Assembly: GCA_011176635.1 (NCBI GenBank)
Contig: DUEC01000001.1
Span: 1 to 43,040 of the forward strand
Reading direction: 5' to 3'
DNA length: 43,040 nt
DNA from: Dehalococcoidia bacterium
Lineage (GTDB): Bacteria > Chloroflexota > Dehalococcoidia > Dehalococcoidales > BS750m-G39
A model generated the notes under the pieces. That model ran no database searches, was not told where the DNA came from, and saw only the letters and a program-made list of their open reading frames with translations. Of the stretch, positions 1 through 43,040 are shown one piece after another. Every line of letters starts with the position of its first letter. Within the stretch, counting starts at the first letter, position 1. Position numbers and translations under genes: made by a program.

Positions 1-2
1 CC

Positions 3-164
3 GCGGCAGTAGCTATGGCGATGAGCCTGGTTGTTATCCTGGGGCTCCGCTTCTCCCAGAAGCGCAAGACCTTCTCTGTCATCAGCTGGTACGGCTTGGT
101 TTTAATCGGGCTCTATATTCTGGGCGCTTATGCCCTGTTCACCTCGGGCTTAGGCCTCGGCTAG
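3..164 (+). CDS. Partial membrane protein (C-terminus), probably a sodium:calcium antiporter (YrbG/CaCA family)
   Basis: Open frame from the window edge: AAVAMAMSLVVILGLRFSQKRKTFSVISWYGLVLIGLYILGAYALFTSGLGLG*, with two hydrophobic helices. Family is assigned by resemblance only. Confidence 0.5.
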   Translation, partial: AAVAMAMSLVVILGLRFSQKRKTFSVISWYGLVLIGLYILGAYALFTSGLGLG

Positions 165-191
165 AGCCTGAATTTTAAGGCGCTTTTTGCT

Positions 192-221
192 TTGACGGGC
201 TCTAGGCAGTTCGGCTATAAT
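192..221 (+). promoter_or_regulatory. Sigma70-type promoter
   Basis: TTGACG-N18-TATAAT upstream of ORF 259. Confidence 0.6.
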
Positions 222-258
222 AATTTAGCTTTCCTTGTTTTCGGTTAGGCTTAAGTAG

Positions 259-1617
259 ATGCTGATAAGCCAAATCCTTGCCGTCGCTATTTTTGTTATC
301 ATGTTTGTTGCCATCATTGTTGGCAAGGTGCACCGTTATATTCCTGCCCTGATTGGCGCCGGCCTTACCCTGACCATCGTCTTTCTGGCGACCATGAACA
401 GCCCGGAATCTATTACTAACGTTCTTAACCTGGGACAGCTGGGACAGCTTAATTTCTGGGTGCCGGGGCAGGAGCACATAGAGTCCTACGGCATAAACTG
501 GCAGACCATCGTCTTTATTGGCGGCATGATGACCATGGTGGAGGGACTGGGCGAGGTGGGCTTCTTCCGCTGGATATGTCTGCTCCTGGCCAAGATGGTC
601 AATTACAAAATCGTTCCCATTCTGATTGTCTTCATGCTGCTCTCAGGCTTCCTCTCCATGTTCATTGATAGCATCACCGTGCTTTTGTTCCTGGCTATGG
701 TTACCATTGAGCTGGCCCGCCTGCTTAAGTTCGACCCGGTGCCGGTGATAATCGCCGAGATTTTCGCCGCCAATACCGGAGGGGCGGCTACCATGTCCGG
801 TGACCCGCCCAACATAATTATCGGCACCGCCCTGGGCTACACCTTCACCGATTTCGCCGCCAACACCGGTGTAATCGCCTGGATAGGGATGCTTTTTACC
901 CTGGGCTTCTTCTACTTCGTCTTCCGCAAGAAGCTTACCTCATCTCAAGCCGGCGCGGGTACTCCTACCGCTCACTACCCCGAGCCCAGTGAAGCCATTA
1001 TCGACCGCCGCCACTTCCTGCTGAATGCGGCTATCTTCGTGGCGGTAGTAGCCTTGATAGTGACCCATGCCGAAACCGGCCTATCCATGGCCTTAATCGG
1101 TGTTATTGCCGCCCTTCTCGTTCTGCTGGCGGCCGGTAAGGGGGCGCTACATATCATTAAGAGGATAGACTGGCGCACCCTGCTCTTCTTTATCGGACTG
1201 TTTATTTGCGTCGGTGGGCTGGAGGAGACCGGGGTGTTGACCATGCTGGCCCAGTCTATCAGAGATATATCCGGCGGCAACCTGGTCCTGGTGATACCGC
1301 TTATCCTCTGGGTATCTGCCTTTGCCTCAGCCATTGTCGATAATATTCCCTTTGCCGCCACCATGGTCCCGGTAATTGTCAATCTTTCCCGGACGGCGGG
1401 GATAAGTCTACCGACAATGGCCTGGACTTTAGCCTTGGGGACGGATATTGGCGGCAATGCTACCCCCATTGGCGCCTCAGCCAATGTTGTCGGCACAGCC
1501 ATCGCCGAGAGGGAGGGCTATCCTATCAGCTGGGGGAAGTTCTGTAAATATGCTATCCCGGCTATGATTATGGTGGTCTCCCTGTGCTGGCTGTACCTGA
1601 TAGTAAGATACGCTTAA
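259..1617 (+). CDS. ArsB/NhaD/P-protein family (IT superfamily) ion permease
   Basis: 452 aa polytopic protein with motifs ANTGGAATMSGDPPNIII, SAIVDNIP and GGNATPIGASANVV. Confidence 0.85.
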   Translation: MLISQILAVAIFVIMFVAIIVGKVHRYIPALIGAGLTLTIVFLATMNSPESITNVLNLGQLGQLNFWVPGQEHIESYGINWQTIVFIGGMMTMVEGLGEVGFFRWICLLLAKMVNYKIVPILIVFMLLSGFLSMFIDSITVLLFLAMVTIELARLLKFDPVPVIIAEIFAANTGGAATMSGDPPNIIIGTALGYTFTDFAANTGVIAWIGMLFTLGFFYFVFRKKLTSSQAGAGTPTAHYPEPSEAIIDRRHFLLNAAIFVAVVALIVTHAETGLSMALIGVIAALLVLLAAGKGALHIIKRIDWRTLLFFIGLFICVGGLEETGVLTMLAQSIRDISGGNLVLVIPLILWVSAFASAIVDNIPFAATMVPVIVNLSRTAGISLPTMAWTLALGTDIGGNATPIGASANVVGTAIAEREGYPISWGKFCKYAIPAMIMVVSLCWLYLIVRYA

Positions 1618-1632
1618 AAGGGGAGGAAGAAA

Positions 1633-2502
1633 ATGTGGAAGAAAATTCTGGTCCCGCTGGACGGCTCCGACCTGGCCGAGCTGGCTCTACCCTATGCCGA
1701 GGAGTTGGCCACTGCTTTCAAGTCCGAGCTTATCCTGCTCTATGTCGGCGAGTCCTCCGAGGAGCAATACCTCAATATGCATCGGCTCTACCTGGAGAAA
1801 ATGGCCGTGCAGACGAAGAAGGCGGTCGAGAGGGTCAGCCCGGTGGTCATATCGGGCAAGCCCTCCGAGGCAATTGTCAAATACACCGAGAAAAACGACA
1901 TCAGGCTCATCGTTATGGCCTCTCACGGCCATTCGAGCATAATACCCTGGGCTAAGGGGGGCATCGCCAGCAAGGTGATTGAGGGTGTCGGCGTGCCGCT
2001 GTTGCTCATCAAGGAGACTAAAAGGCGTAAGACCAAGGAAAAGCACCTGATAAGCCGTATCCTCCTGCCCCTGGACGGCTCCGAGGCCGGCGAAGCCGCC
2101 ATAACCAGGGTCAAGGAGCTTAAATCCCGACTGGAAGCCGAGGTCATTCTGCTGGAGGTGGTGTCGGAAGGCAGGCATCTCCACACCGTTGGCGGCCTGG
2201 ACTACATTCTCTACCCCGAAACAGAACTGGAAACTTTCAAGGCGGAAGCCAGGACATACCTGGAAAAGGTCTATAAGCGGCTGTATAGGGGCAAGGGCGA
2301 GCTCAGTGTTGAAATCAAGACGGGCGAGGTCGCCAAGGAGATACTCAACTTCGCCAAGCAGAAGAGTGTCAGCCTGATTGCCATATCCAGCCACGGGCAC
2401 TCGGGCATGACCAAGTGGGTCTTCGGCAGTACCGCCCAAAAAATTATATCTGACAGCCCGATTCCGGTGCTGGTGGTAAGAGCGCCGGCGGGGGCTGCCT
2501 AG
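1633..2502 (+). CDS. Universal stress protein, tandem USP domains
   Basis: Two ILV/LPLDGS...SHGHS...GS-type repeats; GGAGG RBS. Confidence 0.92.
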   Translation: MWKKILVPLDGSDLAELALPYAEELATAFKSELILLYVGESSEEQYLNMHRLYLEKMAVQTKKAVERVSPVVISGKPSEAIVKYTEKNDIRLIVMASHGHSSIIPWAKGGIASKVIEGVGVPLLLIKETKRRKTKEKHLISRILLPLDGSEAGEAAITRVKELKSRLEAEVILLEVVSEGRHLHTVGGLDYILYPETELETFKAEARTYLEKVYKRLYRGKGELSVEIKTGEVAKEILNFAKQKSVSLIAISSHGHSGMTKWVFGSTAQKIISDSPIPVLVVRAPAGAA

Positions 2503-2551
2503 CCGATTTGCATCAGCTCTCGGTTATGGGTTATTATAAAGAGTCGTACCC

Positions 2552-2624
2552 GCCCCTGTAGCTCAGTTGGATAGAGCACCAGCCCCCGGAGCTGGGTGCG
2601 AGCGTTCGAGTCGCTCCAGGGGCA
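2552..2624 (+). tRNA. tRNA-Arg(CCG) with atypical C33
   Basis: Cloverleaf: acceptor GCCCCTG/CAGGGGC, D arm GCTC/GAGC with A20, anticodon stem CCAGC/GCTGG, loop CCCCGGA, T arm GAGCG-TTCGAGT-CGCTC. CCA not encoded. Confidence 0.9.
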
Positions 2625-2654
2625 CTTTCTGTATTAACAGGGAGACGATTTAAG

Positions 2655-3224
2655 TTGATAAGTAAGAGCCGACTCATTGAGATTAGGTGGCACGGCCGCG
2701 GCGGGCAGGGCGCCGTTACCTCCGCCGAGCTGGTGGCACAGGCAGCAATCAGCGAGGGCAAGTACGCCCAGGCCTTCCCCAGCTTCGGCCCGGAGAGGAG
2801 AGGGGCACCGGTGCTGGCTTTCGTCAGAATAGACAGCCAGCAGCCTATCAAGATAAGGGCTGAGATAGCCCAACCTGATATAGTGGTGGTGCTCGACCCC
2901 GGCCTGCTCAGCATCGTCAATGTCGCCTCGGGCTTAAAGGAAAACGGTATTGTGATAATGAACACCAAGAAGTCGTTCCAGGATGTCGGCGCTACTCTCA
3001 AGGCTAAATGCCGGCTGGCCAAGGTAGATGCCACCACCATCGCCAGGGAGGTCTTAGGCGTGCCGATTACCAATACCACCATGGTGGGAGCCCTGATTAA
3101 AGCCAGCGGCGTGGTGGAACTGGAATCGCTTGTTGAGCCACTGCAGAACCGCTTTGGCCGCCTGGCGGAAAGAAACATCAACGCCATGAAAAAAGCCTAT
3201 GAAGATACCGAGGTAAAGGAGTAG
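2655..3224 (+). CDS. porC: Pyruvate:ferredoxin oxidoreductase gamma subunit
   Basis: EIRWHGRGGQGAVT and FGPERRGAPV motifs; TTG start with GGAG RBS. Confidence 0.92.
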   Translation: MISKSRLIEIRWHGRGGQGAVTSAELVAQAAISEGKYAQAFPSFGPERRGAPVLAFVRIDSQQPIKIRAEIAQPDIVVVLDPGLLSIVNVASGLKENGIVIMNTKKSFQDVGATLKAKCRLAKVDATTIAREVLGVPITNTTMVGALIKASGVVELESLVEPLQNRFGRLAERNINAMKKAYEDTEVKE

Positions 3225-3228
3225 GGCA

Positions 3229-3522
3229 GTGACCAAGCCGGAGAGCGAGTTCACCTGGAAAGACCTGGAAATCGGCGGCATTGTTGCCGAGCCGGGGAAC
3301 GCCAGCCAGTACCAGACCGGCGACTGGAGGTCGCAGAGACCAATCCTGGATACCGATAAGTGTATAAAGTGTGGCCTTTGCTACATTTTCTGCCCTGAGG
3401 GATGCATTGAGCAGAATGCCGAAGGCTATTTTGAAGCCAATCTATTCTATTGCAAGGGGTGCGGCATCTGCGCCCGTGAGTGTTGGGTCAAGGCTATTAC
3501 CATGATACCGGAGGAAGAGTGA
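3229..3522 (+). CDS. porD: Pyruvate:ferredoxin oxidoreductase delta subunit (2x[4Fe-4S])
   Basis: TGDWR, CIKCGLCYIFCP and YCKGCGICAREC. Confidence 0.92.
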   Translation: MTKPESEFTWKDLEIGGIVAEPGNASQYQTGDWRSQRPILDTDKCIKCGLCYIFCPEGCIEQNAEGYFEANLFYCKGCGICARECWVKAITMIPEEE

Positions 3523-4697
3523 TGGCCAAAAGGGTAGGTATCGAGGTCTCGCTGGCAATCGCCGAAGCCGCCAAGCTGGCTAATACCGACGTGGTGGCGG
3601 CCTATCCCATTACTCCCCAGACCCATATCGTGGAGCACCTGGCCAAGCTGGTAGCCGACGGCGAGCTGGATGCCGCCTATATCCCCGTTGAGTCTGAGCA
3701 CTCGGCGATGAGCGCCTGCCTGGGGGCATCGGCCACCGGGGCCAGGACCTTCACCGCCACCGCCGGTCAGGGGCTGGAGCTGATGCACGAGGTGCTCTAT
3801 GTCGCCTCTTCAATGCAGTTGCCCATAGTTATGGCGGTGGCTAACCGGGCATTGTCATCACCATTGAGCGTCTGGGGCGACCACTCCGACGTTATGGCCG
3901 TCCGTGACACCGGCTGGATTCAGATATTCGTCGAGAACGGGCAGGAGGCGGTGGATAACGTCCTCTGCGCCTTCCGCATCGGCGAAGACCCCAAGGTCCT
4001 GCTGCCGGTGATGGTCCACCTCGACGGTTTTTATCTATCGCACGTAATTGAACCAGTGCTCTTCCCGGAGCAGAGCCTGGTGGATAAATTCATCCCTCCC
4101 TATAAGTACCCCATGCCGCTGCACCCGGATAAACCGGTAACGATGGGGGCTTTCGGCCCGCCGATTATCTATACCGAGACCAAGAAAGCCCAGGAAGTAA
4201 ATTTAAGGGCCTCTAAAGAGGTCATCCTGCAGTGCTGGGCCGAATTCGGCAAGACCTTTAAGCGCCATTACTCTCCCATAGAAAGCTACCGCACCGAAGG
4301 TGCCAAGGTCTTGCTTTTGACCATGGGCAGTTTCAGCGAGACGGCGATGACGGCTATAGACAGGATGAGGGAGAAGGGCAAAGAGGTGGGGCTGGTCAGG
4401 ATTCGCCTCTGGCGGCCGTTTCCTTTCGAGGAGTTTCGCCAGGCAGTCAGTAATGCCGAGACTATCGTCGTCGTAGACAGGGCGCTCTCCTTCGGCGGCC
4501 CGGTGGGTCCGGTCTGCTCAGAGGTCAGGTCGGCCCTCTATGACGAGAAGCAGAAACCCAAGGTAGTCAGCTTCGTTGCCGGACTGGGAGGCAGGGATAT
4601 TACCCCCGCTGGATTTGAAGAGATAGTCAACCGGGGTATAGAAATCTCGCAGAAGGGCAGCGAGAACGAATTTGAAATATTCGGGGTGAGAGGCTAA
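3522..4697 (+). CDS. porA: Pyruvate:ferredoxin oxidoreductase alpha subunit
   Basis: AYPITPQT, VESEHSAMS and ANRALS motifs. ATG at 3522 overlaps the porD stop. Confidence 0.93.
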   Translation: MAKRVGIEVSLAIAEAAKLANTDVVAAYPITPQTHIVEHLAKLVADGELDAAYIPVESEHSAMSACLGASATGARTFTATAGQGLELMHEVLYVASSMQLPIVMAVANRALSSPLSVWGDHSDVMAVRDTGWIQIFVENGQEAVDNVLCAFRIGEDPKVLLPVMVHLDGFYLSHVIEPVLFPEQSLVDKFIPPYKYPMPLHPDKPVTMGAFGPPIIYTETKKAQEVNLRASKEVILQCWAEFGKTFKRHYSPIESYRTEGAKVLLLTMGSFSETAMTAIDRMREKGKEVGLVRIRLWRPFPFEEFRQAVSNAETIVVVDRALSFGGPVGPVCSEVRSALYDEKQKPKVVSFVAGLGGRDITPAGFEEIVNRGIEISQKGSENEFEIFGVRG

Positions 4698-5629
4698 TGG
4701 AAAAGTATGCCGTCTACGTCCCTAAACTGGTAACCAAAAAGGAAAACTTTGCCCCCGGCCACCGGGCCTGCATCGGCTGCGGCGAGGCGCTGGCGGTAAG
4801 ACTAGCCTGCAAGGCGCTGGGGCAGAACGTCATCGTGGCTAATGCCACCGGCTGTATGGAGATAGTCTCTTCACAGCTTCCCTTTACCTCGTGGCGCGTT
4901 CCTTGGATTCACACCCTGTTTGAGAATACCGCCGCGGTGGCTTCGGGCGTAGAATCGGCGCTCAAGATGCTGATGAAGAAGGGCAGGATAGCCCAGCAGG
5001 ATATTGCGGTGGTAGCCATGGCTGGAGACGGCGGCACCAGCGATATCGGTCTCCAGGCGCTGTCCGGAGCCATGGAGAGGGGGCACAACTTCCTCTACCT
5101 CTGCTTTGACAATGAAGCCTACATGAACACCGGCATTCAGAGGTCTTCGGCTACCCCCTTCGGCGCTTCTACCACCACTTCACCGGCGGGCAAAATGAGC
5201 ATGGGGCAGTTTACCTGGAAGAAGAACATGCCGGCCATCGCCGCCGCCCATAATATCCCTTACGTGGCTACCGCCTGCCCCAGCTATCCCTTCGACCTGC
5301 TGGCTAAGGTGGAAAAGGGGGCCAAGACCCCGGGTCCCGCTTACGTCCACATCCTTTCGGTCTGTCCCACTGGCTGGAGATGCGCCACCGATTTAAGCAT
5401 CAAGATAGGGCGCCTGGCGGTAGAGACCGGCATATTCCCGCTCTACGAAATAGAAAACGGCAGGTACAAGCTAAGCCTCGACCCCCCAAAGCTCAGGCCG
5501 GTTACCGACTACATGAAGCTGCAGGGGAGGTTCCGCCACCTTTCCGAGGACTTAATAGCCAAGATTCAAAAGCGAGTGAGCGCCGAATACGCCGAAATTA
5601 AGGAGAAGGCGGTTGCCGACAAAGAGTAA
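4697..5629 (+). CDS. porB: Pyruvate:ferredoxin oxidoreductase beta subunit (TPP-binding)
   Basis: GHRACIGC, TGCME, GDG...DNEAYMNTGIQRS and CPTGW. Confidence 0.93.
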   Translation: MEKYAVYVPKLVTKKENFAPGHRACIGCGEALAVRLACKALGQNVIVANATGCMEIVSSQLPFTSWRVPWIHTLFENTAAVASGVESALKMLMKKGRIAQQDIAVVAMAGDGGTSDIGLQALSGAMERGHNFLYLCFDNEAYMNTGIQRSSATPFGASTTTSPAGKMSMGQFTWKKNMPAIAAAHNIPYVATACPSYPFDLLAKVEKGAKTPGPAYVHILSVCPTGWRCATDLSIKIGRLAVETGIFPLYEIENGRYKLSLDPPKLRPVTDYMKLQGRFRHLSEDLIAKIQKRVSAEYAEIKEKAVADKE

Positions 5630-6083
5630 GCCAGCCAAGCCGAAGGTAAAAGCGATACTGGACAGCTACCAGGGCGACCCGTCTATGCTGGTGTCCATCC
5701 TGCAGGATGTCCAGGCGGAGTACAACTACCTGCCCAAGGAAACCCTGACGCAGGTCAGCCAGGACTTAGATATACCGCTGACCCGTGTTTATAGCGTGGC
5801 CACCTTTTTCAAGGCTTTCAGCCTGAAACCGAGGGGGCGGCATATAATCAATGTCTGCCTGGGTACCGCCTGCCATGTCAGGGGAGCGGTTAGAATCCGC
5901 GACGAGATAGAGCGAGAGCTTGACATAAAACCAGGAGAGACAACCGAAGACTTTAAATTCACCCTGGAGACGGTCAACTGCGTCGGCGCCTGTGCCTTGG
6001 GGCCCATAGTCATCATTGACAGTAAGTATTCGGGGCAGATGAAGCCCGATAAAGTGAAAACCTTGCTGGAGAGTTACGACTAA
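5613..6083 (+). CDS. NuoE/HydC-like [2Fe-2S] subunit
   Basis: VATFF, CLGTACHVRG and CVGACALGP; overlaps porB by 17 nt. Confidence 0.92.
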   Translation: MPTKSKPAKPKVKAILDSYQGDPSMLVSILQDVQAEYNYLPKETLTQVSQDLDIPLTRVYSVATFFKAFSLKPRGRHIINVCLGTACHVRGAVRIRDEIERELDIKPGETTEDFKFTLETVNCVGACALGPIVIIDSKYSGQMKPDKVKTLLESYD

Positions 6084-7952
6084 ATGGCCAAGACAAAGAC
6101 TAAGCGGCTGAGCTCGCCGCAGGAGCTAGAGGCTCTAAGAGAATTAATAGTCAAGGGCAGAGACCCTAACCAGAGCTGCATCGTTATCTGCGGCGGCACC
6201 GGCTGCCTGGCTCTGGGAGCCCAGGAGGTTATTAACGCCTTCAAGCAGGAGATAGAGAAGGGTAGCTTGAAGAACAAGCTGGCTCTGAGGGTAACCGGCT
6301 GCCCTGGTTTCTGCGAGAGAGGCCCGCTGGTGGTAATCAAGCCGAAAAACATCCTCTACCAGCAGGTGAAGAGCGAGGATATTTCTGAGATAGTCTCGGC
6401 GACAGTCAAAGGCAATATTGTTGATAGACTACTCTACACCGACCCCGATACCGGGCAGAAAATAACCTATGAGCATGAGGTGCCCTTCTATAAAAAGCAA
6501 AAGCGCCTCCTCCTTGGCGACAACAGCAACATTGACCCCACCATAATTGAGGACTATCTGGCTCTGGGGGGCTATGCCACACTAAGTAAGGTCCTTTTCA
6601 AAATGTCCCCGGATAAGGTAATTGATGAGGTCAAGAAAGCGGGCTTGCGGGGGCGGGGCGGCGGTGGCTTCCCCACTGGCGTCAAGTGGGAGAGTTGCCG
6701 TCAGGCACAGGGAGACACCAGGTATGTCATCTGCAACTGCGATGAGGGAGACCCCGGCGCCTTCATGGACCGGAGCCTGATGGAGGGCAACCCCCACAGC
6801 GTCCTGGAGGGAATGCTCATCGGCGCCTATGCTATCGGCAGCCACCAGGGCTATATCTATGTCCGCAACGAATACCCGCTGGCGGTAAGAAATGCCGGGA
6901 TAGCCATCAAGCAAGCTGGAGAACTGGGGCTCCTGGGCAAGAATATACTGGGCTCTGGTTTTGACTTCAGCGTCAAGATAAGCCGGGGAGGCGGGGCTTT
7001 CGTCTGCGGCGAATCGACGGCGCTGATGGCCTCGCTGGAAGGCAAGGTGGGCGAGCCCCGGGCCAAGTATGTCCACACCGTGGAGAAGGGCCTGTGGGAA
7101 CAGCCGACCAACCTGAATAACGTTGAGACCTGGGCGAACGTCCCCCTGATAATCAAAAACGGCGCCGACTGGTACGCCAAGGTAGGCACCGAAGGCAGCA
7201 AGGGGACCAAGATTTTCTCGCTGGTGGGCAAGATAAACAATACCGGCCTGGTGGAAGTCCCCATGGGCATCACCTTAAGGGAGATTATCTACGATGTCGG
7301 CGGCGGCATCCCCGATAATAAAAAATTCAAGGCGGTGCAGACCGGCGGTCCCTCCGGCGGCTGCATCCCGGAGAGTTCGCTTGACCTGCCGGTGGACTTT
7401 GACCAGCTGACCGACGTTGGCTCGATGATGGGTTCCGGCGGCATGATTGTCATGGACGAGAACAGCTGCATGGTGGACATAGCCAAGTACTTCATCAACT
7501 TCCTTGAGGGCGAGTCCTGCGGCAAGTGCGTCCCCTGCCGCGAGGGCTTAAAGAGGATGAGCCAGATACTGACCGACATCACCGAGGGGAGGGGGAAAGA
7601 GGGAGATATTGAACTGCTGGAACGCCTGTCGGCAACCCTCGCCGATAGCTCCCTCTGCGCTCTGGGCAGCACCGCCCCCAATCCGGTATTGACCACCATA
7701 CGTTATTTCAGGGATGAGTATGAAGCCCACATTAAAGATAAGCGATGTCCCGCCGGCGTCTGCCGGGAGCTGGTTACCTATCTCATTGACGAGGAAAATT
7801 GCCCCGGCTGCGGGCTTTGCGTTAAGGCCTGCCCGGTGGAGGCGATAACCGATATGGGCAAGAAGAAGCCGGTGGTATTGGACCAGGAGAAGTGCATAAA
7901 GTGCGGCGCCTGCTACGATGTCTGCAAGCTCGGGGCGATAATAAGGAAGTAA
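6084..7952 (+). CDS. NuoF/HydB-like NAD(P)H/FMN-binding subunit, long form
   Basis: N-terminal thioredoxin-like [2Fe-2S] (CGGTGC, GCPGFC), [47 protein letters not shown]-terminal 2x[4Fe-4S]. Confidence 0.93.
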
Positions 7953-7964
7953 AAGCGGAGAGAA

Positions 7965-8684
7965 ATGGTTACACTGAAAATTGATGGCCGAGAGGTGCAA
8001 GCCGAAGAGGGGAAGACCATACTGGAGGTGGCCAGAGAGAATAACATCTACATACCCAGTCTCTGCTACCATGAGGAGGTAACCCCCTACGGCGCCTGCC
8101 GCCTCTGCCTGGTTGAGGTTACCGGCAACGGACGGGAAAGGCTGGTAGTCTCCTGCCTCTATGAGGTAGCGGATGGACTCAAGGTAAAGACCAACTCGGA
8201 GAGAATCGCCGCTAACCGCCAGATGATAATGGAGCTGCTCTTAGCTAGGTGCCCCAACAACCAGGCAATACAGGAGCTGGCCCGGCAGCTGGGCGTTGAA
8301 AAAACGAGCTTCAAACTGGACGATAACCAGTGCATGCTCTGCGCCTTATGCGTTCGGGTATGCCAGGAGGTTGTCGGCGTCTCTGCCATCAGCCTGGTCA
8401 ACAGGGGAGTCGACCGGGCGCTGGCTACCCCCTTCTACGAGCCTTCCGACGTCTGCATCGGCTGTGGTTCCTGCGCCTATGTCTGTCCGGTAGATGCCAT
8501 AAGGTTTGAGGATATCGGCGACACCAGGTATATCTACTGGCCCAACAATAAGATGGAGTTCAAGCTGAAGAAGTGTAAGACCTGCGGTAACTACTGGGCT
8601 CCAGAGAAAGAGCTAGAGTATATAAGAAAACAGGCAAACCTGCCCGCCGACGCCTTTGACAACTGCCCCGACTGCCGGGAATAA
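7965..8684 (+). CDS. NuoG/HydA N-terminal-like Fe-S subunit lacking a catalytic domain
   Basis: IPSLCYH..GACRLC..SC [2Fe-2S], CMLCALCVRVC, CIGCGSCAYVCP and C-terminal CKTC..CPDC. Only 239 aa; no H-cluster or molybdopterin domain. Confidence 0.85.
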   Translation: MVTLKIDGREVQAEEGKTILEVARENNIYIPSLCYHEEVTPYGACRLCLVEVTGNGRERLVVSCLYEVADGLKVKTNSERIAANRQMIMELLLARCPNNQAIQELARQLGVEKTSFKLDDNQCMLCALCVRVCQEVVGVSAISLVNRGVDRALATPFYEPSDVCIGCGSCAYVCPVDAIRFEDIGDTRYIYWPNNKMEFKLKKCKTCGNYWAPEKELEYIRKQANLPADAFDNCPDCRE

Positions 8685-8703
8685 CCCGCTCTCCATCCTC
8701 GCA

Positions 8704-8732
8704 TTGACCCCTAATCCCAGCCTTGCTATACT
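8704..8732 (+). promoter_or_regulatory. Sigma70 promoter of tRNA-Pro
   Basis: TTGACC-N17-TATACT with extended -10 TG. Confidence 0.75.
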
Positions 8733-8740
8733 CTGTGATG

Positions 8741-8816
8741 CGGGGTGTAGCGCAGGGGGTAGCGCGCATGGTTTGGGACCATGAGGTCGGCGGTTCAAAT
8801 CCGCCCACCCCGACCA
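8741..8816 (+). tRNA. tRNA-Pro(TGG)
   Basis: Acceptor CGGGGTG/CACCCCG, anticodon arm CATGG-TTTGGGA-CCATG, T loop TTCAAAT, encoded CCA. Confidence 0.96.
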
Positions 8817-8820
8817 TTAT

Positions 8821-9018
8821 TTAGTCAGCCAGTGTTACAATGGGAGCACCAGGGGTATTTTTCTTTACCGATTTAATGCCTTTTTTCGCGTTAGGCTTAG
8901 TGGTATAGCCCTGACCCGAATCGGCTATTATTCTCCCATTCCTGTGACGAAGCCGCCAGTAAAATTTCTTATCCTTCTTGCTTTTGTATAATACAAATTT
9001 TGCCTTAGATTCCGCCAT
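8821..9018 (-). CDS. DUF1508/YegP family small basic protein (65 aa)
   Basis: MAESKAKFVLYKSKKDKKFYWRLRHRNGRIIADSGQGYTTKPNAKKGIKSVK matches the F-x-W-R-L-x3-N-G-x-I-I-A-x-S-x2-Y pattern. AAGGAGG RBS fixes the start at 9018. Confidence 0.88.
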   Translation of the reverse strand: MAESKAKFVLYKSKKDKKFYWRLRHRNGRIIADSGQGYTTKPNAKKGIKSVKKNTPGAPIVTLAD

Positions 9019-9061
9019 GATGTTTCCTCCTTTTAACCCTGTTTTATATATCGGGAATTTG

Positions 9062-9090
9062 AGTCTAGCCCCCGTTTGTTTCATTGTCAA
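9062..9090 (-). promoter_or_regulatory. Sigma70 promoter of the DUF1508 gene
   Basis: TTGACA-N17-TAGACT on the minus strand. Confidence 0.65.
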
Positions 9091-9168
9091 TATCTTTGAT
9101 TTGACAGCCTGCACCTTTTCTGCTAATGAATACTGGTGTGGGCAATGCAACTGATGAGGTAAAAAACT

Positions 9169-9918
9169 ATGCTTAGCCAAGACGAACGGGAAAGGTATGA
9201 CCGGCAGATACTGATTAAGGGATTCGGGGAGGAGGGGCAAGCCAAGCTTAAAAAGGCCAAGGTCTTTATTGCCGGTGCCGGCGGGCTGGGTTCGGTGACA
9301 GCCACCTACCTGGCGGCAGCCGGGGTAGGGGTGATACGCCTGGTTGACCATGATAATGTAGAACTTAGCAATCTGAACCGGCAGGTCTTGCACTGGGACG
9401 AGGACATGGGCAAGAAGAAGGCTGATTCGGCGGCGGAGAAGCTGAAAAGGCTAAATCCAGGGCTGAAGGTGGAAGCGGTAAAAGAAAAGATAAGCCAAGC
9501 CAATATTTCTCAGCTGGTGGCTGGCTTTGACCTGATAGTTGATGCCATGGATAACCTGCCCACCAGATACCTGATGAATAAGGTAGCTATAGAGATGAAG
9601 ATACCCTTCTTTCATGGCGCCGTCCACGGCTTTGAGGGCAGGGCAATGACCATAATCCCCGGTGAAACAGCCTGCCTGGGGTGCGTCTACCGGGGGGCTA
9701 TTGCGGAGGGGAAGTTCCCGGTGCTCGGGGTTACCCCAGGGGTCATCGGCTGCATTCAGGTAACAGAGGTAATAAAGTATATCGTGGGCATCGGCCAGCT
9801 GTTGACCAACCGGCTGTTAGTCTACGACGGGCTGAACATGAAATTCTCCGAGTTTAAGGTCAAGAGAGACCCGAACTGCGAGTACTGCGGGCATTCGAGA
9901 GGTAAAGAGAGCCGTTGA
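9169..9918 (+). CDS. MoeB/ThiF/HesA family adenylyltransferase
   Basis: RYDRQI, GAGGLG, SNLNRQ, two CxxC Zn motifs (CLGC, CEYC). Confidence 0.92.
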   Translation: MLSQDERERYDRQILIKGFGEEGQAKLKKAKVFIAGAGGLGSVTATYLAAAGVGVIRLVDHDNVELSNLNRQVLHWDEDMGKKKADSAAEKLKRLNPGLKVEAVKEKISQANISQLVAGFDLIVDAMDNLPTRYLMNKVAIEMKIPFFHGAVHGFEGRAMTIIPGETACLGCVYRGAIAEGKFPVLGVTPGVIGCIQVTEVIKYIVGIGQLLTNRLLVYDGLNMKFSEFKVKRDPNCEYCGHSRGKESR

Positions 9919-10187
9919 GCGTTAAGATAAACCTTGCTTCCTCCCTCCACCACCTTACCAATGACCAGGCGGTAGTCGAGGTCAATGGCAATACCATCGG
10001 CCAGTGCCTTGAGCAATTGATTGCCCGCTTCCCCAGGACTCGAAAGAGGCTCTTGGAAAAGAACGGCGCGCTGAACCGCATCATTAATATCTATATTAAT
10101 GGAGAGAGCGTTTCTCCCGAGGGGCTGGCCACAGCGGTTAAAGACGGGGACGAGTTTCACATTGAGGTGATAATCTCCGGCGGGTAA
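9915..10187 (+). CDS. MoaD/ThiS family sulfur carrier
   Basis: 90 aa ubiquitin-like protein with C-terminal ISGG; overlaps the ThiF/MoeB gene. Confidence 0.9.
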   Translation: MSVKINLASSLHHLTNDQAVVEVNGNTIGQCLEQLIARFPRTRKRLLEKNGALNRIINIYINGESVSPEGLATAVKDGDEFHIEVIISGG

Positions 10188-10190
10188 GGC

Positions 10191-10964
10191 TTAAGCAGAG
10201 CGGCGAACCTTTATTATCTCGGCCAGAATGCTGACGGCTATCTCTTCCGGTGTCTGAGCGCCTATCTCCAGGCCGATGGGGGTATGGACTCTATCCAGCT
10301 GTTCCTGAGATATCCCTTTTTTAAGCAGGTGAGAGAATATAGCCTTGACCTTGGTCTGACTGCCAATCATGCCGACATACCTGGCTGGCGTAGTCACCGC
10401 CCACTCTAATACCAGCTCGTCGTGCTGATGCCCGCGGGTAATAATCACCAGGTAGCTGGACTTATCTATCTTAAGCCTGGGGAAGGCTTTGGTGAAATCG
10501 TCAGCGAGGAGAACCTCGGCTCCGGGAAATCTATCGGCGTTGGCAAATTCAGCCCGGTCGTCGATGACGGCAATCTCAAAGCCAGTAAGCTGGCCCATCT
10601 TAGCCAGGGGCAGAGAAACATGCCCGCCGCCGAAGAGGTAAAGGCGGGGTGGGGTCAGGATAGGCTCAATAAACACCTCCAGCTCCCCGCCGCAAATCAT
10701 GCCCGCTTCCTCGGCTTCTTTGGCGGTCAGGCTCATATGGAGCCGCTTTGGCTTGCCCTGTTTGGTCACCTTAACCGCCTCCTCGATTACCTGGGCTTCC
10801 AGGCTGCCGCCGCCGATGGTGCCCAGGATACTGCCGTCGGGCTTGACCAGCATCTTGGTCCCTTCCTCCCGGGGCGTGGAGCCGCTAGCCGAGACTATGG
10901 TTACCAGCGCCGCTTCCCCGCCCTCAGCCTTAATTCTGACGATTTCCTGATAGATATCGGTCAT
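10191..10964 (-). CDS. xdhC: XdhC/CoxI family molybdenum-cofactor chaperone
   Basis: GSTPRE, GTIGGGSLE, GMICGG, TRGHQHD, YVGMIGS and PIGLEIGAQTPEEIAVSILAE. Confidence 0.9.
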   Translation of the reverse strand: MTDIYQEIVRIKAEGGEAALVTIVSASGSTPREEGTKMLVKPDGSILGTIGGGSLEAQVIEEAVKVTKQGKPKRLHMSLTAKEAEEAGMICGGELEVFIEPILTPPRLYLFGGGHVSLPLAKMGQLTGFEIAVIDDRAEFANADRFPGAEVLLADDFTKAFPRLKIDKSSYLVIITRGHQHDELVLEWAVTTPARYVGMIGSQTKVKAIFSHLLKKGISQEQLDRVHTPIGLEIGAQTPEEIAVSILAEIIKVRRSA

Positions 10965-10977
10965 CCTGCCCCCCCCC

Positions 10978-11778
10978 CTAAACATTGAGGTGCATCAGTA
11001 TCGCTTCTAAAACTCCGCCGGCAATCGTCCTCACCCGGGGCCTAATGCTGTAACCGACCTCTTTACCCCGGGAAGGCTCTATCTCACCCAGTTTCGTCCC
11101 CTTATCCACCTCTATCCCACTCCTGAGCAAGGCTCTAACCACGCCGGCTATCTTGGCTTTGACCGGCTGCCCGGCTACCGAGGCTACCACTTCGCCAGCG
11201 GCAACCTGCTCGCCTATGCCTTTCTCGGTCAGAAATAGCCCTTCGACGGGTGAATGCAGCACCCGCTTGAAGGTCAAGCCCCTGGCGGCGATGGGGACGG
11301 CGGTATTCTCTTCGGCTCCTCCCTTAAGGATTACCCTGCCCAGACTCTGGCTATTATTGGTCTCCACCACCATATCAACATCTTTCCCTGCCTGAAAACC
11401 GGGGCCGAGCCCAATTACCAGCGGGGCATCGCCGCTCCTTGTGCCCAGGTTTCTCTTGGCCATTATAGCGTCAATCAATACCTGAGGGTTAAGGATGTCC
11501 TTTAGCGATGCCTCGGGGTCGACCATAATGGGCAGTTTGTTGGCGCGCCATACCTCGGCAATCTCAATGGTAGACTCGACATGCCGAGCGACCACCCCTT
11601 CTACCTCTTTCTCGCCGTCATATATCGCCTCGGAGAAGGCGACTCCCCGGCTGACAGCCAGGGGTTGAGAGACCTCGGTCATGCAGACCCGGAAGTGGGC
11701 GCGAGCCAGCTTATGAGCCACCCCGCTGGCTACCTCCCCACCACTCCTGATGAGAACTACCAGATTGCTCAGTTCCAT
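10978..11778 (-). CDS. yqeB: YqeB-family selenium-dependent molybdenum hydroxylase accessory protein (diverged)
   Basis: DAIMAKRNLGT, IGLGPGF.AG, VVET and IAGGVLEAIL motifs. Confidence 0.82.
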   Translation of the reverse strand: MELSNLVVLIRSGGEVASGVAHKLARAHFRVCMTEVSQPLAVSRGVAFSEAIYDGEKEVEGVVARHVESTIEIAEVWRANKLPIMVDPEASLKDILNPQVLIDAIMAKRNLGTRSGDAPLVIGLGPGFQAGKDVDMVVETNNSQSLGRVILKGGAEENTAVPIAARGLTFKRVLHSPVEGLFLTEKGIGEQVAAGEVVASVAGQPVKAKIAGVVRALLRSGIEVDKGTKLGEIEPSRGKEVGYSIRPRVRTIAGGVLEAILMHLNV

Positions 11779-11779
11779 T

Positions 11780-12961
11780 TTATTTCCTGGGTAACCCCAG
11801 TCCTTTCAGGGCGATTATGTTCTTCTGAATCTCCGATGTGCCGGCGGCGATAGTGGCGCCAAAAGAGACCAGATAAGAGTGTGCAATCCACCCCTGCCAG
11901 GGGGCTACAGCCTCCCTCCTGTCAAGCTGGCCGTACAGGCCCATTAACTGCATGGCTATGCCGGCGGCGCGCCTGAACAGGTCGGTGCTATACAGCTTGG
12001 TCATGGCAGCATGCCAGGCAGTGTTAATTCCCTTATCGTGCAACCAGGCCACCCGATAGTTAAGCAAGCGGCCTATCTCGGCATCTACCGCCAGTCTAGC
12101 CAGCAGGTCGCTGTTGGCTTTTGTCTGCCTTTCCGGGGTAGCCCTGATATATTCTATCATCTTTTCAATCATGGCCTGCACCATAGCCACGAATTCGATA
12201 GAAGTCCGCTCATAGCCCAGCAGTGCCTGGGCTACCTCCCAGCCTTCATTCTCCCGCCCGACCAGGTTTGCCTCCGGAACCTTCACCTCCTCAAAGAATA
12301 TCTGGCTGAAATGGACCTCTCCGGCCATATTCTCTATCGGGCTGAGGCTAATGCCGGGGGTGGATAAATCGACCAGGAGAAAGCTGAGTCCCTTGGCCCC
12401 CTTGGAATGGGGGTCAGACCTGGCCAGCAGACAGCACCAGTCCGAATATTCGGCAAAGGTGCTCCAGGTCTTCTGCCCGTTTACGATAAAGCTCCTGCCA
12501 TCTCTTAGCGCCCTGGTCTGGAGGGAAGCCAGGTCGGAGCCGGCTTCTGGCTCACTAAAACCCTCGCACCATAATTCCTGTCCCTTAGCAATCGGCTCTA
12601 GATGCCTCTCCTTCTGTTCCTCAGTGCCGTACTCAATAAGGGTAGGGGCCAGCATCTTCACGGAAACAGGGTTATAGCCGGGCGAACCCCGTCGTGCTAT
12701 CTCCTCGGAGAAGATAAGGTAATCTATATACGAACGTGATTGACCGCCGTACTCCTTAGGCCAGAACAGAGATAGCCACCCCTTTTCCCCTAACTTACGG
12801 GCTATATCCTTGAATACCTGCTCGCCATCCTGACTGCCGCCGGTATGGTCGCCGGTGGTAGGGGCTGGATAACCCACCCAGTCCGCTGGCAGTTCCGCAT
12901 CCAGAAAAGCGCGTATCTCCCGCCGAAATTCCTCCTGCTCTTTAGTAAAGCCGAAATCCAC
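11780..12961 (-). CDS. Acyl-CoA dehydrogenase family protein
   Basis: MDFGFTKEQEEFR, WCEGFSEPEAGSDLASL, NGQKTWS and TIAAGTSEIQKNII. GTG at 12961 is preferred because the longer TTG start abuts the -10 box. Confidence 0.92.
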   Translation of the reverse strand: MDFGFTKEQEEFRREIRAFLDAELPADWVGYPAPTTGDHTGGSQDGEQVFKDIARKLGEKGWLSLFWPKEYGGQSRSYIDYLIFSEEIARRGSPGYNPVSVKMLAPTLIEYGTEEQKERHLEPIAKGQELWCEGFSEPEAGSDLASLQTRALRDGRSFIVNGQKTWSTFAEYSDWCCLLARSDPHSKGAKGLSFLLVDLSTPGISLSPIENMAGEVHFSQIFFEEVKVPEANLVGRENEGWEVAQALLGYERTSIEFVAMVQAMIEKMIEYIRATPERQTKANSDLLARLAVDAEIGRLLNYRVAWLHDKGINTAWHAAMTKLYSTDLFRRAAGIAMQLMGLYGQLDRREAVAPWQGWIAHSYLVSFGATIAAGTSEIQKNIIALKGLGLPRK

Positions 12962-13000
12962 TCCGTTTACCTCAAGACCTATAATTATATCCTCTGTCAA

Positions 13001-13030
13001 ATTGTAGGGCTATCCATAGCTAGGCGTCAA
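13001..13030 (-). promoter_or_regulatory. Promoter of the ACAD-yqeB-xdhC unit
   Basis: TTGACG-N18-TACAAT on the minus strand. Confidence 0.6.
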
Positions 13031-13068
13031 GGGCTATAGCCCGGTGCGGGTTTGGCGTTACGGAGGAG

Positions 13069-13100
13069 AAACAAAAACCACCCCGATTAAGAGTGGTTTT
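13069..13100 (-). terminator. Intrinsic terminator after tRNA-Lys
   Basis: Minus-strand stem ACCACTC/GGGTGGT followed by TTTTGTTT. Confidence 0.7.
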
Positions 13101-13127
13101 ATCAGATACGATTTAGCTATAAATTAG

Positions 13128-13200
13128 TAGGCCGTGCAGGTCTCGAACCTGCGACACCCTGATTAAAAGTCAGGTGCTCTGCCAACTGAGCTAACGGCCC
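13128..13200 (-). tRNA. tRNA-Lys(TTT)
   Basis: Acceptor GGGCCGT/ACGGCCT (G1-U72), anticodon arm CCTGA-CTTTTAA-TCAGG, T loop TTCGAGA; upstream TTGCGT-N17-TAAACT. Confidence 0.95.
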
Positions 13201-13311
13201 ACTACAACAAAGCCAGTTTAGCAAATCCCGCTTTCAAACGCAACCTGTTATTTTTAAAACCGCTCTGGACTCTTAGCCCCGCCCGCTATTATAATTACAG
13301 GGGTGTAAGAG

Positions 13312-13872
13312 ATGGAAAAGCCGAGCCAGGAAGTGACCGTCAATCAGGCCAGGTTAGCCATTATCCAGGGGGATATTACCCGCCAGGCTACCGAGGCTAT
13401 AGTGAACGCCGCCAACTCCGGGCTGATGGGGGGAGGGGGCGTCGATGGCGCCATTCACCGGGCGGGAGGAACGGCTATCCTGGAGGAGTGCAAGCGGATT
13501 GTAGCCAGGCAGGGGCGTCTGCCCACAGGCAAGGCGGTTATCACCACCGGGGGAAACCTGCCGGCAAGATACGTAATCCACACCGTCGGCCCTATCTGGC
13601 AGGGGGGAAATAAGGGTGAAGCCGCCCTCCTGGAGAGCGCCTACCGGGAAAGCCTGAAGCTGGCGGCGGCCAAGAAGCTGGCCAGTGTCTCCTTTCCCTC
13701 AATCAGCACCGGCGCCTATGGCTACCCCCTGGCTGAGGCGGCCAGAGTAGCTATAAAGACGGTGGCCTCTTTTCTCAAAGAGTCGGCTGGCTCGCTCAAG
13801 GAAGTGGTCTTCGTCCTCTTCGATTCCAGAAGCTATGAAGCCTACGCCTCCGCCCTTGAGGAGGCGGTATGA
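13312..13872 (+). CDS. Macro-domain O-acetyl-ADP-ribose deacetylase (YmdB-like)
   Basis: GDIT, IVNAANSGLMGGGGVDGAIH, IHTVGP and FPSISTGAYGYP. Confidence 0.93.
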   Translation: MEKPSQEVTVNQARLAIIQGDITRQATEAIVNAANSGLMGGGGVDGAIHRAGGTAILEECKRIVARQGRLPTGKAVITTGGNLPARYVIHTVGPIWQGGNKGEAALLESAYRESLKLAAAKKLASVSFPSISTGAYGYPLAEAARVAIKTVASFLKESAGSLKEVVFVLFDSRSYEAYASALEEAV

Positions 13873-14324
13873 AGATAGGGGTAGTCTCCGATAGCCACGT
13901 CACCTCACTGGCCGAGCTTCCTGACAGGCTATTACTGGCCCTGGCTGAGGTAGAGCTGATAATCCATGCCGGGGATTTCATAAGCAGAGACGTGCTTGAT
14001 GGCTTGAAGCGGCTGGGGGAGGTGAAAGCGGTGCAGGGCAATATGGACTCAGCCGAGCTTAAGCGGATTCTCCCCGAAAGAGAGCTGCTGGTAGTAGAAG
14101 GGAGAAGAATCGGGATTATCCACGGCTGGGGCAGCCCCTATGGCATCGACGATAGGGTAGGCAGGATGTTTAAAGACGTCGACGCTATTGTCTACGGTCA
14201 TTCCCACTACTCCCAGAACGAGGTAAAGCAGGGCATCCTTTTCTTCAATCCCGGTCAGGCCAGAAACTCATTCGGCATTCTAACCGTCGGCCAACGGATT
14301 AGCGGCCAGATAATAAAACTCTAA
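13869..14324 (+). CDS. YfcE/MJ0936-family metallophosphoesterase
   Basis: SDSH, HAGD, GNMD, HG, GHSH and NPG motifs. Confidence 0.9.
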   Translation: MKIGVVSDSHVTSLAELPDRLLLALAEVELIIHAGDFISRDVLDGLKRLGEVKAVQGNMDSAELKRILPERELLVVEGRRIGIIHGWGSPYGIDDRVGRMFKDVDAIVYGHSHYSQNEVKQGILFFNPGQARNSFGILTVGQRISGQIIKL

Positions 14325-14349
14325 AATAAGAGATAACGGGGGTAGAATA

Positions 14350-14919
14350 ATGGCATATCGAGGCTCCAATACAACCGTGGTGTGGGCACTAATAGCCGCA
14401 AACCTGGTGCTGTTTATCGCCACCCTTTTCGAGCAAGACCTCATTCGTATTCTTGGCCTGCAGCCAGCCAGCTTCGGGGATAGGCCCTGGACTCTGCTGA
14501 CCTCCATGTTTATGCACGCCAACGTTTGGCATATCCTGTTCAATATGGTAACCCTCTACTTCTTCGGCAGCTACCTGACTAGGCTGCTCGGAGCCAAAAG
14601 GTTCCTCATCGTTTACTTTGCCGGAGGCATACTGGGGAGTGCCTTATATCTGCTGCTGGGTTCGCCATATTCTACAGTTATTGGCGCCTCGGGAGCTATC
14701 TTTGCCCTGGGGGGAGCTCTCACTGTGATGAGGCCCAGGTTGAGGGTGCTTGTTTTCCCCATACCGGCCCCGCTTCCCCTCTGGGTGGCGGTTATCGGCA
14801 TCTTCGCTATCTTCTCCTTCCTCCCCAGCGTAGCCTGGCAGGCTCACCTCGGCGGGCTGGTCTTCGGTCTGGCCGCCGGCTACTTCTTCAGAAGGAGAGA
14901 GCGCTACTACTACTCTTGA
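14350..14919 (+). CDS. Rhomboid intramembrane serine protease
   Basis: H..FNM, GASG and AHLGG motifs. Confidence 0.93.
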   Translation: MAYRGSNTTVVWALIAANLVLFIATLFEQDLIRILGLQPASFGDRPWTLLTSMFMHANVWHILFNMVTLYFFGSYLTRLLGAKRFLIVYFAGGILGSALYLLLGSPYSTVIGASGAIFALGGALTVMRPRLRVLVFPIPAPLPLWVAVIGIFAIFSFLPSVAWQAHLGGLVFGLAAGYFFRRRERYYYS

Positions 14920-14974
14920 CGAAAAGCCAAAGATGGTCTATCCTAATGCCTAGATCGGCTAGGGTAGCGGAATA

Positions 14975-15598
14975 TTGGAATTATCTTATCTATCACTATC
15001 AATGTTGGCCGCTTTCGGTCTGGGTGCCTGCCCCTTCTCGGTGTGGATTGGGCGCTGGTTCTTAGGTAAAGACATAAGAGACTACGGGGACGGCAATCCC
15101 GGGGCAGCCAATGTCTTCCGCGCCGGAAGCAGCAAGCTGGGCCTCCTGGCAGTGATTTTAGATGTAGCCAAGGGGTTTCCCTTCGTCTTCCTGGCACACG
15201 CCTTTTTTGAGCTTCCCGATGCCGCCGTTCTGCTCGTAGCCATGAGTGCCATACTGGGCCATGCTTTCTCCCCACTGCTTCAGCTAAGAGGGGGAAAGGC
15301 GATAGCCGTTACCTTCGGCGCCCTCCTAGCCCTGCCCCAGCACGAGATAGTGGTTGTCTTTGCCGCTCTTACCCTGCTCGGTTTCCTCTTTATAGAAGTC
15401 AATGCCTGGGCGGTGATACTGGGCGCTGTTGGCTCGCTGGCTTTTATACTGGTCATCAGGGGAGGCTCCTGGGAGGCGCTGTTCCTGCTGGGCTTACTGG
15501 TGCTGATGGTGGTAAAACACTTTGAAGAGCTAAAGACAGCCCCCAGGATTAAGGTGAAAATCCGCGCCTGGCTGCAATCAAGGGGACGGGAACCCTAA
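14975..15598 (+). CDS. plsY: Glycerol-3-phosphate acyltransferase PlsY family
   Basis: DIRDYGDGNPGAANV, LDVAKG, GHAFS and GGKAIA. Confidence 0.85.
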   Translation: MELSYLSLSMLAAFGLGACPFSVWIGRWFLGKDIRDYGDGNPGAANVFRAGSSKLGLLAVILDVAKGFPFVFLAHAFFELPDAAVLLVAMSAILGHAFSPLLQLRGGKAIAVTFGALLALPQHEIVVVFAALTLLGFLFIEVNAWAVILGAVGSLAFILVIRGGSWEALFLLGLLVLMVVKHFEELKTAPRIKVKIRAWLQSRGREP

Positions 15599-15619
15599 GA
15601 CGAGGTTTCCCCCAACTAT

Positions 15620-15768
15620 CTAGACAATATCAAGCTTTTTGGGAAACGGAGGCAGCTTCTTCACGATATCCAGCGGCCATACCGCCCTGAGCCTCTTTTC
15701 AGTCCAGGCCTTTATCGAGATAACGTCAATGGGCAGACCCGCGGGCAAATTAGCGTGCACTTCGAAGG
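15620..15768 (-). pseudogene. Possible degraded [4Fe-4S] ferredoxin-type gene fragment
   Basis: Two frames joined by a one-base shift read PSKCTLICPRVC / PIDVISIKAWTEKRLRAVWPLDIVKKLPPFPKKLDIV*. Confidence 0.3.
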
Positions 15769-15852
15769 CGCCGTGGGAAGCACACCCTCATTACGGAACC
15801 ACTCGACTTGATATAGGCTGAAATCCTGTTGAGAAAAACGGTTTCCCCTTTC

Positions 15853-15882
15853 TTGACATGTGAGGGGGGAGTGTTGTAGATT
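15853..15882 (+). promoter_or_regulatory. Candidate promoter for the first flavoprotein operon
   Basis: TTGACA-N18-TAGATT, about 210 nt upstream of the ATG at 16100. Confidence 0.45.
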
Positions 15883-16099
15883 TTTTAAGGCGGGCCGAAA
15901 AATTTCACTAACTTTTGAACGCGATCTTGGTTGGACAAGCGCCGCTTGAAAGTGATCTGGGGGAAGAAAGTCAGCTGGAATACTTGAGAGATTGTATGGT
16001 AAAGGCGCATGTGGTGTTTTGGTATATGTCAGAGACGGAAGTCTAGTGAAGATCTAAGACGACCTGGACCAAATCTTATTACAATGGGAGGGAACTGAG

Positions 16100-18091
16100 A
16101 TGACTGAATCCAAGTATACTCAGTCTACAGAATGGCCGTACCCGGTAAATTACGGCAAGGAGAATGAAGATGTTGCCGATGTCCTGATCCTTGGTGGTGG
16201 CATAGCTGGATGCCACGCGGCTATAACTGCCGCTAAACGGGGAGCAAAGGTCATTGTCGTTGACAAGGGAGCGGTGATAAGAAGCGGTCTTGGTGGTACC
16301 GGAGTTGACCACTGGCACCTTGCCTGCACCAACCCGTGCTCTAAGATTACTCCGGAAGAGATGGTGGGGCTACTTAAGAAATTTGGCGATTATTTCTACC
16401 TTGAATTTGGCAACGGGATTACCTGTTACATCACCTGCAAAGAAAGCTACGATGCCCTTCTTGATTGCGAGAAGACGGGGGTGAAGGTTAGAGATGTGGA
16501 TGACGAATTTGCCGGAGCCTCCTTTAGAGATGAAAAGACCAAATTAATGTTTGCCTATGATTACGAGAATAAGTATTGTATACGCGTTAATGGGGGGGCG
16601 AACATCAAGGTCGCCCTGTACAATGAGCTTAAACGTCTCGGTGCGAAAATCTACGACCATGTTATGGCGACCAGCCTGCTCACCGAAGGGGGCAAACAAG
16701 GAGCCAGGGTTGTCGGTGCAACCGGGGTAAACGCAAGAACCGGCGAATTCTATATCTTCAAGGCAAAGTCTACCCTGCTCTCTATGGGCGCACCCGCTGG
16801 GCTCTGGATATTCTCCACAGAATTGGCAGGTGCTACCCTATTCCAGGAGCCCAACCTCACCGGTGAAGGCACGGCTATGGCGTGGCAGGCTGGAGCAGAG
16901 TTAACCATGCTGGAGAGAAGCTCGGCGATGATAGCTTCCGGTGGTTTCAGCTATCCAATGTATGGCACCGGTAATGCTCATAACACCTGGTATGCTTGCA
17001 CCATAGTCGATGCCGATGGCAAGGAAGTCCCCTGGGTTGACCGGGACGGGAAAATACTGAAAACAGTATCAGAGCGATACCGCCCGGCACCCGGGCAGAA
17101 AACCTTTGTCTACGGTCGCATGTCTCCCTCCTATGAGCTCTGGGGACCAACTATTATCCCCGACCTGCCCGAACGCATTATGAAGGGTGAGTTCAAACTA
17201 CCGCTTTATGCCGACTTGCCCGGTATGCCTGAGCACGAGCGGAGAGCGATATGGGGCCTCATGGTAGGCAATGAAGGCAGGACACGCATCCCAATATACG
17301 ATAGGTACACAAAGGCCGGGTTTGACCCTGACAAGGATATGCTTCAGGCAAATATTATGCCTCCCGAACAATACGGCTTTGGCGCCTGGTGGGGGGCATA
17401 TGGGCCGCGCCAGTGGCGAACGGGAGGATTTGCTGCTGGCGGTGGGCTGGCGTTTGACTGGGACCTCAAGACCAGTCTTGAGGGTTTATACGTGGCGGGA
17501 ATGACAACATACGCTGGTGGAGACCACTCTGTAGCCGCCTGCTCCGGCAGATATGCGGCTAGAAAGGCGGTCAAGTATGCGCAAACAGCCCAGGAGCCCG
17601 TCATTGAAAGGAAGCAGGTGGACAAGGAGAAGGCTCGTGTCTACGCCCCCGTAACGCAAAAGGACGGAGTGGGGTGGAAAGAATTGCGGGCCGGGCTGTG
17701 CCGAATTATGCAGGACTATTGCGGCGAGTATAAGAGTGAGGAAACTCTGAAAACGGGGCTGGGATGGTTCAACAGCATTAGAGAGAGTGAAGCGGCCACA
17801 GCTTACGCCAGGAATCCGCATGAGTTAGAGCGTACCCTGGAATGCCTGACACACATTACCGTGGGAGAAATTATAATGCATGCTTCTTTAGCCCGGAAGG
17901 CGAGCAGCCTGCCCCTGGAATTCAAGAGGCTGGATTATCCCGAAATGGATCCACCGGAGTGGAACAAGTTTGTCACCATCAGGCTGGAGAACGGGGATGT
18001 CAAGGTGGGAGAGCTGCCTTTCAACTACTGGCTCCTGCCACCTAATGCTCCCAAGTATGAAGAGAATTACCAGAAGCATTGTGACCTATAA
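16100..18091 (+). CDS. AprA-like FAD-dependent oxidoreductase (SdhA/FrdA/AprA superfamily), function unknown, copy 1
   Basis: DVLILGGGIAG dinucleotide fold, RSG.G..G.DHW, TSLEGLYVAG and C-terminal helical domain ASLARKAS...RLDYP. Confidence 0.8.
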   Translation: MTESKYTQSTEWPYPVNYGKENEDVADVLILGGGIAGCHAAITAAKRGAKVIVVDKGAVIRSGLGGTGVDHWHLACTNPCSKITPEEMVGLLKKFGDYFYLEFGNGITCYITCKESYDALLDCEKTGVKVRDVDDEFAGASFRDEKTKLMFAYDYENKYCIRVNGGANIKVALYNELKRLGAKIYDHVMATSLLTEGGKQGARVVGATGVNARTGEFYIFKAKSTLLSMGAPAGLWIFSTELAGATLFQEPNLTGEGTAMAWQAGAELTMLERSSAMIASGGFSYPMYGTGNAHNTWYACTIVDADGKEVPWVDRDGKILKTVSERYRPAPGQKTFVYGRMSPSYELWGPTIIPDLPERIMKGEFKLPLYADLPGMPEHERRAIWGLMVGNEGRTRIPIYDRYTKAGFDPDKDMLQANIMPPEQYGFGAWWGAYGPRQWRTGGFAAGGGLAFDWDLKTSLEGLYVAGMTTYAGGDHSVAACSGRYAARKAVKYAQTAQEPVIERKQVDKEKARVYAPVTQKDGVGWKELRAGLCRIMQDYCGEYKSEETLKTGLGWFNSIRESEAATAYARNPHELERTLECLTHITVGEIIMHASLARKASSLPLEFKRLDYPEMDPPEWNKFVTIRLENGDVKVGELPFNYWLLPPNAPKYEENYQKHCDL

Positions 18092-18138
18092 AAATTTAAT
18101 GGGGCGGTGACTATCACACTAAAAGGGAGTAAGTGATT

Positions 18139-18477
18139 ATGTATAACAAAGCCTATATGGTACCCAACCCGATGACACCAAACCAGGCAATATTTATTAG
18201 TCCCGAGTTCTGCAACGGCTGCAACACCTGTGTGGACGTGTGCCGGTCGGACGTACTGGTACCCAACCCAGAGAAAGGCAAGCCACCCATAGTAATGTAT
18301 CCCGATGAATGCTGGTTTGGTGGCTGTTGTGTTGCCCACTGCCCCGTGCCGGGAGCCATTAGAATGGAGCATCCCTTAAATCAACGAGCCGGCTGGAAGC
18401 GCAAGGAGACCGGTGAATACTTCCGCGTTGGAATGAAAAATCCACCACCTCCTAATACCAGGCCGCCGGTTGGCTGA
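18139..18477 (+). CDS. AprB-like dicluster ferredoxin, copy 1
   Basis: CNGCNTCVDVC and YPDECWFGGCCVAHCP; directly follows the flavoprotein. Alternative GTG start at 18133. Confidence 0.85.
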   Translation: MYNKAYMVPNPMTPNQAIFISPEFCNGCNTCVDVCRSDVLVPNPEKGKPPIVMYPDECWFGGCCVAHCPVPGAIRMEHPLNQRAGWKRKETGEYFRVGMKNPPPPNTRPPVG

Positions 18478-18483
18478 CAGCCT

Positions 18484-18525
18484 AAGGAACTAGACAATGA
18501 TGAGCATGTAAAAAGGGCCTATCTA
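18484..18525 (+). pseudogene. Remnant of a LivF-type ABC ATPase C-terminus
   Basis: Translates as KELDNDEHVKRAYL, resembling the LivF terminal EL..N..VK.AYLG motif; only 14 codons. Confidence 0.45.
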
Positions 18526-18568
18526 TATGGTAAGAACGAATCCAAATGAAAGTGGCAGAACCTGACTT

Positions 18569-18684
18569 ATGATTGGTGGTGGCCAGATTGACGATGAAGT
18601 CAGGAAATATGCATATGCCGATGCCTACGGTAAAGACGCCATGGTGGCAGTGTCACTAGAAAAGGATGGGTAGAAGCCAATTGA
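18569..18684 (+). pseudogene. 3' remnant of a corrinoid (B12-binding) methyltransferase protein gene
   Basis: MIGGGQIDDEVRKYAYADAYGKDAMVAVSL, then a one-base shift to KGWVEAN*. This is the MIGG...GADAY..DA..AV C-terminus of MtaC/MtbC-type proteins; the DxHxxG part is absent. Confidence 0.8.
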
Positions 18685-20012
18685 CAGTAGAGAAGAAATG
18701 GGCTGAGTTATCTCCCGAGGAAAAGCGGGAAGAGCGATTCAAGAGATGGCTTTCGCCTGATGTTAAGTTCTCCAGCCCAGAAGCCGAGAAAGCCTACAAG
18801 GCAAGATTAACGAGGATAATCGAAGCTATTCGGCTGAGGGAACCTGACCGGGTACCGGTTAATCTGCCGTCGGGATATTTCCCGACTTATTATGCTGGGA
18901 TAACGCTCCGGACGGCCATGTATGATTATGATGAACTCTGCCAGGCGTGGCTGAAGTTTATGCAGGATTTTGATATGGATACGTTTGGAGGTCCCGGTCT
19001 TGTCTTTCCAGGTAGGGTAAGTGAGCTTCTTGATACGAGAATATCGAAATGGCCGGGCCACGGTCTTCCTGCTGATGTAAGATTTCATCAGTTTGTTGAA
19101 GGCGAATATATGAAGGCGGACGAATACGATGTCTTCCTGAATGACCCGTCGGATTTTTGCCTTAGATTCTATCTGCCCCGCACATTAGGAGCTCTGGAGC
19201 CTTTCCATAGGCTTTCTCCCTTCACACATGCATTGGGGATGCCGACCAATTTTTTAGCATCGTGCACAATGCCGGATGTTCAGGCGGCGTTTCAATCTAT
19301 TGTAGATGCTGGTAGAGAACTGGGGAAATGGTGGGAGGCTGTTGAGGACTGTAGCCAGAAGGTGATGTCAGAGGGATTCCCGTCTTTCTGGGGTGGCATG
19401 GCCATGGCGCCCTTTGATACCTTCGCCGATACATTAAGAGGAACTCGGGGGATAGTCATGGATATGTACCGGCAGCCGGATAAGTTACTAGAAGCCATGG
19501 AAAAAGTAACACCCCTGAATATTGAGGGGGCAGTGTCGGCTGCCAACGCCTCCGGAGGTCCAGTAATATTTATGCCGTTGCATAAAGGTGATGATTCTTT
19601 TATGTCCAACAAGCAGTACGAGACCTTCTACTGGCCCACCTTGGAAAAGGTTATTTTAGGCTTGGTTGATGAGGGCCTCGTGCCGCTGTTATTCGCTGAG
19701 GGAAGCTATAATAGGCGTTTGGAGATTATTAAAGATTTGCCCAGGGGCGTGGTGGTGTGGCATTTTGACCAGACGGATATGGCCAGAGCCAAAGAAGTCC
19801 TTGGTGACTCCGCCTGTATCGCCGGGAATGTACCTGCCTCGCTGATATGCACGGGTACGCCCCAGGCTGTTAAAGAATACTGCCGTCAGCTTATCGAGGT
19901 TTGTGGTAAGGGTGGCGGTTATATCTTAACCGGCGGGGCAGCTGTTGATAAGTGCAATCCCGATAATCTGCGTGCCATGATGACAGCCGCCAAAGAATAT
20001 GGCACCTACTAG
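18681..20012 (+). CDS. UroD/MtaA (methylcobamide methyltransferase) superfamily protein
   Basis: EPDRVPV, APFD...LRG, DMYRQP, FYWPTL, CIAGNVP and GGGYIL..G. TTG at 18681 overlaps the stop of the corrinoid remnant; the ORF track starts at 18666. Confidence 0.85.
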   Translation: MTVEKKWAELSPEEKREERFKRWLSPDVKFSSPEAEKAYKARLTRIIEAIRLREPDRVPVNLPSGYFPTYYAGITLRTAMYDYDELCQAWLKFMQDFDMDTFGGPGLVFPGRVSELLDTRISKWPGHGLPADVRFHQFVEGEYMKADEYDVFLNDPSDFCLRFYLPRTLGALEPFHRLSPFTHALGMPTNFLASCTMPDVQAAFQSIVDAGRELGKWWEAVEDCSQKVMSEGFPSFWGGMAMAPFDTFADTLRGTRGIVMDMYRQPDKLLEAMEKVTPLNIEGAVSAANASGGPVIFMPLHKGDDSFMSNKQYETFYWPTLEKVILGLVDEGLVPLLFAEGSYNRRLEIIKDLPRGVVVWHFDQTDMARAKEVLGDSACIAGNVPASLICTGTPQAVKEYCRQLIEVCGKGGGYILTGGAAVDKCNPDNLRAMMTAAKEYGTY

Positions 20013-20158
20013 ATAGAGGGAGGCCGTCTTCTGGCATAGTAAGCTCAAGGGTTTCACTTACCTCGTGTGGGCCAACCTCCATCCTTGTGGCGGTTCTTTC
20101 TTAGGTGAGCCCTCTCTATCTTCATATCTTTGTCACGCATCGCTTCCTGTTTGGAGTA

Positions 20159-20186
20159 TTGACAAGCATAATATGGAGAGTATAAT
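20159..20186 (+). promoter_or_regulatory. Consensus sigma70 promoter of the ABC transporter operon
   Basis: TTGACA-N16-TATAAT, followed by an inverted repeat TAGAA-N9-TTCTA at 20196-20214. Confidence 0.75.
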
Positions 20187-20249
20187 TGCAGTTACTAGAA
20201 CGGAATAATTTCTAAACTAAAAAGTCTCGCTGAAGAAAGGAGGCAAACA

Positions 20250-20273
20250 ATGATTCAGGTAGGGGTGAAATAG
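20250..20273 (+). CDS. Candidate leader peptide MIQVGVK
   Basis: AAAGGAGG RBS 6 nt upstream of an ATG; 7 codons then TAG, within the 5' leader of the binding-protein gene. Confidence 0.35.
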   Translation: MIQVGVK

Positions 20274-20309
20274 TTTCTGGAGAATTCACAAAGGAGGCAT
20301 GTTTTAACA

Positions 20310-21908
20310 ATGAATAAGTTACTTGTTTGTTTGTTAGTGTTAGCCCTGATAGCAGTGCCCTTATTTGCTGCCTGTGATGAAGATGGTGTAACAACCACAC
20401 CGCCGACCACACCGCCGACCACACCAGCCGAAGAAGAACCGGTATACGGTGGTGTCATGAGAGTCGTTGGGGGTACCTTTCCATCGGTTGTAGGATATCC
20501 ACCGGAATTCAGCCCCACTGACAGCATATACGCCCTGCCCTGCATAGAAAGACTATGCGAATGGGATGAAGATGGGGTTCAAATCCCAGTGTTAGCTACA
20601 GCCTGGGTAGTAGACCAGGATAACCTGACCATCACTTGGTACCTGAGGGAAGGCGTTACCTTTCATGATGGGACACCCTGGAATGCCGAGGCATGCCGGT
20701 GGAACTTCCAGCTACAATTGGACGGGGGCAGGTTACCTTATGGTCAATACGTAGAGTCCCTTGAAGTTGTTGATGAGTACATTTTCAGGATGCATCTTAC
20801 GGACTACACCTGGTACATGATCGAACAATATGGGTGGGTCATGATGATTTCGCCGACAGCATTTGAAAATGCCGGCGACACTCTTGAAGAGCGTATAGAT
20901 TGGGCTCGCTCAAACTCAGTAGGGACAGGTCCCTTCCAACTTGTTGATTTTCAGCGAGATGTCATCCTCGTATACGAGGGGAATGATGACTACTGGCGGG
21001 AAGGCATGCCATATCTCGATGGTATCGAAGCCAGTTTCATTCCAGACCCCGTGACAGCCGCAGCCAAGATGGAGGCGGGAGAGGCAGATATGTGGATATA
21101 CGCGCAATCCGTACAAAGCATTCTTGACTTAGAGGAAATGGGGCTTACGGTAAACCGGGGGACTGGCCTGTCTGGTATGTTCTGGTCGCTCTTGCCTAAT
21201 TCCAGCGACCCCGACTCACCACTTGCCATTCAGGAGGTACGCGAGGCAATAGAGTATGCCATTGACCGCCCGGCCATAGCCGAGATGCTGGGATTCGGCG
21301 AGTATGAACCTCTTCATCAGATAGCTTCCCAAGATTGGCCGGGTTATGTTGAGGGTTATGACCCCCGACCGTATGATCCGGCGATGGCCGAACAGTTGCT
21401 GGCTGATGCGGGTTACGCCGGTGGCTTCGAGATCTCGATAATGGCCACGGATGCAGCACGTGATGCTGTCTCCGCTTTACAGGCTTATCTGGGTGATGTA
21501 GGCATTGATGTTGAACCGGATATCGCCGACTTTGGCAGATACTTTACTGCTCTCTTTTTCACAGGCTGGGATGACCTAGTATTAGCTGCGTCTGGAATCA
21601 ACCCCGATGCCACTGACTTATTCGTCCATTTTGGCCCCACCCCGATGACCTTCATGACTGGTAACATCTATAAGTCACCCGAATACCTAGCTCTATGCGA
21701 TGAGGCGCTGGATCCCCAGTATGCAGATGCCTTTGAGGCAATGGATACGATAAGGGATGCAGTAATGCAGGCCGGTGAGGATGCTATGATTATCCCACTT
21801 TGGAGAGACCTCAGCGTGGCGGTGATGCAGTCCTATGTTCACAGCGATTATTTCATGATACACGGCGTCATCTGGACCCCGTATGACACTTGGATGGAAC
21901 CACATTAA
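20310..21908 (+). CDS. ABC transporter substrate-binding lipoprotein, family 5 (OppA/DppA-like)
   Basis: Lipobox LFAAC, T/P linker, LREGVTFHDGTP, GTGPF and VREAIEYAIDR. Confidence 0.93.
   Translation: MNKLLVCLLVLALIAVPLFAACDEDGVTTTPPTTPPTTPAEEEPVYGGVMRVVGGTFPSVVGYPPEFSPTDSIYALPCIERLCEWDEDGVQIPVLATAWVVDQDNLTITWYLREGVTFHDGTPWNAEACRWNFQLQLDGGRLPYGQYVESLEVVDEYIFRMHLTDYTWYMIEQYGWVMMISPTAFENAGDTLEERIDWARSNSVGTGPFQLVDFQRDVILVYEGNDDYWREGMPYLDGIEASFIPDPVTAAAKMEAGEADMWIYAQSVQSILDLEEMGLTVNRGTGLSGMFWSLLPNSSDPDSPLAIQEVREAIEYAIDRPAIAEMLGFGEYEPLHQIASQDWPGYVEGYDPRPYDPAMAEQLLADAGYAGGFEISIMATDAARDAVSALQAYLGDVGIDVEPDIADFGRYFTALFFTGWDDLVLAASGINPDATDLFVHFGPTPMTFMTGNIYKSPEYLALCDEALDPQYADAFEAMDTIRDAVMQAGEDAMIIPLWRDLSVAVMQSYVHSDYFMIHGVIWTPYDTWMEPH
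20394..20425 (+). repeat. 12-bp tandem repeat (ACCACACCGCCG x2.7) encoding a TTPP linker
   Basis: Directly visible at 20394, 20406 and partially at 20418. Confidence 0.85.
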
Positions 21909-21925
21909 GCAGTCTGAATAAGAAA

Positions 21926-21978
21926 GCCGGGTGATTCATTCTCATCCCTGGAATGGGGCCGGGGGTGAATCACCCGGC
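21926..21978 (+). other. Strong intercistronic stem-loop after the binding-protein gene
   Basis: Perfect 13-bp inverted repeat GCCGGGTGATTCA/TGAATCACCCGGC, extendable by G-U pairs; no adjacent U-tract. Confidence 0.8.
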
Positions 21979-22107
21979 GCAAAGAAGAAAGTAGTAATTC
22001 TTTTTAGTAGCTAGCCTGCGGATTACTTAGACAAATCTTTGAGGTCTGGGCTGAGTACCGGTTTGTGCCTGACCAAGAAGATTTCTTAATGCCGACCGGG
22101 ATTTAAT

Positions 22108-23067
22108 ATGACAACATATATTGTCCGGCGACTGATACAGGCATTGGTCGTTCTTATCCTAGTGACCCTGATTGTTTTCTTTGTCATGCGACTACTGCCT
22201 GGCGACCCAATACTGATTTACGTGGCCCAGACTGCGGAATTAGAAGCTATGCCTCAGGAAAGGATTGATGAACTCCGGGCCGAGTTTGGTCTGGATAAGC
22301 CGATAATGGTGCAATACGCCAATTGGATGGCGGGCATTTTCCGGGGGGATTTCGGCACCTCAATATTCTACCGCGAGGATGTGGGCACGCTCATGCTTGA
22401 GCGTTTCCCCATAACCATTCACCTGACCTTGCTCTCCTTGATAGTTGGTGCCATTTTCGGCGTCCTGGCGGGGATGCTCACGGCTGTGAGGCGGGGCAAA
22501 TGGTTGGATAAAATAGTCACACCTCTGACATATGTCGGTCTAACCATCCCTGTGTTCTTGTTGGGGATATTGCTGATATACGCTTTTGGCGTCAAGCTCG
22601 GCTGGCTGCCCATATCGGGCTACACCTCGCCACTGGATGATTTCTGGTTGAGCACCAGGCAGGTGATTATGCCCGTCTTTTGTCTGGCTATTTTTGGTGT
22701 GGCGGCTAACGCGCGCCAGATGCGGTCAAGCATGCTTGAGGTTACCCGGCAGGACTATATTCGCACCGCCTGGTCCAAGGGCTTAGGAGAGCGCGCGGTA
22801 GTAATGAGGCATATGCTGAAAAACAGCCTCATCCCGGTTATTACCCTGATGGGTGTTAGTGTCAGCATCATCCTTGGCGGTTCGGTGCTCGTTGAGAGGG
22901 TGTTTGCCATTCCCGGTGTCGGCAGTTTGTTGGTCAGCAGCATTTTTGGCCAGGACTACGTAGTGGTACAGGCCATTACTTTGATCTTTGCCGTCATAAT
23001 CTTATTGGTCAATTTGATTGTTGATATATCTTATGCTTGGCTTGACCCCAGGATACGGTATGGCTAG
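22108..23067 (+). CDS. Peptide/nickel ABC transporter permease (OppB/DppB-like)
   Basis: LPGDP, FGLDKP, GDFGTS and RSSMLEV..QDYIRTA.SKG. Confidence 0.93.
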   Translation: MTTYIVRRLIQALVVLILVTLIVFFVMRLLPGDPILIYVAQTAELEAMPQERIDELRAEFGLDKPIMVQYANWMAGIFRGDFGTSIFYREDVGTLMLERFPITIHLTLLSLIVGAIFGVLAGMLTAVRRGKWLDKIVTPLTYVGLTIPVFLLGILLIYAFGVKLGWLPISGYTSPLDDFWLSTRQVIMPVFCLAIFGVAANARQMRSSMLEVTRQDYIRTAWSKGLGERAVVMRHMLKNSLIPVITLMGVSVSIILGGSVLVERVFAIPGVGSLLVSSIFGQDYVVVQAITLIFAVIILLVNLIVDISYAWLDPRIRYG

Positions 23068-23079
23068 CGAGCGTAGAAT

Positions 23080-23994
23080 ATGGTAGAAAAACATACCAGC
23101 GACATAGGTTTCTCAGAAGCTCCAGTCCGCGCCAGCGAGTGGCGGCGCTTTCGGCGGGTATTCTTTGAGCGCAAGCTGGTTACCTTCGGGCTGGTGGTAT
23201 TAGTGTTGATGGTGATTGCCGCCGCCTTTGCCCCGTTGCTGACACCCTACGACCCCTATGAGCTAGGAGACGCGGGTGAGTCGTTGCTTCAACCGGGCGG
23301 GGAGCACCTCCTGGGCACTGACCTTCTAGGTAGAGATACGCTAAGCCGGCTCATCTACGGCGCAAGGACGGCGCTGATGGTCGGCTTTATATCGGTTTTT
23401 ATTTCTGGCTTCATTGGTGTTCCGCTGGGGATAATTGCCGGATACTTTGGCGGCGTTATTAATATGGTCATCATGAGGGCTATGGACGCAATTATGTGCT
23501 TCCCGATGCTTTTACTGGCCCTTTTACTTGCCGCCGTGCTAAGAGAATACGATGTTATTAGTGGCATCTGGGTCGTTATCATCGCCCTGAGCATCGCCAT
23601 AATACCTGGATACGCTAGGGTAACACACGGAGTGACCTTGAGCATCAAGGAAAATGAATATATTATGGCCCAACGGGCTATGGGCTCCAGCAATATGCGC
23701 GTGATGTTTAGACATATCCTACCCAATGCCTTTCCGCCGCTGATAGTGCTGGTGACGATGCAGCTGGGGGCTTTAATCCTGGCCGAAGCCGGACTCAGCT
23801 TCTTGGGCATCGGCATTGACCCACCGGGCGCGGCCTGGGGAGCAATGGTTTGGGATGGCTATAGATATTTAGCCAACAATACGGCGCTTTGGCTGTCGCC
23901 TGGTATTGCCATTGCGCTGGTGGTATTTGCCTTCAATATGGTGGGGGACGGCTTAAGGGATGCCCTCGATCCCAGGCTCAGAGGCTTACTCTAG
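23080..23994 (+). CDS. Peptide/nickel ABC transporter permease (OppC/DppC-like)
   Basis: HLLGTDLLGRD, RHILPN, EAGLSFLG and GDGLRDALDPR. Confidence 0.93.
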   Translation: MVEKHTSDIGFSEAPVRASEWRRFRRVFFERKLVTFGLVVLVLMVIAAAFAPLLTPYDPYELGDAGESLLQPGGEHLLGTDLLGRDTLSRLIYGARTALMVGFISVFISGFIGVPLGIIAGYFGGVINMVIMRAMDAIMCFPMLLLALLLAAVLREYDVISGIWVVIIALSIAIIPGYARVTHGVTLSIKENEYIMAQRAMGSSNMRVMFRHILPNAFPPLIVLVTMQLGALILAEAGLSFLGIGIDPPGAAWGAMVWDGYRYLANNTALWLSPGIAIALVVFAFNMVGDGLRDALDPRLRGLL

Positions 23995-24010
23995 TGATAA
24001 GGAAAAGAGC

Positions 24011-25015
24011 ATGGCGGAGTTATTGAAAGTAGAAAACCTGAAGACTCAGTTCCACACCGAGGGCGGTGTGGTCAAGGCGGTGGATGGCATTTCCTACCAC
24101 ATCGACGAGCGAGAAATAATTGGCCTGGTGGGGGAGAGTGGTTGTGGTAAATCAGTCAGCCAGCTTTCGGTGATGCAGTTAATATCCACGCCGGGTGAAA
24201 TTGTCGGCGGTGAGGTTATCTTCGAGGGACAGGACCTACTCAAGTATAAGACTCACGGACCGGAAATGCGTTCTGTTCGCGGTGCTAAGATAGCCATGAT
24301 ATTTCAGGAACCAATGACCTCGCTCAACCCGGTATTGACCATTAATCAGCAGTTAACGGAAATGCTAGAGCTACACCTGGGGATGAGCAAGAAGGTGGCT
24401 AGGGAAAGGGCAATCGAGCTACTCGGAATGGTGGGTATCCCCAGTGCCCATAACCGCATTGATGATTATCCCCATCAGTTCAGCGGCGGCATGCGGCAGA
24501 GGGTGATGATTGCTATGGCGCTTTCCTGCAGTCCAAAGATACTCATCGCCGATGAACCAACAACAGCTCTGGATGTGACCACCCAGGCACAGTTATTAGA
24601 GCTGATGAAGGATATGGTCGAGCGATTTAAAGCCTCGTTGGTTATCGTGACCCACAACCTAGGCGTTGTGGCCCGGTATGCACAGAGGATATATATTATG
24701 TATGCCGGGCGCATCGTGGAGGAAGGCACGATTAAGGATATATTCGGTAAGCCGCGCCATCCGTATACTATAGGATTGCTTAAATGCATACCCAGGCTGG
24801 ATGAGGAGGAGGGGAGGAAACTGGTCCCTATTGAGGGCCTACCGCCTAATCTGATTAACATGCCACCCACCTGTGCCTTTCTACCCAGGTGCTCTTACAA
24901 GGTCGAAAGGTGTTTTCAAGAGCCCTGGCCTCCACTCAAACGTCTGCATGACCGACACTACATCAGCTGCTATGCTAATACCGAGGAGAAGACAGGTGAA
25001 CCCACTGAAAGATGA
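24011..25015 (+). CDS. Peptide ABC transporter ATPase (OppD/DppD-like)
   Basis: [26 protein letters not shown] and HPYT. Confidence 0.94.
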
Positions 25016-25985
25016 GGCTATTTTAGACGTCAGAGACCTGAAAATGTACTTCCCGGTTACCAGGGGCCTCCTGCGGAGAAAGGTGGCTGATGTCAAAGCT
25101 GTTGACGGTGTCACCTTTAAGATCAGGAGGGGTGAAACGTTAGGATTGGTAGGGGAGAGCGGCTGCGGCAAAACCACCATTGGCCGCTGTGTTCTCAGGT
25201 TATATCAGCCCACCAGCGGCAGTATTTTCTTTGAAGGAGAAGAGCTCTCCTCTTTATCGGAGTCAAAGATGAGGCGAATCCGCTGCAACATGGCGCTCAT
25301 TTTTCAAGACCCCTATAGCTCGCTAGACCCCCGCCAGAGCGCGGGCAGTATCGTTGGCGAACCGTTAAAGGTTCACAACTGGGTTGGCAGTCAGTCTGAA
25401 TATAACGATAGAGTGGAGCAGCTGTTTCGCCTGGTTGGGCTGGACTCCAGCATGACTGACCGCTTCCCCCATGAGTTCAGCGGTGGCCAAAGACAACGCA
25501 TTGGTGTCGCCCGCGCCCTGGCTTGTGAACCCTCTCTGATAGTCTGCGACGAGCCCATTTCCGCTTTGGATGTTTCCATACAAGCCCAGATAATCAACCT
25601 GCTAGAGGAGTTGCAGGCAGGAATAAAGGGGCTGACCTATCTCTTCATCGCCCACGACCTTTCGGTGGTCAAGCACATAAGCGATCGGGTGGCGGTGATG
25701 TATCTTGGCCACATAGTGGAAATTACCAAATCAAGAACGCTGTACGAGAACCCCTTGCATCCGTACACCAAGTCGCTGCTTTCCGCAGTGCCCATAGCTG
25801 ACCCCTTTGTGGAGGAAAAGCGTGAGCGTATTATCCTTAAGGGAGAGGTGCCCACCCCGTTGAACCCACCGTCCGGCTGTAGTTTTCACCCCCGCTGCTT
25901 CATGGCCACACCAGAGTGCAGCCAAGCGGTACCACCACTGCGCGATGTCGGTGCTGGTCACCAGGTAGCCTGTATCAGGGTTTAA
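24996..25985 (+). CDS. Peptide ABC transporter ATPase (OppF/DppF-like)
   Basis: [23 protein letters not shown] and GCSFHPRC; GTG at 24996 with GAGGAG RBS. Confidence 0.94.
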
Positions 25986-26060
25986 CGAACATTTAATAAG
26001 TAGCCAACCAGTTATTGGCTGAGGCTAATGAACTGAATTTTTAATAAGGAGGACACACAA

Positions 26061-28016
26061 ATGAGTACATGGCATGATTATTTTAAGGAACAAGGTCACG
26101 CACCAGATTGGCCGTATCCTATCCGCTTCGACCAGGAGCAAGAAATCGACGCCGATGTCCTGGTGATTGGTGGTGGTATCGCCGGTTGCTGGGCAGCCAT
26201 CAGTGCCGCCAGGCAGGGACTGAACGTTGTCCTTGCCGAAAAAGGAGATACCGTCAGGAGTGGCGCCGGAGGCCCTGGCTGCGACCACTGGTGTGATGTT
26301 CCGGCAAACCCCCTATCCAACGTGGACCCGGATGAATGGGCACGGCACATGGCCGAGCGGCCATACTGCAACGGTATTGGCCTCCAGATACAGTGCCGTG
26401 AGAACTATGACACCCTGCTCGAACTGGAACAGATGGGAGGCAAAGTCAGGGACAGCGGTGATGAATACGTGGGCGCTCAGGGCCGGGATGAGAAGACCAA
26501 GTTCATGATTTCCCCGCGCTATACGAAAGTCCACAGTTATGTCCCGGTGGATGAAAAAACAGAGGGAAAAATCTTTGCCAGTAATCCGGAAGGAAAACTG
26601 AACAACGTGGTAATACGGGTCTGGGGGTCCACTTTTAAACCCGTATTAAAAAAGGAGTGTCAGCGCTTAGGGGTTAAAATCTTTGACCGCGTGATGATGA
26701 CCAGCCTGCTGACCGAGAACGGAGCCCAGGGCGCCCGGGTGGTCGGGGCCACCGGCCTCAACAGCCGCACCGGTGAATTCATGATTTTCAAATCCAAATC
26801 GACCATCCTGGCCACCTCCGGAGCCGGGTCGATATGGCTGATAAGCACCGAATTAGGCGGCTATTGCAACATGATGTCCCGAACCATTGCCGGCGACGGC
26901 ACCGCCATGGCCTGGAAAGCCGGGGCTGAACTGACCACGATGGAAAGCACCGGAATCGTGCGCATTGCTGTCGGCTATAAGCATAAGTGGTATACCGGGG
27001 CAGGTGACGCCAGTTATGAGAATGTTCCTATCGTAGATGCCAACGGTAAAAGAGTGCCTTTCCCGATACAGGGCTGGGTCGACGCAGGGTATATGGTCCC
27101 CAGCCCCGAAGTTGAGCAAGCCGTCCGGGAAGGGATACTCAAGGGCGAATACGCGCTGCCGTTCTACGGTGATTTTCCGGCCATGCCTGAGGTAGAGAGA
27201 AACGCTACCTGGAAGCTGATGCTGGGAGAAGAATCTACCACCAAAGTTATTACCAAAACCTTCAACGATGCCGGCTATGACCCCAGCCGGGACTTACTCC
27301 AGAGTTACCGGTATATTGAGGGTAACAGTTTAGCGCAATGGCGGGAGGCCAGTTACGGTGGTGGCATATTAGTCGACTGGGACTTGAAGACCTCTCTTGA
27401 GGGGCTGTATGCCGCCGGGACGCAGATGTTTTCCCCCGAGGACCATAGCTATGCGGCGGCTACCGGCAGGTATGCCGGCCGAAAAGCGGCCGCCTATGCC
27501 CGGCAGGTCGGTGAGCCCCAGATATCACGTGAACAGGCCGTCCTTGAGAAAGCCCGGGTTTATGCCCCGGTTAAGCGCAGCAGCGGCATGGAGTGGAAAG
27601 AGCTTCATGCCGGTATTGCCAGAGCCATGCAATATTACTGCAGTGAGTTTAAAACCGAGAGTCTTCTGAATATGGGTCTGGGCACCCTGCGAAAAATCGA
27701 AGAGGAATCAGTGCCTTTACTATTTGCTCTGGACCCACATAAGCTGATGCGCAGTCTGGAAGACCTCAGTCTTTTAACTTACGCTCAAATCGTTACCCAC
27801 GCTTCTCTGGCGCGCAAGGCCAGTAGCATCCCCCTTAATTTCCAGAGGATAGACTACCCGGCTCTGGACCCACCGGAGTGGAGGAAGTATCTTACGCTTA
27901 AGCTGGAAAACGGCAAGGTCAAAGCCGGCGAATTGCCGCTGGCCTTTTGGGGTGACATGAAAAATCAGTATGAAGCCCGTAATAAAGACTATACTGGCGT
28001 ATATAAGGGAAAATGA
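26061..28016 (+). CDS. AprA-like FAD-dependent oxidoreductase, function unknown, copy 2
   Basis: Paralog of 16100-18091: WPYP, DVLVIGGGIAG, RSGAGGPGCDHW, DWDLKTSLEGLY and HASLARKAS; AAGGAGG RBS. Confidence 0.8.
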   Translation: MSTWHDYFKEQGHAPDWPYPIRFDQEQEIDADVLVIGGGIAGCWAAISAARQGLNVVLAEKGDTVRSGAGGPGCDHWCDVPANPLSNVDPDEWARHMAERPYCNGIGLQIQCRENYDTLLELEQMGGKVRDSGDEYVGAQGRDEKTKFMISPRYTKVHSYVPVDEKTEGKIFASNPEGKLNNVVIRVWGSTFKPVLKKECQRLGVKIFDRVMMTSLLTENGAQGARVVGATGLNSRTGEFMIFKSKSTILATSGAGSIWLISTELGGYCNMMSRTIAGDGTAMAWKAGAELTTMESTGIVRIAVGYKHKWYTGAGDASYENVPIVDANGKRVPFPIQGWVDAGYMVPSPEVEQAVREGILKGEYALPFYGDFPAMPEVERNATWKLMLGEESTTKVITKTFNDAGYDPSRDLLQSYRYIEGNSLAQWREASYGGGILVDWDLKTSLEGLYAAGTQMFSPEDHSYAAATGRYAGRKAAAYARQVGEPQISREQAVLEKARVYAPVKRSSGMEWKELHAGIARAMQYYCSEFKTESLLNMGLGTLRKIEEESVPLLFALDPHKLMRSLEDLSLLTYAQIVTHASLARKASSIPLNFQRIDYPALDPPEWRKYLTLKLENGKVKAGELPLAFWGDMKNQYEARNKDYTGVYKGK

Positions 28017-28071
28017 TAGTTTCAAAATCGAAACTATGCCTTTTAAGTAAGTCGGATTTTTGGAGGAAAAG

Positions 28072-28368
28072 ATGTCTAGTCAAAAATTAAGCGCCATACC
28101 TAATGTGGTTACACCGAATGCCCCGGTGATTTTTAATCCTGATATCTGCAACGGGTGCAACATCTGTGTAGAGGTCTGCCAGATAGACGTATTCATACCC
28201 AATCCAGAGAAAGGCAAACCACCTATCATATTGCATCCCGATGAATGCTGGTATGGCGGCTGCTGTGTTAATGATTGTCCCCGACCCGGGGCTATCACCT
28301 TCAACTGGCCGCTTCAACAGCGAGGGTACTGGAAGAACAAAGCCACCGGGGAAATCCATCAAATCTAG
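28072..28368 (+). CDS. AprB-like dicluster ferredoxin, copy 2
   Basis: CNGCNICVEVC, PNPEKGKPPI and HPDECWYGGCCVNDCP; GGAGG RBS. Confidence 0.85.
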   Translation: MSSQKLSAIPNVVTPNAPVIFNPDICNGCNICVEVCQIDVFIPNPEKGKPPIILHPDECWYGGCCVNDCPRPGAITFNWPLQQRGYWKNKATGEIHQI

Positions 28369-28753
28369 CCGCCTAGAATTCGGATGTATCGCCAGCGGGA
28401 AGGACGATAACCGGTATTAGAAACCCATATTCCCGGTTTGGCATGAAGAACTCGGGGCTAGATGGTAAGCCAGCATATCCATTATTGAACAATCTGAGTG
28501 ATTGTTGCAACAAACCGCACATTCAGGACAACGTCATCCCGGCAAACAGACAGGTAGTGGCTTAACCTGCTTACCATTAACACTATTTCAAGCTGTAACC
28601 TTTTACAGGTTAAGAGCAAGTCTTACAACCAGTGCTAGTATTTACTTAGTGGTCCGACTTGGGGAAGGCGCACCACAACGGTAATGGTATTACCACCGAT
28701 TGGCTAACTCTTATACTGAATGAGGCATCGATATTACGCATAATTTGACTCCG

Positions 28754-29092
28754 CTACATGCCATTGTGCCATGGGGGTTCTGGCTTATTGTATCGGTATC
28801 TACTGTAATCCTTCAAGAAGAAACGTGAAAAATTGTCTTTTATAGCTTGTTCCAAACGGTCAGCAATTCTTGGGCATGCTGTTTCAAAAAACGTCTTTTC
28901 GACCGGTTGAATGTTACTCCTTTCCTAGTTCTCCATGTCTTTCATAAAGCTGCTAAACACAAGATAATTCTGTAACAAAGCCCTTGCTGAATCTCGGCCT
29001 AGCTTTTGTTTTTCAACCTTTCTGATTCGTTTGAGTGCCTCAACAACACTTTGACCCACGTTGGTGGAGGGGAGCACATTCTCGAGGTACGG
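28754..29092 (-). pseudogene. Remnants of two adjacent AT-rich cargo genes
   Basis: An open frame YLENVLPSTNVGQSVVEALKRIRKVEKQKLGRDSARALLQNYLVFSSFMKDMEN* ends at 28925. It is followed by an AAAGGAG RBS and an ATT-initiated frame QPVEKTFFETACPRIADRLEQAIKDNFSRFFLK... at 28912-28754. Confidence 0.4.
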
Positions 29093-29178
29093 TAGCCTTG
29101 GATCAGGTTATCAAGGCGGGTGGCCCGGCTCTTAAATTCAACTATCTGGTTAACTTCTTCTTGAATATTGGCTGTCAT
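29089..29178 (-). mobile_element. Truncated N-terminus of a probable tRNA-targeting tyrosine integrase
   Basis: GGAGG RBS plus MTANIQEEVNQIVEFKSRATRLDNLIQGYR, about 100 nt downstream of the tRNA-Arg 3' end. It resembles the L..LI.GY start of integrase N-terminal domains as I recall them; no catalytic domain remains. Confidence 0.5.
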
Positions 29179-29280
29179 TTTAATCCTCCGTTTTTGCCGA
29201 AGCAGCGGGTCTTTTAACAAAAAATCCCGGGATTTTGCCCAGGACCCGGAGGTTAAGACAGCCTCAATTTATAGCTGGAG

Positions 29281-29357
29281 TGGAGTCCCTGGTGGGATTC
29301 GAACCCACGACCCGCTGCTTAGAAGGCAGCCGCTCTGTCCAACTGAGCTACAGGGAC
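29281..29357 (-). tRNA. tRNA-Arg(TCT)
   Basis: Acceptor GTCCCTG/CAGGGAC, anticodon arm GCTGC-CTTCTAA-GCAGC, A20, T loop TTCGAAT, discriminator U, encoded CCA. Confidence 0.96.
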
Positions 29358-29409
29358 AAGCTTATCATTCAAATTTAGCACGGGGCGCCGGGCAAGGTCA
29401 AGACAGCCT

Positions 29410-29877
29410 TTATTCAAGCCTGAAGACAGTCCAGCCGAGAACAGTGGCGCAGGTCACCACTATTCCGGCAATAATTACCCCGATAACAATAGATAGCATA
29501 GCATGCTTGAACCTCAAGCCGAGGAGAACCGCCGCCAGCGCCCCCGTCCAGGCACCGGTGAAGGGTAGGGGAACAGCCACAAACAGGGCCAGCCCGATGC
29601 GCTCATACCTCTCGATGACTCTGCCCCGCCTCCTGGTGCGTTCAAAAAGCCACTCCAAAAACCGCTTTAAAAAACCCACCCTGCTTAAAAAACGGGTAAT
29701 GGCATCAAGGAAGAGCAGGATAAAGGGTACCGGCAGCAGATTGCCGATGACAGCCAGCAGCAGGGCGTAATGCCAGGGGAAGTCATACTGAATGATAGCC
29801 ACCGGTATGGCGGCGCGAAGTTCCGCTATCGGAGAAGCGGCAATGCCCAGTACTACCAGTATATTATAAATATCCAA
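29410..29877 (-). CDS. Small multidrug export-like membrane protein (COG2426)
   Basis: P.AELRAAIP, GNLLPVPFI and FVAVPLPFTGAWTG; AGGAG RBS with TTG start. Confidence 0.88.
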   Translation of the reverse strand: MDIYNILVVLGIAASPIAELRAAIPVAIIQYDFPWHYALLLAVIGNLLPVPFILLFLDAITRFLSRVGFLKRFLEWLFERTRRRGRVIERYERIGLALFVAVPLPFTGAWTGALAAVLLGLRFKHAMLSIVIGVIIAGIVVTCATVLGWTVFRLE

Positions 29878-30021
29878 ACCGAGAAGCTCCTAAAAAAGTA
29901 GCTCTATACTAGAAACCATATTTACATAATGTAACCTATAGACAATGCCAGCGTCAAGCCAGATTGCTAGTTTTTGGCTACTTCTTCGAGCCCTCGTTGG
30001 GCATAGCCAAGCTGTGTCTTG

Positions 30022-30049
30022 TTGACAACTGTAAAAAGATGTGTATAAT
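30022..30049 (+). promoter_or_regulatory. Consensus sigma70 promoter
   Basis: TTGACA-N16-TATAAT upstream of ORF 30147. Confidence 0.7.
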
Positions 30050-30146
30050 TGCTATAGCCAAAAGGGCTTGGGTTTGGAGCAGGACGCTGGACAGAAGACA
30101 TATCTATGCTCCAATGGACATAAACAAAACGCTTTAGAGCGCATCG

Positions 30147-30908
30147 ATGAAACGGCACTCTGGAACTGAACGCTCGCTCGCCATGTCCTACCTCGGTCTG
30201 CGCCGGGCGATAGGACTCATCGGGGTCTTCCTGCCCTTTGTCCTGGTGGTAGGGAAGATTATCATTGAAGGCCCCGGCATGGAGGGCTCCATCAGCGCCT
30301 ATTACTATACGGTGATGCGCGGCGTCTTGGTGGGCAGTCTATGTGCGATTGGAGTATTCCTATTATCGTATAGATACCAGAAACACGACATCATTGCCGC
30401 CGTCCTCGCCGGCATTTTCGCCATCGGCGTCGCTCTTTTCCCGACTACGCCCTCTGTAGCCCCCACCCCCACAGACGAGGCAATCGGCGTAGTGCATGCT
30501 GTTTGCGCGGGCCTTTTCTTCCTGACGCTGGCATATATGTCCATCTTCCTGTTTACCAGAACCTATCCCTCCAAAATGCGGAGCCTCCGTAAGCCGCTGG
30601 AGTACCTCTCCCTCCTGGTAGCTACCAGAACCGTTTCCGGAAAACCACTGGAGCCCCGTAAGAAATGGAGAAACGTCATCTACAGGGTCTGCGGGTACGC
30701 GATTGTGCTCTGCGTAGTCCTCATCGGGATTGTGGCCATACCGTCTATTAACAACCTCGTTAAGCACCTGCATCCGGTTTTCTGGTTGGAGTCTATCGCC
30801 ATATTGGCCTTCGGTTTTTCCTGGCTGATAAAGGGAGATACGATTCTCAAAGACCGGAAACGCGGGAGGAAATCTGGCCTGCCCGCCACGGCACAGGTCA
30901 GGCCCTAG
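30147..30908 (+). CDS. Membrane protein, DUF998-like
   Basis: SYLGLRRAIG, SISAYYYT, VALFPT, H...A.LFF and LE..AI.AFG.SWLIKG; multiple TM helices. Confidence 0.7.
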   Translation: MKRHSGTERSLAMSYLGLRRAIGLIGVFLPFVLVVGKIIIEGPGMEGSISAYYYTVMRGVLVGSLCAIGVFLLSYRYQKHDIIAAVLAGIFAIGVALFPTTPSVAPTPTDEAIGVVHAVCAGLFFLTLAYMSIFLFTRTYPSKMRSLRKPLEYLSLLVATRTVSGKPLEPRKKWRNVIYRVCGYAIVLCVVLIGIVAIPSINNLVKHLHPVFWLESIAILAFGFSWLIKGDTILKDRKRGRKSGLPATAQVRP

Positions 30909-31064
30909 CCGACCCCCTTGCCGATAAAAGGCTTTGGTGCGCTTGAATCCCTGCCCGACGGGAACAATACAGCCTCTAAAGACTACTCAAGTTAGTTGCG
31001 GAAAACTGGACAAAATGCTAGTATGAGGTTGATTTCCCCAATCCGGTCCAAGCAGGTAACAGCG

Positions 31065-32918
31065 CTGAAACTATTAGATAGAATAGATAGCCCCGCCGAC
31101 CTGAAAAAGCTGAAGAAACGGGAACTCAAGCAGCTAGCCGCTGAGATAAGGCAGGAGCTGGTGGCCAGGGTAACTTCTAACGGAGGTCATCTGGCTTCCA
31201 ATCTGGGGGCGGTTGAGCTTACCATAGCCTTACACCGCGTATTTGATAGCCCGCGGGACAAGATTGTCTGGGATGTGGGCCATCAGAGCTATGTCCACAA
31301 ACTGCTCACCGGCCGAAGAAAGCGCTTTGCCTCTCTGCGCCAGTATGGTGGAATATCCGGTTTTACCAGCCGCAGTGAGAGCGAGCATGACCCCTTTGGC
31401 GCCGGCCATGCCAGTACCTCTGTTTCTGCCGCCCTCGGTATGGCTATCGCCCGCGACCTTGCCGGCGACGACTACCATGTAGTTGCTATTATCGGTGACG
31501 GGGCTATAACCGGAGGCATGGCCCTGGAGGCAATGAACCAGGCGGGACACCTGGGCTCCAGAATGTGCGTGGTTCTAAATGATAACGGGATGTCGATTTC
31601 ACCTACCGTTGGCGGTATAGCCAAACTGCTTAACCGGGTGCGGCTTGACTACCGTTACCAGTGGGCAGAAAAAAGGGGCGAACGGCTAATAGACGCTCTC
31701 CCCCTGGGTAAAAAGCTAGTGCAATTTGGCCAGTGGCTCCGGAGGGGATTCAAGGGACTGGTTATGCCCACCGTGCTCTGGGAAGAGCTCGGCCTCACCT
31801 ATATCGGCCCCATCGATGGGCACGATATTAGCGCTCTGGAGACAGCCCTTGCCCAAGCACGGGCCTACTCCAAACCGACCTTCGTTCATATTATCACCAC
31901 CAAGGGCAAAGGTTACCAGCCAGCCGAGGGTGACGCCGTCTACTTTCACGGCGTGCCCGTCAAGAGCGCCAGCACCAGGGTAGTGCCAAGCTACAGCGAG
32001 GTATTTGCCCAGACGGTGCTCAGGCTGGCCCGTGAAGAGCCCAGGCTGGTGGCAATCACCCCGGCTATGCCTGAGGGAAACTTTCTGAGCACGGTTGAGG
32101 CTGAGTTCCCGCAGCGGGTCTTTGATGTCGGCATTTGCGAGCAGCATGCGGTTACCTTTGCCGCCGGACTGGCGACACAGGGTTTCATACCTATCGTGGC
32201 CATTTATTCCACCTTCCTGCAGCGCGCTTTCGACCAGATAATACACGATGTCTGCCTCCAGGACCTGCCGGTTATCTTTGCCATCGACCGCAGCGGCATA
32301 GTCGGCGAAGACGGCAAGACGCACCAGGGGACCTTTGATATCTCCTACCTGAAATTTATTCCCAACCTGATAGTAGCCGCCCCCAAGGATGAGAACGAGC
32401 TCCAGCACCTGCTCTACACCGCTGTGAAGTCGAAGCACCCCATGGCGATACGATACCCCCGGGGCTCCGGGCTTGGCATAGAAATAGAGCCGGTGCTACA
32501 CGAGATTCCCATAGGCAAGGGGGAAATAATAAGGCAGGGCAAAGACGTCGCCATATTAGCCATAGGCACTATGGTGGCTCCGGCTGTTGAGGCCGCCCGG
32601 GAGCTGGCTTCAAGAGGGATTGAGGCGACGGTGGTCAACGCCCGTTTTGCCAAGCCGCTGGACGCTGAGCTTATAACCGACCTGGCCAGGCGTATTAAAC
32701 GCCTGGTTACCATTGAGGAAAACGCCCTCAGCGGCGGCTTCGGCAGTAGCGTCGTCGACCTTCTTCAGGAATCAGGCATCAACGATATTCGCCTAAAGAG
32801 CATCGGCATCCCCGATGAGTTCGTGGAGCAGGGCGCTCAAGCCGTTCTCCGTGCCAAGTACGGTCTCGACGCCCAAGGGATAGCTAAGCAGGCCTTAGAG
32901 TTATTCCCCGGCCACTAG
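31065..32918 (+). CDS. dxs: 1-deoxy-D-xylulose-5-phosphate synthase
   Basis: GGHLASNLG, WDVGHQSY.HK, GDGA.TGGMA.EA.N and DG.THQG. Start uncertain: CTG 31065 is preferred over ATG 31023 and TTG 30996. Confidence 0.95.
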   Translation: MKLLDRIDSPADLKKLKKRELKQLAAEIRQELVARVTSNGGHLASNLGAVELTIALHRVFDSPRDKIVWDVGHQSYVHKLLTGRRKRFASLRQYGGISGFTSRSESEHDPFGAGHASTSVSAALGMAIARDLAGDDYHVVAIIGDGAITGGMALEAMNQAGHLGSRMCVVLNDNGMSISPTVGGIAKLLNRVRLDYRYQWAEKRGERLIDALPLGKKLVQFGQWLRRGFKGLVMPTVLWEELGLTYIGPIDGHDISALETALAQARAYSKPTFVHIITTKGKGYQPAEGDAVYFHGVPVKSASTRVVPSYSEVFAQTVLRLAREEPRLVAITPAMPEGNFLSTVEAEFPQRVFDVGICEQHAVTFAAGLATQGFIPIVAIYSTFLQRAFDQIIHDVCLQDLPVIFAIDRSGIVGEDGKTHQGTFDISYLKFIPNLIVAAPKDENELQHLLYTAVKSKHPMAIRYPRGSGLGIEIEPVLHEIPIGKGEIIRQGKDVAILAIGTMVAPAVEAARELASRGIEATVVNARFAKPLDAELITDLARRIKRLVTIEENALSGGFGSSVVDLLQESGINDIRLKSIGIPDEFVEQGAQAVLRAKYGLDAQGIAKQALELFPGH

Positions 32919-32982
32919 CCTAGCAATATCAGGTGCCAGCTTAAACGCCTGATTCTTGTTTTAAGATATACAGGGAGGAGGA

Positions 32983-34182
32983 GTGAATAAGCTGACCATC
33001 AGAGATATAGATGTTAGCGGCAAGAGAGTCCTGGTGAGGACTGACTTCAATGTCCCCTTGGATGAAAAGACCGGGGCCATCAACGATGACAGCCGTATCC
33101 GGGCAACCCTGCCTACCATCAAGTATCTTATCGGTCGGAGGGCCAGGGTTATTCTGTGCTCACATCTGGGCCGACCCAAGGGGAGGGTAGTAGCCAAACT
33201 AAGCCTGACCGTGGTCGCCCGGCGCCTTTCGCAGATTCTAGGGCAGACGGTGAAGGTTGCCAGCGATAGCCTCGGCGCCGAGGTTAAGCAGGCGGTGGAA
33301 GGTTTAAAGCCGGGTGACGTCATCCTCCTGGAAAACATCCGCTTTCACCCCGAGGAGGAGGCCAACGATGACTCTTTTGCCAGAGACCTGGCCCGCCTAG
33401 CCGATATCTACGTAAACGACGCCTTCGGCGCCAGTCACCGCTCCCATGCCTCTATAGTAGGCGTAGCCAATTACCTGCCGGCGGTGGCTGGCTTACTGGT
33501 AGAGAGGGAAATCAGTGTCCTGGAGGGTATTCTAGCCCACCCCCGTCACCCCTTCGCCGAGCTTGCCGGCGGCGCCAAGGTAAGCGATAAGCTGGGCATA
33601 ATGGCCAACACCATAGACAAGGTGGACTGCCTGCTGATTGGCGGCAGTATGGCGGCCACTTTCTTAAAGGCTAAATCCTATCAGGTAGGTACATCACTGG
33701 TAGAAAATGATAAAATAGAGCTGGCCACCGAGCTGATGAAAGAGGCAGACCAAAGAGGGGTTCGTTTGATGCTGCCGGTTGACGTGGTTGTTACCCCTGA
33801 AGTGACTGCCAAAGCCGAAGCCAAGGTAGTATCAATAGAGGAGATACCGCCGGAATGGGAAATTGCCGATATTGGTCCTCAGACTATCAAAGACTTCTCC
33901 GAGGAATTAAAGCGCTGCCGGACAATCTTCTGGAACGGGCCCATGGGCATATATGAGATAGCCCAATTTGCTAAAGGAACTCAAGCCATGGCCAGGCTTT
34001 TAGCCGGGCTCAAGGCTACCACTATCATTGGGGGAGGCTCATCGGCTGAGGTAATAACCGAGATGAAGCTGGCTGATAAGATGACCTTTGTCTCCACCGG
34101 CGGTGGGGCTTCGCTCCGTTTTTTAAGCGGCCAAAAGCTGCCCGGTGTGGAGGTATTGCTTAAGCAGGGAGGTTTGACATAA
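32983..34182 (+). CDS. pgk: Phosphoglycerate kinase
   Basis: RTDFNVP, SHLGRP, LLENIRF, GGAKVSDK and STGGGASL. Confidence 0.97.
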   Translation: MNKLTIRDIDVSGKRVLVRTDFNVPLDEKTGAINDDSRIRATLPTIKYLIGRRARVILCSHLGRPKGRVVAKLSLTVVARRLSQILGQTVKVASDSLGAEVKQAVEGLKPGDVILLENIRFHPEEEANDDSFARDLARLADIYVNDAFGASHRSHASIVGVANYLPAVAGLLVEREISVLEGILAHPRHPFAELAGGAKVSDKLGIMANTIDKVDCLLIGGSMAATFLKAKSYQVGTSLVENDKIELATELMKEADQRGVRLMLPVDVVVTPEVTAKAEAKVVSIEEIPPEWEIADIGPQTIKDFSEELKRCRTIFWNGPMGIYEIAQFAKGTQAMARLLAGLKATTIIGGGSSAEVITEMKLADKMTFVSTGGGASLRFLSGQKLPGVEVLLKQGGLT

Positions 34183-35387
34183 TGGATAGTCTAGAGCTAA
34201 TCAAGGGAATTTCCCGACCTTCCCCGAGCAAGATTGTTTTGGTGGTTATTGACGGCCTGGGCGGACTGCCTAGCCCCGAAACGGGCCAGACGGAGCTGGA
34301 GACGGCTAAAACGCCCAATCTTGACCAGCTAGCCAGTCAGGGTATATGCGGCCTTATCGACCCGGTGGGGCCGGGAATAACCCCGGGCAGTGCCCCGGGG
34401 CACCTGGCCCTATTCGGCTACGACCCTTTCAAGTTCGACATTGGGCGCGGGGTGCTGGAGGCAGTGGGCATTGATTTTGACTTAAATCCGGGAGATATAG
34501 CCGCCCGCGGCAACTTCTGCACTATAGACGAGGCCGGGCTGGTCACCGACCGCCGGGCAGGGCGCATCTCCAACGAGAAGTGCGCCGAGCTGTGCCAGCT
34601 GCTGGACGGAATGGTCATAGATGGGGTTAAGCTTTTTGTCCGCCCTGTCAGGGAGCACCGCTTTGTCACCGTCTTCCGGGGCAAGGGACTGCTTTCCGAG
34701 GTCAGCGATTTTGACCCCCAGCAGACAGGAGCCGCACCAAAAGTGGTTAGCGCCCTGAAGCCGCAGGCTAATACCATGGCGGCTATCGCCAATAAGTTCC
34801 TGGCCCGGGCCAAAATAGCCCTGGCCGAGCACCACCCAGCCAATATGGTGCTCCTGCGCGGCTTCTCCCAGCAGCCGCACCTCCCCACCATGGCCGAGGT
34901 CTATAAACTAAAACCGGCGGCTATCGCCGTTTATCCCATGTATCGCGGGCTAGCCAAACTGGTCGGGATGGAAGTCCTGGAGACCGGCACCACTATTGCC
35001 GAGGAGCTGGCTACCCTAAAACAGAGCTACGCCGATTACGACTTCTTCTTCCTGCACATAAAGGGAACTGATTCCGCCGGCGAAGACGGCGACTTTGAGG
35101 GCAAGGTCAGGATTATAGAAGAGGTCGATAAGGCTCTTCCCAACCTGACCAGCCTCAATCCGGAGGTCGTTGTAATTACTGGCGACCATTCAACACCGGC
35201 TTTGCTCAAAGGGCATAGCTGGCACCCCCTGCCAGTCATTATATACTCACAGTGGTGCCGCCCCGATAGGGTAAACGAATTTTCCGAACAGGCCTGCATC
35301 TCGGGCGGGCTGGGCAGGTTTGCCGCCACCCAGATTATGCCCTTAGCCATGGCTAACGCTCTGAAGCTTAACAAATTCGGCGCTTAA
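34182..35387 (+). CDS. apgM: 2,3-bisphosphoglycerate-independent phosphoglycerate mutase (ApgM type)
   Basis: DGLGG, AKTPNLD, PGS..GHL..FGYDP and TGDHSTP. Confidence 0.92.
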   Translation: MDSLELIKGISRPSPSKIVLVVIDGLGGLPSPETGQTELETAKTPNLDQLASQGICGLIDPVGPGITPGSAPGHLALFGYDPFKFDIGRGVLEAVGIDFDLNPGDIAARGNFCTIDEAGLVTDRRAGRISNEKCAELCQLLDGMVIDGVKLFVRPVREHRFVTVFRGKGLLSEVSDFDPQQTGAAPKVVSALKPQANTMAAIANKFLARAKIALAEHHPANMVLLRGFSQQPHLPTMAEVYKLKPAAIAVYPMYRGLAKLVGMEVLETGTTIAEELATLKQSYADYDFFFLHIKGTDSAGEDGDFEGKVRIIEEVDKALPNLTSLNPEVVVITGDHSTPALLKGHSWHPLPVIIYSQWCRPDRVNEFSEQACISGGLGRFAATQIMPLAMANALKLNKFGA

Positions 35388-35397
35388 GGGGGTTAAA

Positions 35398-36153
35398 ATG
35401 CGCATCCCTTTGATTGCGGGTAACTGGAAAATGAACACCACCCTAAGCGAAGCTATAGAGCTGGTCAGCCAGATGCGCCCGGAGCTGGAAAAGATAGGCA
35501 ACGTGGACAGGGTAATATGTCCGCCCTTCGTTTCCTTAGCCGCCCTAAAGGAGCTGCTCGAGGGAAGCTCGATAAAACTGGGGGCGCAGAACCTGTACTT
35601 TGAGACCAGGGGGGCTTATACCGGAGAGATTTCACCGCTGATGCTGGCCGACCTCTGCGACTACGTCATTATCGGCCACTCCGAGCGCCGTCAGTACTTT
35701 AATGAGAGCGGAGAATTGATAAACAAGAAGGTCAAGGCGGCGCTGAAGGTGGGGCTAACCCCAGTTCTATGTATCGGAGAAGGATTAGCCGAAAACGAGG
35801 CCGGAAAGACTGAGGCGGTGCTGGCCGCACAGCTGGACTCGTCCTCGGAGCGGGAATATTACTCCGGCGGCCTGGTCTTAGCCTATGAGCCGGTCTGGGC
35901 TATCGGCACCGGCAAAGCCGCCAGCGGCGAGCAAGCCAATGAGACCATCGGCTTTATCCGCCAGCATATCTCCCGCCAGCACGGCCAGGGGACTGCTCAG
36001 CAGGTGCGCATCCTCTACGGCGGCAGTGTAACCGCCGATAATATCGCCGAGTTCATAAACCAGCCCGAGATAGACGGCGCCCTCGTCGGTGGAGCCAGCC
36101 TCAAAGCCGGCGATTTTTTGAGTATAGTGAAGCAGACCTCGGAGGTTAAGTAG
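35398..36153 (+). CDS. tpiA: Triosephosphate isomerase
   Basis: AGNWKMN, GHSERR, AYEPVWAIGTG, YGGSV and LVGGASL. Confidence 0.97.
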   Translation: MRIPLIAGNWKMNTTLSEAIELVSQMRPELEKIGNVDRVICPPFVSLAALKELLEGSSIKLGAQNLYFETRGAYTGEISPLMLADLCDYVIIGHSERRQYFNESGELINKKVKAALKVGLTPVLCIGEGLAENEAGKTEAVLAAQLDSSSEREYYSGGLVLAYEPVWAIGTGKAASGEQANETIGFIRQHISRQHGQGTAQQVRILYGGSVTADNIAEFINQPEIDGALVGGASLKAGDFLSIVKQTSEVK

Positions 36154-36158
36154 AAAAG

Positions 36159-37082
36159 ATGAACAAACTACTGGCTATAGTCGGTCCTACCGGCGTAGGC
36201 AAGAGCCGGATGGCTATCCAACTGGCCCAGGCGCTGGGCGGGGAGATAGTCAGTGCCGACAGCCGGCAGATTTACCGCTATATGGATATCGGCACGGCCA
36301 AGCCCACCCCCCAGGAGCGAGCCCTTGCCCCCCATCACCTCATCGATATCGCCAGCCCCAACGAAAACTTCAGCCTGGCCCAATACCAGCAGCTAGCCTT
36401 GAAAGCCATTGAGGACATCCAGCAGCGGGAGAAGCTGCCCATAGTGGTGGGTGGGAGCGGGCAGTATGTCTGGGCGGTGATGGAGGGGTGGGGAATACCG
36501 CAGGTAGCCCCTGACCCCGAATTCAGGCAGAGCCTGGAGGATAGGGCGGCCGGGGGAGGGGAGAATGAGCTCTACGACGAGCTCGCCAGCGTCGACCCGG
36601 AGGCGGCGCAGAGGATTGACCCCCGCAACGTGCGCCGCACCATAAGGGCGCTTGAGGTCTATAACGAGACGGAGACCCCCTTCTCCCAGCTTAAGGACAA
36701 AGTGGCGCCGCCGTTTAAGACCTTAATAATAGGTCTGACCGTAGACAGGGAGGAGCTGTACCGCCGCATCGACTTGAGGGTGGACGCGATGATAGAGATG
36801 GGCCTGGTTGACGAGGTTAAGCGGCTGATAAGCCGGGGCTTTGACTTCAATACGCCAGCCATGTCCAGCATTGGTTACCGGCAGATTGGGCTCTTCCTCA
36901 GCGGTGAGCTGACTATGCCCGCCGCCGTCCAGCAAATCAAGTTTGAGACCCACCGTCTCGCCCGCCAGCAATATACCTGGTTTCAGTTGCAAGACCCCAG
37001 AATAAAGTGGTTTGATATACTAAAGGCCTCGGATTATGAGATTATGGGACCTCTTAACAGGTTTCTGAAGAGCAGTCATTGA
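36159..37082 (+). CDS. miaA: tRNA dimethylallyltransferase
   Basis: GPTGVGKS, SADSRQIY..MDIGTAKP and RQ.TWF. Confidence 0.96.
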   Translation: MNKLLAIVGPTGVGKSRMAIQLAQALGGEIVSADSRQIYRYMDIGTAKPTPQERALAPHHLIDIASPNENFSLAQYQQLALKAIEDIQQREKLPIVVGGSGQYVWAVMEGWGIPQVAPDPEFRQSLEDRAAGGGENELYDELASVDPEAAQRIDPRNVRRTIRALEVYNETETPFSQLKDKVAPPFKTLIIGLTVDREELYRRIDLRVDAMIEMGLVDEVKRLISRGFDFNTPAMSSIGYRQIGLFLSGELTMPAAVQQIKFETHRLARQQYTWFQLQDPRIKWFDILKASDYEIMGPLNRFLKSSH

Positions 37083-37948
37083 TGAATTTCTCCAAGGCGC
37101 AGGGTGCGGGCAACGATTTCATACTGGTGGAGGGCGAGCAAGCGCCGCGTGATTGGTCGCGGCTGGCGATAGCCATGTGCAACCGCCACTTCGGTATCGG
37201 CGGCGACGGCCTGATAGTGATTTTACCCTCAAACAATGCCGACTTCCAGATGCGCATGTTCAACCCCGATGGCTCCGAGGCTGAGGCCTGCGGCAATGGC
37301 CTGAGGTGCCTGGTTAGATACGTCCTGGATAATGGGATGGCCGATGTCAAGGCTGCAGAAATATCGGTGGCAACGATGTCGGGGGTAAAAAAAGCCAGGC
37401 TTCACAGGGCAGGCGGCAGGGTAACCGCCATGCAGGTAGGCATGGGCGAACCAAAATTCAGCGCCGGGGATATACCGGTAGCCATAGAGCCAGAGAAAGC
37501 CCCAGAGCCAATACTGGACTATCCGCTTATGGTAGGCGATAAGGAGCTCCATTTGAGCTTCGTCTCCATAGGCAACCCGCACGCTGTCTATTTCGCACAA
37601 CAGGCGGTATCCGATTTCCCCTTATCACAGCTGGGGCCGAGGGTGGAAAGGCACCGGATATTCCCCAGCCGGACAAATTTTGAGGTAGCCAGGGTCTTAA
37701 GCCGCAAGCAGATAGAAGCCAGGGTGTGGGAGAGGGGAGCGGGAGAGACATTAGCCTGCGGCAGCGGCGCCTGCGCCATAGCCGTTTTAGCCCGACTACA
37801 TGACTATACCGATAATAAAGTCGATATAAAACTGCCCGGGGGCATTTTGAGCGTGGAGTGGGCCGGGAGTGGGGAGGTTCTTTTAAGCGGCCCGGCTGAA
37901 ACCGTATTTAGTGGAGAGTGGCCAGATGAAAATGTCGAGACGGATTGA
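37082..37948 (+). CDS. dapF: Diaminopimelate epimerase
   Basis: GNDF, CGNGLRC, GNPH and ERGAGETLACGSGAC. Confidence 0.96.
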   Translation: MNFSKAQGAGNDFILVEGEQAPRDWSRLAIAMCNRHFGIGGDGLIVILPSNNADFQMRMFNPDGSEAEACGNGLRCLVRYVLDNGMADVKAAEISVATMSGVKKARLHRAGGRVTAMQVGMGEPKFSAGDIPVAIEPEKAPEPILDYPLMVGDKELHLSFVSIGNPHAVYFAQQAVSDFPLSQLGPRVERHRIFPSRTNFEVARVLSRKQIEARVWERGAGETLACGSGACAIAVLARLHDYTDNKVDIKLPGGILSVEWAGSGEVLLSGPAETVFSGEWPDENVETD

Positions 37949-39122
37949 GAACCTGCCGCCTTTTCTCTTCGTGGGAATCAATAAGAAGATTGCCCAGAAA
38001 AGGGCTAAGGGCGAAGAGGTAGTCAGCTTTGCCGTGGGCGACCCCGATATTCCCACGCCAAACCACATAATCGAGAGGCTGTGTCAGGCGGCCAAAGACC
38101 CGGCTAACCACCGCTACCCGGAGACCGAGGGCCTGCCCGAACTGCGTCAAGCTATAGCCGAGTGGTATAAAAAGCGCTTCGGTGTCTCCCTTGACGCTGA
38201 TAAAGAGGTACTGCCCCTCATTGGTTCTAAGGAAGGCATTTACCACATTACCTTCTGCTTTATTGACTACCGGGATATCGCCCTGATACCTGACCCGGCA
38301 TACCCCGTCTATTCAGTAAGTACCATGTTGGCCAGCGGCTCTGCTCACTATCTGCCCCTCACCGAAGAGAACGGTTTTCTGCCCGATTTGGACGCCGTAC
38401 CCGCCCACGTGCTCCAGAAAGCCAAGCTGCTCTGGCTCAACTACCCCAATAACCCGACCACTGCCGTGGCTGACCTCGACTTCTTCAACCGCGCCGCCGA
38501 ATTCGCCTCACATAACGGCCTGGCTGTCTGCCACGACGGGCCCTATTCAGAGGTCGCCTTTGACGGCTATCAGCCGGCCAGCTTTATGCAGGCCGACGGA
38601 GCTAAAGAAATAGGGGTGGAATTCAACTCCCTGTCTAAAATCTATAACATGACCGGGTGGCGCATAGGCATGGTGGTGGGCAACGCGGCCATGATAGATG
38701 CCTTGAAGAGGCTTAAATCCAATCTGGACTCAGGGATTCCCCAGGCTATTCAATACGCCGCTATCGAGGCCCTGAGCGGCCCTCAGGACTGCATCCAGGA
38801 GCACAATGCCGTCTACCAGAGGCGCCGCGACCTGGTTATCGAGGTGTTGAATAACATGGGGCTTAAAGCCCAAACGCCCAAGGCGACCCTCTACATATGG
38901 GCTAAGGTCCCCCAGAGCTACACCTCGGTGGACTTTGCCGCCGACCTGCTGGAGAGGGTAGGGGTGGTGGTTACCCCGGGGACAGGCTACGGCAAGCACG
39001 GCGAGGGCTATATACGATTGTCACTGACCGTCCCCGACGCCGCCCTGGTAAGGGGCCTGTCACAGCTGGCCAACTGGCGTGACTCCAGGAGGAAGCTGAG
39101 ACCGGGGATAGACTTTACATAA
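37926..39122 (+). CDS. dapL: LL-diaminopimelate aminotransferase
   Basis: Class I PLP aminotransferase (GSKEG, NYPNNPT, SLSK.YNMTGWRIG) adjacent to dapF. Confidence 0.88.
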   Translation: MKMSRRIENLPPFLFVGINKKIAQKRAKGEEVVSFAVGDPDIPTPNHIIERLCQAAKDPANHRYPETEGLPELRQAIAEWYKKRFGVSLDADKEVLPLIGSKEGIYHITFCFIDYRDIALIPDPAYPVYSVSTMLASGSAHYLPLTEENGFLPDLDAVPAHVLQKAKLLWLNYPNNPTTAVADLDFFNRAAEFASHNGLAVCHDGPYSEVAFDGYQPASFMQADGAKEIGVEFNSLSKIYNMTGWRIGMVVGNAAMIDALKRLKSNLDSGIPQAIQYAAIEALSGPQDCIQEHNAVYQRRRDLVIEVLNNMGLKAQTPKATLYIWAKVPQSYTSVDFAADLLERVGVVVTPGTGYGKHGEGYIRLSLTVPDAALVRGLSQLANWRDSRRKLRPGIDFT

Positions 39123-39137
39123 TGCTGGAGGGCGATT

Positions 39138-40289
39138 ATTAAGGCGACAATCGTTACCCGTTCCTCGGAGAGGGCATTCCTGGTAGCTGTAGCCGCTAAA
39201 GGCAGCGCTGACAGCTGGTCGGCGGAGGACTCCATAGACGAGCTGACCCAGTTAGCCGGCACAGCCGGGGCAGAAGTAGTCGGTAAGCTTATACAAAAGC
39301 TGTCTAGGGCATCAAGGACCCACTATCTGGGCAGAGGCAAGCTGGCCGAGCTGGTATCCTTAAGAGAGAGCACCGGCTACAGCGTCGCTATCTTTGATGA
39401 TGAGCTCTCGCCGCTCCAGCAAAGAAACCTAGAAGAAGCCCTTCAGGTGAAGGTAATTGACCGGGTAGCCTTGATTCTGGATATATTTTCCCGCCGGGCC
39501 AGGACCCGCGAGGGGCAATTGCAGGTGGAGCTGGCCCAGCACCAGTACCTTTTACCGCGCCTTGCCGGGCAGTGGAGCCACTTAGAGAGGCTGGGCGGCG
39601 GCATCGGCACCAGAGGCCCCGGTGAAACCCAGCTGGAGACCGATAGGCGCCTCATCCAGCGGAAAATACACCGTTTGAAGGCACAGATAGATGACATAAG
39701 GAAGCACCGCCAGCTTTATCGTCAACAACGCAGGAAGAGCGGTATCCCCATTGTGGCTATAGTCGGCTACACCAATGCCGGCAAGAGCACCTTGCTCAAC
39801 GCCTTGAGCCACGCCGATGTCTTCGTCGAGGACAAGCTGTTCGCCACTCTGGACCCAACCACCAGGCGGCTGGCCCTGCCTGATAAGAGCACCATCTTAG
39901 TTTCCGATACCGTCGGCTTCATCAGGAAACTGCCGCCCACCATCGTCAGCGCCTTCACGGCAACCCTGGAAGAGCTGTCCGAAGCCAATATGCTCCTCCA
40001 TGTGGTCGATTTAACTCGTCATAACGCTTCAGCGCAGTGCCAGATTGTAGAGGATATCCTGGCTGAGCTTGACCTGATTGATAAGCCCCGGGTTACGGCG
40101 CTGAATAAGATTGATTTGCTGCTGGATGACAGCCGGATCTGGGACGAGGAGTCAGCGCTAAGCTATCTTTCCGGCCAGACCGAGGCCGATGAGAACACGG
40201 TGCTCATTTCGGCGGCTAAGAAATGGGGGCTGGGCAGCCTCTTAGAGCTAATCAGCCAGACTCTAAGCCGCACCAAGCAGCCAGTCTGA
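39138..40289 (+). CDS. hflX: Ribosome-associated GTPase HflX; probable ATT start
   Basis: GIGTRGPGETQLE, GYTNAGKS, DTVGF and NKID. The conserved N-terminus (ERAFLV, ELTQLAGTAG, YLGRGK, FDDELSP.QQRNLE) is in frame upstream of the ORF-track start at 39447. Confidence 0.93.
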   Translation: MKATIVTRSSERAFLVAVAAKGSADSWSAEDSIDELTQLAGTAGAEVVGKLIQKLSRASRTHYLGRGKLAELVSLRESTGYSVAIFDDELSPLQQRNLEEALQVKVIDRVALILDIFSRRARTREGQLQVELAQHQYLLPRLAGQWSHLERLGGGIGTRGPGETQLETDRRLIQRKIHRLKAQIDDIRKHRQLYRQQRRKSGIPIVAIVGYTNAGKSTLLNALSHADVFVEDKLFATLDPTTRRLALPDKSTILVSDTVGFIRKLPPTIVSAFTATLEELSEANMLLHVVDLTRHNASAQCQIVEDILAELDLIDKPRVTALNKIDLLLDDSRIWDEESALSYLSGQTEADENTVLISAAKKWGLGSLLELISQTLSRTKQPV

Positions 40290-40501
40290 TTAAGACGCGC
40301 TGAGAGCCAAATCTGGGCATCCATAAATTCTTCTGAGTGGTTTGATACCTTATAAGGATAAAGGAGCTCTGTTTCAGGGTCCCCAAAGACCCCCGGTTGT
40401 CCTTCTTCCCAGCCCATATATGAGGCCTTTGCCCCTCAGGCACACCACATAAGAGAGAGTAGTTTACATAATAGTAGGCAATTATGTGGTATAATGAGGA
40501 T

Positions 40502-40906
40502 ATGATAATACCGTGTTGGCTTTGGGTAGTATGTGGATTGTTGTGGCTTATAGCATTGGGGTTTACCGGATGGGGTATCTGGAAAATCTTTGTTAAAAGC
40601 CGTAGGTTATTGGCAAAGGCTGAGTTGAACGACCTGGTTAGCGTGGTTGAGGAATCCAAAATATTTGCCTTAGAAATGAGAAGTAAACTAAAAGACGGCG
40701 ATCCATTATTGCTTTTCATTGACACGGAACTCCAATTGATAGACAGGAACTTAAATGCTTTATATGAGCAAGGTGGCGAGAAAGGTGCACGTGGTACTAT
40801 ATATGGGATTAGAGCTACTAAGGAGATAGCACAAGCCGCAGCTTTCTTTGCACTCGCTAGTTTTTCAGTTGGCATTAGCGCTGCACTAATTGCTATATTC
40901 AACTGA
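40502..40906 (+). CDS. AT-rich hypothetical membrane protein with N- and C-terminal TM helices
   Basis: 134-aa frame. ATG at 40502 lies 6 nt after TGgTATAAT (40487-40495), suggesting a leaderless start. Confidence 0.55.
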   Translation: MIIPCWLWVVCGLLWLIALGFTGWGIWKIFVKSRRLLAKAELNDLVSVVEESKIFALEMRSKLKDGDPLLLFIDTELQLIDRNLNALYEQGGEKGARGTIYGIRATKEIAQAAAFFALASFSVGISAALIAIFN

Positions 40907-41264
40907 AGCAATCCACTCCTAACCTCACTTGTTGCCCCTCATCCACCCCCTGTGTAATATTGGGACGCACTATATATGTTATGTAGGCTTTATCTCTGCG
41001 CAAGGCTGTTTTGGGCCCTGTAGAGGGGCTTCCCTCTCGCCTGCTTTCGCTCAAGAGCCCCCGGATTAACACCGGTATTTCTTATTCTTATTGATTCCCC
41101 AATAAAAACATCCAAAATTACAGGCATTTCCAGCATTATGTTCGGCAAAAGCGTCTCAGGGCCCCACGCCTGGCCTGAAGCTGTAGTTGACAATAAACTG
41201 GCTATATGATATAAATTAGCACTTTATGTCAAGTGTTATGCTGTTATGTGGGAGAAATAGACAG

Positions 41265-41336
<72 letters not shown>

Positions 41337-41402
41337 CCTAAAGGACAAGAGGATTATACAACTTCAATCTGGGGTAAACAAGCCAGTGTGGTAGCTTTAA
41401 AG

Positions 41403-43040
41403 CTAAATCTTCTCCACCCTGACGGCGCAGACCTTGTACTCGGGTATCTTAGCCACCGGGTCGATAGCGGGGTTGGTCAGCATATTAGCCGGGCTCTCAG
41501 CAAAGTGGAAGGCCATGAATACCACCCCCGGCGGCGAAACCCCGGTTATCCTGGCAGTGGCGGTTACCTCTCCCCGCCTTGAGACGACCTTTACCTTCTC
41601 ACCGTCAGCGATACCCAGCGCCGAGGCGTCTTTGGGGTTCATCTCCACCGCTTCCCCTTTAAGTATATTGAGTCCTTCTACCCTTCTGGTCAGGGTGCCG
41701 GTGTGAAAGTGGTAAAGGCTGCGTCCCGTGGTCAGGACCAGCGGATACTGCTTATCGGGGAGCTCCATCGGCGGCTTGTACTCCAGGGGGATAAACCGGC
41801 CCTTACCCCGGGTAAACTGCTGGGTGTGAAGAATAGGCGTCCCGGGGTGTTCTTTTGTCGGGCAGGGCCACTGCAGGCCGCCTTTCTCTAAGCGCTTATA
41901 GCTGATTCCCCCGTAGCTGGGGGTGAGGGAGGCAATTTCATCCATAATCTTAGAAGGACTGGCGAAATCGAAGCCGCCGTTGCCCATTTTCTTAGCTAGC
42001 TGGCAGGTAATCCACCAGTCGGGCCTGGAGTCGCCTATCGGCTCTATCGCCTTCCTTACCCTCTGTACCCGCCGCTCGGTGTTGGTGAAGGTGCCGTCCT
42101 TCTCGGCGAAGCTGGCTCCGGGCAGGACGACATCAGCCAGCCGTGCCGTCTCGGAGAGGAAGATGTCCTGGGCAACCAGAAAGTCCAACCTCTCCAGCGC
42201 TTCTCTGGCATGGCTGATATCGGGCTCGCTGAGCAGAGGGTTCTCCCCCATAAGGTAGATAGCCTTTATCTTTTTATCGTAGGCGGCATCAATCATCTCA
42301 GTGATGGTCAGCCCGGGCGAGGGGGGCAACGAGCCTCCCCAGGCGGCTTCAAACTTGCTCCTGATATCGCCGTCAGCCACCGCCTGGTAGCCGGGGTAGA
42401 CGTTAGGCAGGGCACCCACGTCACAGGCCCCCTGGACGTTATTCTGCCCCCTTAAAGGGTTTACCCCCGTGGCCGGCTTGCCCACGTTGCCGGTGAGCAT
42501 AGCCAGGTTGGCGGTAGCGATGACATTATCGGTGCCGTGAGAGTGCTGGGTGATGCCCATGGCGTAGAGGAGAGCGGAAGGTCTCTGGGTGGCGTATACC
42601 CTGGCCGCCTCGGCTACATCTTCCTTAGGCACGCCGGTGGTCAGCTCGACAAAATCAAGGTCAAAGCCCTTAAGCGACTTCTTGAAGGCGCTGAAGTTCT
42701 CACAGCGCTCTCTGATGAAGGCCTTATCAAGAAGCCCCTCGTCGACTATCACCTTCATCATTCCCATGAGCAGGGCGACATCCGAGCCCGGCTTGTGCCG
42801 AAGCCAGAGGTAAGACCAGCGCACCAGGTCAATCTCACGCGGGTTGGCTACAATCAGCCTGGCACCCCTGTCTACCGCCCGCTTTATCTCCAGAGCGATT
42901 ATGGGATGAGCCTCAGTGGTGTTGGTGCCAATGGCCAAGATACAGCCCGAGTCCCTGAACTCGTTGATGGAGTTGGTCATCGCCCCGCTGCCGAAGCTCT
43001 GCACCAGCCCGGTGACACTGGGGGCGTGGCAGAGGCGGGC
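41403..43040 (-). CDS. fdhF: Formate dehydrogenase alpha subunit (Mo/W-bisPGD), partial, runs off the window; Cys-type
   Basis: The frame from the window edge reads ARLCHAPSVTGLVQSFGSGAMTN; also LRGQNNVQGACD, EKDGTFTNTERR, TTGRSLYHFHTG and KIPEYKVCAV. Confidence 0.93.
   Translation of the reverse strand, partial: ARLCHAPSVTGLVQSFGSGAMTNSINEFRDSGCILAIGTNTTEAHPIIALEIKRAVDRGARLIVANPREIDLVRWSYLWLRHKPGSDVALLMGMMKVIVDEGLLDKAFIRERCENFSAFKKSLKGFDLDFVELTTGVPKEDVAEAARVYATQRPSALLYAMGITQHSHGTDNVIATANLAMLTGNVGKPATGVNPLRGQNNVQGACDVGALPNVYPGYQAVADGDIRSKFEAAWGGSLPPSPGLTITEMIDAAYDKKIKAIYLMGENPLLSEPDISHAREALERLDFLVAQDIFLSETARLADVVLPGASFAEKDGTFTNTERRVQRVRKAIEPIGDSRPDWWITCQLAKKMGNGGFDFASPSKIMDEIASLTPSYGGISYKRLEKGGLQWPCPTKEHPGTPILHTQQFTRGKGRFIPLEYKPPMELPDKQYPLVLTTGRSLYHFHTGTLTRRVEGLNILKGEAVEMNPKDASALGIADGEKVKVVSRRGEVTATARITGVSPPGVVFMAFHFAESPANMLTNPAIDPVAKIPEYKVCAVRVEKI

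Follow-up and report, generated by a model that had tools for sequence, protein, structure and literature searches.

The active site of AprA contains the Asn of a SAIN segment, the Arg of an RFKDGYGPVG loop and the His of a GSH motif. In the group of Sdh/Frd and L-aspartate oxidase, the covalent-FAD His lies in an RSH motif and the HPTG, RGEGG, HYxMGG and HGANRLG segments are substrate motifs. The closest described relative of the proteins considered here, the PAPS reductase of Methanothermococcus thermolithotrophicus (MtPAPSR; 8a8o, PMC10322725), likewise pairs an FAD-containing α subunit with a β subunit carrying two [4Fe-4S] clusters and has no membrane partner. In the passages of the DiSCo paper that deal with it (PMC8477390), an ‘AprAB-like’ complex of Clostridia and others is set apart as a group of AprAB paralogs outside bona fide AprAB, the AprB-like subunit of which is without the long C-terminal tail. 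Methyl transfer to corrinoid proteins is represented by the CdmBCA chloromethane system and the O-demethylase MTIs MtvB, OdmB, VdmB and MtoB (PMC13222342). These systems, as described, are not reported with AprAB-like flavoproteins, and two papers on methoxydotrophy that were searched do not mention such proteins.

Here we describe a locus that brings these elements together. The window is the whole stretch of DNA that was analysed, 43,040 nucleotides from an uncultured marine-sediment Dehalococcoidales bacterium with a genome of 1.1 Mb that is 83% complete.

Results

Organisation of the gene cluster

A check of the open reading frames bore out the order given in the initial annotation, with ten genes that all lie on the + strand: A1, B1, MTI (preceded by a corrinoid remnant), SBP, two permeases, two ATPases, A2 and B2. 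A1 (16100-18091, + strand) encodes a soluble FAD flavoprotein of 663 amino acids that is of the A1 type of what we term the AprA-sister family, and matches Pfam FAD_binding_2 (1.2e-19) and Succ_DH_flav_C. It is followed by B1 (18139-18477, +), a small AprB-like ferredoxin subunit with two [4Fe-4S] clusters (Pfam 4Fe-4S dicluster); this reading frame opens with GTG at 18133 and the likely start is the ATG at 18139, which has GGGAG upstream. At the other end of the cluster, A2 (26061-28016, +) encodes a 651 amino acid flavoprotein of the same family, A2 type (FAD_binding_2, 8.3e-21), and B2 (28072-28368, +) a second small ferredoxin subunit with two [4Fe-4S] clusters (4Fe-4S dicluster), the frame of which opens with TTG at 28060 and probably starts at the ATG at 28072, with GGAGG upstream.

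A promoter-like site upstream of A1 (TTGACA-18-TAGATT, 10/12; 15853-15882, +) is a weak call, because the number of such sites in the region is at chance level (16 found against 14.3 expected). A perfect sigma-70 consensus (TTGACA-16-TATAAT, 12/12; 20159-20186, +) precedes the importer genes, and the same chance-level total applies to it. Scanning of the 30 other open reading frames of the window upheld the earlier remark that sat, qmo, dsr and membrane anchor genes are absent from it, and an Rfam search over 15000-30000 returned tRNA only and no riboswitch. A genomic island was considered and rejected, as neither a repeat of the neighbouring tRNA-Arg nor an att-like one flanks the cluster.

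Family placement and active site of the flavoproteins

A1 and A2 are 45% identical (BLASTP), and neither reaches the NCBIfam cut-off of any of the families to which they might be assigned. A1 and A2 score 86.9 and 94.6 bits, respectively, with the aprA model TIGR02061 (cut-off 641.75; true AprA of genomes G001 and G002, 834-876), 95.8 and 92.0 with sdhA_frdA TIGR01812 (567.3), 43 and 46.9 with nadB TIGR00551 (452.75), and 131 and 117.8 with the AprAB-like PAPS reductase model NF005331 (557). A phylogeny, which the initial annotation had proposed as a check, placed A1 and A2 outside the AprA clade: in a quick LG+G4 tree of 72 rows, the 54 rows of the family form a single clade (SH-aLRT 100, stem 1.03) that is sister, with support of 89, to a clade (support 100) of three true AprA taken from genomes that also carry family members. 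Sdh/Frd and L-aspartate oxidase are split off in the same tree by a branch of length 1.19 (support 100). No TM-like window was found in A1, B1, A2, B2 or MTI. Scores, phylogeny, motifs (below) and the lack of TM-like windows therefore agree with the proposal that these proteins lie outside both AprA and Sdh/Frd and make up a separate, soluble family of FAD/Fe-S proteins. Judged from their sequences, A1 and A2 are not APS reductases but members of a large AprAB-sister family.

The host genome has three paralogs of this family, among them the C6 paralog. At least 3563 family proteins matched among 8000 candidates scored, and family loci occur at more than 513 places in species-representative genomes, spanning several phyla of uncultured anaerobes. 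In public records they are labelled as Sdh/Frd flavoprotein, generic FAD-dependent oxidoreductase or ‘adenylylsulfate reductase’, and the ESM Atlas gives generic names only. A search of the literature found no description of the family or of its linkage to UroD-type genes, and returned instead bona fide AprAB, the sulfur-assimilation AprAB-like group and unrelated ‘AprA’ proteins.

Across 55 family sequences G63 and W72 are invariant, and at least 90% of the sequences share S62, G65, G66, G68, D70 and H71, establishing the previously noted RSG.G..G.DHW motif as a true family signature, RSGxGGxGxDHW. A second noted segment, ‘QWR...GGG’, stood only in part: R440, G448 and G449 are conserved at 90% or more, but its other positions fall below this level, and the C6 paralog has YLR in place of QWR. 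In the alignment, Gly63 occupies the position of the covalent-FAD His of Sdh/Frd, and a four-residue insertion with the conserved Asp-His-Trp replaces SAIN of AprA. The SAIN, RFKDGYGPVG and GSH segments are present in three of three AprA rows and in none of nine family rows, and the HPTG, RGEGG, HYxMGG and HGANRLG segments of Frd/NadB are likewise found in none of the family rows. As placed by alignment with AprA and Frd, the DHW insertion would lie in the loop that faces the flavin in these relatives, suggesting an active site that is new with respect to both AprA and Sdh/Frd.

The AF2 model of A1 (pLDDT 92.1) has its best fold match in PAPS reductase 8a8o (Z 44.2, 510 residues aligned, 24% identity), which is also the best sequence match (E 3e-28). 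Further matches are to Sdh/Frd and L-aspartate oxidase (Z 35-40; about 39 for Sdh/Frd and 38.5 for L-aspartate oxidase 1knp) and to AprA 1jnr (Z 37.0). Identity to 8a8o is 21-24%, and the capping domain (about residues 273-436), which is unique to the AprA-sister family, cannot be aligned with it by sequence. It is mainly in this domain that the paralogs diverge, in line with the earlier observation that they differ around the substrate-binding segments.

The B subunits have a CxxCxxCxxxC pattern and a Cys-Trp motif. Of the 88 A genes with room for a B gene after them, 75 are immediately followed by one. The AprAB-type α-β architecture, with a β subunit bearing two [4Fe-4S] clusters and an α subunit of the AprA/Frd fold, is present, and from gene order and likeness to AprAB we predict that A and B are the subunits of a heterodimer. 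The pairs have in common with AprAB (A. fulgidus 1jnr/2fja; D. gigas 3gyx) the domain order, the Gly in place of the covalent-FAD His and the Cys-Trp motif of the β subunit. However, they have the DHW insertion where AprA has GL-SAIN, have no RFKDGYGPVG loop or GSH, have shorter B subunits (about 100-125 amino acids) and stand in a window with no sat, qmo or dsr context. MtPAPSR differs from them in the AprA-type motifs, which are missing here, and no sulfate-activation genes are nearby; ATP sulfurylase (PF01747) was not found anywhere in the 83% complete genome. The superfamily fold is shared with Sdh/Frd and L-aspartate oxidase, but the covalent-FAD His, an SdhB-type Fe-S subunit and a membrane anchor are all absent here. 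Compared by description only, the Clostridia-type ‘AprAB-like’ genes lie amid sulfate-assimilation and sulfur-trafficking genes in the portions of PMC8477390 that treat them, whereas the AprA-sister family lies amid importers, MTI, regulators and redox enzymes.

The methyltransferase, the corrinoid remnant and the importer

MTI (18666-20012, +) is an intact gene for a UroD-superfamily substrate:corrinoid methyltransferase of 448 amino acids, with a Pfam URO-D match (1.1e-23) confined to residues 243-445. Of the initial label, ‘UroD/MtaA’, the superfamily was correct but MtaA was not (52 bits against a cut-off of 244), and the protein is of the MTI class (CdmB/O-demethylase). It falls below the MtaA/CmuA/HemE cut-offs (NF004889, 51.9 bits against 244; TIGR01463, 42.4 against 235.4; hemE, 24.9 against 302.95), and matches CdmB 9rui with an E of 2.5e-45 and 158 bits in three stretches, the best at 199-448. 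It is predicted to catalyse substrate:corrinoid methyl transfer. Purifying selection acts on the gene (dN/dS 0.17 in comparison with the nearest relative; 0.13 for A1 and 0.11 for A2), and its product falls in a clade of ten (support 99), nine of which are flavoprotein-linked.

The corrinoid remnant reported upstream of MTI is real. It is the 3'-terminal stretch, 33 codons long, of a gene for an MtaC-type corrinoid protein (18566-18664, +), the remainder of which has been deleted; 26 of the 33 residues are identical to an intact corrinoid protein, the match being to residues 172-204 of a 210 amino acid protein on contig C20 (tblastn E 5e-16). It thus corresponds to the C-terminal end of the intact corrinoid proteins, of which the host genome has two elsewhere, each of 210 amino acids. 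In a relative (L007) the remnant is eroded by a further 124 nt. The remnant and the C20 match together support the suggestion that the locus was originally coupled to a corrinoid protein.

The host genome has five MTI-type genes, a Pterin_bind MTII that adjoins a RACo activase on contig C12, and MTHFR and FDH. With respect to the CdmBCA and O-demethylase systems, the locus is therefore alike in its CdmB match and in a genome with corrinoid proteins, MTII and RACo, but differs in that the cognate corrinoid gene has been cut to 33 codons. This gene content suggests that corrinoid proteins from other loci of the genome can still serve as partners of MTI.

The importer is encoded by a substrate-binding lipoprotein gene (SBP; 20310-21908, +; Pfam SBP_bac_5, 2.1e-67), OppB/NikB-like (22108-23067, +) and OppC/NikC-like (23080-23994, +) permease genes, each with BPD_transp_1, and OppD-like (23960-25015, +) and OppF-like (24996-25985, +) ATPase genes, each with ABC_tran and oligo_HPY. 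The reading frame of the last of these opens at 24873 and its likely start is the GTG at 24996. With SBP_bac_5, two BPD_transp_1 and two oligo_HPY-tailed ATPases, the architecture is that of Opp/Dpp/Nik-type importers. All importer equivalog models scored under their cut-offs, and the binding protein is distant from every solved one (about 100 bits); the nearest named importer relatives bind nickel-chelates, opines, glutathione and peptides. Orthologs of the binding protein (53-65% identity) adjoin A genes in Dehalococcoidales and in one Desulfobacteraceae MAG.

Recurrence of the linkage in other genomes

Linkage was counted on 78 related loci, within the DNA available at each. MTI is present in 14, an Opp-type binding protein plus permease in 17, either in 27 and both in 4; 64 have no MTI, and 51 have neither MTI nor an Opp-type importer. 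MTI adjoins 8 of 11 A2-type, 9 of 21 A3-type and 7 of 59 A1-type loci, and an A1 or A3 gene is also present in all 11 A2-type loci. In L009 and L010, A3B3-MTI-A1B1-A2B2 are contiguous. Six Acidobacteriota loci, which are close kin and count as one lineage, have A3-B3-MFS-MTI, followed in five by A2-B2; among Acidobacteriota, A2-B2 lies upstream of A3 in L074, L080 has no A2-B2, and an IclR gene is upstream in four loci. It can be seen that the same parts recur, with spacing like that of operons, in other orders and phyla (L009/L010, L037, the Acidobacteriota and L027), as expected from the proposed recurring linkage to UroD-type genes and Opp-type importers. A corrinoid protein is present in one of the 78 loci, and in L122 a flavoprotein fragment adjoins a pair of corrinoid protein and MTI genes.

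Other recurrent neighbours belong to generic families: Amidohydro_2 (13 loci), AOR (11), Mo enzymes (11) and SDR (11). In NCBIfam the Amidohydro_2 neighbours received no specific name, and the MFS, IclR, SDR and Mo-enzyme neighbours received generic names only. The Mo enzymes resemble FdhA and may be no more than components of the Wood-Ljungdahl pathway.

The idea that the ten genes form one obligate system was not supported. C20 has an operon without flavoprotein genes, of corrinoid protein-MTI-MTI-ABC layout, to which the core of remnant, MTI and ABC importer is paralogous. Among 201 Dehalococcoidia genomes sampled, the flavoprotein is present in 4 and MTI in 9, and both occur only in the host genome. 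Salt-marsh contigs that are about 95% identical to A1-B1 skip 18490-18668 and 18776-20050; these relatives have lost the remnant and the MTI gene and have retained the importer. Coupling to MTI is thus facultative. Given the C20 operon and the perfect promoter consensus before the SBP gene, the window may comprise two or three transcription units joined by rearrangement.

Discussion

On balance we favour the view that three recurrent modules act on one class of imported organic substrate. The Opp/Dpp-type ABC importer would take up the substrate, from which MTI would strip a methyl group; since its own corrinoid protein gene has decayed, MTI would have to rely on other loci for corrinoid proteins, activase and MTII. 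The methyl group would then pass to tetrahydrofolate and into the Wood-Ljungdahl pathway. A1B1 and A2B2 are predicted to be cytoplasmic, each with non-covalent FAD in the α subunit and two [4Fe-4S] clusters in a small β subunit that would connect the flavin with ferredoxin or another soluble carrier of low potential. They may be reductases that take their electrons from ferredoxin, and hence electron sinks, with either the demethylated product or a different group of that compound as their target; A2-type and A1- or A3-type enzymes may catalyse sequential steps. The substrate could be an organic acid, perhaps an aromatic one with methoxyl or hydroxyl groups; nothing in our tests points to the sulfur-containing substrate that had also been suggested. 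Most likely the pairs are flavin oxidoreductases linked to ferredoxin, with an organic acid that is imported and often methylated as their substrate, and the gene set probably processes an imported organic compound rather than sulfate.

A bolder and tentative reading is that the enzymes of the AprAB-sister family are flavin reductases of a new class, driven by ferredoxin and with Asp-His-Trp in the active site, which serve as electron sinks on imported organic acids, with O-demethylation as a plug-in first step and A3/A1 and A2 carrying out successive reductions. If so, they would be terminal or fermentative sinks on, for example, lignin- or humic-derived aromatic acids, used in sediments, peat and groundwater by non-dehalogenating Dehalococcoidia, Acidobacteriota, Desulfobacterota and Actinomycetota, and would constitute an undescribed route of anaerobic carbon turnover.

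Electrons might instead flow the other way, with the AB enzymes being dehydrogenases or oxidases of an imported amino-acid-, opine- or peptide-like compound that pass electrons via B to ferredoxin or another acceptor. The type of importer and the ligands of its named relatives fit such a substrate, as does the structural match to L-aspartate oxidase 1knp, and both directions of catalysis occur in the superfamily, which has L-aspartate oxidase and succinate dehydrogenase as oxidising members. However, the substrate-binding motifs of NadB and Sdh are missing, and two low-potential [4Fe-4S] clusters with no quinone or membrane partner suit delivery of electrons to the flavin, as in AprAB. Moreover, the host has the Wood-Ljungdahl pathway and enzymes that reduce ferredoxin, so that its need for sinks is no less than that for sources, and we consider oxidation rather unlikely.

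It is also improbable that there is no shared pathway at all, and that A1B1, a decaying corrinoid protein-MTI-ABC operon for methyl harvesting and A2B2 were joined by chance rearrangement and act on unrelated substrates. The truncated corrinoid gene lies at the junction of A1B1 and MTI, and this account would also be in keeping with the flavoprotein-free layout on C20, the deletion of MTI in a close relative, the lack of flavoprotein/MTI co-occurrence in the other genomes of the class sample and the perfect promoter consensus before the SBP gene. Against it, the parts recur together with operon-like spacing in other orders and phyla, MTI adjoins most A2-type loci, the flavoprotein-linked MTIs fall in one clade and orthologs of the binding protein adjoin A genes in a different phylum. 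Genomes of 1.7-4.6 Mb have 4-18 MTI matches each, making tight adjacency by chance unlikely.

We regard it as very unlikely that the pairs are divergent APS/PAPS reductases for sulfur assimilation, like MtPAPSR or the Clostridia ‘AprAB-like’ group: 8a8o is the best match in sequence and fold, the family is sister to AprA and the α-β layout is identical, but identity is low, the AprA motifs are absent, ATP sulfurylase was not found in the 83% complete genome, a 1.1 Mb genome maintains three paralogs, true AprA coexists with a family member in G002, and no sulfur-assimilation family is among the annotated window neighbours or recurrent clusters, unlike the AprAB-like group in the relevant passages of PMC8477390. 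Equally hard to credit is that the pairs feed low-potential electrons to reactivate oxidised corrinoid proteins as an alternative to ATP-dependent RACo, for although MTI adjacency recurs and a flavoprotein fragment adjoins the corrinoid protein-MTI pair in L122, nearly all loci lack a corrinoid protein, the genome has a RACo activase, most family loci and genomes are without MTI, and the size of the enzyme (650 amino acids), together with a capping domain that is large and variable, points to a small molecule as substrate.

The current database names of the family would lead reconstructions of the metabolism behind sulfur and carbon cycling astray. The active site offers new chemistry in a well-studied flavoenzyme superfamily. 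Since three paralogs are kept in a genome of 1.1 Mb, their role in the life of the organism is probably a central one, and the identity of the substrate would reveal what such Dehalococcoidales live on.

Organisation and setting of the gene cluster

Positions 16100–28368 of the window are occupied by ten genes, all on the + strand, whose identities and order were obtained from Pfam and NCBIfam. The first encodes A1, an AprA-like flavoprotein of 663 aa (FAD_binding_2/Succ_DH_flav_C), and is followed by the genes for its small AprB-like partner B1, a 4Fe-4S dicluster protein of about 112 aa (18133–18477), and for MTI, a URO-D family protein of 448 aa. An SBP_bac_5 substrate-binding protein (SBP; 20310–21908), two ABC permeases and two ATPases with an oligo_HPY tail come next, and 3' of these lie A2, a flavoprotein paralogous to A1 (651 aa, 45% identity), and B2, a second small ferredoxin (28060–28368). 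The order given in the initial annotation, with the importer between two flavoprotein-ferredoxin pairs, is thus confirmed. No transmembrane-like stretch was found in A1, B1, MTI, A2 or B2. The N-terminus of SBP has a hydrophobic signal and a cysteine, then a Thr/Pro-rich linker, as expected for a lipoprotein.

The cluster is flanked by housekeeping genes (PlsY upstream, tRNA-Arg and Dxs downstream) in a 1.1 Mb genome that is 83% complete. Marine-sediment sequencing runs contain near-identical DNA, and salt-marsh runs contain related sequences. Against the nearest named relative, an uncultured Dehalococcoidales MAG (locus L007; 91% identity in A1), the SBP gene has a dN/dS of 0.46 and the adjoining genes 0.09–0.40, suggesting shifting ligand specificity or relaxed constraint in SBP. 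The 298-nt gap 5' of the SBP gene contains a perfect sigma-70 consensus (TTGACA-16-TATAAT, 20159–20186), from a scan whose totals were at chance. Separately, a possible ferredoxin/NADH-linked redox module lies 8 kb upstream of the cluster (3480–8684), where 2-oxoacid:ferredoxin oxidoreductase alpha/beta genes are followed on one strand by genes for NuoE-like, NuoF-like and 2Fe-2S/4Fe-4S proteins.

The flavoproteins form a family outside AprA

A1 and A2 score 86.9 and 94.6 bits with the NCBIfam aprA model (cut-off 641.75), 95.8 and 92.0 bits with sdhA_frdA (567.3), 43 and 46.9 bits with nadB (452.75), and 197 and 192 bits with their best model, NF006131 (587). Among proteins of solved structure, the M. 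thermolithotrophicus PAPS reductase ranks first (8a8o, E 3e-28), ahead of AprA from A. fulgidus (2e-19). An AlphaFold2 model built from 55 family sequences (pLDDT 92.1) aligned with 8a8o over 510 residues (Z 44.2, rmsd 3.7, 24% identity); Z was about 39 for Sdh/Frd chains and 37.0 for AprA.

As the initial annotation had suggested, a phylogeny was built with AprA (reference rows scoring 834–876 bits), SdhA/FrdA and NadB, all from genomes that also carry family members (72 rows, quick search, LG+G4). The 54 family rows form a single clade (SH-aLRT 100, stem 1.03), within which A1, A2 and A3, the flavoprotein of a third pair (A3B3) on contig C6 of the same genome, represent three deep subclades. 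The family is sister to the three AprA sequences with a support of 89, the AprA clade itself having a support of 100. A 100-supported branch of 1.19 parts these two and a lower clade from Sdh/Frd and NadB. Since long branches may meet in the tree, which contained no PAPS reductase, the exact sister relation predicted from these sequences is provisional; the exclusion of the family from the AprA clade is not. With scores far under the aprA cut-off and a separate clade, A1 and A2 were rejected as APS reductases, and the original view that they are neither AprA nor Sdh/Frd holds.

The lower clade comprises four neighbours of family members in Actinomycetota and Dehalococcoidaceae (L023:6003–7844, L039:1932–3587, L059:870–2597 and L047:16173–18122). 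These are a second uncharacterised AprA-like group, about 24% identical to A1, each with its own small ferredoxin.

Active site and small subunits

Motifs were compared in an alignment of nine family members with three AprA, three SdhA/FrdA and two NadB sequences. Sdh/Frd have the covalent-FAD histidine where the family has glycine, and at the GL-SAIN motif of AprA the family has a four-residue insertion, D-H-W. The residues of the AprA and Frd segments have known catalytic roles. Neither the AprA 'RFIPxRFKDGYGPVGAWF' loop and 'GSH' segment nor the Sdh/Frd/NadB segments 'QFHPTG', 'RGEGG', 'HYxMGG' and 'HGANRLG' have a counterpart in the nine aligned family members, and His476 alone is common to the whole superfamily. 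In the 55 family sequences W72 and G63 never vary, and conservation is at least 90% at S62, G65, G66, G68, D70, H71, R440, G448, G449, H476 and R484, bearing out the proposed DHW signature in place of the AprA and Sdh motifs. At the level of sequence, the predicted active site of the family is new. The capping domain (approximately residues 273–436) has no sequence-level alignment with AprA or PAPS reductase and is the region in which A1, A2 and A3 differ greatly from one another, in agreement with the earlier proposal that the paralogs diverge at predicted substrate-binding segments.

In the 78 loci containing the best 80 of more than 513 relatives, 88 family flavoprotein genes have room for another gene 3' of them, and in 75 cases a ferredoxin gene lies directly there; of the other 13, eleven are A1-type and two A2-type, one of these two being split. 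Most B proteins contain CxxCxxCxxxC and CW(F/Y)CGxCVxxCP. In B1 and B2 the second motif is CW(F/Y)GGCCVxxCP, with glycine for the usual second cysteine and a Cys-Cys pair after it, and the aprB model gives them 24 and 20 bits (cut-off 135.65). The available text of one study proposes a tryptophan for electron transfer in PAPS reductase (PMC10322725); from the motif, the Cys-Trp pair of the B subunits is putatively at that position. The B1 and B2 genes also share a 166-nt stretch of 77% identity.

A methyltransferase gene and a decaying corrinoid gene

Only one relative of MTI (18666–20012) has a solved structure, CdmB from Acetobacterium dehalogenans (9rui, E 2.5e-45). CdmB is a zinc-free chloromethane:corrinoid methyltransferase and, in the available text of its description, falls within the UroD superfamily beside MtvB, OdmB, VdmB and MtoB, which are O-demethylases (PMC13222342). 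MtaA/CmuA and HemE were rejected, their models scoring far under the cut-offs; of the initial UroD/MtaA-type assignment the UroD part therefore stands and the MtaA part does not. MTI is a predicted substrate:corrinoid methyltransferase.

The translation of 18566–18664 gives 33 residues, 26 of them identical to residues 172–204 of a corrinoid protein (210 aa) that is encoded intact on contig C20 of the same genome (E 5e-16), so the corrinoid remnant noted at the outset is real. Both intact corrinoid genes of the genome (on C20 and C51) are directly upstream of a URO-D paralog; corrinoid protein then methyltransferase is therefore the ancestral order here, consistent with the suggested original coupling to corrinoid methyl transfer. 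Decay of the remnant is ongoing. It is shorter by a further 124 nt in L007, and salt-marsh contigs about 95% identical to A1-B1 (runs X5 and X8, depth about 17–19 and 94, from two studies of the same year and habitat that may be a single campaign) join 18489 to 18669, skipping 179 nt and the whole remnant. They also join 18775 to 20051, with 17 different nucleotides at the junction, so that 1275 nt of the MTI gene are absent; A1-B1 are retained and the contig continues into the SBP gene, keeping the importer.

The dN/dS of MTI against L007 (0.17) is near those of A1 (0.13) and A2 (0.11), which argues that MTI is still in use. The genome has five MTI-type genes, two intact corrinoid proteins, a RACo-type activase adjoining a pterin-binding partner methyltransferase (MTII), and MTHFR and formate dehydrogenase genes. 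Since corrinoid proteins, MTII and activase are encoded elsewhere, MTI can work in trans. In the 2.3 Mb Chloroflexi genome carrying locus L010 (G012) there are 18 MTI matches, including about eight MTI-type copies in a tandem array with a corrinoid protein gene at its end (C13:11209–21885), a very large methyl-harvesting repertoire.

Linkage recurs in variable combinations

A scan of species-representative genomes gave more than 513 relatives, and the best 80, in 78 loci, were surveyed. They come from Dehalococcoidales and other Chloroflexota, Acidobacteriota, Desulfobacterota-like, and Gaiellales and other Actinomycetota MAGs. Among these best-80 loci MTI (at least 250 bits) is present in 14/78, an Opp-type SBP with permease in 17, either in 27 and both in 4; two or more family flavoproteins occur in 16 and a corrinoid protein in one. 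Linkage to UroD-type and ABC genes, which the initial annotation had proposed to survey, therefore recurs. By type, MTI and importer accompany A1 in 7 and 11 of 59 loci, A3 in 9 and 7 of 21, and A2 in 8 and 4 of 11; an A1 or A3 gene is present in all 11 A2-type loci. Other recurrent neighbours in this set are Amidohydro_2 (13 loci), aldehyde:ferredoxin oxidoreductase (AOR), molybdopterin enzymes and SDR (11 each), IclR (8), MFS (7) and Peripla_BP_6 (5). Five extra loci from two good genomes have MFS, EamA, MarR, Opp-type ABC, Mo enzymes, AOR and Zn-ADH.

The order A3B3-MTI-A1B1-A2B2 is contiguous in L009 and L010, and L037 has A1B1-ABC-MTI. Six Acidobacteriota loci, close kin of one lineage, have A3-B3-MFS-MTI, with A2-B2 next in five; A2-B2 is upstream of A3 in L074 and absent from L080, and IclR is upstream of A3 in four of the six. 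Elsewhere in these Acidobacteriota genomes a corrinoid protein is retained, flanked by more MTI genes (3/4 genomes). The window MTI groups with nine others in a clade with a support of 99, and nine of the ten members are flavoprotein-linked. SBP orthologs (53–65% identity) adjoin A genes in L073, L037 and L062, a Desulfobacteraceae MAG. On C6, A3B3 precedes a 209-aa protein whose only domain is pyruvate-kinase C-terminal (L006, 5947–8989), its gene being not recurrent in the 78 best-80 loci; MTHFR with a small partner, a formate-dehydrogenase-like gene and AOR are nearby.

On the minus strand of C20 (40321–49597), corrinoid protein, two MTI, SBP_bac_5, two permease and two ATPase genes repeat the remnant-MTI-ABC core of the window without a flavoprotein. 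The methyltransferase systems of this organism seem to be supplied by Opp-type importers. Among 201 Dehalococcoidia genomes, four have the flavoprotein (E ≤1e-100) and nine MTI (E ≤1e-60), with both only in the window's genome; the other three flavoprotein genomes are 90–97% complete. Together with the promoter consensus at SBP and the salt-marsh loss of MTI, these data speak against a fixed ten-gene system. Of the single catabolic system first proposed, the recurrent linkage survives and the fixed unit does not. Flavoprotein, MTI and importer occur in any pairwise combination, which fits modules serving one substrate class and does not fit an obligate pathway.

Proposed function

The family comprises soluble enzymes, predicted to carry FAD and two [4Fe-4S] clusters, that combine a new active site with linkage to importers; the A2 and A3 types are tied, in addition, to predicted corrinoid-dependent demethylation. 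A literature search found no prior description. By analogy with AprAB, electrons from ferredoxin would pass through B to the flavin, which would reduce either an organic acid taken up by the cell or the product of its demethylation. The Asp-His pair would act as proton relay, and successive AB types may work in sequence.

We retain as rivals that the AB enzymes are oxidative in function, running opposite to this scheme, or that they reactivate corrinoid proteins. A role in sulfur assimilation and a chance juxtaposition of the window genes are kept as further rivals. The 'AprAB-like' group, in the available text of PMC8477390, has a sulfur-assimilation neighbourhood, in which it differs from the family, and the two are probably distinct. 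Such tight MTI adjacency is unlikely to arise by chance, there being only 4–18 MTI matches per genome of 1.7–4.6 Mb.

For the proposed reductive enzymes, an aromatic acid is a lead for the substrate rather than a finding, suggested by the O-demethylases among MTI relatives, by the IclR, MarR, MFS and Amidohydro_2 neighbours, and by the sediment, salt-marsh and peat habitats.
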